DNA from: an uncultured Pseudoalteromonas sp.
GTDB taxonomy: Bacteria > Pseudomonadota > Gammaproteobacteria > Enterobacterales > Alteromonadaceae
Direction of reading: 5' to 3'
Assembly (NCBI GenBank): GCA_965198975.1
Contig: OZ240679.1
Coordinates: 1,052,713 to 1,116,712, forward strand
Length of the DNA: 64,000 nucleotides
Shown: positions 1 through 64,000 of the stretch, piece by piece
Numbering within the stretch: position 1 is the stretch's first letter
Layout of the letters: each line of letters starts with the position of its first letter
Program-made: the position numbers and the translations under genes
Notes under the pieces: model-generated
The model's database searches: none
What the model saw: only the letters and a program-made list of their open reading frames with translations
Told to the model about the DNA's origin: nothing

Positions 1-163
1 CCGCCAGATGGATATTTCATTGCTTTAGCGGTATCACTGTTATGTATTTTGAGCAGAAAAACGGCCTAATTGCCAACTTAGAGCCCAGGCACTCAAGCGT
101 GTTAAATGCCTTAGGCAAAACATATCAAGAAATGTATTCATAAATTAGGGTGCGGAATGTCGG
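1..163 (+). mobile_element. Terminal fragment (cut by window edge) of an IS1634-family element, including the last 46 codons of its transposase (3..143)
   Basis: Frame from nt 3 reads ARWIFHCFSGITVMYFEQKNGLIANLEPRHSSVLNALGKTYQEMYS*. It is colinear and of equal length with the C-terminus of the transposase at 22934..24361 (ARWVFFCFQGI...DSIYQKIYS*, 16/46 identical). 151..163 TGCGGAATGTCGG is the exact reverse complement of 22915..22927 at the end of that element. Confidence 0.6.
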
Positions 164-1019
164 TTAAACCTTTAGTGGTCGCCATGAGAGCCCACTTGCT
201 TGCTGAGCATAGTTTATGTGCCGACGAAACTCGGGTTCAGGTGTTAGATGAACCAGATAAAAAGGCCACAAGCCAATCTTATATGTGGGTTTATCGTAGC
301 AATGAAATGAGCAAACAACCTGTGGTGATTTATGATTACCAGGCGGGGAGAAGTCGGGCGTGTTTAAAAGAATTTCTAGAGGATTATCTAGGGTACTTAC
401 AGTGTGATGGGTACCCAGTTTATGGCAATCTTAACAATATCATGCCTGTTGGGCACATGCCAGGCGTAAATATGATGATGCACTGAGGGCTGAGTCTAAA
501 AATAAAGTCAGGGCTCATAAAGCCCGCAGCTTCATCAGCAAGCTTTATAAATTAGAAACGCAGGCAAAAAATAAAAAACTCAGTGCCCAGAAACGCTATC
601 AATTACGACAAGAAAAAGCCAAACCTATATTGGCCGCATTTAAAATATGGTTAGATGAAGCAAAAACAAAAGTACTTAAAGAGAGCCATATTGGCAAAGC
701 CATCAACTACACGCTTAATCAATGGGATAAATTAAATCACTATATAGAAGATAGTGAATTAGGGCTCGACAATAATATAACAGAGTGGGATATCAGACCC
801 TTTACCACAGGACGGAAAAATTGGATGTTCTCGCAATCAGTAAATGGCGCAGAGGCAAGTGCGATACTTTATAGTATAGTGGTGACATGTAGGGCAAATG
901 ACATCAACCCATATTACTACTTCCAACATTTATTTAAAGAAATGCCAAATCGAGATGACAGTTCAGACTTAACAGATTTAATGCCATGGCATGTGCAACT
1001 AGACTTTGCTCCTAACTAG
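164..1019 (+). pseudogene. IS66-family transposase remnant: N-terminal ~200 aa missing (cut by the IS end at 163) and frameshifted near 445
   Basis: IS66 TnpC hallmarks: CADETRVQVL, SYMWVYRS, LQCDGY. The other frame from 447 reads CWAHARRKYDDA... and runs into ORF 630..1019 (NNITEWDIRPFTTGRKNWMF, NDINPYYYFQHLF). The two halves are in different frames. An IS66-like terminal sequence (reverse complement GTAAACGCGC) ends at ~1044. Confidence 0.75.
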
Positions 1020-1317
1020 GCGCACTGCTTAGTTGCGCGTTTACGGACTAAAATATTGTGATTATGTAATCTAAATTTACTCACTGAGATCAACATAAGT
1101 AAAACACAAATAATTCTAAATAATAACCTTCAAAAAAGTTATTTATTTAGCTTGCGTAAAAATTTGACTAATAAGGGAATAATAAATATATGTCAATTTA
1201 TACTTAAGAAGTCATCAACTCATAATATAAACTACAATTTTGTTGTTGTTTGCACTTTAAATTGACGTAAAGTACCAACTCGGCCGAATATTTAAGATTG
1301 CTGTGATAGTGCTATCA

Positions 1318-1347
1318 AATAGCCCTGGTTGTTTGACCTGGGCTATT
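1318..1347 (-). terminator. Hairpin just downstream of the S74 gene stop
   Basis: AATAGCCC (1318..1325) pairs with GGGCTATT (1340..1347), 11 nt after the stop at 1358. The T-run on the minus strand is short, so efficiency is uncertain. Confidence 0.4.
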
Positions 1348-1357
1348 ATTTTTATTT

Positions 1358-2542
1358 TTATTTTTCTATCGAGTTAACTTTTTCTTCCAATTCGGATATC
1401 ATTTTTTGTTGCTCCTGAACAACTTTTGTAAGTACACTTACTATATCTATAGGTCTAATAGTTTTTCTACTTTTTGTTGAAACAAGGTCTGGAACATCTT
1501 CAGCGATAAAGCCAACTTGTTGTTCGCTGTTATTTTTATAATGGAAAGTAACGGGGTTCAATTGGTTTATTGCTTTCAAAGCATCTTCTGTGCTTAAATC
1601 AAAAATCTTTTCCTTTAAAGAGCGACTAGAACCGACATCCCATGTTCCGGTTGATGCAGTGTACTGACCACCAGTTCCAGCACCTGTAGCACCATACCCC
1701 ATAATCATATCACCGTCGGTTTCCAATGTGACTTTAACGTCACCTCCACTACCAGCACCGTTTCCTGCCACAAGTTTTAAATTATGATCTGATTGGGCGC
1801 CTATGTTAACAGCACTATTAGCTCCTGTAATCGTCGCTATTCCTGCTCCAACACGTTCCATCAATAATTGAGCATTACTACCATTTCTAACTACATGCAT
1901 TGGAGTACTAGGTGAGGATGTACCGATACCAATATCACCTGTATCTTCTATGTAAATACTATCTTGTGGGGCTGAAGGCTCTATTCTAAATGATAATTTA
2001 CTACCATTACTCGCATCTCGAATAAAGAAATTAGCTTCGTTTCCTGCAACATCCCAAATTTGTGCGCCAAAGCCTGAACTACCATCTTGTTCCAGGCGAA
2101 GAGTTGGTGTGTTACCTGATTTCACATGTATATCAACTACTGGAGTTGAAGTTCCGACACCAATATCACCTTGGGCGTCAACATATAACGCACTAGCTGG
2201 CGCACCAGCATCTACTCTAAATACTTGTCGTGCAGAGTTAGAATCTTCAACTGCAAAGTAGTTTGCGCCACCATTTGAGGAATCGTTAAAAACTAGTCGC
2301 CAATCATTAGATGGAAATGAGGCACTGGTACTTGTGTCTTGAGCATGAATTCGTAGATTATTCTCTTTTATTCGCATGGTATCGAAACCAAAACTTTCTC
2401 CATTGACACAGTCGTTGCCAATACATGCACTAAAGGTAATAATTACGTCGTCTAAATGTTGAATATCAGCCGATGAATTAAAGGATGTCATTAATGCTAA
2501 TGTGAGCGCACTTAGTTTTGCGCCGTTTTTTATGTTAATCAT
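1358..2542 (-). CDS. Secreted tail-fibre-like protein with C-terminal peptidase S74 / intramolecular chaperone autoprocessing domain
   Basis: N-terminal signal peptide MINIKNGAKLSALTLALMTSFNSSADI. Two GDIG(V/I)GTS(T/S)P...HV stalk motifs. The last 90 aa (SSRSLKEKIFDL..NPVTFHYK..GFIAEDVPDLV.. then a coiled coil) match the S74 pattern seen in endosialidase and phage tail fibres. Confidence 0.75.
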   Translation of the reverse strand: MINIKNGAKLSALTLALMTSFNSSADIQHLDDVIITFSACIGNDCVNGESFGFDTMRIKENNLRIHAQDTSTSASFPSNDWRLVFNDSSNGGANYFAVEDSNSARQVFRVDAGAPASALYVDAQGDIGVGTSTPVVDIHVKSGNTPTLRLEQDGSSGFGAQIWDVAGNEANFFIRDASNGSKLSFRIEPSAPQDSIYIEDTGDIGIGTSSPSTPMHVVRNGSNAQLLMERVGAGIATITGANSAVNIGAQSDHNLKLVAGNGAGSGGDVKVTLETDGDMIMGYGATGAGTGGQYTASTGTWDVGSSRSLKEKIFDLSTEDALKAINQLNPVTFHYKNNSEQQVGFIAEDVPDLVSTKSRKTIRPIDIVSVLTKVVQEQQKMISELEEKVNSIEK

Positions 2543-3039
2543 TAGTGATCACCTCTTTTGTTCAATTTATTAGTCTTGGGGAATTTGTTTGCTATTACTT
2601 CTTTTTTATCTTTTACAACAACAATTTCATTGTATTCAGTTGCAAACTGGCCCGCTGTAACATCAATAACACTGATCTTTCCTCTGGCATCGGCAGAGCG
2701 CCCATTGTTCATTGTATCTTTGACTTCGGCTACATGTTTTATTGCTTTAACTTCGTAATTATACGATCCATCATAAGGAAGATTTAATTCATCAATACTT
2801 AATGTTGGTATATCAGATTCAAACTGATGGTTATATCCGCCATCTCCAGATATAGAAATAATGTATTTGTCATAGTTCTTAACCGCAGTGAAATCTATAT
2901 GTTTAGATGATTTTGTGGTAACAATTTTAGTTGCTTTAACCTGTTTTAACTCGTATAAGTTCTCTTGTGCAATTGCATTATTTGCAACACCAGTAATAGC
3001 GCATGTTGCGAATGCTGCAATAGTGACGATACGACGCAT
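2542..3039 (-). CDS. Hypothetical secreted protein (165 aa), translationally coupled to the S74 gene
   Basis: Signal peptide MRRIVTIAAFATCAITGVANNAIA/QE. Its TAA stop overlaps the ATG of the downstream gene (TAATG at 2540..2544). I recognise no family. Confidence 0.55.
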   Translation of the reverse strand: MRRIVTIAAFATCAITGVANNAIAQENLYELKQVKATKIVTTKSSKHIDFTAVKNYDKYIISISGDGGYNHQFESDIPTLSIDELNLPYDGSYNYEVKAIKHVAEVKDTMNNGRSADARGKISVIDVTAGQFATEYNEIVVVKDKKEVIANKFPKTNKLNKRGDH

Positions 3040-3288
3040 AGTCCTAACTCCTCGTTAGTGTTGTTTTACTTAACAGGCAATTTGCTACAATAGGCTATTG
3101 AGTTAATTTGTTAAGTTTCCTAATAATATTGTAACAAAAGATACTGGGAATGAAAGCGTAAAAGTGTCTGTTATTGGTCTGATGAGTCTAATGATTTTGT
3201 ATTAATTCATTCAAAAAGCAAAGCAGGATTGGCATCTGCTGTTTTTTAAGGGAGAATAGAAAGATAAAATATCCTGAGGAATATAAAA

Positions 3289-6200
3289 TTGTACCAGATC
3301 CGAAGCCCTATTTTCATCTTTATTATTGTTACTTTTTGTTTTATTTTTTCAGCGAATAGTAATGCAAATGATAACTCATTAAACGATATTTTAAATGCAA
3401 TTAATGGCTTAGAAAAAGGGTCTGAGCCTAAATGTTATGCAACAGCATCGCGTTTAGAGGATTTTATGTATGGTACTCCGTTTGAAGATCAGGCTAGATT
3501 CGCTAAAAATATCTTACAAAAAGAGTTTATTAGAAATACTTGGCTTCAAGCATCATTAATTGCTGTTGCTGAAAATGAAGAAGTGGTTTTAAAGTCTCAT
3601 ATAGATTCTGTGGTAAATAAGTTATTTACCACAGAGAAAGACAAAAATGACCACTGGACATTGTTATTTAATAATTCAAAGCAAAATTTAACGATTCATA
3701 AAGACGATAAGCGTCAATATGCAAGTATTGCTTATTCGCTAAGGGCTGTATTGGCTGTACAGCAAGATGCGTTAATGGATGTTGAACATGTATTTTTGCC
3801 TCTATCTGATAACGCGCTTAATCAACTTAAAAACAAGCTTGATCTCTATACCCTGGCGGTACTTAAAGTTGCTGATAATAAAGCTAAAAAGCTTAATGAA
3901 AAGTTGATCACGGTATCAAATATAAATCATATTTGGCATACGTTAAGTAAGCCTGTTTTTTTAGTAAATCAAGCTGAAAGTGAAAACGTTCAAAGCAAAA
4001 TAAATGAATATAAAATCGTAGAGCCTGTGTTATTAAAACAAATAGCAGAGAAAAAACTAACTGCATATGCAGCATATAATAAGGTGAGTAACCAGTTATT
4101 CATCAGAAACTTACAAGTATACTTTGCGCGTGTTAGCTGGCCCGAGAATGAAAAAGAATCGAAGGAGATTATATCTCTTTTTTCTAGCTTGTTAATTGAA
4201 TTTTCTGCTGGTTTATATGATGGTGCACAAAAATTAGCAATGGAAAAAGAGTTAAGCGTTATTTCAGAGCAGTCAGTATATGATTTTGCAAAAGTGTTTA
4301 TCCCGCATAAAGTGAATGAGTATGAAGATGTATTGTTTTTTCCAAATTTCGATAAAAATAAACAAATATATTTAGAATCGTATGATATGGATGCTTTTCG
4401 CGATGCTGGAGTGCATTGGCAGTATTTAACTCAGGCTGTTTTTTCTAAAGAATTCAAAGTGTATTTAGAACCGGATCCTTTTTCTGCGGAATTATTAGTG
4501 GAGAACATAGCACAATACGGGGTGTTATTGTTACGCGTTGCTGGAAATATCGCGAAACTGAATCATGATGAACGATTAAAACCAGACCACTTAATTAAGG
4601 CTACTGCCCAACTAACAAACAAGGTTGCATTACATGCAACATTAAAATCAAAACAAAAAAGTCATACTAATATAGCGTCTGCTAATTCTTCGACGCAAGA
4701 AGTAAAGCAAGGATTCTCTAATGTAACGTCTGAATCGGGGCTTTTATTTGAACATAAATCATCAGATTGGTTAAATCGGCAATTAAGAACTTTTATTAAA
4801 AAAGACAGTTCAACTGGCATTATTACTATTCCACCTGCATTTGGTGGTTCTGGGGTCGCGGCAGAAGATGTTAATAATGATGGTTTTATTGATATTCTAC
4901 TTTTGGGCGGAAGAGGTAATAAATTATATATAAACGATGGAAATGGTACATATAAAGACCGAACAACTGAATACAACCTAGATTGGTTACGAGAGCAAGA
5001 TTCTCATCCTGGTGAAGTTCGCCAACCTTTAATCGCAGATATAAATAATGATGGCTGGCAAGATATTATCATTACTTATGTGAATGATGAACATAGAGTT
5101 TATAAAAATATTGAGGGTAAAAAGTTTGAGGATGTAACACACATTGCTAAATTAGGAGGGAAAGGTAATGTGGGTGGCCCTGCGACACTTTTTGATTATG
5201 ATAATGATGGTGATCTAGATTTATACATCACTTATTTTGGTAATTATATTAAAGGTGATTTACCCACTTTAAAACGCAGAAATAGTAATGGGCAGCCAAA
5301 TCAATTTTTTGAAAATTTGGGGGCGTTTAAATTTGAAAACCGTTCTGTCGATTCAGGTTTAGATCATACTGGTTGGGCGCAGGCTGTTGCGCATACGGAT
5401 ATAAATAATGATGGTTGGCAAGATGTGATTGTTGGCAATGATTTTGGTGTAAACGCTTATTTTATCAATAACAGAAATGGCAAGTTTGAGGAAGTATCAG
5501 AAAAGCTGGGAACAGATAAACCTTCATATACCATGGGGATTGGTATTAGTGATTTAAATGCGGACTTGATACCTGATATTTATATTTCAAATATAGTCAC
5601 TATGAATAAAGATGAATCTTATATACTGCCTAATGAAGATACAAAACTAAAATTTAATGCTGAAAAATTAAGCAGTATGAAAGTGATAGAAGCAAATGAC
5701 TTGTTTATTTCAAACCATAATGGGGAAGATTTACATTACTTGCTGAGCGAAAATATAGGTCGCGGTTATTCTTCAACGGGCTGGTCTTGGGATGCAGACT
5801 TTTTTGATTACGATTTAGATGGTGATGATGATCTGTATGTATTAAACGGTATGAATGAGTTTAACTTATATAGTAGTAAAAACCCTTATTATCGAGACCC
5901 TCTCACGAATGAAGTTAAGCAGTCGCTTATGCCTGTGAGTGCGCAAGAAAGAAATATATTTTTTGAAAATAACAAAGGGAAATTAAATAATCAAAGTGAG
6001 GAGTCCGGATTAGCGCTGCTGGGGAATTCACGTAGTGCAAGCTATTTTGACCGTGATAACGACGGTGACTTAGATATTATTATTAATAACTATCACGAGC
6101 CTGCTGTGTTGTTTAATAATAATGCAGATACTGTTATGCATCATTGGCTAAAAGTAAAGTTAATAGGAAATCCCGAAAAAAGTGTTTCCTTAGATGCGAT

Positions 6201-6411
6201 TGGTGCAAAAATTATCGTTACTTTACCTGATGGTAAAACTATTTGGCGAGAGATTCGTAGCACAGATGGCTATATGTCGGTTCATCCTAAAGAACAACAT
6301 TTTGGTGTTGGTAAGGCTAAGCAAGTTGACTTGAAAATAATTTGGCCTAATGGTGATACTAAGGATTTTAAACAGATTAAAGTTGATCAAAAATTAAAGA
6401 TTGCATTGTAG
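3289..6411 (+). CDS. FG-GAP/VCBS repeat protein with C-terminal ASPIC/UnbV domain (CRTAC1-like) and an unassigned ~500-aa N-terminal region
   Basis: Signal peptide. Repeated Ca-loop motifs DVNNDGFIDILLLG, DINNDGWQDIIIT, DYDNDGDLDLYIT, DINNDGWQDVIVG, DYDLDGDDDLYVL, DRDNDGDLDIIIN. C-terminal HWLKVKLIG...GAKIIVTLPDGKTIWREIRSTDGYMSVHPKEQHFGVG is typical of UnbV_ASPIC. TTG start with GAGGA 8 nt upstream. Confidence 0.8.
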   Translation: MYQIRSPIFIFIIVTFCFIFSANSNANDNSLNDILNAINGLEKGSEPKCYATASRLEDFMYGTPFEDQARFAKNILQKEFIRNTWLQASLIAVAENEEVVLKSHIDSVVNKLFTTEKDKNDHWTLLFNNSKQNLTIHKDDKRQYASIAYSLRAVLAVQQDALMDVEHVFLPLSDNALNQLKNKLDLYTLAVLKVADNKAKKLNEKLITVSNINHIWHTLSKPVFLVNQAESENVQSKINEYKIVEPVLLKQIAEKKLTAYAAYNKVSNQLFIRNLQVYFARVSWPENEKESKEIISLFSSLLIEFSAGLYDGAQKLAMEKELSVISEQSVYDFAKVFIPHKVNEYEDVLFFPNFDKNKQIYLESYDMDAFRDAGVHWQYLTQAVFSKEFKVYLEPDPFSAELLVENIAQYGVLLLRVAGNIAKLNHDERLKPDHLIKATAQLTNKVALHATLKSKQKSHTNIASANSSTQEVKQGFSNVTSESGLLFEHKSSDWLNRQLRTFIKKDSSTGIITIPPAFGGSGVAAEDVNNDGFIDILLLGGRGNKLYINDGNGTYKDRTTEYNLDWLREQDSHPGEVRQPLIADINNDGWQDIIITYVNDEHRVYKNIEGKKFEDVTHIAKLGGKGNVGGPATLFDYDNDGDLDLYITYFGNYIKGDLPTLKRRNSNGQPNQFFENLGAFKFENRSVDSGLDHTGWAQAVAHTDINNDGWQDVIVGNDFGVNAYFINNRNGKFEEVSEKLGTDKPSYTMGIGISDLNADLIPDIYISNIVTMNKDESYILPNEDTKLKFNAEKLSSMKVIEANDLFISNHNGEDLHYLLSENIGRGYSSTGWSWDADFFDYDLDGDDDLYVLNGMNEFNLYSSKNPYYRDPLTNEVKQSLMPVSAQERNIFFENNKGKLNNQSEESGLALLGNSRSASYFDRDNDGDLDIIINNYHEPAVLFNNNADTVMHHWLKVKLIGNPEKSVSLDAIGAKIIVTLPDGKTIWREIRSTDGYMSVHPKEQHFGVGKAKQVDLKIIWPNGDTKDFKQIKVDQKLKIAL

Positions 6412-6446
6412 TAGCACAGAAAGGTGTATTTTTATAATTATTTGAA

Positions 6447-8696
6447 TTGGAAACTATTTTGCGTATTTTAATCTTTTTATTCATATTATGTGGATATTTA
6501 TTGTGTCAGGCTAAAGCGGCGGTTGCTCCTCCCATTGGTATGTTTATTAATGAAGCTGAATTTGCGAGTTGGCAAAAGGAGTTTGAAAACCGTAAACTAG
6601 TATTAGAGCAATTAATGAAAGATGCTGGTCTCAAGTACTCTCATTCAAATTACTTAAACCGGCTGATCTTTGAGGCTTCTCCTTACTTATTACGTCATGC
6701 AACTAATCCGATAGATTGGCAATCTTGGCAAGATAGCGTATTAGGCCAGGCAGAAAAAGATAATAAACTCATATTTTTATCTATCGGTTACTCTACATGT
6801 CATTGGTGCCATGTGATGGAGAAAGAGAGTTTTATTGATTTAGAAGTCGCGAAGGTTCTCAATACGTCTTTTACTTCAATAAAAATAGATAGGGAGCTAA
6901 AGCCTGATATTGATCAGTATTTCACTAATGCTTTAGAATTAATCACCGGAAGTGCTGGATGGCCAATAACAGCTATTTTAACACCTGAGGGTAAACCTGT
7001 TTGGTTAGGATCATATATTGAAAAAAATAAGCTTATTAAAATTCTTAACAGGCTAAATACGGTTTGGCAAAAGAGTCCAGATAGAATTAATCAAGTAGCT
7101 AAAAATATTGCATTACAGTTAAATGTAGAATCAGTTGACAATGCCGTTAAGTGGCGTAAAGACCTTCCTGACAATTTAGTCTTAAAACAAATAAATGAGT
7201 TAGATAATGAACATGGCGGCTTACCCGGAGCGCCTAAGTTTCCTAATGCAACTTTATTGCAATTATTAATATATCAATACCAATTATCACCAGAACAATC
7301 ATTAAAGCAGCAAATAACTTTGAATTTGAATAATGTGCTTAAAAAAGGGTTAAGAGATCATCTTAACGGTGGCTTTTATCGTTATTCAATCTATGATACC
7401 TGGATGCAGCCTCACTTTGAAAAAATGTTATATAATCAGGCGTTACTAATTTCCGTATATTCTAAGGCTTATAGTGTTTTTAAAAATGAAAACTATAAAA
7501 ATGCGGCTATTGATACGATCAATTTTGTTGAAAACTCATTAAAGGATAGTCAAGGTGGTTTTCATAGTGCAATAGACGCTGATTATAACGGTAAAGAAGG
7601 GCGGTATTATGTATTCTCTGAAACCGAACTGGCGGCAGTATCTCCTGCTGTTATCGCACATTATGACTGGTATCAATATAAAGGTTCTAATTTGAAAGTG
7701 CCTTATAACCCAAAAGGTGACTGGGTAGCTGCTAAAAGTGAATTGTTGCAAGTTAAATCAGATCTCGTAAAACCTCATATTGATAAGAAAGTGATCACAG
7801 CATGGAATGCTTTGATGGTTACGGCCTATATTGATGCCTATGTTAATCTAGATGAAAGAAAGTTTTTGCATTCGGCAATACAATTAGCAAATTACTTGGT
7901 TAATAATCACCATCTTGAAGTTGGAGGGTTAAGCCGAGCCCGTTTTGGCGGTAAATTTTCAGGTAAGGCTACTTTAAATGATTATGCCTATATATCATCG
8001 GCACTTTTAGATCTTTATCTGGTTACTTCGGATAAATTATGGTTAAAGGCGTCAGTTAATTATTATCGTGAGGGTAGTACTTTATACGCTAAAGACTACA
8101 AAGGGGAAGAGATCACACTTAATACACAAATCAATGATGGTGAATTAATTTCTGGTCATGTGATTTTAGTTGCGACAGGTGCTCGATTAAATGAACTAGG
8201 AGAAAAAGTATATCAGCAATTGAAACCTCAATTAAATAAATTAAAAACAGCAATCAGTGAACCCTCAAGTAATAGTTTTTCAGCAATCGAATTTTTGTTA
8301 AAACAAAATCACGGCGACTTCAAAATCATCAAACATTTTGCGAAAGGAAAAGGTAAAGTTAGCTACAAATTAGTTAATGATGAAATTATTTTAAATATCC
8401 ACATGGATGAAGGTTGGCATATTAATTCTGATAAACCAAATCAGAAATTTTTGATATCAACAGCGTTAAAATCGAGAACAGGTGTATTGTTAAATATCAG
8501 TTATCCTCCTGCTGTTGAAAAAAAATTAGGTTTCAATCAATCAATATTAAGTTTATTTGAGGGTAGCTTTAAAATTAAGTCAAAGTTAGGAGAAAGGTCT
8601 GTATTTGGCGAAACGTTTGAGCTTAGGCTACAAGCATGTAGTGATAAAGTTTGTTTATTGCCAGAAACCCTTAAATTTCATATAGCAGGAAAATGA
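6447..8696 (+). CDS. Periplasmic thioredoxin-domain protein (DUF255/YyaL-like with alpha/alpha-barrel body) fused to a C-terminal DsbD-N-like domain
   Basis: N-terminal signal-like segment. NPIDWQSWQD...GYSTCHWCHVMEKESF (CxxC at 6798..6809) is the DUF255 signature. The C-terminus (GWHINSDKP...ISYPPAVEK...FEGSFKIK...LRLQACSDKVCLLPETLKFHI) fits the DsbD N-terminal pattern (Q-x-C-x3-C-x-x-P). The TTG start is uncertain. Confidence 0.7.
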   Translation: METILRILIFLFILCGYLLCQAKAAVAPPIGMFINEAEFASWQKEFENRKLVLEQLMKDAGLKYSHSNYLNRLIFEASPYLLRHATNPIDWQSWQDSVLGQAEKDNKLIFLSIGYSTCHWCHVMEKESFIDLEVAKVLNTSFTSIKIDRELKPDIDQYFTNALELITGSAGWPITAILTPEGKPVWLGSYIEKNKLIKILNRLNTVWQKSPDRINQVAKNIALQLNVESVDNAVKWRKDLPDNLVLKQINELDNEHGGLPGAPKFPNATLLQLLIYQYQLSPEQSLKQQITLNLNNVLKKGLRDHLNGGFYRYSIYDTWMQPHFEKMLYNQALLISVYSKAYSVFKNENYKNAAIDTINFVENSLKDSQGGFHSAIDADYNGKEGRYYVFSETELAAVSPAVIAHYDWYQYKGSNLKVPYNPKGDWVAAKSELLQVKSDLVKPHIDKKVITAWNALMVTAYIDAYVNLDERKFLHSAIQLANYLVNNHHLEVGGLSRARFGGKFSGKATLNDYAYISSALLDLYLVTSDKLWLKASVNYYREGSTLYAKDYKGEEITLNTQINDGELISGHVILVATGARLNELGEKVYQQLKPQLNKLKTAISEPSSNSFSAIEFLLKQNHGDFKIIKHFAKGKGKVSYKLVNDEIILNIHMDEGWHINSDKPNQKFLISTALKSRTGVLLNISYPPAVEKKLGFNQSILSLFEGSFKIKSKLGERSVFGETFELRLQACSDKVCLLPETLKFHIAGK

Positions 8697-8779
8697 TTTT
8701 TGGCTGGGAAAAATGAAGTAAGCTTACTAAGGGGTGTAACTTACTTCATAATTATTGTATAGAGATCTTAGAAATAGTT

Positions 8780-9724
8780 TTATTTAAATTTAAAATGTTG
8801 TATTAAGTTATCAACGTTTGTTTTGAATGTTTTCTTATCTTTTTTCTCTGATTGACTTTGTACCAACAAAAACTTTTCTTTTTGATAAGAAAGTATTTGA
8901 TAAATAAAAACAGGTTCTTCCTTTAATTGTGCGTAAGCAGTAGTTGCAAGTGCAGGAATATTATTAATTTTTATCATTTCATTTTTTAAAATTTCAACAT
9001 TTTTGTAATGCTTACTGTTTTTAATAAAATGATCGGATAAAGTTTTAATTTCCTCGATGGGCTCTTTAGTTTTTCCGTGGCTCACAACAACCGATTCAAC
9101 CTCACTTTTATTTTCTATGGGTAATAAAACTATCGAGTTGGCATATCTTTGTTTTAATTTGAAACTTGGCGTATCACTAAACTCAAATGGTAAACCTGTA
9201 TATACTCGTAAGTTATCTTGGGTAGCAACGGAAAGTGATAGCAAACTCTCTTTAATAGCAAGTTTATGTTGCTTACTAGCGCCTTCAGGATAGCTGGCTT
9301 CGAGCTGTATACTTGATAATTTATCACCCGCTATTAGCCATAGTTTTTCGAAATAAGTACCAGCAATATTTTGCCTTAACGTCATAAGCGTGCAAAGTGC
9401 ACCACCTACTTCAATTTGTTCTTTATTGATAAGCTTAAGTTTATTTTTTAACAAATTTTCTTTAGTTAAACTTGTTATATATCCGGTAAAGGGGGCTTCG
9501 ACTTCAGAAATACGGATTCGGGAAAAACTTTCAGGTTGTGAAAATCCATAATGTTCTTGCGTTATTCTAAACCCTGAAGGGGCAATTAAACCCACTTCGA
9601 TACCTTCGCTAATACGAAACAATTGCGGTGAATTATTTTCTTTTATCTCATCGGATGTGCTTGAACAGGCACATAAAAAGAGCATAGAACTGGCCAGAGC
9701 CAGCGAGTTTAGGCGTTTAATCAT
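8780..9724 (-). CDS. Hypothetical lipoprotein
   Basis: Start moved to the ATG at 9724 (MIKRLNSLALASSMLFLCACSS; lipobox LCAC). No recognisable family. Confidence 0.5.
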   Translation of the reverse strand: MIKRLNSLALASSMLFLCACSSTSDEIKENNSPQLFRISEGIEVGLIAPSGFRITQEHYGFSQPESFSRIRISEVEAPFTGYITSLTKENLLKNKLKLINKEQIEVGGALCTLMTLRQNIAGTYFEKLWLIAGDKLSSIQLEASYPEGASKQHKLAIKESLLSLSVATQDNLRVYTGLPFEFSDTPSFKLKQRYANSIVLLPIENKSEVESVVVSHGKTKEPIEEIKTLSDHFIKNSKHYKNVEILKNEMIKINNIPALATTAYAQLKEEPVFIYQILSYQKEKFLLVQSQSEKKDKKTFKTNVDNLIQHFKFK

Positions 9725-9866
9725 ATTACTCAGCAAACATTTTAATATTATTTCAAAGAGTAACAAATTTTTAAGCATGTTAATAGATTGTGTTTGTTGG
9801 CTGTGATGTACTAAAATGTACTTTGTGCGTCAATTCAGTAACTTTATGCCTAAAAATAACAAAGAG

Positions 9867-12800
9867 ATGAATATGGAAACCTCAAAAACGTTCAAAGTTT
9901 TTAACCAAAATAGATGGAAAAAACCAACTTTTAGATGGATGTTGTTTTTTATTGGTGCTCTTTTTAGCTTGGGAGTACAAGCAGCGCCAACTTTTTCAAC
10001 AGCCTTTTCTCCTACTACAATTGGTCCTGGTAATGTATCTACATTAACCTATACCATAGATAATACGGCAGAAAGTGTTGGTGCTTCATCTCTTTCATTT
10101 ACCAATAACTTGCCAGCAGGCATAGTATTGGCGACACCTGTTAATTCATCTACAACCTGTCTGGATGGCAATTTCACCGCTGCTGATGGTGGTACATCTG
10201 TTGTATTTACAGACTACCGCCTTGGAGCTGGACAGTCTTGTACTTTAAGTGTGGATGTTATCGGCAATACAGTCGGTGCAAATACAAACCCAGCAATTAC
10301 GTTGAGCTCAAGCTCGGGTAATGACGACAGTACAGCTCATGATTTAACCGTGGATTCTGGCAAAGTTGGTGTTACTTTAACTGTAGATAAAACTTCTGTT
10401 TCAGTAGGTGAAAATGTAAGGTTAACATTAACATTTGATAATTCATTAAATGGGGCTGGGGTCGCTACTTTAGATGCTAACTTTACTTTGCCTTCGGGCT
10501 TAGAAGTATCAGATTTTGCTAATGTTGTGACAGATTGTGGCTCAGTCGCGTTAGGGCGTGATATTACGTCAACACAAGGTAGTACCTCGTTATCTTATGA
10601 TATTGATGGTAGTGCTTTTGGTGGTAATCATGCGCTAGCCGCAGGGGCTACTTGTACAGCCGCATTAAATCTAAAACCAACTACGGCGGGCGTAAAAAAT
10701 ATTATCTCCGGAGATGTATTGGGTGACTTTACAAGTGCAGGCGGAGCAAATACAACGGTAACTTCTTCTTTACCATTTCTAAATATGTCGGTTGATGCCG
10801 CTGTAGCAGCTGGAGCGACAGGTAAACTTAATTTTACCATCAACAATTTTGATCGTAGTTTCTCGGCGACAGCTATGTCTTTTACATTGGATTTAGATAC
10901 GCCATTGTCAGGTTTAACCTGGAATAACTCTACGTTATCTGGGCAATGTGGTTCAGGTATTTTAATAGGAAGCGGTACAGGTAGCCTATCTTTTTCAGGC
11001 GGAAGCTTAGCAGCTGAAGGTTCATGTGCTTTTAGTGTCGATTTAATAGTACCTGCAGGTGTTACAGCTGGGGCTAAAACTTTAACTGCCTCACCTATTT
11101 CGGTCACTCAAAATGGCACAACAGCAGACAAAAATACAGCAACCGCTGATTTAATTATTACAGGCGCACCATCTGTCGCATTAACTTTTGTTGATGACAC
11201 AGTTGTTGCAGGAGAAACAGCAACACTTAGAGTTACTATCACTGATACGGCTTCAGAAAATGTGACTGACAGTGAATTATTATTGACTTTAAATCCACCT
11301 TTACCATTTCCAACAACGGTTACTTTACCACCTACACCGGATCCACCATGTGGAGTTGGTTCATCTTTGACAAAGGTATTTATTAATACTGATATTGAGG
11401 GGTTAAATTTAACCGGCGGTAACTTTTTAGCGGATAACTCTTGTACATTTGATGTGGATATACTTATTCCTACAGATGTAGCCAGTGGAGATTTGACTTT
11501 CACATTAACGAGTGCTTCGTCAACAGTCAGTGCAACAACAGTTCATTCCCCTCTTGTCTCTACAATTCTTGGTGTGTCTGGTAGTCCAACTGCGACAGTG
11601 GAGTTTTCTGAAGGACTAAAACCTGGTAGTACAGGTACTGCAACCTTTACAATTAACCAAGATGAATTTAATACTGCCTCCAATATTGGATTTACCTATA
11701 ATTTAGATACTTTACTTTCTGGACTCACATTTACAATTACAGACAGCAATGATGTATGTGGTTCTGGCAGTGTATTTTCAGGCACTAGTACTATTACTTT
11801 AACTGGTGGTAATTTGAGTGCTAGTGAAACTTGTGTATTTACCGCTCAGGTTAATGTACCTGGTGGAGCTGCCTCAGGCAGTTATAGCCAAGATCTTACA
11901 TTAAACTCAGAAATTAATACGGTTGCGACAAGCAGTACAGCAAGTGTTGTTTTACCTGTAGTGATAACCGACTTTTCAATGGTTTTTGCTGAAGCTACAG
12001 GGTTCCCACTTGTGCCGGGAGGCAAAACAGAATTAACATTTACCATAGATAATACTGCCTCCGCAGTTGATCAATCGATCACCTTTTTTACTTTGAGCCT
12101 AAGCACGTTTGTTAGTGGTGTCACCTCTCCTGATACTGGCACGACAGTCGATACATGTGGAGGAACTTTATCAGGAACTACATTCTTAACTTATGTTGGA
12201 GGAAATGTAACTGCCGGAACCAGTTGTGTAATTTCTGTAGTGCTCGATATTGCTCCTAGCGTGGATTTTGGTAATTATCAATTTTTAACTTCATCTTTAA
12301 GTTTGGGCGGCGGGACGAGTGATCCCGCGGTTAGTGCTTTATCTATTGTTAATCCACTATCAGTGACTAAAGCATTTCAGTCAGATGTCGCTTATGGTAA
12401 TGGTAGTATAGATTTGGTTTATACATTTGATAACACGAGTAGTTCTAGTATATCGGCATTAAGTTTTACCGATGATTTAGACTCTTTACTTTCTGGTATG
12501 GCACTGACTGGCACGAATAGTGATACATGTAGTTTGGCACCCACAGGTACTGGAACTTTGAGTGTAACGAGTGGTACAGTTCCGGCAAGCGGTAGTTGTA
12601 CTTTAAATGTTACTTTTAGTATACCTAATACGATATCAGGACAGGTTCCTATAACAAGTTCCTCATCTGCATTTACTGCTACGGTTTCAGGGATTGCACT
12701 TGATCATGTTGCAGCCTCTGATGACTTCGTAGCGGCAGCATCAGCTCAGGAAATAGTTATAACGTTTGATTCACCATCAGCTGATGCGACGTTCATTGGA

Positions 12801-15800
12801 AATGGACCAATAACGATAGGCGTTAATTTTGCCAATACAACGGGTGTACTACTTACTGACAGTAAAGTCTCTTTAGTTGGTTCGGCAAGTGCAGATATTA
12901 GTGTATCAGATGGAACAACAACAACACCTGTTGTTACCCTGAATAATTTTACTGGCTCAGGTACGGTTGCTATTTCTATCGATGCCGACGCTGCAAATAA
13001 TGATGCAGGGTCATCAAGTGCGAGTATTAGTAATAGTGCAGCCATCAACATTGCTACTGAACCAGGATTTAGTAAAAGTTTTTCATCAGATCCTATCTTT
13101 TCAGACGAAGCGTCAACGCTCACTTTTACAATTAACAATACCGCTAATGCTTTTGCGTTAAGTGATTTAGATTTTACAGATAATTTACCTAGCGGTTTAA
13201 CAGTTGCCTCTCCAAGTAATGCTTCAACCACCTGTACAGGTGGGACACTAACTTCTACATCAGGAGTTAGTGTTGTAAGTTATACCGGCGGTGGTTTAGC
13301 GGCTTCATCAACTTGTACCGTAACAGTGGATATAACATCAGATATAGCAGGAGATTACACAAACACAACCGGAGATTTAACTTCTAAAATCGATACGTCT
13401 GCGTCTGTTGGTAATTCAGGTACTGCGACAGATACTATAAGAGTTAATCCGCAACCTTTATTTTCGGCTTCATTTGCTGCTGATCCTATCTTCGAGGGAG
13501 AAACCTCAACATTAACGTTTACGGTAGATAATTCAGGTAGTACAGTAAGTGTTTCAGCGTTAGATTTTACTGATACTTTACCGACAGGTCTACTTGTAGG
13601 TACAACGCCAAATGCATCAACAACTTGTACTGGTGGCACACTTACCGCTACTGCAAATACTAGTTCTGTAAATTATACCGGAGGAAGTGTTTCTGCCGGG
13701 GCGACTTGTACTATTAGTGTCGATGTTTTGGGAAATACAGAAGGAGATTATACAAACTCAACAGGTAGTTTAACTAGTAGTGCGGGTAATTCTGATAGTG
13801 CTTCTGATACAATTAGAGTTAATGCTGCACCTTTATTTAGTAAATCATTTGTCACGGATCCAATTTTTGTTGGTAATGCAACTTCGCTCACTTTCACTAT
13901 CGATAACTCATCAAGTACAGTTGATGCAAATAGTTTAGCTTTTACAGATGCTTTACCCGCAGGGCTGGAAGTTGCTTCTCCTGCAAATGCATCGACAACT
14001 TGTTCAGGTGGTACCTTAACCGCAGTGGCAAATGCAGGAACTGTTAGTTATAGCGGAGGTAGCGTATCCACTGGTTCGTCTTGCACCCTGAGTGTTGATA
14101 TTACAAGCAGTACATTTGGTGATTACGTAAATACAACGGGTGATTTAACCAGTTCCGCCGGTAACTCCGGAACTGCTTCGGATACACTCAGAGTTAATCC
14201 TGTGCCTACATTTGATATGTCATTCTCGCAAGATCCTATTTTTTCCGGACAAACCTCAACACTTACGTTTACCGTCGATAATACAAATAGCACAGTTGAT
14301 GTCAGCGCTTTAGATTTCACCAATAATATACCAGCTGGTTTATTATTAGCGACAACGCCAAATGCTACAACATCTTGTACAGGTGGTACGTTAACAGCTG
14401 CGGGCAGTACAAGTGTTGTAAATTATACTGGAGGCACTGTAAGTGCGGCATCGAGTTGTATCGTCAGTGTAGATATTACTGGTGTAGCAGGGGGGAGTCA
14501 TACTAATACCACAGGAAACTTAACAAGTATTGCTGGAAATTCAGGTACGGCTACAGATACGATTGTAGTGAATGATGCTCCAATATTTAGCAAAGATTTT
14601 GCACAAGATCCTATCTTTATAAATGATGTGAGTACTTTAACTTTTACTATTGATAATTCAGCAGGAACGGTTGATGTATCTACGTTAGATTTTACTGATA
14701 ATTTACCTGTAGGTCTGGAAGTGGCAACAACCGCTAACGCGTCTACCACTTGTACAGGAGGTACGATTACAGCTACAGCTAATTCAACTAGCATTTCTTA
14801 TTCTGGAGGTAGCGTAAATTCAGGGTCAACATGTACAGTTCAGGTCGACATATTGGGAACCACGGAAGGAGATTATACTAATACTTCAGGTGATCTAACG
14901 AGTTCAGCTGGTAATTCTGGTTCAGCTACGGATACTATAAGTGTTTGGTTACCGTTATCGTTGACCTCCAACGTGACATCTCCAGTTATAGGGTTTGGTA
15001 ACAATACCAGGTTAACATTTGAGATTATGAACCCGCGTATTGCCGATGTAACAGGGTTAAGCCAAACTACAACTTTGCCTTTAGGCCTAGAGTTAGCTTC
15101 AACTTCAATAATTGAAAATACATGTGGAATTGACTCTACATTGACAGCAGTTAGCGGTAGCCAGGTGATTACTTTCTCCGATGCTTTAATTTCAGCTAAT
15201 CAAACTTGTAGTTATACGGTACTGGTCACTTCAAATACTATTGGTAATTATGCATTTAATTCAGGAGTGTTAACATCATCTGATGGTGATAATGTAAGTG
15301 ATGGTTTTGCTCTGACAGTGAATACAACTCCAACTAATCCGACAGTGCAAATTACTTCTACTGTTACAAGAACGAATGATACATTTGAAGCAGCTATTAA
15401 CTTTAGCAGTGCTGTAAGTGGATTTGATATTAACGATATTACAGTTGTTAATGGTAGTTTGGCTAATTTGGTAACAAATGATAATGTAATGTTTACAGTT
15501 GATGTAACGCCAGTGAATGAAGGTAATACAACAATTGATGTTTTAGCTAATATGAGCCTAGATGCTGAGCTTAACCCTAATTTAGCGTCAAATACCTTAG
15601 CTATAGAAATTGATCTAACAGCACCAGTAGTGGTTATAACGAGCTCTGACACTGGTTTGATTAACGGGCAATTTGTTACTTATTTCACTTTTAATGAGGA
15701 TGTTTCTAGTTTTTCTGTAGATGATCTTGTAGTACAAAATGCAACAGTAATTAATTTCTTCAGTCACAATGCGCGTGAGTATTCTGCGACTGTTATACCT

Positions 15801-18800
15801 GGCGTTGATGGGGCGATAAATATTAGTTTGCCTGCGGGTGTTTCTTTTGACTATGCTGGGAATGGTAATGATGTTTCAAATACTTTTAGTATTGAATTTG
15901 ACGGAACGAAACCTACGGTTGTGGTTACTTCAGATATAAATGTAGCAGGTGCTAGCTTTGTTGCTTCAATAACTTTTGATGAAATAGTAACAGGGTTTTC
16001 TATTGAGGATATTGTTTCTAACAACGCTATGTTAAGTAATTTGACTGAAACTAGTTCATCGGTATTAAAATCTAAAGATATATTGGTTAATAATGCTGGT
16101 TCTTCCTATACAGTAGTTGTTACACCTATTACTGACGGTCTGGTCACTTTAGATATCGCGGCTGATGTAGCAGAGGATGCTGCAAGTAATGGTAATACGG
16201 CGGCATCACAATTTAGTGTTAATTATGATGCAACGAATCCGACCGTTAATATTACTGGTGCTTCAGGCGTGATAAGCACAGCCTTTACAGCAACGATTAC
16301 ATTTAGTGAAGATGTAACGGGATTTGTACAAGGTGATATTACAGTTAGTAATGCAACATTAAGTGGATTCTCAGCAACAAATGCACAGGTTTATACTGCT
16401 TTGGTTACGCCAAGTGATGATGGTCAAGTAACCTTGAATGTTGCTAGCAATGTTGCGGCAGATCCTGCGAATAATGGCAATATGCCAGCATCACAATTTA
16501 GTGTTAATTATGATGCAACAAACCCCACCGTAAATATCACAGGGGCAAGTGGCACAGTTAATGCTGCATTTACAGCAACGATTACATTTAGTGAAGATGT
16601 AACGGGATTTGTACAAGGTGATATTACAGTTAGTAATGCAACATTAAGTGGATTCTCAGCAACAAGTGCACAGGTTTATACTGCTTTGGTTACACCAAGT
16701 GGTGATGGACAAGTTACATTAGATGTCGCTAATAATGTTGCTGAAGACGCTGCGAACAACGGTAATATGGCAGCAGCACAATTTAGTGTGAATTTTGATG
16801 GTGTAAACCCGCTGGTTGTCATTTCAAGTACATCAGGTGCTGTTAATGCGGCCTTTACTGCAACAATTACTTTTACTGAAGATGTGACTGGCTTTGTAAT
16901 TACTGATGTTATTGCGGTAAACGCTAGTTTAAGTAATTTTAATACAATTGACGCTAAAACTTACACTGTATTAGTCACTCCTCAAGCACAAGGTAATGTC
17001 ACATTAGATGTTCCTGCAAGTGTTGCATTAGATAGCTCAAATAATGGTAATTTAGCGGCAGTACAACATACGGTTGTATTTGATAATACCAGCCCGCAAC
17101 TTATGATTTCAGGACCATCTGATCCTGTTAGTGCTGAGTTTACTGCAACTTTGACATTTAATGAGAATGTAACAGGTTTAACCTTGTCTGATATAACTGT
17201 AACTAATGGTGTCGTATCAAATCTAAATTCACAATCTGGCAATCTTTATACCGTAACAGTAACTCCAACAGCAAACGGTGCAGTTACTTTGTTTGTTGCA
17301 GCTAATTTAGTCGCAGATAGTGCGGGCAATGGTAATTCGGCTTCAAATACCTTGTCTGTGACGTTTGATAATTTAATTCTATCGTTAGTTTCATCAACAC
17401 CTGAAAATGGTGCTGATAATATTGCTACTTCTGTTATGGCTAGTTTTACTTTCAATAAATCTATTCAGGCAGTTGCGGGTAATAACAAATTAATTAGCTT
17501 ATTTAAACAAGGCGAAACGACGCCGGTGCAGTCTTTTGTTGCTTTAAGTAGTGATGTTCAAGTGATAGGTGCGACAGTGAGCTTATCATCAAGTTTATCT
17601 TTAGAAGCAGGTGCTACTTATACTTTAACTATTACATCAGGTTCGTTTATTGATAACTTAGCTAATGGAAATGATGAGATAAATATTACCTTTGAAGTTG
17701 GCAATACAGCACCGGTTGCAAATGATGATAGCGCAACTGTAAATGAAGGTGCTTCAATAGAAATAGATATCTTAGCAAACGACACTGATGCTGATAATGC
17801 GATAGATCCTGCCAGCGTAAATGTTGTAACCACGCCAGAAAATGGAACAGTCACAATAGATAATGTATCTGGAAAAGTTACTTACTCTCCAAATACTGAT
17901 TTTGCTGGCGCTGATTCATTTATGTATACGGTTCAAGATATTACTGGTGTTGTTTCAAATGCAGCACTTGTAACTATCACTGTAACTAATTTAAATGATG
18001 GCCCTGTCGCTGTGGATGATTTAGCTGAAACAGACGAAGATACTGCGGTTATTATTAATGTATTGGCAAATGATACAGATCCAGATGGTGCCAGTGATAT
18101 CGATGCGAGCTCAATTGTTATTACCACTAACGTGGTAAATGGCTCAACAGTTATTTCAAATGGTCAAGTGACTTACACACCAAATGAAAACTATTTCGGT
18201 AGTGACTCATTTAGTTATACTGTAAATGACATATCCGGATTAACCTCTAATGTTGCTAACGTGTCTATTAGTGTTATTAGTGTTAATGATGCTCCTGAAT
18301 TTACATCAACGGCTCTAATAACGGCTAATCCAGCTGAAGCTTACAGTTATCAATTTGTTGTTACTGATGTTGATGGTGATACAGTGAGTGTGAGTACGTC
18401 ACAGTTACCTACGTGGTTAACCTTCGATGGGGTTGATACTATTAGTGGCACACCTTTGGTTGATGATATTGGTAAAGTGTTTAACGTTATTTTAAATGCG
18501 ACCGATGAAATTATTACGCAACCTGTAATTCAAGAATTTGATATCACGATTAACGAACCAGGCGAAGCTTTATTGGAGTTATCTCAAGTATCAAGCGCTA
18601 ATCCGGTATTGGTTGGTTCAGATATTGAGGTTACCTATTCGATTAAAAATACAGGTCCTGAAGTTGCGTTATTGGATTCTTTGGTTATTGAACTTTCTGG
18701 TACGACAGGGTTAACTAATTTACCGCAAAATTGTGCAGTTGAAGTTATTAACAATCAAGATATCGTTACTTGTACTTTACCAAATGAATTAGGGCTTGAT

Positions 18801-20432
18801 GAGACAACACAAATTACCTTAACTTTACCAACAGTAACTGGTAATGATGAAGTTGTGAGTAAAATGACGGTTTCTAAACAAGGCTCTGATGCTATGGTTT
18901 CGAACAGTTTAATTGTTGTTATCGCTGAAACTTTAATTGATCAAAATGGTGATTTATTAACACCGTCGAGCACAGTTTCCAGTGCTTTTGGAGATCTTAA
19001 TAATGATGGCTTAGCTGATTTAGTTATCGTTAATCGTAATGCTGAAACGAATAAAGTACTCTTCAATATTGGTGCTGGTTTGTTTGAAGAAAATCAAACC
19101 TTTGGTGCAGGTAGTGATAGCAGGGCTGTTAAATTAGCTGACTTTAATAACGATGGCTTCCTGGATATTGTTGTGGCAAATACAGGACAGACCGCAAGTG
19201 GTTATTATATTAATGATGGCGCTGGTAGTTTTGGGACTATTATTGAATTGGGTCAAATGAGAAGTACGTCTGTTGCTGTTGGTGATTTTAACGCTGATGA
19301 TTTAATCGATATTGTATTTGGTAATGGCAAAGACGTTGGGAACAAAGTCTTTATCCAACCATTCAATGTTTCTATTGCACAAGAAATAAATAGTTCGGTA
19401 GATTCAGATGTTGTAGAACAAACTGCAAATACCACTGCAGTTATTTCAGGTGATTTTAATGGCGATGGTAATATTGATATCGTATTTGGTTATGATACCT
19501 CGGCATTAGAAATTATGTATAACGATGGAGCGGGTATTTTTAATAGTGAATTTGTTGATGGTGTACAGGAAGTTAATGTATTAAAAGCTGCAGATATTAA
19601 TGAAGATGGCATTGATGATATATTTATCAGCCACGCTATGGGGAATGGTGTTATTTATGGTGGCACTGAGCTTAGTGACATAATATCGATTTCAGTTAAT
19701 CCGGCAGAAGATCTTGAGGTTGGCGATGTTAATTCAGATGGAAAATTGGATATTCTAATCTTAAATAACCCAGGTGGTATTAGCTTATTTAACTTAACTG
19801 ATGATAATCAATTCATCAGATCGAGTGCGGTTATCAGCACTTTACAAAGTAATGGCATAGAAATTGCCGATATCGATGGTGATGATGATCTGGATATTAT
19901 AATTACCAGTGAAAATTCAACTGTTTCTGATGAAATCAGGTTTAATCAGGGTGGTGGTATGTTTGGTGAGCAAACAGTTGACTTATCTGTTTCATTGTCG
20001 ACAATTGCAACTGCGGTATTTGAGGATACCTATCAAGTTACATTAACGGTTGTAAATGATGGTTTTGCGAATGCAAGCAATCCGATTATAAACTATGAAA
20101 TCACCAGCGGTATTGTTACTTCAATTGGTGAAACAAGTTTGAATTGTGAACTGGTTTCTTCAACTAGTATCACATGTAATACTGCTGTTTTAGCACCAGG
20201 AGAATCAGCAAGTGTGGCACTCTCTGCGAGTGCAAGTATTGTGGCTACCGCAAATCATACAGTAAGCGTTATAAGTGAAAGTACAGACGATAATAGCGCT
20301 AATGATTCAGATTCAAGTAACGTTATTGTTACCGAACCTGCAAAACAAAAGAGTGGCAGTGGTTCAATTCATTACTTTGTTTTTTTAATGTTAACTTGCT
20401 TATTGATGTTGAGAAGGAAATCATTAGGTTAA
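9867..20432 (+). CDS. Giant (~3,520 aa) multi-repeat surface adhesin. Domains: DUF11-like Cys-pair repeats, Ig-like repeats, cadherin-like/VCBS domains, a seven-repeat FG-GAP region and a GlyGly-CTERM-like tail
   Basis: Single uninterrupted ORF. Signal peptide ...MLFFIGALFSLGVQA/AP. Domain motifs are listed in the findings. The C-terminus SGSGSIHYFVFLMLTCLLMLRRKSLG is Gly/Ser motif + TM helix + basic cluster. Start is ambiguous (9816, 9846, 9867, 9873); 9867 is an ATG preceded by AAAGAG. Confidence 0.9.
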   Translation: MNMETSKTFKVFNQNRWKKPTFRWMLFFIGALFSLGVQAAPTFSTAFSPTTIGPGNVSTLTYTIDNTAESVGASSLSFTNNLPAGIVLATPVNSSTTCLDGNFTAADGGTSVVFTDYRLGAGQSCTLSVDVIGNTVGANTNPAITLSSSSGNDDSTAHDLTVDSGKVGVTLTVDKTSVSVGENVRLTLTFDNSLNGAGVATLDANFTLPSGLEVSDFANVVTDCGSVALGRDITSTQGSTSLSYDIDGSAFGGNHALAAGATCTAALNLKPTTAGVKNIISGDVLGDFTSAGGANTTVTSSLPFLNMSVDAAVAAGATGKLNFTINNFDRSFSATAMSFTLDLDTPLSGLTWNNSTLSGQCGSGILIGSGTGSLSFSGGSLAAEGSCAFSVDLIVPAGVTAGAKTLTASPISVTQNGTTADKNTATADLIITGAPSVALTFVDDTVVAGETATLRVTITDTASENVTDSELLLTLNPPLPFPTTVTLPPTPDPPCGVGSSLTKVFINTDIEGLNLTGGNFLADNSCTFDVDILIPTDVASGDLTFTLTSASSTVSATTVHSPLVSTILGVSGSPTATVEFSEGLKPGSTGTATFTINQDEFNTASNIGFTYNLDTLLSGLTFTITDSNDVCGSGSVFSGTSTITLTGGNLSASETCVFTAQVNVPGGAASGSYSQDLTLNSEINTVATSSTASVVLPVVITDFSMVFAEATGFPLVPGGKTELTFTIDNTASAVDQSITFFTLSLSTFVSGVTSPDTGTTVDTCGGTLSGTTFLTYVGGNVTAGTSCVISVVLDIAPSVDFGNYQFLTSSLSLGGGTSDPAVSALSIVNPLSVTKAFQSDVAYGNGSIDLVYTFDNTSSSSISALSFTDDLDSLLSGMALTGTNSDTCSLAPTGTGTLSVTSGTVPASGSCTLNVTFSIPNTISGQVPITSSSSAFTATVSGIALDHVAASDDFVAAASAQEIVITFDSPSADATFIGNGPITIGVNFANTTGVLLTDSKVSLVGSASADISVSDGTTTTPVVTLNNFTGSGTVAISIDADAANNDAGSSSASISNSAAINIATEPGFSKSFSSDPIFSDEASTLTFTINNTANAFALSDLDFTDNLPSGLTVASPSNASTTCTGGTLTSTSGVSVVSYTGGGLAASSTCTVTVDITSDIAGDYTNTTGDLTSKIDTSASVGNSGTATDTIRVNPQPLFSASFAADPIFEGETSTLTFTVDNSGSTVSVSALDFTDTLPTGLLVGTTPNASTTCTGGTLTATANTSSVNYTGGSVSAGATCTISVDVLGNTEGDYTNSTGSLTSSAGNSDSASDTIRVNAAPLFSKSFVTDPIFVGNATSLTFTIDNSSSTVDANSLAFTDALPAGLEVASPANASTTCSGGTLTAVANAGTVSYSGGSVSTGSSCTLSVDITSSTFGDYVNTTGDLTSSAGNSGTASDTLRVNPVPTFDMSFSQDPIFSGQTSTLTFTVDNTNSTVDVSALDFTNNIPAGLLLATTPNATTSCTGGTLTAAGSTSVVNYTGGTVSAASSCIVSVDITGVAGGSHTNTTGNLTSIAGNSGTATDTIVVNDAPIFSKDFAQDPIFINDVSTLTFTIDNSAGTVDVSTLDFTDNLPVGLEVATTANASTTCTGGTITATANSTSISYSGGSVNSGSTCTVQVDILGTTEGDYTNTSGDLTSSAGNSGSATDTISVWLPLSLTSNVTSPVIGFGNNTRLTFEIMNPRIADVTGLSQTTTLPLGLELASTSIIENTCGIDSTLTAVSGSQVITFSDALISANQTCSYTVLVTSNTIGNYAFNSGVLTSSDGDNVSDGFALTVNTTPTNPTVQITSTVTRTNDTFEAAINFSSAVSGFDINDITVVNGSLANLVTNDNVMFTVDVTPVNEGNTTIDVLANMSLDAELNPNLASNTLAIEIDLTAPVVVITSSDTGLINGQFVTYFTFNEDVSSFSVDDLVVQNATVINFFSHNAREYSATVIPGVDGAINISLPAGVSFDYAGNGNDVSNTFSIEFDGTKPTVVVTSDINVAGASFVASITFDEIVTGFSIEDIVSNNAMLSNLTETSSSVLKSKDILVNNAGSSYTVVVTPITDGLVTLDIAADVAEDAASNGNTAASQFSVNYDATNPTVNITGASGVISTAFTATITFSEDVTGFVQGDITVSNATLSGFSATNAQVYTALVTPSDDGQVTLNVASNVAADPANNGNMPASQFSVNYDATNPTVNITGASGTVNAAFTATITFSEDVTGFVQGDITVSNATLSGFSATSAQVYTALVTPSGDGQVTLDVANNVAEDAANNGNMAAAQFSVNFDGVNPLVVISSTSGAVNAAFTATITFTEDVTGFVITDVIAVNASLSNFNTIDAKTYTVLVTPQAQGNVTLDVPASVALDSSNNGNLAAVQHTVVFDNTSPQLMISGPSDPVSAEFTATLTFNENVTGLTLSDITVTNGVVSNLNSQSGNLYTVTVTPTANGAVTLFVAANLVADSAGNGNSASNTLSVTFDNLILSLVSSTPENGADNIATSVMASFTFNKSIQAVAGNNKLISLFKQGETTPVQSFVALSSDVQVIGATVSLSSSLSLEAGATYTLTITSGSFIDNLANGNDEINITFEVGNTAPVANDDSATVNEGASIEIDILANDTDADNAIDPASVNVVTTPENGTVTIDNVSGKVTYSPNTDFAGADSFMYTVQDITGVVSNAALVTITVTNLNDGPVAVDDLAETDEDTAVIINVLANDTDPDGASDIDASSIVITTNVVNGSTVISNGQVTYTPNENYFGSDSFSYTVNDISGLTSNVANVSISVISVNDAPEFTSTALITANPAEAYSYQFVVTDVDGDTVSVSTSQLPTWLTFDGVDTISGTPLVDDIGKVFNVILNATDEIITQPVIQEFDITINEPGEALLELSQVSSANPVLVGSDIEVTYSIKNTGPEVALLDSLVIELSGTTGLTNLPQNCAVEVINNQDIVTCTLPNELGLDETTQITLTLPTVTGNDEVVSKMTVSKQGSDAMVSNSLIVVIAETLIDQNGDLLTPSSTVSSAFGDLNNDGLADLVIVNRNAETNKVLFNIGAGLFEENQTFGAGSDSRAVKLADFNNDGFLDIVVANTGQTASGYYINDGAGSFGTIIELGQMRSTSVAVGDFNADDLIDIVFGNGKDVGNKVFIQPFNVSIAQEINSSVDSDVVEQTANTTAVISGDFNGDGNIDIVFGYDTSALEIMYNDGAGIFNSEFVDGVQEVNVLKAADINEDGIDDIFISHAMGNGVIYGGTELSDIISISVNPAEDLEVGDVNSDGKLDILILNNPGGISLFNLTDDNQFIRSSAVISTLQSNGIEIADIDGDDDLDIIITSENSTVSDEIRFNQGGGMFGEQTVDLSVSLSTIATAVFEDTYQVTLTVVNDGFANASNPIINYEITSGIVTSIGETSLNCELVSSTSITCNTAVLAPGESASVALSASASIVATANHTVSVISESTDDNSANDSDSSNVIVTEPAKQKSGSGSIHYFVFLMLTCLLMLRRKSLG
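13068..14960 (+). repeat. Five tandem in-frame ~375-393-bp (125-131 aa) repeats inside the adhesin gene
   Basis: Units start at 13068, 13461, 13836, 14211 and 14586. Each begins F(S/D)xSFxxDPIF and contains LTFT(I/V)(D/N)N, FT(D/N)xLP(x)GL, N-A-(S/T)-T-x-C-(T/S)-GGT, (S/T)C(T/I)(V/L/I)(S/T/Q)VD(I/V) and (T/V)N(T/S)(T/S)G(x)LTS. Confidence 0.9.
15339..17372 (+). repeat. Seven tandem Ig-like ~95-aa (285-330 bp) repeats inside the adhesin gene; copies 4 and 5 are nearly identical
   Basis: Units begin P(T/V/L/Q)(V/L)x(I/V)(T/S) and contain F(T/x)ATITF(S/T)EDVTGF and Y(T/S)xxVTP. 16284..16408 and 16569..16693 (offset 285 bp) differ at one position over ~125 bp. Confidence 0.9.
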
Positions 20433-20459
20433 TGTAAATTATTTATAAGTTGTAGATTT

Positions 20460-20492
20460 AAGGCACTGAGTAATATCAGTGCCTTTTTGTTT
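20460..20492 (+). terminator. Rho-independent terminator of the adhesin gene
   Basis: AAGGCACTG (20460..20468), 8-nt loop, CAGTGCCTT (20477..20485), then TTTGTTTG. Confidence 0.75.
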
Positions 20493-20545
20493 GATATTTA
20501 GTATTTATCACTTTATTATTTCGTTTTCAGCTAAATAAAATTGTT

Positions 20546-21688
20546 ATGCATAAAGTTTTACATATAGGAAAGTACTATTCTCCATTTCATGGCGGGATAG
20601 AAAATTACACTAAAGATTTAGTTGAAAGTAAAGCATATCAAGATAACGTAGTTCCAACTTTGCTAGTACATCAGCATATTAATAGCATGCCAACTATTTC
20701 CGAAAAAGTTGATTCTGTAGAGGTTATCAGAGTTAAAAAATGGTTTACCTTATTATACTCGCCGATTTCACCATCCTTTATAACACAACTAAATCACGCA
20801 ATAGATAAACACAAACCCGATTTATTACATATTCATATGCCAAATTTGTCAGCATTTGCCTGTATTCTCAGTGTCAAAGCGAAAAAAATACCTTGGGTGA
20901 TACATTGGCATTCTGATGTAATAGGTGCAGTACCAGACTGGCGTATTAAGTTTGCATATAAAGGCTATAAAATTTTAGAGAATTTATTACTTAAAAAAAG
21001 CAAAGCTGTGATTGCCACAACACCTCATTATTTAAGTGCCAGTAAACCATTGTCTGAGTTTATAAATAAATCTTATGTTGTGCCATTAGGTGTTAAAAAT
21101 GATGTACCTAATTTTCCTGAAAAGTGTAATGAAATAACAAATAAATTGTCATTATTAATTATTGGCAGGCTAACCTATTACAAAGGGCATAAATATTTAT
21201 TGGAAGCTGTTGCGCAATGTCAGAATGTTGAGCTGATAATCATAGGAGTTGGCGAGCTTGAGTCAGATTTAAAACAACAAGTTAAGAAATTAAATATAAA
21301 TAATAGGGTTAAATTCTTAGGGAATGTGGATAAGAAACTCTTAAATGACAGTATCTCGAAATGTGATTTATTATGTTTGCCGTCTATAGAGAAAACCGAA
21401 GCGTTTGGTTTGGTTTTGCTTGAAGCGGCACGTTTGTCTACGCCTGCCTTAGTGACAAATGTATACGGTAGTGGCATGTCCTGGGTTGTTCAGGATAAAA
21501 CAACGGGTTTGGTTGTAGAGCCAAGCTCTGTCGGCAGTTTGATCACAGCAATTGACTATGCTAATAAGAATAGATCTCAACTGATTGATTATGGTCATTC
21601 GGCACACAAAAGGTTTGAAGCAGAGTTTAATATTGAACGAGTAGCCAAAAAGACCTTGGATGTGTACAATCAACTACTTAATTTATAA
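20546..21688 (+). CDS. Glycosyltransferase family 4 (GT-B, Glycos_transf_1 type)
   Basis: N-terminal HIGKYYSPFHGGIENY. C-terminal E-x7-E region EAFGLVLLEAARLSTPALVTN...GLVVEP. Confidence 0.8.
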   Translation: MHKVLHIGKYYSPFHGGIENYTKDLVESKAYQDNVVPTLLVHQHINSMPTISEKVDSVEVIRVKKWFTLLYSPISPSFITQLNHAIDKHKPDLLHIHMPNLSAFACILSVKAKKIPWVIHWHSDVIGAVPDWRIKFAYKGYKILENLLLKKSKAVIATTPHYLSASKPLSEFINKSYVVPLGVKNDVPNFPEKCNEITNKLSLLIIGRLTYYKGHKYLLEAVAQCQNVELIIIGVGELESDLKQQVKKLNINNRVKFLGNVDKKLLNDSISKCDLLCLPSIEKTEAFGLVLLEAARLSTPALVTNVYGSGMSWVVQDKTTGLVVEPSSVGSLITAIDYANKNRSQLIDYGHSAHKRFEAEFNIERVAKKTLDVYNQLLNL

Positions 21689-21700
21689 AAATAACTTCGT

Positions 21701-22411
21701 ATGGACTCTTTGCTCGTAATTATTCCCGCACATAATGAATCTGATACTATTTCAGCAGTTATTGATGATTTAATATCACATGGTTTCAATGATTTACTTG
21801 TTATTGATGATGCAAGTTCAGATAATACCAAACATTTAGCTGAAAAAGCTGGCGCTAAGGTAATGAGTTTACCTTACAATATGGGGGCGTGGAAGGCTAC
21901 ACAATCAGGGATTCGCTATGCGTATGAAAATCAATATGAACATGTAGTAACTTTTGATGCTGACGGTCAGCACTTAGCTGGATCCTTATCAACTTTAATT
22001 GAAAAATACCACCAAACGCGTTCCGATATAGTCATAGGATCATGTCCCTCCAGAGGAACTATTGCCCGGCATGTTGCATGGAAGATTTTTCGTAAATTAT
22101 CCGGGGTGGGGATCCAGGATCTTACTTCAGGTCTCAGACTTTATAATTCTTCAGCTATGTCTGTGCTCAGTGAAAAAGAGGCAACTTTGCTTGAGTATCA
22201 AGATGTAGGTGTATTGTTAATGCTAAAAACATTTAATTTAGTGAAAGTTGAAGTTGATGTGTTAATGAAAGAAAGGGTTTTTGGTATATCCAGGATCTTT
22301 TATTCTTGGGCTGCGGTAGCTTATTATATGACCTATACAACTATGTTATGTATTAGTAAGCTATCAAAAAATAATAGCGTTAAATATCAGAAAATAATAA
22401 ATAGAGATTAA
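21701..22411 (+). CDS. Glycosyltransferase family 2 (GT-A) with a C-terminal hydrophobic segment
   Basis: VIIPAHNE, VIDDASSDNT and FDADGQH (DxD) motifs. C-terminal FYSWAAVAYYMTYTTMLCI segment. Confidence 0.8.
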   Translation: MDSLLVIIPAHNESDTISAVIDDLISHGFNDLLVIDDASSDNTKHLAEKAGAKVMSLPYNMGAWKATQSGIRYAYENQYEHVVTFDADGQHLAGSLSTLIEKYHQTRSDIVIGSCPSRGTIARHVAWKIFRKLSGVGIQDLTSGLRLYNSSAMSVLSEKEATLLEYQDVGVLLMLKTFNLVKVEVDVLMKERVFGISRIFYSWAAVAYYMTYTTMLCISKLSKNNSVKYQKIINRD

Positions 22412-22413
22412 TT

Positions 22414-22758
22414 GTGCAACATTATCAAATTTTTACTGCCTTTATAGCTGTTGTTTTTTTTATAATTGTTTTTACTTTAATTAGAAGAGACTCCATTTTG
22501 ATGGGCGCTGCTTTTCGATGGTTTGCCATTGCAATAGGAACATTAATATTAGGTATTTACCCGCAATTATCTGATTTAGCTGCGGGTTTCCTTGGTGTTT
22601 CTTATCCGCCGATTTTGCCTGTTACAATTGCTTGTTTATTGCTAATGGTTAAAGTTTTACTTGGTGATATTGAAAGAGCTAAAACCCAGGTTAAATTAGA
22701 TAGATTAGCCCAGCGTCTGGCGATGATAGAACTAGATATAAAACAAAAACGTAAATAA
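22414..22758 (+). CDS. DUF2304-family small membrane protein
   Basis: 114 aa with 3-4 hydrophobic helices and a C-terminal amphipathic/coiled tail. GTG start 2 nt after the GT2 stop. The GT2+DUF2304 pairing is a recurrent arrangement. Confidence 0.6.
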   Translation: MQHYQIFTAFIAVVFFIIVFTLIRRDSILMGAAFRWFAIAIGTLILGIYPQLSDLAAGFLGVSYPPILPVTIACLLLMVKVLLGDIERAKTQVKLDRLAQRLAMIELDIKQKRK

Positions 22759-22914
22759 TACCAATAGTAGAAATTACATTCACTAAGTGAAAGTTATTCT
22801 TAAATTCTAAGTCATGATTTCGCGATTGCTCCAACTGAACTCTGCACCTTATAGTGGCTTGGGTATATATTGTTCACTCATTTTTAAATTAAATATTTTC
22901 AATTTTCCAATTAT

Positions 22915-24621
22915 CCGACATTCCGCAGCACTTTTAGGAATAAATTTTTTGATAGATGCTGTCCATGCAATCAATAATAGTATTGTTTCTCTCTTCCACA
23001 TTGAGGACTAATTGTTGTTCACTACTTATTGTTAACTCATGAATTCCCTGAAAACAAAAGAATACCCAGCGTGCGGTTGGTGGATTTTGGCATGGTTTGA
23101 ACTTCAAGTCGGGAAAATAGGCCGACTGCGCTTTTAATTCTCTTCTGATTTTATGCTCCAATGCGGCATAAACCATTAAACAACAGGTCATTACCATCAA
23201 GAGTGCTTTAATTCTCTCTGGTTTTTTCAAATAAAGTGATGAAGTTAAAAAGTCTGGGCTCTTTAGAAATCTAAACCCTTTTTCTACACTTTGTTGTGAT
23301 TTATAAAGGCTTAGCATTTTCTCCATGGTTAAACTCTCATCTAAATCATTGGTGGCTAAGACGAACATTTCTTTTTCCTGCAATCGTTGCGCGCGACTTT
23401 CTAGCGACGAATACAGTTGACCTGTTATTTGGTATTCATAGCTATCGGGTTGCTGATTGAGTTTAGGCCGACCACTTTGCTTAAATATGCCATGCTTAAC
23501 GATTTCCTGCTCACTGATAGCAAGTTCATTATGTGATTTTAACCAGACTTCTAATGCCTTATCTGCATCTAATTCACAAGAAAAACGTTGGCGACTCAGT
23601 TTTTTAAACGATTTTAGTGCTTCGTTTGATGCTTTTGCCATGCGCTTATTTAGTGTGTGCTGTTCCCGTTTTTTCGCTTGTTCACTTTCTATTAATAACC
23701 AACGCTGCTTTACGTTAGCATAGTCTGAGCTGAGCCAGGCACCGCGGTAGCCATTATCAAGTAACTCAAATTTTAACGTTTGTTGCGCTGCTATAGCCGC
23801 TTTTACTTGTTTTAATTTTTGTGGTGCACGCGAGATGAAAAGTTGTTTTTGTTCTTCAAGTGATTGCAGTGTTTCTGTGGTGTAAAGCGCTGCATCAGCA
23901 ATAAAGTACTGGCTATCTTGAGCCGCTTTCAAACTGCTAATGTGGTGTTTAATAATGTTTTTAAATCCTTCATTATCATTAATATTACCACTGGCTGCTT
24001 GCATGTATACAGGGATACCCGCCTTGTTTTCCGTGATCAAATTAAGCACTGCTTGATTCAATTCTGGCCGATGATCGAGGCTATATCCTCGTACTAACTT
24101 AATCGCTTGGCTATTTTCATCATGTTCATAATTACCATCAACATGAATACTGGTTGAATCTAAATTAATGTCTTCACATGGTAGTTCTAATTGCTCAACA
24201 ACACTTGCTGAAAGTGTTTGATAGATATCTGATACACCTTTTTCGTAAAGTTTATCCAGGCAACGACCTAAAGCATCGTCATTTATATATTCTGCCTTGA
24301 TCCCTTTGCCTAAAAGGCGCTCAACAGGACGTTCTTTAAAGTATTGTGGTGCGGCCAACAAAACCTAAGCCATTAAGGATCATAGCCTCAACGAGTTGAC
24401 CGTAAGAAATAAGCTTATCGTCAGCCTGCTCAGGAAATGCGTTATCAATGAGTTTGGCAATCCCAAGCTCTTTGTTCATGCCAGCAACTAAACCTAAATG
24501 ATCAATACTTTTTGTTGAATACGACGCCATTACTTTTCCATCACTTAAAGATAAGTAATAGATCAAATATGAAGATCTACGTCAAGTATTTTTTATTAAA
24601 ATTTTAGGTGCGGAAACACAG
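22915..24621 (-). mobile_element. IS1634-family (IS4 superfamily) insertion sequence, ~1.7 kb, with imperfect terminal inverted repeats
   Basis: Left end CCGACATTCCGCAGCAC..; right end ..GGTGCGGAAACACAG (shared TGCGGAA core in inverted orientation). It contains the transposase reading frames below. End positions are accurate to about +/-5 bp. Confidence 0.7.
22934..24566 (-). pseudogene. IS1634-family transposase split by a frameshift at ~24340..24361
   Basis: The N-terminal ORF (24336..24566) ends ...MILNGLGFVGRTTIL*. The second ORF continues in another frame with ..AAPQYFKERPVERLLGKGIKAEYINDDALGRCLDKLY. Together they form one colinear IS1634-type transposase. Confidence 0.75.
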
Positions 24622-25308
24622 TTAAATATCAAAAGAACAAATATTTATCACTTGCTGCATAAACTTAATTTAAGTTGGATCACCACCCGCTCAAAACATC
24701 CAAAACAATCGGTTGAGCACAAGAAGATTTTAAAAAAATTCCAAATAAAAACGATCCTTAAGAGCCCAGGATATATTGCGCTTGATTGCGTTGATATTTG
24801 GTTTCAAGATGAGGCACGGTTTGGACAGCAGAATACGATTACACGAGTTTGGGCTGAGATAGGAACGCGACCACGTGTAGTTCAGCAGCAACAATTTACA
24901 TATGCTTATTTGTTTGGTGCGGTATGTATGTCAAATGGGAAGACGGAAGCAATTATAGCTCCGGTAAGTAATATGGACGTTATGAGTGCTCATTTGAAAT
25001 TAATATCAGATGCAACAGAAGCTGGTCGACATGCGGTAGTGATCATGGACGGTGCAAGCTGGCATCAAGAATATCTTGATGAAACCTTCCCTAACTTAAG
25101 CATCATACACATCCCACCTTATTCATCGGAGTTAAATCCGATAGAACAAGTTTGGTCCTGGTTAAGACAAAATGAAATAGCAAATAGGTCGTTTAAAGAT
25201 TATGAGGACATTGTTGATAAATGTACAACCGCTTGGAATAACTTTAGAAGTGATGTTGATAGAGTAATGTCCTTATGTACAAGGGGTTGGGCAAAAATGG
25301 ACAGTTAA
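24622..25308 (+). pseudogene. IS630-family (Tc1/mariner-like DDE) transposase, 3' two-thirds only; 5' part removed at the IS1634 junction
   Basis: DDE triad context: WFQDEARFGQQ, VVIMDGASWH, PPYSSELNPIEQVW. The frame stays open back to the IS1634 end (..NIKRTNIYHLLHKLNLSW is the second HTH). No matching N-terminal HTH sequence lies left of 22915. Confidence 0.75.
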
Positions 25309-25528
25309 TTATCAGAATTGGTATCATTACATGAAATAGCGATTTTTTTACTACTGTTTAATAGGTTAGCGTAAGTTTTTGCTATGTAAGAGTATAAAGT
25401 GGGTTATCAATTAAACTTCCCACATGACTGCATAACAAATATGTTTCATTGTAATTTACCAGGTTTGATTTAGCTTTTTCTATATAAGTGTCGCCTTACG
25501 CGAAATTAAATCCGCTACTTGAGCAAAA

Positions 25529-26641
25529 TTAAGTATATTGAGCGCGATATTCTCTGGGTGTCATATTGACATATTTTTTGAATAATCGATTAAAAGTAGA
25601 CGAAGATTTTATTCCTGAATCGTAAGCTATGCCTTCAAGTTTTAGTGTTTTGTTATCGGGCTGGCGTAAGATATTTTTGATAGATTCGATACGGTGTCGA
25701 TTAACATACTCATAAAAAGAGTGTCCTGTTCCCGTATTGATTACGTGTGACAACAATTTGGCATTTAAATTGAGTTGTTCCGCTAATGTATTTAAGCTGA
25801 GTGTCGGATCAACATAGGGCTTATTGGTTTTCATATGCTCTTCTAAATTTCGACAGTGTGCAGATAGTTCAGTTTCTGGCATTATTTGCTTGATATCTTT
25901 ATCTTCGATAATAGAAAAAGTTAAAATTTCAGGGTGTAATAAGCTATAAACACCAATCCAATAGACTAAAATCGACATAGCTAACCAGAAAAATTCAAGT
26001 AATGTTTCTGATGGCTTGATACCTAAAATTTTTATGTCTGCGCCAAATATACTCGTCCAAATAATGAATAGTAAAAGCATACTTGTCAGTAAATATCCTA
26101 ACCAGTTTAATTTTAATGTATCGACTGTTGAGCATTGTCCCTGTATCCATTTATGATAGTGACCTATGGTTCGAATGGCAGCAATAATATAACTTATAAG
26201 CTGAATAGCGACCGCTAATTGGATAATGATCGCCACAATTAATAGCCATGGGTATTGTTTAATATCCCCATCTGATTTCACATCAAACATCAATGCAATA
26301 CTCAATATAACAAAGTACATCAAGGCTGGTAGGAAATGTAAATACAGAGACTGCAAAGTATAGGTTTTATTATGGCTCAAAGTTCTGGCATATAGAAAAA
26401 TTGCAGGTCCAAGCAGTGGAATGAGCGCATTAGATAACATACTTATAGCAGCTAGGTTTATTAACAAATCTTGTGCTTCAAGGATATTACGAATGATTAA
26501 TAATGAGTAACTTAAAAGAAATATACTTAAAAAATTATTAGCTAAATTATGATATCGGTCGGCGAAATATAAAATACTGGTGAGGCCAATACCGAGAATA
26601 CCAGCAAATAATATGAGTGCTTCTAATAAGTTTAAATGCAT
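25529..26641 (-). CDS. Membrane-anchored AraC-family transcriptional regulator (~7 TM helices + C-terminal HTH)
   Basis: Seven hydrophobic segments in the first ~240 aa. The C-terminal AraC HTH_18 region reads LNTLAEQLNLNAKLLSHVIN...YEYVNRHRIESIKNIL...IAYDSGIKSSSTFNRLFKKYVNMTPREYR. Confidence 0.75.
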   Translation of the reverse strand: MHLNLLEALILFAGILGIGLTSILYFADRYHNLANNFLSIFLLSYSLLIIRNILEAQDLLINLAAISMLSNALIPLLGPAIFLYARTLSHNKTYTLQSLYLHFLPALMYFVILSIALMFDVKSDGDIKQYPWLLIVAIIIQLAVAIQLISYIIAAIRTIGHYHKWIQGQCSTVDTLKLNWLGYLLTSMLLLFIIWTSIFGADIKILGIKPSETLLEFFWLAMSILVYWIGVYSLLHPEILTFSIIEDKDIKQIMPETELSAHCRNLEEHMKTNKPYVDPTLSLNTLAEQLNLNAKLLSHVINTGTGHSFYEYVNRHRIESIKNILRQPDNKTLKLEGIAYDSGIKSSSTFNRLFKKYVNMTPREYRAQYT

Positions 26642-26873
26642 AAATTATTGAAATCTGAATTAATTATTATGATTAAAATAACAGCTTGTTTTGAGGGTGT
26701 AAAGTATACGGAAAGTCATTTCATCTATAAATCACTGAAATATAAAAACCATTATATTCAATGGTTTGTTTTTATTTTATTGCCCATTACCGGAGTTGGG
26801 CAATGATTAATATTGTTAGATCTAACATTTTGGATAAACTCAGTGAGAATTCAATCGCTCAAGGAAAAGTACT

Positions 26874-28013
26874 ATGTATACATTACAAAACAATAACAAT
26901 TGTCAGTACATCAAAATTTTTTTATTTAGCATATTATTTTTACTATCAGCCTGTGGCAGCAATGATGAACCATATGATTGTCAGGCGGTAACTTGCACTG
27001 AAGTGAAGCCGACTTTAAAGCAAACAATTGATACTTATATTAATGCTAATCAATCAGAGTTTGATGCCGGGTTAGGGGTTTTGGTAAAGCATAATGGTTT
27101 TTCAGTATATAAATCGTCAAAGGGCATGGCTAATGCAATAACTAATACGAAACTTAATGATGACACAGGATATCGGCTGGCTTCAATTAGTAAAACTTTT
27201 ACTGCTTTAGCGATTATGCAACAAGTTGAATTAGGGACGATATCATTAAATGATTCCATCTTATTGTACATACCTGAGCTGCCAGGTTCCTGGCGTGATA
27301 TAAGTATTCATTTTTTATTAAGTCACCAATCGGGTATTCCTGATTTTCAAAATGATTGGTGGGATACCCAATGGCTTGAAGGATTAACCAATCAAGGCTT
27401 AATTGATTACTTTTCTGAGCATGCTGCATTGGAGTTTAATCCAGGTGATAGTACGCAATACAGTAATAGTGGTTTTACTATGCTAGCTGAAATTATTAGT
27501 CGGATAACAGGTATGAGTTTTTCAGCATACATGCAACTTAATATATTTTCCCCGACAGGCATGTTAGATAGTTATGTACTGAATGAACATAACGGCTTAA
27601 AAGATAAAGATGCTATTAACTTTGCGACCAAGGTAACGATTTACGGTTTGAATTTATATACTAATGGCTCTATGGGACAAGTAAGCTCTCTGAATGATTT
27701 TGAACGTTTTTTTACGGCATTAAAAGCGGGAGATATCGTTCAGCCAGAAACATTAAATTTAATGACTCAGACTCATGGGACAACATCAGGCGGACAGCAT
27801 TTTGGCTATGGAATTGATTTAGGTTACGATAATAATAATATATTTAGTGGCAATACATATGGCCATACAGGTAAATGGGATAGTTTTACGTCATTATTTG
27901 CTGTAGCACCTGACATTGATACACAATTAGTGATTTTAACCAACGGTGGTGATGTAACAAATACCCACAGAAACAATATAACAGAGCTAGTTAAAGCGTT
28001 TTACAAGCAGTAA
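26874..28013 (+). CDS. Serine hydrolase of the beta-lactamase/transpeptidase-like fold (class C-related), lipoprotein
   Basis: Lipobox LLSAC. S-x-x-K motif SISKTF and YSN motif (QYSNSGF). AAGGAAAAG RBS before the ATG. Confidence 0.75.
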   Translation: MYTLQNNNNCQYIKIFLFSILFLLSACGSNDEPYDCQAVTCTEVKPTLKQTIDTYINANQSEFDAGLGVLVKHNGFSVYKSSKGMANAITNTKLNDDTGYRLASISKTFTALAIMQQVELGTISLNDSILLYIPELPGSWRDISIHFLLSHQSGIPDFQNDWWDTQWLEGLTNQGLIDYFSEHAALEFNPGDSTQYSNSGFTMLAEIISRITGMSFSAYMQLNIFSPTGMLDSYVLNEHNGLKDKDAINFATKVTIYGLNLYTNGSMGQVSSLNDFERFFTALKAGDIVQPETLNLMTQTHGTTSGGQHFGYGIDLGYDNNNIFSGNTYGHTGKWDSFTSLFAVAPDIDTQLVILTNGGDVTNTHRNNITELVKAFYKQ

Positions 28014-28044
28014 TATATCCAGAATCAAATAGTAGAGAATATCA

Positions 28045-30033
28045 TCATATTCTCAGCACTTTTTTTAATGGGTCTAAATGTTGTTCGAAGTGTCGCCATT
28101 GCTCGGTGGCATTTTTGTAAATGGGTTGTCGCACTTGTTCTGAGCTGGGGGTTTTTATATTGCGTTTTGTTTTATGAAAATTGAGACATGCAGGTTCAAA
28201 CTCTAAGCCACAAAAATCAAGCATTCTTCGAACTTGAGTTTCTAAATCATCAACCACATCTTCATGGTTTACGGTTAATACAAATTCAGGGAGTACTTTT
28301 TCCCAATGGGTCATGAGTTTGAGATAAGCTTGATAATAACGGCCGATATCTTCAAGGTGATAACTAAAATCTTGTCCTTCAGCAAAAAGCTGTTTAAAGC
28401 CACTAAAACAACATGCCATAGGCGCGCGTCTGGCATCAATAATCTTGGCATTGGGCAATATGAGGCGGATCAAACCCAGGTGGAGAAAATTGTTGGGCAT
28501 TTTATCAATAAAAAATGGTGCCTGTTCTCTATAAACTCGAGTTTCATCAATAAATTGTTGTCCGAATTTTTGAAAGTACTCAGGTTTTATTTCGGTTAAA
28601 TTTTTGGGGTATTGGTTTTCTTTATGATTATGATTTCGGCCTCTAAGTCGAGATGCTAATCCTAAAACGTTATGTAACTCCATCGTGCCATCAATTTGGC
28701 TGTGGGAGGCTAATATTTGTTCTAGCAAGGTTGAGCCCGCCCTGGGTAAACCAACAATAAAAATAGGATCTGGATTGTTGGCGCCTAAATGTCCTCTTTG
28801 TTCAAATAACTCACTTGTGCAATATTTTATTTGTTCTGCTACTTGCTGTTCAATTTTATTGATATCAAATCGATTGTGTTCATGTTGTAATGCATTTCCC
28901 TGTTGATAAGCGTGAAAAGCTTTATCGTATTCTTGTCTGTCTTCAAATGCTTTCCCAGTGGCAAAGTATAATTGAACCTTATCTGTTATCGGTAAGTCTT
29001 TTTGTGTTTGTTGCGTATGCATATGTGCTATTTCAACATCAGTGAAACTGTAGGTTTTGGTATTTGCTAAACTCCAGAATGCATCACCATAATTGGGTTT
29101 TAACTGACAGGCGTGTTGGTAAGCGGCAACGGCGCTTGTGATATCACCTTTGGCTTTGAGTGCATGACCTAGTTGTAAATGATAACCCGCAACCTGTGCA
29201 TCCTGTGTTATCACTTGTTCAAATAGCAAGATGGCCGCTTCTATTTTTCCTAATCCAGTTAATGCATTCGCTTTCGCCATTTTAAAGCTTAGATTATTTG
29301 GTTGTATCTGCAATAACCTCAATGCTTGTTGTTCAGCAATTTTATATTTGCCTAATTTTAATAATAAATTAAGGTATTGTGAACGCGCATAAATATGCTC
29401 AGGTGCCAACTCTAAAGCACTGGCAAGCAAAAACTCAGCGTCATCATAAATTTTTAATGTGATGCCTATTTCAGCCAGTAAGCACATTCCTTGAATATGA
29501 CGTTTGTTATTTTGTAGAAAGTGTCGGCAAATTTGTTCTGCCTTTAACAATTTACCCTGGTGCATTAGTTCTGTTACAGCAAGTAAAGGTGGTGGTAAGC
29601 TTTTTAATTTGGCTAATTGATTAGCTGCATTTTGCACTTGATCTTGTTGTTTGTTGTTTTGATATAAATGTATCAGTTCTTGCCAGCTGGCAATTAAACT
29701 TGGATTGAGTTTGACTGCATTTTCAAATGAATTTTTAGCTTTATCCGGTTTTTCTAAAGCAAGATAAAGGTACCCTAACTCCTGATTTGCGCGGCTATGA
29801 GTTTCAGTCTGTTGCAGTAATGCCTTAATGCAGGATTGAGCTTTTACATATTCTTTTGCATAACGTAGCGCCACAGCTTTTAAATACAATATTTCACTAT
29901 TATGAGAATGTTCATCAGTATATTCCTGTAATTGTTCACATTGTTTAATCGCATCATCAAATTTTGCTGATTGGATCAATTGCTGAATGGATTTTAATTG
30001 TGATTCAATTGAAAGGGGGGCTGTTTTGTCCAA
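28045..30033 (-). CDS. TPR-repeat protein fused to a sulfotransferase domain
   Basis: The N-terminal ~400 aa are TPR-like. The C-terminal domain has the PAPS 5'-phosphosulfate-binding loop IFIVGLPRAGSTLLEQILASH and a downstream RRAPMACCFS region. No signal peptide. TTG start with GGAG upstream. Confidence 0.8.
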   Translation of the reverse strand: MDKTAPLSIESQLKSIQQLIQSAKFDDAIKQCEQLQEYTDEHSHNSEILYLKAVALRYAKEYVKAQSCIKALLQQTETHSRANQELGYLYLALEKPDKAKNSFENAVKLNPSLIASWQELIHLYQNNKQQDQVQNAANQLAKLKSLPPPLLAVTELMHQGKLLKAEQICRHFLQNNKRHIQGMCLLAEIGITLKIYDDAEFLLASALELAPEHIYARSQYLNLLLKLGKYKIAEQQALRLLQIQPNNLSFKMAKANALTGLGKIEAAILLFEQVITQDAQVAGYHLQLGHALKAKGDITSAVAAYQHACQLKPNYGDAFWSLANTKTYSFTDVEIAHMHTQQTQKDLPITDKVQLYFATGKAFEDRQEYDKAFHAYQQGNALQHEHNRFDINKIEQQVAEQIKYCTSELFEQRGHLGANNPDPIFIVGLPRAGSTLLEQILASHSQIDGTMELHNVLGLASRLRGRNHNHKENQYPKNLTEIKPEYFQKFGQQFIDETRVYREQAPFFIDKMPNNFLHLGLIRLILPNAKIIDARRAPMACCFSGFKQLFAEGQDFSYHLEDIGRYYQAYLKLMTHWEKVLPEFVLTVNHEDVVDDLETQVRRMLDFCGLEFEPACLNFHKTKRNIKTPSSEQVRQPIYKNATEQWRHFEQHLDPLKKVLRI

Positions 30034-30084
30034 TGATCTGGCTCCGAGGATAATAGCGAATAAAAACGTGACTACTTTATCAAT

Positions 30085-30115
30085 AAAAAGCCGCTTGATA
30101 TACCTTTCAAACGGC
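30085..30115 (-). terminator. Rho-independent terminator after the TonB-dependent receptor gene
   Basis: Minus strand reads GCCGTTTGA, 8-nt loop, TCAAGCGGC (one G-U pair), then TTTTT. Confidence 0.6.
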
Positions 30116-30141
30116 CTGTTTAGTTTTAATTTACTTAGGGG

Positions 30142-32796
30142 TTAATAATAATCATAAGAAAATCTAAAGCCTATGGTACGGGGTCTGTTGGTAACAACTT
30201 TTGGCGTAAACTGCTGTGTATCTATGTATAGCGTTGCTCTTTCGTCAGTTAAGTTGTCAATAAATAGTTCTGCTTTCCATTCATCGTTTGTGATACCAAA
30301 ACTTAAATTTGCTAATACATAGCTATCTTGTACATAGCGGCCCCCGGCAAATGTTTCTCCATTACTATCCTGGTAATTGACTCCTGAATAAACATCCGCT
30401 TCTTTTTCAATACTTAAACCTGAACCTGTACCGTAAATTAGGTTAGTCGCATCTTCAAGCACATAGGCATCCATTGTCATACTGGCTAGTCTTTCACCTG
30501 TGTAACTGATGGAGCCGTTAATATAGCCAGTCATGTCTTTAGCGATGTGATAATAATACTCGGCTTGTAAATTTCCTGAAAACTCTGCTGAATAGGGGAG
30601 TTTACTGCCTACGGAAGGTGCAATACCTGCAAGTTCATCATTAATTGAGGTTAATTCGGTATCAATATAACTGAAAGCACCATTTATCACCAGATTATCA
30701 GTGGCGACCCAACTAAAATCTCCATCTATGCCTTTGATTTCAGCATCACCTACATTGTCGGTAAAAACTAAAAAACTGATGTTAGTTGGATCAAACCGTG
30801 ATGTTTGCAGGTCTGATATTTTTGAGTAATAAGCCGTTGCATTAAATCGTAACGTTTGATCAAATAAAGTCGATTTAAATCCAAGTTCAATATTATCTAA
30901 ACTATCAGTTGTGGAGTATACGGGGATTCGAAAGCCATCAAAGGCACCGTCTTGATTTTTCGCTAAACCACCACCAACCCGGTTTGTGACCGGAGGTCTG
31001 AATCCTTCCGAATAGGAAGTAAATATCATCAGATCTTTTGATACCTGCCAATCAAGTGATGTTTTTATAATAGTATCATCAACAGTAAGTGTACCATTAC
31101 TGTCTAGTAAGCTAGTATCTAACTGCCCACTGGCAATAGCAGCTTGAATGGCAGCAGCCTCTTCAGCACCAAAAAATTCAGTTAAGGCTTCATCACTACC
31201 ATCACCAAAGGCACGTAATCTGCCACTGACATCAACGGTTGTAGTCGCACCTTTAAAGGTATCATCAATTTGATACCAACGTGCGCCAAAACTCGCAGTA
31301 ACGGTCTCGGTTAGATCAAACTCCAGCTGACCAAAAACGGCTATTTGATCTATGGTATGAGTAATATCATTCACAAAACTTATTTCAGAAGAGAAAGGTC
31401 CGCCATGACTATTGATTCCTTCATTACCGGCAAGTGTTCTTTGTAGATCAGTAAAGTAAGGTAGATCAGTATTGCCTAACTGAAATTGACCAACGGTTGA
31501 TAACTCTTGCGAGTCGTAAAAAATACCACTTGTAATACGCCAGCGATTTTTAGCTGAAGTATTTACACGAAACTCATGGGTGATACGAGAAGTACTGGTT
31601 TGTTCTTTATAAAATTTAGTTGGATCAACACATTCTTGTGATTCAGGTGTACCTGCATAATTACAGGCGTAATAGGCCGCAAATGAACCTCCGTTAGTAT
31701 AACCTGTATAATCTATGGTTGAATTAATATCTCTGTCTAGGTATCCACCGGTGTAAACAACATCAAGATGTTCAAGTCGACCTTCAAGTGTCCAGGTGGT
31801 TAAACCAAAGTCGTCATTATTATCTTCAGGTACAAAGCGGTTCGTTGATGTTTCGCCCTCAAGATTTGGATCATAAGCAAATACACCTTCTGTATCGAGA
31901 GATTGTTGGGTATGTTGTACTAAAAGATCCCATTCATTATTGATCAAATAAGATACGCCAAAGCGGGCGCCAGCGTAATTTGCTGTATTGAAGTTATCTT
32001 CAACTAAGGCATCATTTTTTGGCGCGGTGACCGGCACATTGTCAGGGTTTGTTAATGCACCACCTGATACTCTGCTAATCACCACAGCGCTGCCGTTATA
32101 ACCCCCTTCACCGGGCACATTTAATATGTTATCTATCCAGCCACCCTGATGATCGTTGAAAGTGGCAACGCGCACAGCCAGTGAATCAGTTAAAGGCATA
32201 TTAAAATAGGCTTCCACTGAGTTACTCATATCACCACCTGATGTGGTGCTGGTACTGGTATCAAAGCCTGCAGAAAAACCATCATGATTAGGTTTATTTG
32301 TGATCAGTCGCACAGTACCTGATTGAGAGCTTGCGCCAAAAAGCGTGCCTTGTGGACCGGGTAATACTTCGATACGTTCAACATCTGTCGCGTAAATATC
32401 AAGATTGCGACCTTGCATTGATACGGGTTGTTCATCTAAGTAAAAAGCGACTGAGGGCTGTAACGCCTGAACAGATGATACCGCAATGCTAGTTTGTGTT
32501 GTAGCCGCACCTCGAATATATATTTCGTTTTGTCCGGGTCCTGTTCCCTGAAAAACAACATTTGGTAGAAACTCAACATATTGGTCAAAATTAGCAACTC
32601 CAAGTTTTTCTAAACTATCACCCGTTAGGGCATTGACCGTGATAGGAACCTCTTGAATAGACTCTGTTCGCTTTGTCGCAGTGACTTCAATGACTTCTAA
32701 TTTTGCTTTATCTTCCTTTGTTGCTTCCTCGGCGTAGAGAGAGCCCGATGCCGCGATGGCTGATAATACAGCACAATGCAGCTTAGTGAGTTTCAT
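30142..32796 (-). CDS. TonB-dependent outer-membrane receptor
   Basis: Signal peptide. Plug region LEVIEVTATKRTESIQEVPITV and EVLPGPQGTLFGASSQSGTVRLITNKP. Long beta-barrel ending ..IGFRFSYDYY. Confidence 0.9.
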   Translation of the reverse strand: MKLTKLHCAVLSAIAASGSLYAEEATKEDKAKLEVIEVTATKRTESIQEVPITVNALTGDSLEKLGVANFDQYVEFLPNVVFQGTGPGQNEIYIRGAATTQTSIAVSSVQALQPSVAFYLDEQPVSMQGRNLDIYATDVERIEVLPGPQGTLFGASSQSGTVRLITNKPNHDGFSAGFDTSTSTTSGGDMSNSVEAYFNMPLTDSLAVRVATFNDHQGGWIDNILNVPGEGGYNGSAVVISRVSGGALTNPDNVPVTAPKNDALVEDNFNTANYAGARFGVSYLINNEWDLLVQHTQQSLDTEGVFAYDPNLEGETSTNRFVPEDNNDDFGLTTWTLEGRLEHLDVVYTGGYLDRDINSTIDYTGYTNGGSFAAYYACNYAGTPESQECVDPTKFYKEQTSTSRITHEFRVNTSAKNRWRITSGIFYDSQELSTVGQFQLGNTDLPYFTDLQRTLAGNEGINSHGGPFSSEISFVNDITHTIDQIAVFGQLEFDLTETVTASFGARWYQIDDTFKGATTTVDVSGRLRAFGDGSDEALTEFFGAEEAAAIQAAIASGQLDTSLLDSNGTLTVDDTIIKTSLDWQVSKDLMIFTSYSEGFRPPVTNRVGGGLAKNQDGAFDGFRIPVYSTTDSLDNIELGFKSTLFDQTLRFNATAYYSKISDLQTSRFDPTNISFLVFTDNVGDAEIKGIDGDFSWVATDNLVINGAFSYIDTELTSINDELAGIAPSVGSKLPYSAEFSGNLQAEYYYHIAKDMTGYINGSISYTGERLASMTMDAYVLEDATNLIYGTGSGLSIEKEADVYSGVNYQDSNGETFAGGRYVQDSYVLANLSFGITNDEWKAELFIDNLTDERATLYIDTQQFTPKVVTNRPRTIGFRFSYDYY

Positions 32797-32947
32797 GATT
32801 AATACCCCTGATTTTAAATGTTATTAAATTAATATTGTTTGAGTTCTAACTAAAATATTATGGGTAATAGCTTAACAATAATAATTATTTTATTCAAAAA
32901 GATACTATGTTTATCCTTGTGTTTTTCTGGTTCCAGGTGTTGGATTC

Positions 32948-32975
32948 TTTACAGTCAGGTTTAAGCAGATATAAT
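32948..32975 (+). promoter_or_regulatory. Putative sigma70 promoter of the BCCT transporter gene
   Basis: TTTACA (32948..32953), 16 nt, TATAAT (32970..32975), about 30 nt upstream of the TTG start, which is preceded by GGGGA. Confidence 0.4.
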
Positions 32976-33005
32976 ATCAATACAAATTAAATTTAGGGGA
33001 ATGAT

Positions 33006-34955
33006 TTGCCTTTAACCGTTAATAGTCATTTAAATAAAAAGGTATTTGTAACTGCCTCATTTATTATTATCGCACTGCTACTTTATACAACAGTATTACC
33101 CAATCAGGCGCAAAGTTTTTTTACCATAATTCAAGCAAGTATTATTGATAATGGCGGATGGTTTTATGTACTGACAGTGGCATTTATATTGTTTTTTGTC
33201 ATGTTTTTAGGGCTTTCTCGTTATGGAGAAATCCGATTAGGCCCCGATCATGCCACACCTGATTATTCGCTGTTGTCCTGGCTGTCTATGTTATTTGCCG
33301 CAGGTATGGGAATTGGTTTAATGTTTTTTGGTGTAGCAGAACCATTAATGCATTATTTGTCACCCCCTACAGCTGAAGTTGGTTCGATTGCTGCGGTGAA
33401 AGAAGCGATGAAGATGACTTTTTTTCATTGGGGATTACATGCCTGGGCTATATATGCGGTTGTGGCACTTGTTTTAGCTTACTTTAGTTACCGACATAAC
33501 TTACCACTAACACTACGTTCTGCACTATACCCTTTGATTGGCGAGCGAATTTATAAGTGGCCCGGACATTTGGTTGATATATTTGCTGTTGTCAGTACTG
33601 TTTTTGGTGTTGCTACCTCCCTTGGTTTAGGTGCGTCGCAAGTTAATGCGGGCTTTAGTTATTTATTCGGTATTGAGGTTTCTAGCACTAATCAAATCAT
33701 TATCATGGGTGCAATAACGGCCCTTGCGGTTACTTCCGTAGCAACAGGTTTAGATAAAGGAATTAAAAGATTATCTGAATTAAATATGGTTTTAGCTGTT
33801 CTTTTATTGGTTCTGATTTTTGTATTAGGTCCAACTGTATTCTTATTACAAGCATATTTACAAAATATTGGTGACTATTTAGCTGACATAGTACACAACA
33901 CATTTAACTTGTTTGCTTATAAAAAAACCAACTGGATAGGTGGTTGGACTATATTTTATTGGGGCTGGTGGTTAGCATGGGCGCCATTTGTTGGTGTATT
34001 TATTGCCAGAATTTCTCGTGGCCGCAGTATTAGGGAGTTTATTTTAGGCGTGATGCTGCTACCGACGGTATTTACTTTATTATGGATGACTATTTTTGGT
34101 AATAGTGCGATTGATTTAGTTCATAATCAGGGCGTTACAGCGTTAGGTGATATGGTCAGCAAAGATTCTGCGGTTGCGTTATTTGTATTTCTCGAAAATT
34201 TCCCGTTAACGTCAGTACTGTCATTTTTCAGTGTATTAATGATTATTATTTTCTTTGTTACATCCTGTGATTCTGGTGCTATGGTTGTTGATATGCTGTG
34301 TTCACATGGCCGAAATGATACGCCATTATGGCAACGTATTTATTGGGCGGTAGGCATTGGTATCGTAGCGGCAATATTACTCTTAGTTGGTGGGCTTAAT
34401 GCCTTGCAAACAATGACAATCGCCAGTGCCTTGCCATTTGCAATTGTATTATTACTTGCAATTATTGGTTTAATTAAGGCGCTCAGAGTTGAGGCCGTTA
34501 AGCAGGAAAGTCAATTGATCACGACTATTCCGCAGTCAGGTAATGAAAATAATGACAGTTGGCAATTACGATTAAAAAACATTGTTGATTTTCCTAACAA
34601 GAGCAATGTTAATAAGTTCATTAATCAAACCGTTCAACCTGCATTTGAATTGGTCGCTAACGAGTTACTACAAAATCAAATCAACGTCGAGGTTTCACAT
34701 GAAGGAGGCTTATGTCTCATTGTTAATCATGGTGAAGAACACGAATTTGTTTATCGTGTGGTTGCTTGTAAGCATTCACAACCTGATTTTATTAATGAAA
34801 CTGATGACGATGATCAAAGCTATTATCGTGCTGAAGTTCATCTGGCTGATGGCGGGCAGGATTATGATATTATGGGGTGGTCTAAAAATGCAGTGATAAA
34901 TAACATCATAGATCAATATCACAAACATCTGCATTTTTTACATTTATTACGTTAA
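33006..34955 (+). CDS. BCCT-family (betaine/carnitine/choline) transporter with a ~150-aa cytoplasmic C-terminal extension
   Basis: Signature WTIFYWGWWLAWAPFVGVFIARISRGRSIREF and 12 hydrophobic segments. Confidence 0.9.
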   Translation: MPLTVNSHLNKKVFVTASFIIIALLLYTTVLPNQAQSFFTIIQASIIDNGGWFYVLTVAFILFFVMFLGLSRYGEIRLGPDHATPDYSLLSWLSMLFAAGMGIGLMFFGVAEPLMHYLSPPTAEVGSIAAVKEAMKMTFFHWGLHAWAIYAVVALVLAYFSYRHNLPLTLRSALYPLIGERIYKWPGHLVDIFAVVSTVFGVATSLGLGASQVNAGFSYLFGIEVSSTNQIIIMGAITALAVTSVATGLDKGIKRLSELNMVLAVLLLVLIFVLGPTVFLLQAYLQNIGDYLADIVHNTFNLFAYKKTNWIGGWTIFYWGWWLAWAPFVGVFIARISRGRSIREFILGVMLLPTVFTLLWMTIFGNSAIDLVHNQGVTALGDMVSKDSAVALFVFLENFPLTSVLSFFSVLMIIIFFVTSCDSGAMVVDMLCSHGRNDTPLWQRIYWAVGIGIVAAILLLVGGLNALQTMTIASALPFAIVLLLAIIGLIKALRVEAVKQESQLITTIPQSGNENNDSWQLRLKNIVDFPNKSNVNKFINQTVQPAFELVANELLQNQINVEVSHEGGLCLIVNHGEEHEFVYRVVACKHSQPDFINETDDDDQSYYRAEVHLADGGQDYDIMGWSKNAVINNIIDQYHKHLHFLHLLR

Positions 34956-35455
34956 TTAGTCGGAGCGTCAGTTTTATTAATACTGCTGGCGCTCATAGGA
35001 TCTAACTCTAATAATGGTGCTGCATCAATTTCATTGGCATTCATCATTTCAGCCAGTCGCTCCATTGATGAAAGTAATTGTGACTGCTCCCACTGCGCCA
35101 AATTTGTAAAATTATCGATGAAATCTTCTTGTAGTGCCTGAGGGGCTTTAAGTAAAATATTTTTGCCACTTTCAGTTAAATAAAGTCCAATTTTACGTTT
35201 ATCTTGTGTATCCCGCACTCTAGAAATAAGTTTTTTATTTTCTAATCTATCAAGAATGTTTGTCACTGTAGCGGCACTTAGGTTAACACTTTTTGCCACT
35301 TGACTTGAATTCACGCCAGAAACTTTATCTATTTCTAACATTATTAATAATTGTGGGCTGGTTAACCCTGAAGTTTTACTTAAATGTTTTGAATGTAAAT
35401 CTATTGCGCGGATAACTTTTCTTAATGCGATTAATAATGCCTGATGTTTTTCCAT
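34952..35455 (-). CDS. MarR-family transcriptional regulator
   Basis: Winged-helix region LTSPQLLIMLEI...SQVAKSVNLSAATVTNILDRLENKKLISRVRDTQDKRKIGLYLT. Its stop overlaps the BCCT stop by 4 nt (convergent). Confidence 0.85.
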   Translation of the reverse strand: MEKHQALLIALRKVIRAIDLHSKHLSKTSGLTSPQLLIMLEIDKVSGVNSSQVAKSVNLSAATVTNILDRLENKKLISRVRDTQDKRKIGLYLTESGKNILLKAPQALQEDFIDNFTNLAQWEQSQLLSSMERLAEMMNANEIDAAPLLELDPMSASSINKTDAPTN

Positions 35456-35650
35456 AGCCAGATACTTATACCAAATTGATACCCGTAGTTTAAGTAAATT
35501 TTAAGGCTGTGCCTAGTTAAATTATTGTACCAATTATGCGGGTTATAGCGCTGTTAATGTGTTTATTTTAAATATTAGGCTTAAATCTTTGGCACAAATC
35601 TTGTTTAATATTTAACGACTGACAAAAATTTGAACAACGATGGAGGCATC

Positions 35651-36061
35651 ATGCAAATAAATAGCGAATTAATGACAAATATCAGCGCAAGTCAGGAAAC
35701 AAATCAGCAAATAGTCGAAATGTTGGGAATGGAGCATGATGGCGATATTCAATATCATGTTTATCATACCCAGGCTGATGATAAAGAAGTATATTGTTGC
35801 TTATCTGGTGGTTTAGTAGAGAACAATGAAATTGTTTTCACACCAATAGGTTTAGCGGCTTTTGAAGCTTTGTCTCAGGTAAGTGAACAAGAAGATAACT
35901 TTTATGCTGAAGAACTAAAAATTGAAAATGGTTCAATTAAATCTCAGGTAGAAGCTGTGCTTAAAAAAGTACCTTCATTTGCTAAAGTCTGTTTTATTGG
36001 TGATATGACCGGCGATTTAAAAGAATCTATTGCTGAAATTTTTCCTTTAGCATTAAATTAG
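35651..36061 (+). CDS. Hypothetical protein (136 aa)
   Basis: ATG at 35651 preceded by GGAGG 5 nt upstream (the track start at 35630 is a TTG). No recognisable family. Confidence 0.45.
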   Translation: MQINSELMTNISASQETNQQIVEMLGMEHDGDIQYHVYHTQADDKEVYCCLSGGLVENNEIVFTPIGLAAFEALSQVSEQEDNFYAEELKIENGSIKSQVEAVLKKVPSFAKVCFIGDMTGDLKESIAEIFPLALN

Positions 36062-36072
36062 ACTATGTAAAG

Positions 36073-36138
36073 AAGATCACTTAAAAGTTATTATTTGTTA
36101 GCCTTATATAGCCAGTACTTTTGTGATCTTTTTTATTT
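36073..36138 (+). terminator. Long interrupted hairpin followed by a T-run
   Basis: GATCAC..AAAAGT (36075..) pairs with ACTTTTGTGATC (36117..36128), followed by TTTTTTATTTT. The loop is ~28 nt, so this is only terminator-like. Confidence 0.35.
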
Positions 36139-36263
36139 TCGTCCAGTTATTTATTCCTGTGTGATCGACATAAAAATACAATATTCTTTTGTATTCAGTT
36201 TCTATTAAGTTTATATCTTGTATATTAGAGCCATACGATAATGTGTTCTCTGGAGATAATACG

Positions 36264-36755
36264 ATGAAAGTCATAAATAAAATTGCATTTACAATTTTGT
36301 TCTCTATGCCTCTACTGGCAAGTGCAGGTGAAGCCAAAATTACTTGGGATGATTTTAATAATTATACCGATGTCAGACCAGGGAATAATGGTGCCAGAGG
36401 GGTTTTCCATAAACATGTGGCAAAGGCTTTTGAAAAGCATTTTGATAAATTAGCGAAGCAATTACCTGAAGGCTATAAGTTAGGGGTTAAAGTTGATGCT
36501 CTTGATTTAGCTGGCGATACACGTATGAGTGGTGTTAATGATTACCGTATTATTAAGCCTATTTACTTTCCAAAAATCGATTTTAGTTATGTTGTGACAG
36601 ATAAAGCAGGGCGTTTGATCACTAAAGGTGATGCTAAGCTTAAAGATATGGGATTTATGGATAAAATAAAAATAGGTCGCGACGATGAGTTTTCTTACGA
36701 TAAAAGGTTAATAACAGACTGGTTTAGAAAAGATCTACTTAAAAAAATAACTTAA
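36264..36755 (+). CDS. DUF3016-like periplasmic protein
   Basis: ATG at 36264 with GGAGA RBS. Signal peptide MKVINKIAFTILFSMPLLASA. KITWDDFNNYTDVRPG... resembles the DUF3016 N-terminal motif; this is from memory and was not searched. Confidence 0.55.
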   Translation: MKVINKIAFTILFSMPLLASAGEAKITWDDFNNYTDVRPGNNGARGVFHKHVAKAFEKHFDKLAKQLPEGYKLGVKVDALDLAGDTRMSGVNDYRIIKPIYFPKIDFSYVVTDKAGRLITKGDAKLKDMGFMDKIKIGRDDEFSYDKRLITDWFRKDLLKKIT

Positions 36756-36785
36756 TTGCAATTTAAAACTGTGAGCGCGTTAACT

Positions 36786-37100
36786 TCATAATAGTGACGC
36801 TATCTTATTATATAGCTTTGTAGCTTGTTGCTGATTTAGGTTTCCCGACGAACGAGCTTGCCCTATGCTGCTGCTCACTCGAACAACTTCATTGGCTATT
36901 TTTTCAATATCTCGTGATGCTTCAATGGCGGTTTCTTTTTGTTGTTGCTCTAGCCCCAAACGAGAAATATTTACTATATCATTAGCAAACTCACCAAATC
37001 TTGATTGTGATTTAGTGTCTGCGGTATTTTGATTTATCACTTTACTACTGGTGGCTCGCTGTATGTCGCTACCCGCAGTGAGTGGGTTAGATATAGACAT
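36786..37100 (-). CDS. Hypothetical small protein (104 aa)
   Basis: ATG at 37100 directly preceded by AGGAG (the track start is an upstream TTG). Ser/Gln-rich, with no recognised family. Confidence 0.45.
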   Translation of the reverse strand: MSISNPLTAGSDIQRATSSKVINQNTADTKSQSRFGEFANDIVNISRLGLEQQQKETAIEASRDIEKIANEVVRVSSSIGQARSSGNLNQQQATKLYNKIASLL

Positions 37101-37172
37101 AATACTCCTCAAAATTAAGTATAGCTCAATTTTGAGGTTTGATTAATAAATATACAGTCGGCGGAAGGTAGC

Positions 37173-37571
37173 TTATTTATTTTTGAATGTTGCTAACAGC
37201 TGGTGGATTTGCTGTAGCTTCAAAACGACGTTTTTTAGTTGAGTTTCATCAAGCAATTCATTTTTGCTCAAGGCTTCCACATCTGCTGCAACATCAAGTA
37301 CATAAGGTTTAAAACGCTTAGCTTCAAAATTAAAAGCCGACTCTTTGGTAAAGAGTGCGCTGAATTTACCGTGCCCTTGTTTTTGCAATTGATCTAGCTG
37401 GATATCGGCATCTAAGGCCTGGCGATAAACTAATTTTAAGTTGTTATTTAACTCTTCAATAACTGAATTCATTTTATCTCTAAAGTTTTTTTCATCTTGG
37501 TCGCTATAATACTCGTTCAACTCTAAAAAGTCAGCGATTATGAATATTTCAGGTAATAGTTTAGCACCCAT
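37173..37571 (-). CDS. Hypothetical protein (132 aa, helical/coiled-coil-like)
   Basis: ORF only. Its first 32 nt overlap the divergent YjfB-like ORF. An internal TTG at 37520 would remove the overlap. Confidence 0.35.
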   Translation of the reverse strand: MGAKLLPEIFIIADFLELNEYYSDQDEKNFRDKMNSVIEELNNNLKLVYRQALDADIQLDQLQKQGHGKFSALFTKESAFNFEAKRFKPYVLDVAADVEALSKNELLDETQLKNVVLKLQQIHQLLATFKNK

Positions 37572-37749
37572 TGATACGTCAGAAGGGGCACAAAGTTACA
37601 CTGCGGCACTTTCTAAGTCTCAGCAAAAACTTGAAGGCCAGGCTGCATTAGCCCTGATCCAGGCTGCAAGTACAGTGACGCCAGCGGCTAACTCAACTTC
37701 ACCATTATCATCACCAAATTTAGGTGCGCATATAGATGTGTGGGTTTAA
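37540..37749 (+). CDS. YjfB-like putative motility protein family member (69 aa)
   Basis: The central LSKSQQKLEGQAALALIQAA and the C-terminal SPNLGAHIDVWV resemble the YjfB pattern (..LKKAMD.Q....LL.. then ..P.LG..ID(V/I)..). This is a recollection of the family pattern, not a search. Confidence 0.5.
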   Translation: MNISGNSLAPIDTSEGAQSYTAALSKSQQKLEGQAALALIQAASTVTPAANSTSPLSSPNLGAHIDVWV

Positions 37750-38786
37750 TTAATTGAACATATTGGTAAACTTATTGGTGAATTTAAATCTATAGGCGTT
37801 TTACTTTTTTCACCTCCAATTTCCCTTACCAGTTTAGGGACTAAAAACCCTGGTAATTCAGCAAGTAAGTCTTGCATTAACGTAACCCCTTTTTCTTCTG
37901 AAACGTCAAAATGTGATGCGCCTTCTACTTTATCTAATAAATGTAAGTAATAAGGAAGTATGCCGACAGAGAATAAAGACTCGCTTAGTTCTATAAGACT
38001 CTGACTATGATCATTAATTTTATTTAATAATACAGCTTGATTGAGCAAGGTGACGCCTGCAGCGGTTAAGTTTTGTAAATAGTCAGCCAGTTCCTGATTT
38101 ATTTCATTGGCGTGATTTATATGTGTTACCAGAATAATATTAAGTGGTGATGCTTTAAATCGATTACATAAATCAACTGTAATTCTACTGGGGATCACTA
38201 TCGGTAACCTGGTATGGATCCTTAATCGCGTAATGTGAGGAATTTTTTCAAGTTCAGTCATAAACCAGTCTATCGCCTCATCTTTTGCCATTAAAGGGTC
38301 GCCTCCGCTTAAAATCACTTCATTGATATTTTTATCATTTAAAATATATTCAAGAGAGGTTTTTAGCGCAGGCTTGTTTAAATGATTATCCTGATAGGGA
38401 AAATGCCTGCGAAAGCAATAGCGGCAATTTATTGCACAGCCCGTTTTAAAAATAATTAAAACGCGAGACTTATATTTGTGTAATAAACCTGGCGTATCAT
38501 TATTTTGTTCGTGTAATGGATCTTGATTAAACCCTGATTTAGCTAAAAATTCTTGTCTAAGTGGTAAGACCTGAAGTAATAAAGGATCTTCAGAGTCACC
38601 ATATTGCATTTTTTTTATAAAAGGCAGGGGAACTCTCATCGCAAATAACCGTCTTGCAGCTATATCTTCAGAAAAATTTTTAATGTCCAAACCAAGCATA
38701 TTTAATAGCTTTTCGGGCTCAGTAATTGCCGAAGATAATTCTTTTTGCCAGTTAGTCTGCAAATTTGCTTCATTTCTTTGTATCAT
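37746..38786 (-). CDS. epmB: EF-P beta-lysylation protein EpmB (lysine 2,3-aminomutase-like radical SAM)
   Basis: CAINCRYCFRRHFPY radical-SAM cluster, SGGDPLMAKD, RLRIHTRLPIVIP and YYLHLLDKVEGASHF are colinear with E. coli YjeK. Start set at the ATG at 38786 (MIQRNEA..) so it does not overlap efp. Confidence 0.9.
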   Translation of the reverse strand: MIQRNEANLQTNWQKELSSAITEPEKLLNMLGLDIKNFSEDIAARRLFAMRVPLPFIKKMQYGDSEDPLLLQVLPLRQEFLAKSGFNQDPLHEQNNDTPGLLHKYKSRVLIIFKTGCAINCRYCFRRHFPYQDNHLNKPALKTSLEYILNDKNINEVILSGGDPLMAKDEAIDWFMTELEKIPHITRLRIHTRLPIVIPSRITVDLCNRFKASPLNIILVTHINHANEINQELADYLQNLTAAGVTLLNQAVLLNKINDHSQSLIELSESLFSVGILPYYLHLLDKVEGASHFDVSEEKGVTLMQDLLAELPGFLVPKLVREIGGEKSKTPIDLNSPISLPICSIN

Positions 38787-38825
38787 AGGGGAATAAATTA
38801 CTCGAATTAATAAATAGAGGGCACG

Positions 38826-39392
38826 ATGGCTAATTTTAGCACGAATGAATTCAAAGCTGGCCTTAAGATAATGCTTGATGGCGAACCTTGCAACATTCTT
38901 GAGAACGAAATGGTAAAACCAGGTAAAGGACAAGCCTTTAACCGTGTAAAAATACGCAAACTAATATCTGGTAAAGTGCTGGAGAAAACCTTCAAATCAG
39001 GAGAGTCGGTTGAAGGTGCTGATGTGATGGATACTGAACTAGCCTATTTATATACTGATGGTGAGTTTTGGCATTTTATGAATAACGATACTTTTGAGCA
39101 AATTGCTGCTGATGAAAAAGCAGTTGGTGAAACTGTAAAGTGGTTAGTAGAGAATGACGTATGTACTATTACCTTATTTAATGGTGCACCTATTGCTGTT
39201 TCAGCGCCTAATTTTGTTGAATTAGAGATCACTGAAACTGATCCAGGCCTAAAAGGTGATACGGCTGGTACGGGTGGTAAGCCTGCGACATTAAGCACAG
39301 GTGCCGTAGTACGTGTGCCATTGTTTGTACAACTTGGTGAAGTTATCCGTGTTGATACCCGAAGTTCTGAATATGTAAGCCGTGTTAAATAA
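38826..39392 (+). CDS. efp: Elongation factor P
   Basis: 188 aa. The KPGKGQAF loop carries the modified Lys. Colinear with E. coli EF-P throughout. Confidence 0.95.
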
Positions 39393-39420
39393 TCAATAAC
39401 GCTAATTTAAGACTTTAATG

Positions 39421-39445
39421 ATCCCGACACATGTCGGGATTTTTA
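39421..39445 (+). terminator. Hairpin plus T-run between efp and epmA
   Basis: ATCCCGAC, loop ACAT, GTCGGGAT, then TTTT; 19 nt before the epmA ATG. Confidence 0.6.
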
Positions 39446-39463
39446 ATATTCAGGAATTAAAAA

Positions 39464-40438
39464 ATGAATACTCATTGTTGGCAACCAAGTGCAGATATTG
39501 CAAGCTTAAAACAACGTGGTGCATTGATAAGGAAAATTCGTGATTTTTTTTATCAAAGAGATGTTTTAGAAGTTGAAACGCCAAACTTATCACAAGCAAG
39601 TGTATCTGATATGCACCTTGCCAGCTTTTCTACTCAGTTTATTGGTCCGGGATACGGCCAGGGATTGCCACTTTATTTACAAACATCGCCAGAATATGCC
39701 ATGAAAAGGCTATTAGCTGCGGGCAGTGGGGCTATTTTTCAGATTGCTAAGGCATTTAGAAATGAAGAGTCCGGTCGTTATCATAATCCTGAATTTACTA
39801 TGCTTGAGTGGTATCGCCCTGGTTTTACACATTTTGAATTAATGGACGAAATTGATGAGTTAATGCAGCTAATTTTAAATTGTGCGCCAGCAAATAAATT
39901 AACTTATCAAATGGCCTTTCAGCAAGTTTTAGGGTTAGATCCGCTAACTGCAACTTTAGCTGATTTAAAACAACTGTGTAACAAGCATGGTTTTGAGCAT
40001 ATAGCCCAATATGAGCAAGATCCAGATACATTATTACAATTGTTATTTAGTATGAAAGTAGAACCTGAAATAGGCCAGAATGAACCTTGTTTTATATATG
40101 ATTTTCCAGCCTCTCAAGCTGCTTTAGCTAAAATAAGTGACATTGATAATAAGGTTGCGCTGCGATTTGAGCTTTATTATAAAAATATGGAGCTTGCAAA
40201 TGGGTTTAATGAATTAACTGATGCCTCTGAACAAAAATTACGTTTTAATAAAGATAATGAAAAACGACATGCGCTGGGTCTACCTCAGGTAAGTATAGAT
40301 GAAAACTTTATTGCAGCGATAGAAAGTGGACTGCCTGCCTGTTCAGGTGTGGCTTTAGGTATAGACAGGCTTATGATGCTGGCACTTGATAAAAACAATA
40401 TTCAGGATGTTTTAAGCTTTGATGTATCGCGTTGTTAG
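39464..40438 (+). CDS. epmA: EF-P-lysine lysyltransferase EpmA (PoxA/GenX, class II LysRS paralogue)
   Basis: WQPSA..., [51 protein letters not shown] and [16 protein letters not shown] are colinear with E. coli EpmA. Confidence 0.9.
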
Positions 40439-40470
40439 ATAATCTTAGAGAGCGATTCGTTTCAAATGAT

Positions 40471-41175
40471 TTATTTTTTTAATATTTGCTGTAATGCGAC
40501 TTTAGTATTTGCTGGATAATTAGTAAAAATTCCGTCAATGCCAATGTGTTGCATTTCTTCAATATCTTGAAACTTATCTACTGTATACGCGTAAATTTTT
40601 AGACCTCTAAGATGTGCATCCTTAACAAAATCACGGTTCACAAAGCTTTTATCAACATGAACACTATACGCATTTAATTGACTGGCAAACTTGGCATAAT
40701 CTAAAGGAATACTGGCTGTTAGCGCGCCAATTTTTAACCAGGGGAAATAGTGTTTTATCCACTTTAGTTGATGGTGATCAAAAGAGGAAACTAATAGGTT
40801 ATGTTCACTTATTATTCCTTTCGCTAAATTACTTTCTAACAATTTAGCAAAGTCAGATAGATTTTTTGTGTTTTTTAATTCAAGATTGATAATTGTTTTA
40901 TCGTTAACCCAAGTTAAAAGTTGCTGCAAACTTGGGACGTATTCACCGTTTCCGGCATCTAATAACTGAATTTCAGATAAAGGAAAGTTGCTTACTTTAC
41001 CTTGCCCTGTTGTTGTTCGGTCAAGCCAGACATCATGAATAATCGCATAATCATCTGAGGTGCTTTGCACATCCACTTCAATGCCATCAACGCCAATCTC
41101 AATCGCTGCTTTTATTGCACTGTGTGTATTTTCAGGATAGGTGCCACTGGCACCTCTATGGGCGAATATTTTCAT
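40471..41175 (-). CDS. Glycerophosphodiester phosphodiesterase family protein
   Basis: N-terminal FAHRGASGTYPENT and GIEVDVQ motifs of the GDPD family. Its start overlaps the upstream DMT gene stop (ATGA). Confidence 0.8.
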   Translation of the reverse strand: MKIFAHRGASGTYPENTHSAIKAAIEIGVDGIEVDVQSTSDDYAIIHDVWLDRTTTGQGKVSNFPLSEIQLLDAGNGEYVPSLQQLLTWVNDKTIINLELKNTKNLSDFAKLLESNLAKGIISEHNLLVSSFDHHQLKWIKHYFPWLKIGALTASIPLDYAKFASQLNAYSVHVDKSFVNRDFVKDAHLRGLKIYAYTVDKFQDIEEMQHIGIDGIFTNYPANTKVALQQILKK

Positions 41176-42035
41176 TTTCGACTCTTACTAATAGACCAGG
41201 TTTCAAAAAATGCTGTGCTGATCACTAAGGCTCCACCTAATAATGTTAAAGGTTCAGGTCTTTCATTTAATAATATAACAGCAAAAATACAACCATACAA
41301 AGGTTGTAAGCAAGCAATTAAACCAGCAGTTGTAGCAGATAACTTTTGCAAACTCGCTGCAAACAGCGAATGGGGGACTGCCGTGAATACAATAGCGACC
41401 AGTAAAATTAGTAGCCAGTCAGAGTGTGAAACTTGAGTTGGTGGAACTTCGACAAATAAGCAGAACATTAAGCAAGCAACTAATGTTTGATACAACATAG
41501 TATGAGGGCCTGAATATTGAGAGAATTTCTTTTTATGTAAAATATTTCGTAATGCGAAAAAAAGGGCCGATATTACCCCGGTTATAATTCCAAGCGTAAT
41601 ATCATTACCTAAATTTGCTTCTGGCACTAATAAATATATGCCTAAAGTAACAAGTAAAGCGCTTACCATGTCTTTTGCTTTTGGTTTGGTTTTATAAAAT
41701 AAAGGTTCCAAAAAAACTGTGAGTACAGGATAAGTGAAAAAAGCGATGATACCCACAGTCACGCCAGCCATTTGCATCCCGGCAAAATAAGTGAACCAGT
41801 GCATACCCACAAGTACTCCCAATAAAACTGCAATACCATAATCTTTATAGTTATTTAATTTTATAGGTGATTTTTTGATGAATAATAAAATTAAGAGGGC
41901 TAAGGCAGCCCAGGCAGTGCGATATACGGTGATATCTAAAGCGGGTAGGCCAATAAGCTTAGAAAATAATGCTGTACCACCAAATAAAAGTACTGCCAAA
42001 TGTAAGTAAATTAAGCTCTGCTGTTGTGATTGCAT
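41172..42035 (-). CDS. DMT-superfamily (EamA-like) transporter
   Basis: 287 aa with ~10 hydrophobic helices and a two-fold EamA-like organisation. Confidence 0.7.
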   Translation of the reverse strand: MQSQQQSLIYLHLAVLLFGGTALFSKLIGLPALDITVYRTAWAALALLILLFIKKSPIKLNNYKDYGIAVLLGVLVGMHWFTYFAGMQMAGVTVGIIAFFTYPVLTVFLEPLFYKTKPKAKDMVSALLVTLGIYLLVPEANLGNDITLGIITGVISALFFALRNILHKKKFSQYSGPHTMLYQTLVACLMFCLFVEVPPTQVSHSDWLLILLVAIVFTAVPHSLFAASLQKLSATTAGLIACLQPLYGCIFAVILLNERPEPLTLLGGALVISTAFFETWSISKSRK

Positions 42036-42336
42036 AAAATATTCTGAAAATGTTTTTTACAATAATATCACTAGTTATACCATTTGTATTAAATTAGTGA
42101 TCAAATATCAGTGAGGATAAATTTTCTACAACAAGGCGTTTGATTGAGCAATAGCAGGCTATTGGGATTGAAAACAACGCAGTTTTAGTGAAATTTAGGC
42201 CATTGAGAATGATCACATATTTGGTGTAATTGGTATTAAACTAAAGATATGTTGAAAAATACTCTATCAGTGTTTTATTAATTAAAATGAAGATTATAAA
42301 TGATACAAAGCAGGAGTTAACTTAGAAAATGGAAAG

Positions 42337-42412
42337 TGGTGGAGCTAAGCAGGATCGAACTGCTGACCTCCTGCGTGCAAGGCAGGCGCTCTCCCAGCTG
42401 AGCTATAGCCCC
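42337..42412 (-). tRNA. tRNA-Ala (anticodon UGC), with CCA encoded
   Basis: The reverse complement reads GGGGCTATAGCTCAGCTGGGAGAGCGCCTGCCTTGCACGCAGGAGGTCAGCAGTTCGATCCTGCTTAGCTCCACCA. It has the G3:U70 identity pair, anticodon loop CTTGCAC and a T-loop GTTCGATCC. Confidence 0.95.
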
Positions 42413-42449
42413 ACATTCCATCGTCCTGAATGATCTCAAGACGCTGCGA

Positions 42450-42478
42450 ACTTTAAGTTTTTTTTGTACTAGCGTCAA
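42450..42478 (-). promoter_or_regulatory. Putative sigma70 promoter of the tRNA-Ala gene
   Basis: Minus strand reads TTGACG (42478..42473), 17 nt, TAAAGT (42455..42450), then a GC-rich discriminator (TCGCAGCG). It lies ~35 nt upstream of the tRNA 5' end. Confidence 0.5.
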
Positions 42479-42617
42479 GTTGTTTTTTAATAAACCTACA
42501 ACGTGTTCAAAATGACTCAACTGGAGTAGAATCAATGCAGCTTAATGGCATTATTAAAATTTGAACATTCAGTATTTAGCTATAGTGTTTAAATTTATAT
42601 TTGATAAAGGAAGTATT

Positions 42618-43010
42618 ATGGGTAAGTTTTTTATTATGTTGTGTGTGGTTTTGTTATCAGCGTGTGTAAGTAAAAATACGGGACCAAGTTACGAAATACA
42701 AAATCAAAAATTTGCATCTAAAGCTGCTGATAATGGTGATGCTCTGTTTTCCTTTATTGTATCTGTTAAGCCGATGCGCCAACCTAATTTAAAGGCAAAT
42801 AAAAAAATGACATCGAGTCAATATAGAAAAATGATTGAAACAGAATATTTTTCTGATTCAGGAAAATTAAAATTAGAACTCGAAGACAAAGCAGCTGAAA
42901 TGTTAAAGCAAGAACTTAAACAGCGTGCTTATTGCGAAGAAGGTTACACAGTAGATGATGTATTGTGGCGGGATTATAGTGTCAGATTAAGTGGTAAATG
43001 CTTAAAGTAA
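42618..43010 (+). CDS. Hypothetical lipoprotein
   Basis: ATG at 42618 with AAGGA RBS. MGKFFIMLCVVLLSAC lipobox. Confidence 0.5.
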   Translation: MGKFFIMLCVVLLSACVSKNTGPSYEIQNQKFASKAADNGDALFSFIVSVKPMRQPNLKANKKMTSSQYRKMIETEYFSDSGKLKLELEDKAAEMLKQELKQRAYCEEGYTVDDVLWRDYSVRLSGKCLK

Positions 43011-43109
43011 GTAAACTGAGCATATTTAATTTTTACATATTTACCACTTTTAATTTATCTTAAGGATAATTAAAATAAGGTATATCCTTTATTTAAAGAG
43101 CATTGAGTT

Positions 43110-43649
43110 ATGGGTTCTCTACAAGATCAATTATTAAAATCTGGATTAACGTCAGAGCATAAAATGAAAGTGGCAAAAACCACTAAACGTAAACAACAGA
43201 AAAAGCAAAAAAAAGGGGCCAGTAGTAATCCATCTGACTTGCAAAAGCATATTGAAAAAAATAAAGCTGAACAAAAACTTAAAGCTGAAAAGCTGAATCA
43301 GGCAACACTTGCAGAACAGAAACAAAAAGAACAAGTTGCCAGAGTAAAGCAAATTTTAGAGCATCATAACCAGTCTGAAATCAAAGGTGATCTGACCTTT
43401 AACTTTAGTTATCAAAATAAAATTAAAGAATTAGATGTCAATGAAAATACCCAGAAAGCTTTATCAAAAGGGCGTTTGGCAATATGTGTATTAGAAGGTA
43501 TTTTTTATGTATTAGACGACGAACCTGCTAGAAAAATAGCAGAAGTTGATGAAAAATACATAGTGTTACATGCGTTACCAGAAGTGAAAGAAAAAGATCT
43601 TGATGATCCCTATGCTGATTTTGAAATACCAGATGATCTCAATTGGTAA
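43110..43649 (+). CDS. DUF2058 (YaiL-like) protein
   Basis: N-terminal SLQDQLLKSGL followed by a Lys-rich segment, and an acidic C-terminus with DDPYADFEIPDDLNW, as in E. coli YaiL. Confidence 0.65.
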   Translation: MGSLQDQLLKSGLTSEHKMKVAKTTKRKQQKKQKKGASSNPSDLQKHIEKNKAEQKLKAEKLNQATLAEQKQKEQVARVKQILEHHNQSEIKGDLTFNFSYQNKIKELDVNENTQKALSKGRLAICVLEGIFYVLDDEPARKIAEVDEKYIVLHALPEVKEKDLDDPYADFEIPDDLNW

Positions 43650-43736
43650 ATTTTTGTCACTGTTTTTTATTTGAGCATTGCCGACCATAGTTGTTTTGGT
43701 CTACACTAATAATCCGTCAAAAATAATTATAAGTGA

Positions 43737-44072
43737 ATGAGAAATAAAATGAAAAAAACGATAAAAGTACTCACTGGCTTGTCTTTCTCTGTTGCAAGTT
43801 TATTTTCCTTAACTGTATCGGCTGCCGATGGTGCCGCACTTTATACGGCGAAATTCTGTCAAACATGTCATGGTGCAGAAGGTAAAGCGCCAATTATGCC
43901 TTTGTATCCCAAAATTGCTGGGCAAAATAAAGAATATCTATCAGCTCAAATGAAAGATATTAAATCAGGCAAACGCGCAAATGGTATGTCTGGTGCCATG
44001 AAAGCTATGGTTGCCACTGTTTCTGATGCTGAAATAGATGCCATTGCTGAATATTTATCAAAGGTTAAATGA
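43737..44072 (+). CDS. Class I c-type cytochrome (monohaem, periplasmic)
   Basis: Signal peptide, a single CQTCHG haem-binding motif and a distal Met region (MSGAMKAM). An alternative start lies at 43749. Confidence 0.8.
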   Translation: MRNKMKKTIKVLTGLSFSVASLFSLTVSAADGAALYTAKFCQTCHGAEGKAPIMPLYPKIAGQNKEYLSAQMKDIKSGKRANGMSGAMKAMVATVSDAEIDAIAEYLSKVK

Positions 44073-44082
44073 TTTTACATTT

Positions 44083-44116
44083 AAAAGCCGCTGAAAAGCG
44101 GCTTTTTGTTTTTTGT
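44083..44116 (+). terminator. Rho-independent terminator after the cytochrome c gene
   Basis: AAAAGCCGCT, loop GAAA, AGCGGCTTTT, followed by TGTTTTTT. Confidence 0.8.
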
Positions 44117-44231
44117 AGTTTAACAGACTTTAATTGTATCAATTCTATCGATTTACCTTCTTTTCCTGGTTGAAACTGTTGATATCTTAATTTAGACTTC
44201 TAAACATCCGCCTATTTAAGTATAAAAATAT

Positions 44232-44999
44232 ATGCTTACACTTCCTAAAATTGATTTGAAAGACAAAGTATCTGAACAAGAATGGCAATTAAGAGTTGAT
44301 TTAGCTGCATGTTATCGGTTAGTTGAGGACTTAGGTTGGGGTGATCTGATCTATACGCATATCTCAGTTTGCTTGCCTAATTCGGAGCATTATCTGGTGA
44401 ATGCTTTTGGCCTCAGTTTTGATGAAGTGACAGCGTCAAATTTAGTCAAAGTAGATCTTGATGGAAATGTCATAGATGACAGTCCTTTTGAAATAAATCC
44501 GGCTGGTTTTACAATTCACAGTGCTGTTCATGAAGCCAGAGACGACGCTCATTGCGTTATTCACTTGCATACTAATGAAACAATCGCTGTTGCATCAACC
44601 AAATGCGGCTTATTGCCATTAAGTCAGTATTCCATGTTTTCATTATCTTCTCTTGGCTATCATGAATATGAAGGATTAGCTGTAGATGCCGATGAAAAAA
44701 TTCGTCTGCAACAAGATTTGGCTGATAATAAGCATTTATTGTTAGTTAATCATGGTGCTTTAACATTAGGCCCGACAATCGGTGATGCCTTTATGAGTAT
44801 GTATGACTTGCAAAGGGCGTGTGAAATTCAACTTAAAATTCAGGCATCCGGACAGGAATATACACAAGTACCTCAACCTATTTTAGATAATATTTTTAAA
44901 CAGGCTAAGGTTGTACATAGTGGTACTACGGGAGGCCAAAAGTCCTGGCCCGCCATGTTACGTAAGGCTTACAGGTTAGACCCCAATTTTGCTCAATAA
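44232..44999 (+). CDS. Class II aldolase/adducin-family protein
   Basis: 255 aa. His-ligand context GFTIHSAVHEA and CVIHLHT is typical of the FucA/AraD/adducin-head fold. Confidence 0.7.
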   Translation: MLTLPKIDLKDKVSEQEWQLRVDLAACYRLVEDLGWGDLIYTHISVCLPNSEHYLVNAFGLSFDEVTASNLVKVDLDGNVIDDSPFEINPAGFTIHSAVHEARDDAHCVIHLHTNETIAVASTKCGLLPLSQYSMFSLSSLGYHEYEGLAVDADEKIRLQQDLADNKHLLLVNHGALTLGPTIGDAFMSMYDLQRACEIQLKIQASGQEYTQVPQPILDNIFKQAKVVHSGTTGGQKSWPAMLRKAYRLDPNFAQ

Positions 45000-45018
45000 T
45001 TAATAGTTAGGAATTATA

Positions 45019-46194
45019 ATGAAAGTTAATCGTGTTGAGGTTTTCGATATTCACTGCCCGGATCGTCCCGCATGGACACCTGTTTTTGTGAGAATTCATA
45101 CAGATGAAGGTATTTCTGGTGTAGGAGAAGCGGGTCTTGCATATGACTTAGGTCATAGTGCGGCAGCAAGTATGATCAAAGAAATGGCTGATGCATTCTT
45201 AATAGGGCATGACCCTTTTCAAACAGAAAAACTTTGGTCACGTATGTTAAGAGAGAGTTTCTGGGGGTTAGGCGGTGGTCCGGTTGTATATGCTGCAATG
45301 AGTGCGATAGATACTGCATTATGGGATATAAAAGGTAAAGCATTAGGCCTACCTGTTTATCAGCTTTTAGGTGGTAAGGTTAATGACAAATTAAGAACAT
45401 ATGCCTCACAATTACAATTTGACTGGGATGCGGAATTTAAAGCATTAGCAGCGCCTGAGGAATATGCAACAGCTGCGCTTAAAGCAATTGCAGAAGGTTA
45501 TGATGCAGTTAAAGTTGACCCTATTATGTATGATAAGAATGGTAATACTTATTATGAGCGCACTAAAATAATTTCTCGTGCTGAAATGAAACTTTATCGC
45601 GGGCGTATGCAAGCGATCAGAGAAGCCGTTGGCGATGAAGTTGATATTATCTTTGAGTGCCATAGTTTACCAGGCGCGACCACTGCGATTCAGTTAGGTG
45701 AAATAGCAGAAGAGTTTGATTGCATGTTTTACGAAGAGCCTGTGAATTATCTCAATCATTCATTACATGCCAAAGTAGCTGATAAGGTTAATGTGCCTAT
45801 TGCTGGTGGTGAGCGTTTATACCATAGATGGGATGTCAGGCCTTATTTTGAAGATCAAAGTATTGATGTATTACAACCTGATTTAGGGTTATGCGGTGGT
45901 TTTACTGAAACTAAAAAGGTATGTGATTACGCAGATATTTTTGATGTTAGAATACAAGCACATGTCTGTGGCGGACCCGTTGCTACGGCTGCTTCTTTGC
46001 ATTTAGAAACGGCAATACCTAACTTTTTGATCCATGAACATCACACTTATGCAATTAAAAAATGGAACCGGGAATTGTGCATTCAGGATCCTCAACCTAA
46101 AAATGGCTTCTTTGAAGTATCAGAAGATCCGGGTATAGGTATTGAGCTAAATGATGAAGTTGTAATGCGTTCACAAAGAGTTGAAATTAAATAG
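45019..46194 (+). CDS. Enolase-superfamily enzyme (mandelate racemase/muconate lactonising family; acid-sugar dehydratase-like)
   Basis: GVGEAGL.., AMSAIDTALWDIKGKALGLPVYQLLGG, KVDP, IIFECH, FYEEP, GGERL, LQPDLGLCGG. The substrate cannot be assigned from sequence alone. Confidence 0.8.
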   Translation: MKVNRVEVFDIHCPDRPAWTPVFVRIHTDEGISGVGEAGLAYDLGHSAAASMIKEMADAFLIGHDPFQTEKLWSRMLRESFWGLGGGPVVYAAMSAIDTALWDIKGKALGLPVYQLLGGKVNDKLRTYASQLQFDWDAEFKALAAPEEYATAALKAIAEGYDAVKVDPIMYDKNGNTYYERTKIISRAEMKLYRGRMQAIREAVGDEVDIIFECHSLPGATTAIQLGEIAEEFDCMFYEEPVNYLNHSLHAKVADKVNVPIAGGERLYHRWDVRPYFEDQSIDVLQPDLGLCGGFTETKKVCDYADIFDVRIQAHVCGGPVATAASLHLETAIPNFLIHEHHTYAIKKWNRELCIQDPQPKNGFFEVSEDPGIGIELNDEVVMRSQRVEIK

Positions 46195-46211
46195 CGGGGT
46201 TTAATTTCAAC

Positions 46212-47084
46212 TTATAAATTACCATTAAAATAAATACGATTGGCAGTGACAAAGCTGAGTTTATGCCAATCGTCAGGTTTAAGATCGAGTGCTAAATAAT
46301 CGCGCCAGATTGTTTCGTAGCTTTTGCTCAATAGACATAAAGGAAAATTACTTGCGAACATTAACCTGTTACTACCCAGTTTTTCGATAAGTACAGTGAT
46401 AACGTGTTTAACCCAAGTTTGAGAATAATCTCTATTGACCATCTCCCAACCGGAACATTTCATATTTATATTTTTATGCGGTTCAATTAAGTTCACAGCC
46501 TCGAGCCACAGTTGGTCATTTTGTTCTGTAACTAAACCAGCATGATTGATCACTATGGTTAGCTCAGGGAGCGCACTGGCTAATTGTACTAATCTTTGGC
46601 TTGCAGCTAAATTACTTATTTCAAATTGTGCCTCAAAAATAAGATTATGCTTTGCTAGTATCCTCAAGTTATTAGCAATATTGCTAGAAAACAATAAGTT
46701 TATATCTTCTCCTTCAGTAATATGGCGGATCCCTGCTAAATTTTTTTCACTGAGTAGTATTGCTAGCTGTTTTTCAAAGTTAGCGGTTGCAGATGTGATA
46801 TCTATATAGGCGACAGCTCGGTAAATTTTATGTTTTAGTTGTTGCTCTAAGAATTTTAGCTCTAATGCTGGCTGCTGATTATTGAACCCAGCTTCAATAT
46901 GGGAAACCGCCATTAATCTAAAGTCCTTTGCCAAAGTTAAATCTGAATAAGTAAAGTCTTTTTGAATTAAATGCTTATCAGGCCAATGTTGGCCGCCATC
47001 ACTTCTTAACCAGTGATATTCACCTTCATTGAGCGCAAAAAGGTGAAGATGGGGATCTATGATTAAATTAGTTTCAGGTATCAT
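46212..47084 (-). CDS. Amidohydrolase_2-family metal hydrolase (lactonase/decarboxylase-type)
   Basis: N-terminal IIDPHLHLF (HxH). Start set at the ATG at 47084, which avoids overlap with the upstream SDR gene. Confidence 0.65.
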   Translation of the reverse strand: MIPETNLIIDPHLHLFALNEGEYHWLRSDGGQHWPDKHLIQKDFTYSDLTLAKDFRLMAVSHIEAGFNNQQPALELKFLEQQLKHKIYRAVAYIDITSATANFEKQLAILLSEKNLAGIRHITEGEDINLLFSSNIANNLRILAKHNLIFEAQFEISNLAASQRLVQLASALPELTIVINHAGLVTEQNDQLWLEAVNLIEPHKNINMKCSGWEMVNRDYSQTWVKHVITVLIEKLGSNRLMFASNFPLCLLSKSYETIWRDYLALDLKPDDWHKLSFVTANRIYFNGNL

Positions 47085-47097
47085 GGTTATTTTCTTT

Positions 47098-47826
47098 TTA
47101 TTGTGTGGTGTAGCCGCCATCAATTACTTGTAAACTCCCGGTAATAAATTGTGATTCATCACCTGCCAAAAATGCAACTAAGTTCGCAACTTCTTCTGGT
47201 TGTCCTAAACGGCCTAACGGTTGTAGTGCTGCTTCTTCATTATGAATGCTTTGCTTATCTGCACCTGATTTTAGACAGTAATTATTGATAGCATTGTGAT
47301 AAAGCGGGGTTTCTATTGTGCCCGGACACACAGCATTAGCCCGAATATTAAAAGCGGCATAATCAAGTGCAGTGGTTTTTGCAAGTGAAGCGAGTGCCGT
47401 TTTTGAGAGGTTATAAGCAAATGAGTTTCTTTTTGCTACCAAAGCTTGATCTGATGAAATAATAATGATTGAACCTGACATTTGTTTTTTCATACAAGGT
47501 AAGCAACTTTTTATTGCCGCATAAGCACCTTTTACATTTAAATTAAAAACTTTATCAAGATCGTCGGCTGAAGTATCTTCGATGTTGGCTGAAAAGTGGA
47601 TACCAGCATTAGAAACTAATACATCAATTCGACCTGTTAAGTTTATTATCTGATTGATCGCTGTTTCTACATGTGAAACCTGACTCATATCACATTTGAT
47701 AAAATGACCTTGCGTACTTTCATTGATATCCAGATTAAAGACCTGATAATTTTGTTTTATTAATTTATTTATTACAGCAAGTCCAATGCCTGCAGATCCA
47801 CCGGTAACAATCGCAACTTTTTTCAT
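47098..47826 (-). CDS. Short-chain dehydrogenase/reductase (SDR)
   Basis: TGGSAGIG cofactor loop, NAG, and a Y-x3-K catalytic motif (YNLSKTA). Start at the ATG at 47826 (MKKVAIVTGG). Confidence 0.85.
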   Translation of the reverse strand: MKKVAIVTGGSAGIGLAVINKLIKQNYQVFNLDINESTQGHFIKCDMSQVSHVETAINQIINLTGRIDVLVSNAGIHFSANIEDTSADDLDKVFNLNVKGAYAAIKSCLPCMKKQMSGSIIIISSDQALVAKRNSFAYNLSKTALASLAKTTALDYAAFNIRANAVCPGTIETPLYHNAINNYCLKSGADKQSIHNEEAALQPLGRLGQPEEVANLVAFLAGDESQFITGSLQVIDGGYTTQ

Positions 47827-47923
47827 ATTATTTTCTAATAGCAATAAAGAAAGTTTATTTTAACATAAAATCAAAGATACCCAAGCCACCTCAATATACT
47901 GAAACTTGTTTGAGCTGCATAGG

Positions 47924-49399
47924 TTAAGGTTTATTTGCAGTGGTAGAATCTAAATTTAAACTGTGAGTTAAATTATTCAGCAGGCTGCGGCTTACCTTAT
48001 TTTCAGTTACTATTTTTGGCTTATCTATTTTGTCCAGCCAGATAGTGAGCAGTTTACCGGGTTTTAATACACTATTTATATTGAGTTTATTCCAGATAGC
48101 AATTTCCTTAAAAGGAACTTTATAATGCTGACTTATATCCCATAAAGTATCTCCTGGTTTAATCGTATATTTTTTACTGATTTTTTCTTTTTTTACCGCT
48201 TTTTCACGTTGTATATAAGGGCTAATAGGGTAGTCAATCGTTAGTTTAATGGGTTTATATCCAGGTAATTTAAGTACTTGTTTTATTTTTATCAGGCTTG
48301 ATTTCAACTTATTAAGTTGTTTTAATTTATCGATACTCGTATTAAATCTTTTCGATATTTTATATAGAGAATCACCTTTCACAACCTGATAATGTCCGTG
48401 GCTGATTACGCCATTAACGAGCTGATCATGGGCATCAAATAAATAAGCTTTTTCTATTGGCACTAACAATTTATGTGGCCCGTTTGACGAACTTGAGCTA
48501 CCTGAATATCCCGGGTTTAACATATACAAAGTTTTCATACTTGTTTGTGATATTTTTGCCGCCACTAACATATCAAATTGTCGTCCTAAATCAATTTGGA
48601 TAGTTGTAGCGCGATTTTCAAAATCAGGCCAATTGCCAAAATACTTTTTTAATTTAAGATGCGCAGATATGGCTAATAATCTCGGCACATAATCTTTAGT
48701 TTCTTTTGGTAAGGAGAGTGACCAAAAATCTGTTTTTTTGCCTAATTTTCTATTTGCTCTAATTGCATTGACAACTCGGCCTTCGCCACTGTTATATGCT
48801 GCGACAGCTAACAGCCAGTCTTTATTAAACTTTTTATGTAAAAAAGCAAGGTAATCTAATGCCGCAGAGGTTGCTGCGATGATATCATACCGACCATCAT
48901 ACCAAGTATCTCTTTGAATATTATAATGTCTTGCAATATCAGGCATTAATTGCCAAATGCCAGCCGCACCTTTCGACGAGTATGCCTTGGTATCAAAATC
49001 ACTCTCTATGATAGGGAGTAAGGCTAATTCTAGCGGCATATTTCTTTTTTCAATTTCTAAAATGATATGTTGCATAAAAGGTTTCGCACGTCGGGTAATT
49101 TTATACATGTAATCTGGGTGTGTTTTATACCAATTTAATCTTTGCTTTATTGTTTCCTGGTTTTTAGGGATTGGTAACTTAGTTTGCATATTGATACGAG
49201 ACCACATATTCAATACATTATTTCTGGTAATGACAGACTTGGTTTGTTGCGTTTTTCGCGGTGTTTTAGTTGGTTTTTTTGCGGTTTTAGTGTTTGCTTG
49301 ATTAACTTCAGGCACAGGGAGAGTCATTTTTTCAGGAGTAACATTAGTACTATTACAACCTGCTAAAACTATCACTATGAATATCCTGAAAATCCGCAT
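47924..49399 (-). CDS. mltD: Membrane-bound lytic murein transglycosylase D-like lipoprotein (SLT domain + 2 LysM)
   Basis: Lipobox VLAGC. SLT catalytic region LLPIIESDFDTKAYSSKGAAGIWQLMP and AAYNSGEGRV. Two LysM repeats (YQVVKGDSLYKISKRF.., YTIKPGDTLWDISQHY..). Confidence 0.8.
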   Translation of the reverse strand: MRIFRIFIVIVLAGCNSTNVTPEKMTLPVPEVNQANTKTAKKPTKTPRKTQQTKSVITRNNVLNMWSRINMQTKLPIPKNQETIKQRLNWYKTHPDYMYKITRRAKPFMQHIILEIEKRNMPLELALLPIIESDFDTKAYSSKGAAGIWQLMPDIARHYNIQRDTWYDGRYDIIAATSAALDYLAFLHKKFNKDWLLAVAAYNSGEGRVVNAIRANRKLGKKTDFWSLSLPKETKDYVPRLLAISAHLKLKKYFGNWPDFENRATTIQIDLGRQFDMLVAAKISQTSMKTLYMLNPGYSGSSSSSNGPHKLLVPIEKAYLFDAHDQLVNGVISHGHYQVVKGDSLYKISKRFNTSIDKLKQLNKLKSSLIKIKQVLKLPGYKPIKLTIDYPISPYIQREKAVKKEKISKKYTIKPGDTLWDISQHYKVPFKEIAIWNKLNINSVLKPGKLLTIWLDKIDKPKIVTENKVSRSLLNNLTHSLNLDSTTANKP

Positions 49400-49464
49400 T
49401 TGGCAGCACTATTTTGCTTTCATAATGATTTTAGTTTAGCTCATTTTGCCATTTATCGAGCTAT

Positions 49465-49776
49465 TTAATTGAGCAACTCTAAAATTACATATGGAGATTT
49501 TGCAATAATTAAGGGTAAGAAAATAAAAATTATAGCCATCAATAAATAAATTAATGAATGAATATAATGTATTTTTTTTAGCTGAATTAAAGATGTACCA
49601 GCCAGCAGGCCACCAAAAACAACACATACACCCCAAAGCTGTAAACTTAAAGTTTCTATTGAGTGATTAAGTTGGAGTAAACTTGCAAAAACTTTAGCGT
49701 CCGCAATAAGTACGGTGAGTAAAGTTAAACTGATAATTATTAATTTAATGCCAAGGATTCGACTTGTCGCGACCAT
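49465..49776 (-). CDS. Hypothetical small membrane protein (103 aa, ~3 TM)
   Basis: ORF with three hydrophobic helices. No family recognised. Confidence 0.4.
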   Translation of the reverse strand: MVATSRILGIKLIIISLTLLTVLIADAKVFASLLQLNHSIETLSLQLWGVCVVFGGLLAGTSLIQLKKIHYIHSLIYLLMAIIFIFLPLIIAKSPYVILELLN

Positions 49777-49873
49777 ACTCAGGCTCAGTTATTATTATTT
49801 GTTATATTAATAAGCGATTTAGGTAAATATTTCTAGTCTTTTGGGGTGAACGGTATGCATTTCAACTTAACAA

Positions 49874-50161
49874 TTAGGTGTTTATTGTCTCAGTTAACCT
49901 TGTGATCATGTTCAAAATACGTTGTTCATCCTGAGTTGATCCTTGTGTTAATTGCAATAATTCATGACTTAAATTTAATGCTGTCATTAATAAAACCCGT
50001 TCGTTATTACGAATACCACTTTGCTGTTTTACTTCAAGGAACTTTTTATCTAAATATGTGGCTGCAGATTGTAAAGCATCTTCCTGACCTTGGGGACAAG
50101 CAATTTGATGTTGCTGCCCCATTATATTTACCTTAATACCTTCAGGCTTATTTGGACTCAC
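49874..50161 (-). CDS. zapA: Cell division protein ZapA
   Basis: ..VNIMGQQHQIACPQGQEDALQSAATYLDKKF...NERVLLMTALNLSHELL is colinear with E. coli ZapA. GTG start. Confidence 0.8.
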   Translation of the reverse strand: MSPNKPEGIKVNIMGQQHQIACPQGQEDALQSAATYLDKKFLEVKQQSGIRNNERVLLMTALNLSHELLQLTQGSTQDEQRILNMITRLTETINT

Positions 50162-50164
50162 TTA

Positions 50165-50392
50165 TTAGGCCTGTTGAGTATTTTGAAGTTTAGTGAGTAG
50201 CTTTTCTAATGTGCTAGCCGCATTTTTTTGATTTTCTTCGTTATCTAACGCTTCAAGTTGTAACGTTTCATTTTCATCAAGTAATTTTTTACTTTCACTT
50301 TTTAAATCGTTAACTTCTTGTTTTAAGGTGTTATTTTGTTCAATTAATTGAGTTACCAGTTGTTCTAATTTAGGGAGAGTAGTTTCTAACAT
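50165..50392 (-). CDS. Small coiled-coil protein immediately upstream of zapA (TIGR02449-like)
   Basis: 75 aa, entirely heptad-like (LEQLVTQLIEQNNTLKQEVNDLKSE..). Its stop lies 3 nt before the zapA start. Confidence 0.55.
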   Translation of the reverse strand: MLETTLPKLEQLVTQLIEQNNTLKQEVNDLKSESKKLLDENETLQLEALDNEENQKNAASTLEKLLTKLQNTQQA

Positions 50393-50573
50393 AATGCGCT
50401 CTTAAATACAGGGAAAATTGAATCAGCAAATTTAATCTAATTATCGTGTTATTGCTACTTTTTGTTAATGATTTTAATTAATTTTTTTATAAATCAATTT
50501 TATTTTTAGGATTATTGCTATTGACTGGGGCATATGTTTCACTTCGGCTATTAAGACTCATCGAGACTATATA

Positions 50574-51410
50574 ATGCTAAGTTATCGCCATTCATTCCAT
50601 GCAGGAAATCCTGCGGATGTAATTAAACATTTGGTTTTATCAGAAGTGTTAGATTATCTAACGCAGAAAGACAAACCGCTAGAATACATAGATACTCATT
50701 CAGGGGCTGGTATGTATACTCTGGCGTCGAAAGAGTCACAAAAAACCCAAGAATATGAACAAGGTATTGCAAAGCTGTGGAATTACCAGGGGGATAATCA
50801 AATGATCCTGGATTATAAATTATTGATCCAGAGTTTTAACCAAGACAAGCTGGCGTTTTATCCAGGATCGCCTGAAGTGGCCAGAAAAAAACTAAGAGTG
50901 CAGGATAAGTCCTGGTTATTTGAACTTCACCCGCAAGATTGTAAATTATTAGAAAACAATTTTAAGCATTCAAAAAAAGCACAAGTACGATTCGAAGATG
51001 GCTTTAAAGGCTTAATAGGCTTGTTACCGCCCGTTTCAAGACGTGCCTGTATTTTAATTGATCCACCTTATGAAATAAAATCTGATTATGATTTGGTGAT
51101 CAAAACGCTGATAAAAGCTTATAAGCGTTTTTCTTCAGGGACATATATGATTTGGTATCCAGTGGTAGATCGAGATCGGATCAATAAAATGGAGCAAGAT
51201 CTGATCTCATCAGGTATAAAAAACATTTGTTTATTTGAATTAGCAACCTCAGCGGATACACCAGAACATGGTATGACGTCGTCTGGCATGATAGTGATAA
51301 ACCCACCCTGGAAATTAAAATCAGCCATGGAACAGGTTTTACCTGAATTAGTGAGTTTATTGGCGCCGGATAGTGGCTTTTTCAGAGTTGAAGAGCTTGT
51401 TGGTGAATAA
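50574..51410 (+). CDS. rlmJ: 23S rRNA (adenine2030-N6)-methyltransferase RlmJ
   Basis: MLSYRHSFHAGNPADVIKH... and the ILIDPPYE motif are colinear with E. coli RlmJ (YhiR). Confidence 0.85.
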   Translation: MLSYRHSFHAGNPADVIKHLVLSEVLDYLTQKDKPLEYIDTHSGAGMYTLASKESQKTQEYEQGIAKLWNYQGDNQMILDYKLLIQSFNQDKLAFYPGSPEVARKKLRVQDKSWLFELHPQDCKLLENNFKHSKKAQVRFEDGFKGLIGLLPPVSRRACILIDPPYEIKSDYDLVIKTLIKAYKRFSSGTYMIWYPVVDRDRINKMEQDLISSGIKNICLFELATSADTPEHGMTSSGMIVINPPWKLKSAMEQVLPELVSLLAPDSGFFRVEELVGE

Positions 51411-51450
51411 CTTTATATAAATTTTCTTCTAGAAAAACCTTATTGCACTA

Positions 51451-51500
51451 TTGACTATTACGAATAGTTTCGTATATTAACATACGAAACAGTTCGTAAT
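51451..51500 (+). promoter_or_regulatory. Near-consensus promoter overlapped by two copies of the palindrome TACGAA-N4-TTCGTA
   Basis: TTGACT (51451..51456), 16 nt, TATATT (51473..51478). Palindrome 1 is at 51459..51474 (TACGAAtagtTTCGTA) and palindrome 2 at 51483..51498 (TACGAAacagTTCGTA), with centres 24 bp apart. Confidence 0.55.
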
Positions 51501-51530
51501 AGGCTGGTGAGCTTAAATAAGGAGTATGGA

Positions 51531-52292
51531 ATGAAAAACTTTAGTGTCGTAATTGCCGAGAAAAGTAGTATTAGATGTAAAGCAATACAGCAATTACTTA
51601 AATTACAAAATGATTTTGATCCCATCGCTTTGACTTTTAATGCTGATGAAGTCATTGATATATGTAAAAAGGTGCAAGCTGATGTTTTGTTTATACATCA
51701 CGATCTTACCTTAGACGACGAAAGTAATAATATTCTTGAATTGCTACCAATACATACGCAAGTGATTTATATTGCAAATGATAATGTACAAGCGGCATAC
51801 GCTTTTGAATTGGATGTAATAGATTATTTAGTTGCTCCTATTTCCGCAACTCGGTTTCAAAAATGTATTAATAAGTTAGTCAGAACTTTATCCCAAGATC
51901 TTTCTCCTCCATTGATTCAAGTTCAGGCTATGTTACGCCAATTACAAATAACAAATGTACCAAATGAACCTCTTGTGGTGAAAGACTCAGGCCGTATCCG
52001 GGTGATCGATCCTGAAAATATATTATGGGTTGGAGGTGCTGGAAATTATGTGGAGTTACATTTAACCAATGAAGAAAGGCCTATTTTACATCGTGAAACT
52101 TTAAACGTAATGTTATCTAAATTGGCGAATTTGGGGTTTGTCAGGATCCACAGATCAGCTTTAGTTAAAAAACGCAGTATTACGGAGTTAAAACCTACAG
52201 ACAATGGTGACTATTTAGTTACTTTACAAAATGGTGACTTATTAAATTTATCTCGGCGCTATAAAGCGAGCATGGCAGGGATATTAAGTTGA
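51531..52292 (+). CDS. LytTR-family DNA-binding regulator with a degenerate (pseudo-)receiver domain
   Basis: ATG at 51531 with AAGGAG 6 nt upstream. The C-terminal LytTR domain reads RIRVIDPENILWVGGAGNYVELHL...FVRIHRSALVK. Degeneracy of the receiver region is detailed in the findings. Confidence 0.8.
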   Translation: MKNFSVVIAEKSSIRCKAIQQLLKLQNDFDPIALTFNADEVIDICKKVQADVLFIHHDLTLDDESNNILELLPIHTQVIYIANDNVQAAYAFELDVIDYLVAPISATRFQKCINKLVRTLSQDLSPPLIQVQAMLRQLQITNVPNEPLVVKDSGRIRVIDPENILWVGGAGNYVELHLTNEERPILHRETLNVMLSKLANLGFVRIHRSALVKKRSITELKPTDNGDYLVTLQNGDLLNLSRRYKASMAGILS

Positions 52293-52346
52293 TTAAAAAT
52301 GCAAAACATAATAGTGTATTAATTTTATTTCTATATCAGGTGTAAT

Positions 52347-52733
52347 ATGGGTAAGTCAAAGATAGTTCCAACAAGTACTGAATTAAATTTACTTAATATT
52401 CTTTGGCGTATTCAACCCGCTACGGTCAGGCAAGTGCATGAACATTTAAATGAAACGCAAAAATCAGGGTATACAACAATTTTAAAAATGCTACAAATTA
52501 TGCATGAGAAAGGCTTGGTTAAGCGTGATGAATCGAATCGTGCGCATGTGTACTGTACTTCGTATTCTGAAACTCAAACACAAAGTTCAATTGTTGCTGA
52601 TTTAGTATCAAAAGCTTTTGGCGGATCTAAATTTGATCTGGTTGTTCGTGCATTAGGTGAAACCACTAGCAATGACGAAATTAAAGATATTCGCAATTTA
52701 TTAAATTCGCTCGAACTAAATAATAAAAAATAA
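52347..52733 (+). CDS. BlaI/MecI/CopY-family winged-helix repressor
   Basis: ELNLLNILWRIQPATVRQVHEHLNE...GYTTILKMLQIMHEKGLVKRDESNRAHVY is typical of Penicillinase_R. Confidence 0.8.
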   Translation: MGKSKIVPTSTELNLLNILWRIQPATVRQVHEHLNETQKSGYTTILKMLQIMHEKGLVKRDESNRAHVYCTSYSETQTQSSIVADLVSKAFGGSKFDLVVRALGETTSNDEIKDIRNLLNSLELNNKK

Positions 52734-52747
52734 AAGGGTGAAATTAC

Positions 52748-54637
52748 ATGGAAATGTTTGATTTCGTTATTAATAATCCAGTATTGGATGCACTTTCAAT
52801 TACTTTGCTACATTTCTTATGGCAAGGTGCTGCTTTAGCATTTAGCTTGTTTATTATTTTAAAGCTGATCAGTAATAAACATTCAAATACTCGCTATTTG
52901 ATTTCTTTGTCTGCAATGGGATTGAATATTCTCATTCCTGTGATTACTTTTTTTATAATTTATCAGCCAGAACAAGTGAGCAGTGATTTACTCACAACTT
53001 TAGATTCAAAAATAAATTTTTTAGCTAACTCAGATTTAACGGGGAGTTCATTTAGCTTATTAGCCTATACCCCTTTATTATCGATTATCTGGATGATAGG
53101 CGTGGGATATTTAAGCATTCATTTAGTGTATGAAATGTTTAATGCCTATCAGTTACCCAGAAAAAATGTAGTGCAAGCTTCTGATGAACTACAAAATGTA
53201 TTTTATCGCTTATCTCAACAGCTCAAAGTGAATAAGTATACGCGATTATTAGTCTCTATGACGGTAGAAGTGCCTATGGTTATCGGTTGGTTACGACCTG
53301 CTGTGCTGTTACCCGCGTCAATGGCATCAGGGTTAACCGTCTCTCAACTAGAAATGTTACTGGCTCATGAGTTAGCACATGTTAAACGATTTGATTATTT
53401 GGTTAACTTACTGCAGACCTTAGTTGAGTTATTATTATTCTTCCACCCATGTGTTAAGTGGATTTCTAATCAAGTTAAAGCTGAGCGTGAATATTGTTGT
53501 GACGATATTGCGGTAAATTGCTGTGGTAATGCGGTGGCTTATGCAACAACATTGGCAGATGCCGAAATGTTAAGACCACACAATATACCTCAGTTAGCGA
53601 TGGCGGCCACAGGCGGAGATCTTAAAAAGCGTGTGTTTCGAATCGTGGGGCAGCATAGCTGTGCACCCAAATATGCGGGTCAGTGGCTTATTGGTTGTTT
53701 TAGTTTAGTTTTTGTTGGTAGCTTATTCATGACAAATGAAGTTATTGGCATGACGCAGTCTGTTGATTCAAAAAGCGATCCAAATCACTTAAATGATAAT
53801 TTAGTTGTGATGATAGAGCCTGAATCGACAGATAATAATGTGGTGGAAAAACCAGTTATAAATACTAAATCAACAGAAAAACCAAAGGTTAAGGTTACTG
53901 ATAAATTAGTAAAAACGACAGCTGATATAACAGAGAATAGCGCCAAACCAATATTAGTTACTCAGAAACAAATAGTGGAAAAGAAAGTTGAGAAACTCAT
54001 TGAAAAACCAAAGTTAGATACTGTTAAAGTAGCAACAAAAACGAGAAAAAAACCGGTAAAACCTGTCGATAGCAAACCGGTAACTCAAATTATTACTGCT
54101 AAATCAATCACTAAACCTATTGCCACAAAAACAGAATTACAACATAAGTCCCTTGTCGTAACAGGTGATATCAAAACTACAAAAGTAATTAAAACAATTG
54201 AAAGTAATAAAGCGAAAAAGCTTGAAATTAAAGCTGCTTCTTTGGCGTCTGCTGATATCAAGCGTGACTCACATATAGAAAATACAGTAATCAACTTAGA
54301 ACAGGTGATTGAAAAAAATATTAAAGTGTCACCTAAGTTAGTAAGAATAATTAAACCGGATTATCCTAAAATAGCCATGGATAATCAGGATGAGCAGGAT
54401 ATAAGAGTATCATTTGTAGTTAAAACAAATGGTTATGTTTCAAAAATAAAGTTTGAAGATGGTGTTAAGTCAAGCTTTAAAAGGTCTATCAAAAAAGCAC
54501 TAAAAAAATGGCGTTTTGAACCTGGTAAGCTAAATGGTAAAAAAACGGCAATGAAAGTAACAAAAATCTTTAACTTTTCAGAGCCTAAAGATGTCATTTA
54601 TGCGGTTACCGGCTCTAGATTGTCGAAATTAAAATAA
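52748..54637 (+). CDS. M56 (BlaR1-like) membrane metalloprotease fused to a Lys/Pro-rich linker and a TonB C-terminal domain
   Basis: LLHFLWQG N-terminus, 4 TM segments, and HELAHVKRFD (HExxH) in the loop before TM4. C-terminal PKLVRIIKPDYPKIAMDNQDEQDIRVSFVVKTNGYVSKIKFE...KKWRFEPGKLNGKK matches TonB_C. Confidence 0.8.
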   Translation: MEMFDFVINNPVLDALSITLLHFLWQGAALAFSLFIILKLISNKHSNTRYLISLSAMGLNILIPVITFFIIYQPEQVSSDLLTTLDSKINFLANSDLTGSSFSLLAYTPLLSIIWMIGVGYLSIHLVYEMFNAYQLPRKNVVQASDELQNVFYRLSQQLKVNKYTRLLVSMTVEVPMVIGWLRPAVLLPASMASGLTVSQLEMLLAHELAHVKRFDYLVNLLQTLVELLLFFHPCVKWISNQVKAEREYCCDDIAVNCCGNAVAYATTLADAEMLRPHNIPQLAMAATGGDLKKRVFRIVGQHSCAPKYAGQWLIGCFSLVFVGSLFMTNEVIGMTQSVDSKSDPNHLNDNLVVMIEPESTDNNVVEKPVINTKSTEKPKVKVTDKLVKTTADITENSAKPILVTQKQIVEKKVEKLIEKPKLDTVKVATKTRKKPVKPVDSKPVTQIITAKSITKPIATKTELQHKSLVVTGDIKTTKVIKTIESNKAKKLEIKAASLASADIKRDSHIENTVINLEQVIEKNIKVSPKLVRIIKPDYPKIAMDNQDEQDIRVSFVVKTNGYVSKIKFEDGVKSSFKRSIKKALKKWRFEPGKLNGKKTAMKVTKIFNFSEPKDVIYAVTGSRLSKLK

Positions 54638-54670
54638 TAGCAATCACTTTAAAATAATAGCAATCACTTT
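54631..54670. repeat. Perfect 20-bp tandem duplication spanning the stop codon of the M56-TonB gene
   Basis: AAAATAATAGCAATCACTTT at 54631..54650 is repeated exactly at 54651..54670. Confidence 0.95.
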
Positions 54671-54672
54671 AT

Positions 54673-54699
54673 AATAAAGGGAGTTACGCTCCCTTTATT
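54673..54699. terminator. Bidirectional hairpin terminator between convergent genes
   Basis: AATAAAGGGAG, loop TTACG, CTCCCTTTATT (11-bp stem, A/T-flanked on both sides). Confidence 0.7.
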
Positions 54700-54719
54700 G
54701 AAAGTGGTCAAAAGTGATA

Positions 54720-55154
54720 TCAAAAATATACTGCTTTAAATTCCGCAACCTCTTGGTTTTCACTATTAAATACCTTCATATGACTGTCAATAACTTTATA
54801 TCGCTCAGTCTCATTGAGTATTGTTAAGAATTTTTGCTCTTGTTTAGTATGTTGTACACACATTTTGCGCGTACTGGCAATGTTACTAAAGGCAAGGTTA
54901 TTCTTATTTTGTTGATACGTGCCACTGAATTGATTACATCCGGTGAATCCTTTCACTTGGTCATTATTTTTAAGTTGCAGGTGGGGCTCTTTTTCTCCTT
55001 CAGGCACTACCACTAGTTTATTTTCAAGTGTGATAAGTTTCCAATAAGTGTTGAGCAGTGGCACATTAGAATGAGCGGTACTTTGACAGGCCTGAATGGA
55101 TAAAGCTGAAATTAAACTAAAAGATAATGCACTTAATTTAAGTGATTTAGGCAT
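54720..55154 (-). CDS. META-domain (HslJ-like) lipoprotein
   Basis: Start at the ATG at 55154 (MPKSLKLSALSFSLISALSIQAC). The pattern LNTYWKLITLEN...FTGCNQFSGTY...IASTRKMC is typical of META/HslJ. Confidence 0.75.
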   Translation of the reverse strand: MPKSLKLSALSFSLISALSIQACQSTAHSNVPLLNTYWKLITLENKLVVVPEGEKEPHLQLKNNDQVKGFTGCNQFSGTYQQNKNNLAFSNIASTRKMCVQHTKQEQKFLTILNETERYKVIDSHMKVFNSENQEVAEFKAVYF

Positions 55155-55294
55155 AGAATCAATTTCCAAATAAGAAGTGATTAATATATGGATATTTAGC
55201 CTAACAGGTTCTAAACATTCAAACCACTTCAAAATATGGGATTTGTATTTTGACTTAGGTATTATTTAACAATATAAGATTTTAATCTATTCCG

Positions 55295-55858
55295 TTACTT
55301 TTTAACGAATTTAGTTAAGATAACAATTCGTTGACCATCAACACGACCTTCTATGTGTTCAGGGTTATTGGTTAAACCAATATTTCGAACTGCTGTACCG
55401 CGCTTAGCTGTAAAGTTACCGCCTTTTACATCAAGATCTTTAATTAATACAACGGTATCGCCAGCTTTAAGTACAACACCGTTACTATCTAAATGCTGTA
55501 TATCATCATCTTCAGCCAGTGCTTGCTCAGCCCATTTTTTAGTCTCGTCTTCCAGATAGATCATATCTAACAAATCTTTTGCCCAGCCTTCACTTGATAA
55601 ACGCGTTAACATGCGATAGGCCATTACCTGGACTGCCGGTACCTGGCTCCACATACTATCGTTTAAACAATGCCAGTGATTTACTTCAATATCCGTATTA
55701 TTTTCGATCTGATCTTTACAAATTTGACAGCTTAAAATGCACTTATCTGAGTGTGCTTCACCTGTTGGGGGCACTTCATAAACACTTAAGTTTTCAGTTG
55801 CGCTACAAAGCTCACATTTGTTATCGCTTCTGTCTTTTAAAGTTTGTTCAATACTCAT
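55295..55858 (-). CDS. PhnA-domain protein (N-terminal Cys-rich zinc-ribbon region + PhnA C-terminal domain)
   Basis: Start at the ATG at 55858 with AGGAG upstream. The C-terminal DSNGVVLKAGDTVVLIKDLDVKG...KRGTAVRNIGL...IEGRVDGQRIVILTKFVKK is colinear with E. coli PhnA. Confidence 0.75.
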   Translation of the reverse strand: MSIEQTLKDRSDNKCELCSATENLSVYEVPPTGEAHSDKCILSCQICKDQIENNTDIEVNHWHCLNDSMWSQVPAVQVMAYRMLTRLSSEGWAKDLLDMIYLEDETKKWAEQALAEDDDIQHLDSNGVVLKAGDTVVLIKDLDVKGGNFTAKRGTAVRNIGLTNNPEHIEGRVDGQRIVILTKFVKK

Positions 55859-56024
55859 GATTAAGGACTCCTGAAAATTTAAAGTCGCATTATACCTAAT
55901 CATATGTAGATTGGGGAGCTGCTGAGCTTGATAATTTAATTAAGATATAAAACTAATTACTCACGCAATTTAACTGCGCTCAACTACACTCAGAAGTACC
56001 TAAAGCTAATTTATTCAATTGAGA

Positions 56025-57263
56025 ATGTCACAAAACAATAAGATAAAAAAAACCGAAAACCAGTTTGTTGCTAGGCAACCATTGTTTAATAGGGAAAAAG
56101 AAGTGTTTGCATACGAACTCTTATACCGAGATTCTGAAACTAACGCTTTTCCTGGCCATTTAACCGATCAGCAGGCAACGGGCCGGATGTTTTTTGAAAC
56201 GCTGCTATTCCATAGCCTGGATAAACTCGCAGATCATAAAATTGCATTTATCAATTTGTGCACCACCGGGATGATCCGAGAGCTCCCCAATTTAATTGCA
56301 CCTGATAATATCGTTATTGAAATATTAGAACGTGTGGATCAAATAGATACGATAAATAATTTTATCATAGATATGAAAAAAAAAGGGTATCACTTTGCTT
56401 TAGATGATTATGATGGCAATGAAAAATGGTCTTTATTGTTGGAAAAGGTCGGTATTATTAAGTTGGAGGTTCAAACGCCGTTGATCAGAACTATTTTGCT
56501 GGCAAAAAAATTACGGCGTAATTATCCTAAAATCAAATTATTAGTAGAAAGGATTGAAGATTATGATACCTTTTTTAAGTTGAAAGAAGCAGGTATCGAC
56601 TATTTTCAGGGCTACTTTTTTTCGAAACCTGAGATGTTAAATTTAACAAATATTAATCCAACAAAAACCGTCATATTAGAGTTGTTAAACTTATCAACAC
56701 AGCCCAATATCGATTTTAAACGGGTGCAAAATAAAGTCGCCAAAGATCTTAGTTTAACCACGCGCGTATTAAAAATGGCCAATATCAACTGTCGAACATC
56801 TTCAGCAGGGATAGGATCGCTTACACAGGCTATTTCTTATTTAGGTGAAGATAAATTACGCCAATTTATCAGTGTATTAGCTATGAGTGAGTTGGGCCAG
56901 GATAAACCTTCAGAATTAATGAAACTAGGTTTGGTCAGAGCACAATATTTAAAGCTAATGTTAGCGAATGAGCACCAGGATAAAGCCGATACAGGTTACT
57001 TAGTCGGTTTATTGTCAGTATTAGATGCTGTACTTGATAATGAACTGTCAAATATTATCTCTGAATTTAAACTTAATCAGGAATGTGAACAGGCATTGTT
57101 AGCGTGTAAGGGAGTAATAGGTCAGTTATTGCAAATATGCTTCACCATAGAGCAAGATGAATTACATAATTTAACAATTGAAGATATCAGTACGGTCGAT
57201 TCAGCCGAGGCTTATATCCAGGCATTATTTTATGCAGATAATACCTTGGCGGAAATAACTTAA
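56025..57263 (+). CDS. EAL-domain + HDOD-domain signalling protein
   Basis: N-terminal FVARQPLFNREKEVFAYELLYR and DYFQGYFFSKP belong to the EAL fold. The C-terminal half matches the HDOD pattern (LSLTTRVLKMANI.., ISYLGEDKLRQF). Confidence 0.75.
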   Translation: MSQNNKIKKTENQFVARQPLFNREKEVFAYELLYRDSETNAFPGHLTDQQATGRMFFETLLFHSLDKLADHKIAFINLCTTGMIRELPNLIAPDNIVIEILERVDQIDTINNFIIDMKKKGYHFALDDYDGNEKWSLLLEKVGIIKLEVQTPLIRTILLAKKLRRNYPKIKLLVERIEDYDTFFKLKEAGIDYFQGYFFSKPEMLNLTNINPTKTVILELLNLSTQPNIDFKRVQNKVAKDLSLTTRVLKMANINCRTSSAGIGSLTQAISYLGEDKLRQFISVLAMSELGQDKPSELMKLGLVRAQYLKLMLANEHQDKADTGYLVGLLSVLDAVLDNELSNIISEFKLNQECEQALLACKGVIGQLLQICFTIEQDELHNLTIEDISTVDSAEAYIQALFYADNTLAEIT

Positions 57264-57332
57264 ATTAATTCAACCTATCTTAAATTTTTGACTAAACTTT
57301 AGTTTATATTAACTTAGGGTGTAAATGCGCTT

Positions 57333-59651
57333 ATGAATATTGCAACCAAAATTATCATTTCATCAGTGGTACTATCTGCAGCGGGCATTATCACAGCGGG
57401 GTTAATTGTTGGCTGGCAGGCGTCATCGATTGCATCAGAGGCGTTAGAAAAAAGAGCTTTTGAACAATTAACCGCCATTAGAGAAGTTCAAAAGAATCAG
57501 GTAGAAAGTTATTTTAAATCAATACATCATGAAATCATCAATTTATCGAGTAATTTAATGGTTATAGATATGATGAAAACCATGCCTGAACCGTTTTTCA
57601 AATTTGACAGTCAAACAACAATTAAAGATAACGATAAGCTAAAACAATATTATTTAAATGAATTTAATCCCACCTATAAAAGCAAAAATCCATCAACCAA
57701 TAATAACTCTGTTGATAAGTTTAATGCGTTAAATCAAAACACTAAATCAATACAACACGCCTATATCAGTGCAAATCAACACCCTTTAGGCAGTAAAAAT
57801 CAATTAGAGCAATCTAATGATAATACCGATTACAGTAAATTACATAAGAAGTTTCATTCACACTTAAATCAATATTTAGAATCATTTGGCTATTATGATA
57901 TTTTCCTGGTGGAAGAAAGTAGCGGAACAGTTATTTATAGTGTTTTTAAAGAGTTAGATTTTGCCACTTCACTTATGTCGGGGCCATATAAAAACTCTGG
58001 ATTGGCAAAAGCATTTGAAAAAGCTCATAGCAGTAACGAAAGAAATGCGAGTTTTTTAATAGATTTTGAACCTTATTACCCCTCATATCAGGCGCCTGCG
58101 GCCTTTATGTCATCCCCCATTTTTTCTGATGAAGGAGAAAAGTTAGGGGTTTTAATTTTCCAAATGCCCATAGATAAAATTAACCAACTGATGACCTACG
58201 ACTCAAAATGGAGAGATGTTGGTTTAGGTGATAGTGGGGAGACTTACTTAATTGGTGATGATTATTTATTACGTAGCCAAAGCCGCTTTCTACTGGAAGA
58301 TAAAAGTAATTACAAACAAGCTTTGTTAAGCGCATCGGTAGATAAAGAACTTGTTGATAAAATAATTGCGAGTGAATCTGCCATAGGGTTACAAAGTGTG
58401 ACCAGTGAAGGTGCTAAATTAGCTATCGCAGGCAAGTCTGGTATTAAAAAGATCAAAGATTATCGCGGTGTTGAAGTGCTGTCTGCTTATAAACCTTTAG
58501 ACATACAAGATGTTAATTGGGCGGTATTAAGTGAAATAGACGTTGCTGAGGCAATGAAAGATAAAGATGAAATGCTAAGTCGTACTTGGTTTTTGATGGC
58601 CGTGATCATTTTTACTTTAATTCCAATCACGTTATTCGCTGGTTTTAAAATTGGCAGAGGGATTTCTGATCCGATCAAGAACTTTATTTCACAGGTTAAT
58701 CACATTTCAAATGACAAGGATTTAACTGCAAGAGTTGAATATCAGGGCAATGATGAATTGTTTTCTTTAGCTAGTTCGTTTAACCATCTACTAAATGAAT
58801 TGCAGGAAATTTTACACAGCGTTGAAAACTTATCTACGACCTTATTGACCTCAACAGAAAAAATGATATCCAATATGGATGAAACCACTAATCAAACGTT
58901 AACCCAATCTGATAATGCAGATAGTGTTGCGGTGGCAACCAATCAATTATTAGCCACCATCCAGGAAGTGGCCAGAAATGCAAATACAGCGGCAGATACG
59001 GTCAAATCTACAGATGATAAATGTGAGGAAAGCTCTGATTGTGCACAAAAACTTGAAACTGATATGAATGATCTAAATATTCAAATGGGATCAGCATCAA
59101 CGTCTATTGAAAAGCTGGCGGTAGAAAGTGAATCTATTGGTTCTGTACTAGATGTAATTCAATCAATTGCAGAGCAAACGAATTTACTTGCACTTAATGC
59201 AGCGATAGAGGCGGCCAGAGCGGGCGAACAAGGTCGAGGTTTTGCTGTGGTGGCTGACGAAGTAAGAACCCTTGCCAGCAGAACACAAAAATCAACGGAA
59301 GATATTCGAGCTAAAATAAACTCATTACAACAAGAAACTCAAACAACGGTCAAAATGGTAAATTCTTCCAGCAAAATGGCCAATGCCAGCATAGATGCGT
59401 GCGAAGAAAGCAAAAAGCTTATGTCTGATGTGGTTGGGCTGGTTCAGCAATTAAATGATATGAATTTACAAATAGCCACAGCTGCTGAAGAGCAAAGTGC
59501 AGTGGTGAATGATATTAATCAAAACGTGACAAAAATAGCGGATACGTCGCATAACATTTCTGACAGAGCGAATATCAGTAAAGACGATGTACAGCGTTTA
59601 AGTCAATTGGTGAGTGACTTAAGAACACAAATGAAAGAGTTTGTACTATAA
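57333..59651 (+). CDS. Methyl-accepting chemotaxis protein with a large (~390 aa) periplasmic sensor (Cache-like), HAMP and MA domains
   Basis: TM1 near the N-terminus and TM2 ([20 protein letters not shown]). A HAMP region follows. Highly conserved signalling hairpin: [40 protein letters not shown]. Confidence 0.9.
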
Positions 59652-59717
59652 GCGGGTAAATAAAAAAATAGTTAGCGGGTAAATAAAAAAATAGCTAGCA
59701 GATAAATAAAAAATAGC
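59651..59717. repeat. 2.9 copies of a 23-bp tandem repeat starting at the last base of the MCP stop codon
   Basis: AGCGGGTAAATAAAAAAATAGTT (59651..59673), AGCGGGTAAATAAAAAAATAGCT (59674..59696) and a degenerate AGCAGATAAATAAAAAATAGC (59697..59717). Confidence 0.9.
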
Positions 59718-59739
59718 ATCAAATTTTGATGCTATTTTT
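59708..59739 (+). terminator. Rho-independent terminator of the MCP gene
   Basis: Perfect palindrome AAAAAATAGCATCAAA / TTTTGATGCTATTTTT, ending in a T-run. Confidence 0.75.
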
Positions 59740-59764
59740 GTTATATCTTTAATCAGAATAACGA

Positions 59765-60421
59765 TTAAAAATTTATTTCATGAGTGTAAGAGATTGCAAC
59801 ACTGTAATCATCATCTATGGCGTCTTCACTTACACGGCTGATCATAAAACTAAAACCAGCTTTACTTAAATTAATATTATAATCTTGATAGTCATTACCA
59901 TTTTGATAGTCGTAACTACCTAAATGTACCCCTAACTCTACATCTTTAAATACTTCAAAAGCCAGGTTTAACTCGAAATAAGTGTCATCACCAAAATCAG
60001 ATTCCCAATCACTATGAGCTGTAGTTGAAATACCGATTGAAATCATTTTCCAAGATGCTGATGCCATTACTTCTGAAAAATCAACATCTGTACCATCTGG
60101 ATAGCCGTAAAATATATAACCTACATCGTAAGAAAAATCGCCAACACTGTTGCTAAATCCGGCATATAAGTCGACTTCTGTACTGGTATCATCGCCAAAA
60201 TCTACATTAGACGCCCAGGTACCGGCATAGAATCCAGACCCATGAGAGTAATCTAATCCACCCGATACCGCGGGCTTTTTATCTGTTTGTGTTACTCCCC
60301 GCCATATATAATTATTTGTAACACCAATGTTTCCAGTGACTCCTCCTTCAGCTTGAACATGAAACCCACTTACACCAACTAATAAACTGACCGCAGAAAT
60401 TAAAAATTTATAATTTTTCAT
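59765..60421 (-). CDS. TorF-family (Gcw_chp/TIGR02001-like) putative outer-membrane porin
   Basis: Start at the ATG at 60421 (MKNYKFLISAVSLLVGVSGFHVQA). GNIGVTNNYIWRGVTQTDKKPAVSGGLDYSH.GFYAGTWASNVDF is characteristic of the family. Confidence 0.7.
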   Translation of the reverse strand: MKNYKFLISAVSLLVGVSGFHVQAEGGVTGNIGVTNNYIWRGVTQTDKKPAVSGGLDYSHGSGFYAGTWASNVDFGDDTSTEVDLYAGFSNSVGDFSYDVGYIFYGYPDGTDVDFSEVMASASWKMISIGISTTAHSDWESDFGDDTYFELNLAFEVFKDVELGVHLGSYDYQNGNDYQDYNINLSKAGFSFMISRVSEDAIDDDYSVAISYTHEINF

Positions 60422-60627
60422 TTTTCTTCCTATGCAATTTAAATAATGAATTAAATAGTGAATTAACAACATATTAATCATCACCATAATTAACAATTTT
60501 AGTCTAATTCCTAAGTTAGGCTAATTTTTAACCTTGATTTGTTTGGGTATTGCATTTAAGGCTATACCCAAGTCAATATGGTGTGTAATTTGACTTAGGT
60601 ATGTAAATTTAGAAAGGATATAAAAGA

Positions 60628-61986
60628 CTATCGCATAGTAACAAATTCTTCAGAACCCGTAGGGTGAATTGCTACAACTGAATCGAAATCGGCTTTTGTT
60701 GCACCCATTTTCATTGCGACTGCAAAACCCTGGATCATTTCATCGACCGCGAAACCTATACCGTGTAACCCGACTACTTTTTCCTCTGGTCCGGCGCAGA
60801 TCAGCTTCATTTTACAAGGCTGTCTGTGTTGCGTTACCGCGGTATACATAGCTGTGAAACCAGAGCTGTATATAGTGATGTTGTCAGCGCCAAACTCTGC
60901 AATCGCTTGTTGTTCTGTCAGCCCGATAGTGCCAATTGGAGGGTGGCTGAATACCACTGTGGGGATCAAGCTATAATCCATTTTTGCATCTGGCATTTTT
61001 GGATTAAAGAGCCTTTCAGCTAATAATCGACCTGCTTTAACAGCAACAGGTGTTAATTCAACGCCGTTTTCTATGATATCACCTACAGCATAGATATTTT
61101 TAGCTGTGGTATTTTGATATTCATCAACTTTAATATATCGGCGCGCATTCAATTTAACACCAGTTGCTTCAATATTAATTTTATCTGTGGCAGGCTCTCT
61201 GCCGATAGCCCAAATCACCTCATCAACGTTGTAAGTTTCTCCATTTTCTAAATGCAGAGTTTTACTACCATCTGTTTCCTGCGTGATTTTGCTCGGTGTA
61301 GAATGGGTGTGAAGCTCAGGTCCTTCATCTTGCATTATTTGTGTCAGTGTTTCTACGATTAAAGGATCAAAATTTCTAAGAGGCGCATGTTTTCTGACAA
61401 ATAAATCTGTTTTAGTGCCTAAACTATGTAAAACACCAGCGAGTTCAACCGCAATATAACCAGCGCCAATAACGGCAACACGCTCTGGTTGTGCTGCTAA
61501 TTCAAAAAAACCGTTTGAATCAATACCAAGCTCTGCACCAGGTATATTTGGAATTGAAGGTCTTCCTCCTACTGCTATAACAAAATGATCGGCCGTTATT
61601 TGTTCGCCATCAACCTCTATGGTTTTATCATCTACAAATTTAGCAAATCCATTTATTACAGTAACACCGTTTGATGCCAGGTTTTTGTCATATCCCTGGT
61701 GTATTCTGTCGATATAAGCTTCGCGACTTTCAACTAATTTTGCCCAGTTAAAATTTTTCAAATCAAGATCAAAACCATAATCAGGGGCGTAAAGTTTGAT
61801 AGCTTCAGCCACTTGTGCACCATGCCACATTACTTTTTTAGGTACGCAGCCAACATTTACACAAGTGCCTCCCATATGTTTTGCTTCAATTAGAGCTACT
61901 TTAGCACCACGCATTGCGGCTCGATTTGCTGATGCGATCCCACCACTACCGCCTCCGATAGCTACGTAGTCAAAATGTCTGGCCAT
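60628..61986 (-). CDS. gor: Glutathione-disulfide reductase
   Basis: [14 protein letters not shown].., redox-active [13 protein letters not shown], a second dinucleotide fold [13 protein letters not shown], and C-terminal [12 protein letters not shown]. Confidence 0.9.
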
Positions 61987-62132
61987 GATTATCCCTTAAA
62001 ATGAAATTACTAATGAATATTAGATAGGGGTATTGTGGATTATCTTTCAGGACAATAGCAATAATTTGCTTGCAATTTTATTAGATTGCCCCAATCTATT
62101 TTCTTAATCAGAGACAATTTATAAGAATAAAT

Positions 62133-64000
62133 ATGACTAATAACCCGTTAATTGGCCTTGAAGGGCTTCCGCCATTTTCACAGATTAAGCCTGATCATAT
62201 TGTACCTGCATTAAAACAAGGTATAACAAATTGTAAAAATAGAATCGATGATGTACTAAAAAACAGCCCGGTAACCTGGCAGAATTTTATAGCACCATTA
62301 GAAGAAGTGGATGATCAATTGTCTCGGTTATGGTCTCCTGTATCTCATATGCATTCAGTGGTAAATTCCGAAGAATTACGGGTTGCTTATGATGAATGTT
62401 TGCCATTGATCTCCGAATATTCAACTTATGTTGGCCAGCATCAAGGTTTATATTTAGCGTATCAGGCAATTCATGATAGTGATGAATTTAAGTCGTTAAC
62501 GGTCGCACAACAAAAAGTGATCACCAATGCGTTACGTGATTTTAAATTGTCGGGTATTTCACTGGAAAAAGAAAAACAACAAAGATATGCAGAAATTACC
62601 ACGCGCTTATCTGAATTGTCGGCAAAGTTTGGTAATAACGTGATGGATGCCACGCAATCGTGGAATAAACATATTACCGACGAATCACAATTGAGTGGAT
62701 TACCTGAATCAGCTATTGGCTTAGCGGCACAAATGGCTGCGAATAAAGAATTGGAAGGTTGGCTATTCACATTAGATATACCTTCATATCTCCCTGTAAT
62801 GACTTATGCAGATAATCAACAACTACGTGAAGAAATGTATACTGCATTTGTTACCAGAGCTTCTGAGTTAGGCCCTGATGCCGGTAAGTTTGATAATTCG
62901 GAAATAATGAACGAATTGTTATCACTACGCCATGAACTGGCATTATTACTTGATTTTAAAAATTACGGCGAACATTCATTAGCCACTAAAATGGCCGAAA
63001 CACCCCAACAAGTGTTTGATTTTTTAAATGATCTAGCCAGGTTGTCAAAACCACAGGCCGAGCAGGAATTGGCCGAAGTGAAGCAGTTTGCCGCGAAAAA
63101 ATTTGAAGTTAATGAATTATCGGCCTGGGATCTGGCTTACTATGGCGAAAAATTAAAGCAGGAAAAGTATGCGATTTCAGATGAAATATTAAGGCCTTAT
63201 TTTCCGGAAAATCGTGTATTAAGCGGGTTATTTGAAACGGTCAATCGTTTATATGGTATTTCTGTAGTTGAAGTTGAAAATATTGATACCTGGCATAAAG
63301 ATGTCAGGTTTTTTGAAATATCAGATAAACAAGGCCAAAAACGAGGATCATTTTATTTAGATCTATATGCACGTGAGAATAAACGTGGTGGCGCCTGGAT
63401 GGATGATTGTATGGGAAGAAAAACACGTCTTAATGGTGAATTACAGCTTCCTGTTGCGTATCTGGTGTGTAATTTTAATCAACCTGTTGGTGACAAACCG
63501 GCCTTATTTACACATAACGAAGTAACCACATTATTTCACGAGTTTGGCCATGGTTTACATCATATGTTAACGCAAGTTGATGCAGGTGCAGTCGCTGGTA
63601 TTAATGGTGTGGCCTGGGATGCTGTTGAATTGCCTAGCCAATTTTTAGAAAACTGGTGTTATGAAGAAGAAGCACTTGCATTTATTTCTGGCCATTATGA
63701 AACCCATGAAACTTTGCCAAAAGATTTATTAGATAAATTGTTAGCCGCCAAAAACTATCATTCTGCGATGCAGATGTTACGTCAGCTTGAGTTTTCACTG
63801 TTTGATTTTCATATTCATGCTGATTTTGACCCTGCGAAAGGTGGCCAAATACAGCAAACATTAGATTCAGTGCGTAAGCAAACCGCAGTGGTCAAAGCGG
63901 TTGATTTTAACCGTTTCCAACATGGTTTTAGCCATATTTTTGCTGGTGGTTATTGTGCTGGTTATTATTCATATAAATGGGCTGAGGTGTTATCTGCAGA
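62133..64000 (+). CDS. prlC: Oligopeptidase A (M3 family), 3' end beyond the window
   Basis: Open frame from the ATG at 62133 to the window end (absent from the ORF track because it has no stop). MTNNPLIGLEGLPPFSQIKPDHIVPAL matches the OpdA N-terminus. The in-frame zinc motif HEFGH starts at 63537. Confidence 0.9.
   Translation, partial: MTNNPLIGLEGLPPFSQIKPDHIVPALKQGITNCKNRIDDVLKNSPVTWQNFIAPLEEVDDQLSRLWSPVSHMHSVVNSEELRVAYDECLPLISEYSTYVGQHQGLYLAYQAIHDSDEFKSLTVAQQKVITNALRDFKLSGISLEKEKQQRYAEITTRLSELSAKFGNNVMDATQSWNKHITDESQLSGLPESAIGLAAQMAANKELEGWLFTLDIPSYLPVMTYADNQQLREEMYTAFVTRASELGPDAGKFDNSEIMNELLSLRHELALLLDFKNYGEHSLATKMAETPQQVFDFLNDLARLSKPQAEQELAEVKQFAAKKFEVNELSAWDLAYYGEKLKQEKYAISDEILRPYFPENRVLSGLFETVNRLYGISVVEVENIDTWHKDVRFFEISDKQGQKRGSFYLDLYARENKRGGAWMDDCMGRKTRLNGELQLPVAYLVCNFNQPVGDKPALFTHNEVTTLFHEFGHGLHHMLTQVDAGAVAGINGVAWDAVELPSQFLENWCYEEEALAFISGHYETHETLPKDLLDKLLAAKNYHSAMQMLRQLEFSLFDFHIHADFDPAKGGQIQQTLDSVRKQTAVVKAVDFNRFQHGFSHIFAGGYCAGYYSYKWAEVLSA

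Follow-up and report, generated by a model that had tools for sequence, protein, structure and literature searches.

The nearest catalogued counterparts of the locus analysed here are proteins in which an M56 metalloprotease carries a TonB C-terminal (TonB_C) domain. Such proteins made up 9 of the 263 TonB sequences in a 2007 survey, as that survey is cited in PMC10350073, and the architecture has been described for B. thetaiotaomicron TonB1/BT0813 and TonB10/BT3898 (PMC10350073). A 2026 survey placed it second in frequency among the M56 architectures in InterPro, reported that M56 proteins with a TonB_C end outnumber true beta-lactam-sensing BlaR proteins, and put linkage to a BlaI-like repressor at 96% for the whole family (PMC13081940). 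Our homology search with the protein described below returned more than 3,700 homologs. A first-pass annotation of this DNA had implied that the architecture was novel, a view that does not survive these catalogues; its statement that experimental work on the architecture was not known agrees with our literature searches, which found none. Among characterised relatives, BlaR1, in which an internal loop competes for the ligand groove of the sensor, acts by cleavage (PMC9834060), as does PetP/PetR, the copper switch of Synechocystis (PMC7896320).

The window (the whole stretch of DNA analysed, 64 kb from an uncultured Pseudoalteromonas sp.) encodes at 52748–54637 an M56 metalloprotease of 629 aa whose zinc site is intact. 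On balance, we think it probable that this gene forms, together with a BlaI-type repressor gene and a LytTR-family regulator gene, a self-repressed three-gene operon that acts as a switch based on regulated proteolysis, like BlaI/BlaR1. What is new at the locus is the conserved operator, the likely LytTR output and the TonB-box-like tail of the protease. The LytTR gene at 51531–52292 and the operator pair before it had been missed in the first-pass annotation. The features, in window coordinates, are as follows.

51451–51456, + strand: −35 hexamer TTGACT of the operon promoter, the best promoter-like site of the region (10 of 12 matches)
51459–51474, no strand: predicted operator 1, TACGAATAGTTTCGTA, a perfect palindrome TACGAA-N4-TTCGTA that fills the −35/−10 spacer (motif search)
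51473–51478, + strand: −10 hexamer TATATT, overlapping the 3' end of operator 1 (promoter search)
51483–51498, no strand: predicted operator 2, TACGAAACAGTTCGTA, 24 bp from operator 1 and over the likely transcription start region (motif search)
51531–52292, + strand: LytTR-family regulator, encoded by the first gene of the operon; its receiver is degenerate, a pseudo-receiver (Pfam LytTR, E=1e-19)
52347–52733, + strand: BlaI/MecI-type winged-helix repressor, 128 aa (Penicillinase_R profile match)
52748–53752, + strand: M56 module, aa 1–335, four transmembrane (TM) helices and a gluzincin protease predicted to be cytoplasmic (profile, AlphaFold2, Foldseek, BlaR1 alignment)
53366–53380, + strand: HELAH zinc-binding and catalytic motif, H207, E208 and H211 (BlaR1 alignment; invariant in 87 homologs)
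53489–53503, + strand: EYCCD segment, aa 248–252, from the third zinc ligand E248 to D252 (BlaR1 alignment)
53753–54334, + strand: periplasmic disordered linker, aa 336–529 (AlphaFold2 pLDDT below 50; composition)
54335–54580, + strand: TonB C-terminal domain, aa 530–611 (Pfam, TIGRFAM, Foldseek)
54605–54622, + strand: C-terminal tail motif VTGSRL, aa 620–625, a TonB-box look-alike on a flexible spacer (motif conservation, receptor comparison)

The repressor and protease reading frames were found exactly where the first-pass annotation had placed them, separated by 14 nt, and its assignment of the first of them to the BlaI/MecI/CopY group was borne out by profile search. The repressor matched Pfam Penicillinase_R (PF03965) over residues 9–120 with E=4e-24, and its relatives in the PDB include M. 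tuberculosis BlaI (2G9W) and MecI and BlaI (1SD6 and 1SD4); profile and relatives both indicate a winged-helix domain with a C-terminal dimerisation helix. CopY repressors carry a Cys-rich metal site at the C-terminus. No site of this type is present in the window repressor, whose sole Cys is at position 70 with none in the C-terminal part, and the score against TIGR02698 CopY_TcrY was 40 bits, below the cut-off of 122. Of the 79 loci scanned, which belong to several phyla, 77 have a repressor homolog directly before the M56 gene.

The 629-aa protein matched Peptidase_M56 (PF05569) at residues 94–297 (E=1e-28). A full-length AlphaFold2 (AF2) model, built with 87 sequences, placed TM helices at residues 11–40, 46–71, 104–134 and 312–332 (TM4), with a confident protease domain at 141–301 between TM3 and TM4, and the top Foldseek matches of the membrane part were the cryo-EM structures 8EXT, 8EXS and 8EXP of S. 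aureus BlaR1. Profile, model and fold search thus agree on the BlaR1 transducer core proposed at first pass (three TM helices, the HELAH zinc site and a fourth TM helix), and all of the peptide strings quoted there are present in the protein. H207, E208 and H211 align with H201, E202 and H205 of BlaR1, E248 with E242, and D252 with D246; these residues and R295 each have their counterpart in BlaR1, and none of them varies among 87 homologs. By analogy with BlaR1, the zinc site would face the cytoplasm. Profile and structure searches of the protein revealed no penicillin-binding, transpeptidase or beta-lactamase domain, in line with the earlier reading that a penicillin-binding sensor does not follow the last TM helix; TonB_C stands in that place, and the score against NCBIfam blaR1_generic (81.8 bits) was far below the cut-off of 400. 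At the aligned scissile site the window repressor reads LVVR↓A where LVLN↓F would be canonical, and the N↓F pair is not kept. The aligned autocleavage site of the protease reads LAMA↓A. The P1' residue is thus Ala at both sites and Phe at both in S. aureus, which is consistent with a common, shifted protease specificity.

Beyond TM4, AF2 predicted disorder at residues 333–520 and a confident TonB_C fold at 530–610. The linker measures about 195 aa, shorter than the approximately 230 aa estimated previously, and is rich in Lys, Val, Thr and Ile; the earlier description of it as Lys/Pro/Val-rich holds for Lys and Val but fails for Pro, which contributes only 5.7%. Both its sequence and its length vary among homologs. 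The assignment of the C-terminal domain to the TonB_C type was upheld by Pfam PF03544 (residues 536–610, E=1.3e-10, 42 bits versus a cut-off of 24.6) and by TIGR01352 tonB_Cterm (30.1 bits versus 27.1), as well as by the Foldseek match to the P. aeruginosa TonB C-terminal domain bound to FoxA (6I97_D; target-normalised TM-score of 0.86, rmsd of 1.9 Å, 34% identity). Y539/P540 (the YP motif), F556, G562 and W588 are conserved among the 87 homologs. The receptor-pairing edge strand, VTKIFNF here versus ATKMFFF in P. aeruginosa TonB, is also well conserved. The residue equivalent to G174 of E. coli TonB is not conserved: the window protein has Q550, and homologs have Q, G, E, A, V, S or I there. 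G174 (G275 in P. aeruginosa) is reported to be essential for TonB function (PMC10350073).

The two operators are the only matches to their motif in the 64-kb window, with 0.11 expected; allowing one mismatch added a single match, at 36260, which is at chance level. TACGA-N6-TCGTA matched 29 times in 405,822 bp of related loci, compared with a shuffle mean of 0.56, and all 29 matches were upstream of the blaI operon. The exact operator is missing from 3 of 30 related loci. Pairs of operators spaced by 22–24 bp also occur in L002, L088, L085, L089, L001 and L093, and L091 has an imperfect second site. Six of the seven dual-operator promoters share one layout, namely TTGAC(T/A), 2 nt, operator 1, the −10 hexamer and operator 2, with the −35 hexamer at the same position; L088 has TTGCAA instead. 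A palindromic operator overlapping the repressor's own promoter is the arrangement expected of autoregulation, and this conserved in silico evidence strengthens the earlier expectation that the repressor controls its own operon. No structured RNA was found in the locus. A PF00144 beta-lactamase-family gene at 26874–28013 was considered for a link to the switch and set aside as unrelated, given that it has no operator and has its own AraC-type neighbour.

The LytTR gene lies 54 nt upstream of the repressor gene, and its start codon (ATG at 51531) is preceded by an AAGGAG ribosome-binding site and gives an N-terminus that agrees with the family. The DNA-binding domain was recognised by profile search (PF04397, E=1e-19). 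Response_reg (PF00072) gave no match to the protein even at E=10, and the receiver fold was recognised by alignment to solved receivers. This receiver has EK in place of DD, His in place of the phospho-acceptor Asp and Ala in place of the conserved Lys; the Lys is lost in all members of this protein's own family, and the acidic pocket is degenerate. Given that the receiver is not phosphorylatable in the usual way, the protein is probably controlled by its abundance. No histidine kinase gene adjoins the LytTR gene. The operator pair precedes the LytTR gene in all three linked loci (the window, L002 and L088), and unlinked LytTR orthologs in Pseudoalteromonas sp. NBT06-2 and P. denitrificans (L085 and L089) keep it as well. 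Because the operator pair stays with the gene in these two other genomes, LytTR is likely the output of the switch. LytTR paralogs are oriented divergently from receptor genes with the TonB boxes IEVTGSR(I/L)KR; no operator was found before these receptor-adjacent paralogs, and any link between LytTR and the receptors is therefore indirect. The LytTR cargo and the tail are confined to one clade and are not general in M56/TonB_C systems.

The C-terminal tail of the protease (DVIYAVTGSRLSKLK) carries the motif VTGSRL, which looks like the TonB-box region of Pseudoalteromonas receptors. The receptors examined, for which tblastn against annotated plasmids was among the searches used, begin with the box directly after the signal peptide (IEVTGSRIKR, IEVTGSRILR and IQVTGSKIKR). 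The tail motif TG[ST][RK][ILV] is present in 50 of the 87 homologs, with near-variants in four more, after spacers of variable length; the Colwellia/Thalassotalea clade has TonB_C and the operator without this motif. In a sister lineage (L001, L093 and L094), a mini-lipoprotein encoded behind the operator pair ends in C-P-K-VTGSR-MG. The 516-aa lipoprotein cargo in L001 had no Pfam match. A phmmer search with the short peptide found no match to the TonB-box motif in solved structures, and a text search for 'VTGSR' together with 'TonB box' found no paper. Docking of the tail in cis on the TonB_C domain was considered and rejected, given that the tail was an undocked, low-confidence coil both in the full-length AF2 model and in a run on the C-terminal domain only, with 42 tail-bearing sequences.

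The first-pass annotation had correctly stated that no receptor gene is adjacent to the pair, and it had proposed an input of the FecR/FecI type through a TonB-box contact, to be sought in co-conserved TonB-dependent receptors. As formulated, this proposal is not supported. A receptor is found beside the pair in only one of about 30 Alteromonadales loci (L004), where its TonB box is of a different type, and we accordingly rejected a co-conserved receptor as a general feature. One TonB-dependent receptor in the window (30142–32796) is about 20 kb away, and its box reads VTATKR rather than VTGSR. Among the flanking genes of the pair, both in the window and in related loci, there was no ECF sigma factor, anti-sigma factor or receptor with an N-terminal signalling domain; exbB and exbD were likewise not found among the flanking genes. 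A TonB-box contact as input is nevertheless plausible, and the TonB-box-like tail, the co-regulated lipoprotein bearing a TonB box and the LytTR paralogs beside receptor genes lend it indirect support.

In the switch that we favour, repressor dimers at rest would occupy the two palindromic operators, one filling the −35/−10 spacer and the other covering the start site, and would keep the operon nearly off, as the sequence architecture suggests. Homology and modelling predict that the membrane protease projects a disordered tether of about 195 aa, bearing TonB_C, across the periplasm. A periplasmic or outer-membrane event would engage the TonB_C domain; most likely, the domain would capture a TonB-box-type beta-strand that competes with the VTGSRL tail of the same protein. 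By analogy with BlaR1, we infer that engagement is relayed through TM4 to the protease, which would then cleave the repressor. Derepression would yield more LytTR protein, acting on unlinked targets that possibly include TonB-dependent receptor genes, and the presence of repressor and protease on the same transcript as LytTR would reset the switch. The domains and fold, the invariant catalytic residues matching those of BlaR1, the repressor-protease linkage and the operators over the promoter support this model. We also count in its favour the fact that the operator follows the LytTR gene, the pseudo-receiver, the TonB-box-like tail, the precedent of the BlaR1 loop and the Ala at P1'. Against it we count the loss of the N↓F pair, the undocked tail in the AF2 models, the lack of a co-conserved receptor, the variable G174 equivalent, the loci without the operator, the VTATKR box of the window receptor and the restriction of LytTR cargo and tail to one clade.

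What the outer arm senses can be read in several ways. It may be a receptor-occupancy sensor based on TonB-box mimicry, in which TonB_C captures the exposed VTGSR-class TonB box of substrate-loaded outer-membrane receptors. The protein's own VTGSRL tail would serve as a decoy, probably between the two protomers of a dimer, and the induced lipoprotein would be the decoy in the sister lineage; once the decoy is displaced, the cytoplasmic protease would become active and the repressor would be destroyed, turning on the phosphorylation-independent LytTR regulator, which would tune receptor genes. As a complete chain this is doubtful. The TonB_C domain might instead anchor to peptidoglycan or to the outer membrane generally, with the switch acting as a stress sensor for the geometry of the envelope or for damage to it (periplasm width, outer-membrane detachment). 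TonB C-terminal domains bind peptidoglycan, no receptor gene is co-conserved with the pair, and a long, disordered, length-variable linker is as expected of a tether. M56 proteins also combine with outer modules of many unrelated kinds (HEAT repeats and CarboxypepD_reg, for instance), and CenIR, another non-canonical BlaIR system, controls cell-envelope genes (PMC13081940). However, a general anchor leaves unexplained the conserved TonB-box-like motif at the C-terminus and its recurrence in the co-regulated lipoprotein, and the good conservation of the receptor-pairing edge strand and YP motif also speaks against it; we consider it unlikely. Alternatively, genuine TonB-ExbB-ExbD might pull on VTGSRL as a handle, in which case the switch would report TonB activity or proton-motive force, or would compete with receptors for TonB. 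A flexible, exposed and short tail that matches receptor TonB boxes, remains undocked on its own domain in the models and shares its motif with the sister-lineage lipoprotein would suit such a role, but the well-conserved TonB_C domain of the same protein would be left without one, and the Colwellia/Thalassotalea clade lacks the tail yet has TonB_C and the operator. We therefore judge this idea to be quite improbable.

The remaining alternatives concern the protease itself. The membrane protein could control the repressor without proteolysis, by sequestering or releasing it, or could itself be the regulated target, as the missing N↓F pair would allow; the strict conservation of all catalytic residues in 87 homologs suggests enzyme activity, however, and the characterised relatives BlaR1 (PMC9834060) and PetP/PetR (PMC7896320) act by cleavage, making this very unlikely. 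Databases often name such proteins 'TonB family protein', and the structure of the C-terminal domain agrees well with that of receptor-bound TonB, so that the protein could be imagined as an alternative TonB that mainly energises outer-membrane transport, with M56 as a mere unusual anchor and no effect on the repressor. Such a role fits poorly with a four-helix M56 protease whose catalytic site is invariant, where TonB has a single helix. TM4 (WLIGCFSLVFVGSLFM) contains no His, and a His is present in that segment in only 32 of the 87 homologs; the G174 equivalent is not conserved, exbB and exbD are absent from the flanking genes, and a repressor gene is almost always attached. We regard this last reading as extremely unlikely.

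The locus and its relatives offer three handles: a defined predicted operator, a likely output gene and a candidate ligand class of TonB-box-like strands, one of which is built in. With these, the question of what M56/TonB_C proteins sense and control becomes directly testable. If TonB_C does read receptor TonB boxes, the system would be a protease-based report to the cytoplasm of a loaded outer-membrane transporter, and the receptor-occupancy reading, if true, would add a third form of cell-surface signalling, one that relies on a protease and has no relation to the sigma/anti-sigma type. If TonB_C does not read TonB boxes, the locus still provides a well-delimited regulon for a large orphan family.

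Compared with BlaR1/BlaI and MecR1/MecI of S. aureus, the pair has the same repressor-then-protease gene order, an M56 gluzincin with four TM helices, identical zinc ligands and an identical domain-swap Arg, and a winged-helix repressor with predicted palindromic operators over its own promoter in a two-dyad arrangement. It differs in that the outer module is a tether with a TonB_C domain rather than a penicillin-binding sensor, operator half-sites read TACGA where those systems have TACA, Ala replaces Phe as the P1' residue of the two aligned cleavage sites, and the cargo is a transcription factor rather than a resistance enzyme. PetP/PetR, CenR/CenI of C. difficile and the mycobacterial sensor-less BlaR/BlaI resemble the window pair in responding to non-beta-lactam input and in having small regulons (PMC7896320, PMC13081940), but none has a TonB_C module, and their signals (copper for PetP) and outputs differ. 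The logic may be like that of FecA/FecR/FecI, in which a membrane protein receives, across the periplasm, the signal of an outer-membrane receptor event, and transcription is finally released by proteolysis; the parts here are unrelated, with no ECF sigma factor, anti-sigma factor, N-terminal signalling domain or linked receptor.

TonB is anchored by a single N-terminal TM helix with a Ser-x3-His motif that couples it to ExbB/ExbD. The window protein shares with TonB the fold of the C-terminal domain, the YP motif, the conserved Gly and Trp and the receptor-pairing edge strand. In contrast, its anchor is a four-TM protease rather than a helix with a Ser/His motif, it has no Pro-rich rigid spacer, its G174 equivalent is not conserved, no exbBD is nearby, and it bears its own TonB-box-like tail. 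A Pro-rich region is also absent from many non-enterobacterial TonBs (PMC10350073). The catalogued M56/TonB_C proteins have the same architecture, usually with a BlaI-like gene nearby (PMC10350073, PMC13081940), and were reported descriptively, without a defined operator, output or signal; what the clade of the window has in addition is a LytTR gene as cargo, paired operators and a C-terminal tail resembling a TonB box.

Two open reading frames had been described in the first-pass annotation as a BlaI-type repressor paired with a BlaR1-like protease whose sensor is a TonB C-terminal (TonB_C) domain. Both are present, and a LytTR-domain gene that had been overlooked lies upstream of them:

51531-52292, forward strand: LytTR-domain protein gene (LytTR E=1e-19)
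52347-52733, forward strand: BlaI-type repressor ORF, 128 aa (Pfam Penicillinase_R E=4e-24)
52748-54637, forward strand: M56/TonB_C protease ORF, 629 aa, starting 14 nt after the repressor ORF

The nearest solved relatives of the repressor were M. tuberculosis BlaI (2G9W), MecI, and BlaI. The 629-aa protein matched Peptidase_M56 at residues 94-297 (E=1e-28) and TonB_C at residues 536-610 (E=1.3e-10), both above the Pfam cut-offs, as well as TIGR01352 above its own cut-off. AlphaFold2 modelling with 87 homologs gave three membrane helices at the N-terminus and then a confident protease domain, followed by a fourth helix (312-332), a disordered stretch (333-520), and a confident C-terminal domain (530-610). 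Foldseek matched the N-terminal part to cryo-EM structures of S. aureus BlaR1. Its match for the C-terminal domain was P. aeruginosa TonB in complex with the receptor FoxA (6I97_D; 34% identity, rmsd 1.9 A, target-normalised TM-score 0.86), and no penicillin-binding domain was found in the Pfam/TIGRFAM or Foldseek comparisons. These profile and structure comparisons bear out a BlaR1-like core with TonB_C in place of the penicillin-binding sensor. The linker is indeed rich in Lys and Val (as well as Thr and Ile), but it measures ~195 aa, not ~230 aa, and is not Pro-rich (Pro only 5.7%). Apart from these two details of the linker, the pair is real and was correctly described, including its 14-nt gap.

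Alignment with BlaR1 placed H207/E208/H211 of the protease at H201/E202/H205, E248 at the third zinc ligand E242, D252 at D246, and R295 at the domain-swap Arg294, and all six residues were invariant in the 87 homologs. Judged from its sequence, the protease appears active and resembles BlaR1 down to individual residues. The BlaR1 autocleavage site LSHS/F (cut at the slash) paired with LAMA/A in the window protease, and the BlaI cleavage site LVLN/F with a conserved LV(V/M)(R/Q/H)/AL of the repressor. The P1' residue is thus Ala at both aligned sites, compared with Phe at both cleavage sites in S. aureus (PMC9834060), a difference that we read as a putative shared, shifted protease specificity.

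The C-terminal domain retains the YP motif (Y539/P540), F556, G562, and W588 of TonB, and its edge strand VTKIFNF is a close counterpart of the receptor-pairing strand ATKMFFF of P. aeruginosa TonB. The protein differs from the TonB energy transducer, however, in that its anchor is a four-helix protease, no His is conserved in its TM4, and the G174-equivalent position varies. Given that, in addition, neither exbB nor exbD was found among the genes flanking the pair, the 629-aa protein is no conventional energy transducer.

The palindrome TACGAA-N4-TTCGTA occurs twice upstream of the LytTR gene:

51459-51474: operator 1
51483-51498: operator 2

No other match was present in the 64-kb window with one mismatch permitted (0.11 expected), and the two sites overlap the best promoter-like site of the region (TTGACT at 51451, TATATT at 51473). 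We surveyed 30 Alteromonadales loci with a homologous blaI-M56 pair (405,822 bp). The core TACGA-N6-TCGTA occurred 29 times, versus a shuffle mean of 0.56, and all 29 occurrences were upstream of the blaI operon; an exact match was missing in 3 of the 30 loci. A single operator lies 29-169 nt before blaI in the Colwellia and Thalassotalea loci and in a Pseudoalteromonas NBT06-2 locus (L003), and an operator pair spaced 23-24 bp apart was found in the other relatives of the window locus (L002, L088, L001, L093, and L091). Six of the seven dual-operator loci examined share one layout, in which TTGAC(T/A) is followed after two bases by operator 1, which occupies the spacer, then by a -10 whose start falls in the last two bases of operator 1, and finally by operator 2; the exception, L088, has TTGCAA at -35. 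Such a layout would be expected of a repressor that blocks RNA polymerase, and other BlaI-family repressors have been described as requiring two dyads (PMC8457756). The repressor would bind the two operator sites, and we consider autoregulation of the operon through the predicted operator highly probable. In the closest relatives of the window protease (L091:1920-2272, L092:1000-1459), a 350-460-nt leader without a convincing ORF runs from the operator (or upstream gene) to blaI; the two leaders have in common a short block, GAGGCTCC, and carry a degenerate operator-like site just before blaI (TACAACTTGTTTCGTA and TACACATAGTTTCGTA).

The string LytTR, BlaI, M56/TonB_C recurs with unrelated flanks in Pseudoalteromonas sp. 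T1lg24 (L002) and P. tunicata (L088), with the operator pair in front of LytTR. Most informative are Pseudoalteromonas sp. NBT06-2 and P. denitrificans, where LytTR is found at the window's chromosomal position (after rlmJ) but the blaI-M56 pair lies elsewhere in the genome. Given that these unlinked LytTR genes (L085, L089) keep the operator pair, preceded by a TTGACT -35, the LytTR gene is part of the predicted regulon of the repressor whether linked to it or not. A search between LytTR and blaI in the window found neither an operator nor a terminator-like site, and the three genes are therefore probably co-transcribed. The window block at 47924-51410 (SLT/LysM transglycosylase, a 103-aa ORF, zapA, zapB, and rlmJ, then LytTR) is syntenic with L085 (NBT06-2), whose gene calls lack the 103-aa ORF, and L089 (P. 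denitrificans). DUF3016 follows LytTR in those two genomes in place of blaI-M56, and the pair thus appears to have moved relative to LytTR during evolution. Synteny and best hits place the source of the window in the Alteromonadales, near Pseudoalteromonas.

No receiver profile matched the LytTR protein even at E=10, but a receiver fold was evident on alignment to solved receivers and canonical LytTR response regulators. Its acidic pair DD is replaced by EK, the phospho-acceptor by His, and the conserved Lys by Ala; this Lys is gone from every member of the family (76 proteins, nearly all Pseudoalteromonas-like). Because a usable receiver is missing, activity of the protein is probably set by its abundance.

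After the last TonB_C strand, TG[ST][RK][ILV] was present in 50 of the 87 homologs, with near-variants in 4 more. The window tail reads YAVTGSRLSKLK. The spacer before the motif varies in length and sequence, and proteins of the Colwellia/Thalassotalea clade in this set end without it. In annotated Pseudoalteromonas TonB-dependent receptors, the signal peptide leads straight into VEKIEVTGSRIKRTD, IDRIEVTGSRILREG, or VERIQVTGSKIKRIG, a segment that we take to be the TonB box position by comparison with BtuB DTLVVTA. Docking of the tail in cis on TonB_C was unsupported, with the tail unstructured in both AlphaFold2 models, which suggests a short, free motif. The following genes bear on its likeness to TonB boxes:

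L001:5165-5350, forward strand: mini-lipoprotein gene (lipobox LSGC), missed by the gene caller
L093:6001-6237: mini-lipoprotein gene (lipobox LSGC)
L094:3105-3341: mini-lipoprotein gene (lipobox LSGC)
L086:1954-4686, reverse strand: receptor gene beside a LytTR paralog, TonB box VERIEVTGSR(I/L)KRTD
L090:2986-5655, reverse strand: receptor gene beside a LytTR paralog, TonB box of the same form
30142-32796 of the window, reverse strand: the only TonB-dependent receptor found there (Plug and barrel, 884 aa)
L004:8347-11331, forward strand: 994-aa receptor directly downstream of M56/TonB_C, the only related locus so arranged

In a sister lineage (L001, L093, L094), the operator pair is followed first by the mini-lipoprotein gene, next by a gene for a 516-aa lipoprotein that matches no Pfam family, and then by blaI and M56/TonB_C. 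The mature part of the mini-lipoprotein, ~40 aa, has a divergent middle and a conserved end, C-(P/Q)-K-VTGSR-MG-x-x-C. Close LytTR paralogs (60-65% identity to the window protein) are divergent to the receptor genes of L086 and L090; a further paralog, P0124 (64%), is encoded in the window's own genome. The mini-lipoprotein and the receptor-adjacent paralogs may tie the tail to receptor TonB boxes, but these links are circumstantial. The paralog loci L086 and L090 have no BlaI-type operator, the window receptor reads LEVIEVTATKRTES in its TonB-box region (VTATKR, a class other than VTGSR), and the family of the mini-lipoprotein is very narrow: just two further clusters turned up among 5.8 billion proteins. 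The gene of the window receptor, which has no operator, lies at a distance of ~20 kb from the locus. The L004 receptor has a ~115-aa region ahead of its TonB box (DTEVIQVVGSS), and its gene is absent from the closely related locus L005.

Other features of the window were as follows:

1358-2542, reverse strand: 394-aa protein near the window start with Peptidase_S74, a phage-tail-fibre-like feature (the domain serves endosialidase and tail-fibre proteins as an intramolecular chaperone)
3289-6411: second FG-GAP protein (FG-GAP/ASPIC-UnbV)
9816-20432, forward strand: giant 3,538-aa ORF, presumably for a surface adhesin; it contains ten DUF7933 repeats, FG-GAP repeats, and domains of the Big_12, Big_9, and cadherin-like types
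22934-24361, reverse strand: insertion sequence (DDE_Tnp_1 transposase with DUF4277 N-terminus) that has glycosyltransferase genes on one side and the AraC/hydrolase pair on the other
25529-26641, reverse strand: AraC-type regulator, divergent from the hydrolase
26874-28013, forward strand: PF00144 'Beta-lactamase' family serine hydrolase

No BlaI-type operator lies near the hydrolase, which thus seems to have no connection with the BlaI-like repressor.

The architecture itself was known before. A homolog search returned at least 3,700 proteins, nearly all of those listed carrying PF05569 and PF03544 under the names 'M56 family metallopeptidase' or 'TonB family protein'. B. thetaiotaomicron TonB1 and TonB10 are fusions of this kind according to Pollet et al., who noted that such proteins were not functionally characterised (PMC10350073); a 2007 survey, as cited there, counted it in 9 of 263 TonB sequences. 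A preprint from 2026 that deals with CenIR of C. difficile grouped ~15,000 M56 proteins; M56+TonB_C ranked second among their architectures by frequency, ahead of true beta-lactam-sensing BlaR (~6%), and a BlaI-like gene lay within five genes of 96% of BlaR homologs (PMC13081940). The literature searched contained no experimental study of the fusion, in agreement with the earlier statement to that effect. The window pair belongs to a large, catalogued but uncharacterised architecture, to which its clade adds the dual operator, the LytTR pseudo-receiver cargo, and the TonB-box-like tail, none of them reported in that literature. Linkage of repressor and protease was near-universal. Distant relatives of the M56 core bear HEAT repeats, CarboxypepD_reg, or nothing recognisable as outer module, always with a BlaI gene, and the core thus acts like a chassis fitted with interchangeable sensors.

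In the mechanism that we propose, the TonB_C domain would be periplasmic and act as the sensor, a signal would lead the protease to cleave the repressor, and LytTR would then act on unlinked genes. Proteolysis of the repressor by the protease seems likely, and the scheme as a whole, from operator autoregulation through repressor proteolysis and TonB_C sensing to LytTR output, is one that we favour with some reserve. The signal might be a TonB-box-type strand captured by TonB_C, with the tail competing for it, a suggestion that we regard as rather doubtful. For such a competitive decoy, BlaR1 offers a precedent, in that its internal loop fills the ligand groove of the sensor until it is displaced by beta-lactam (PMC9834060).
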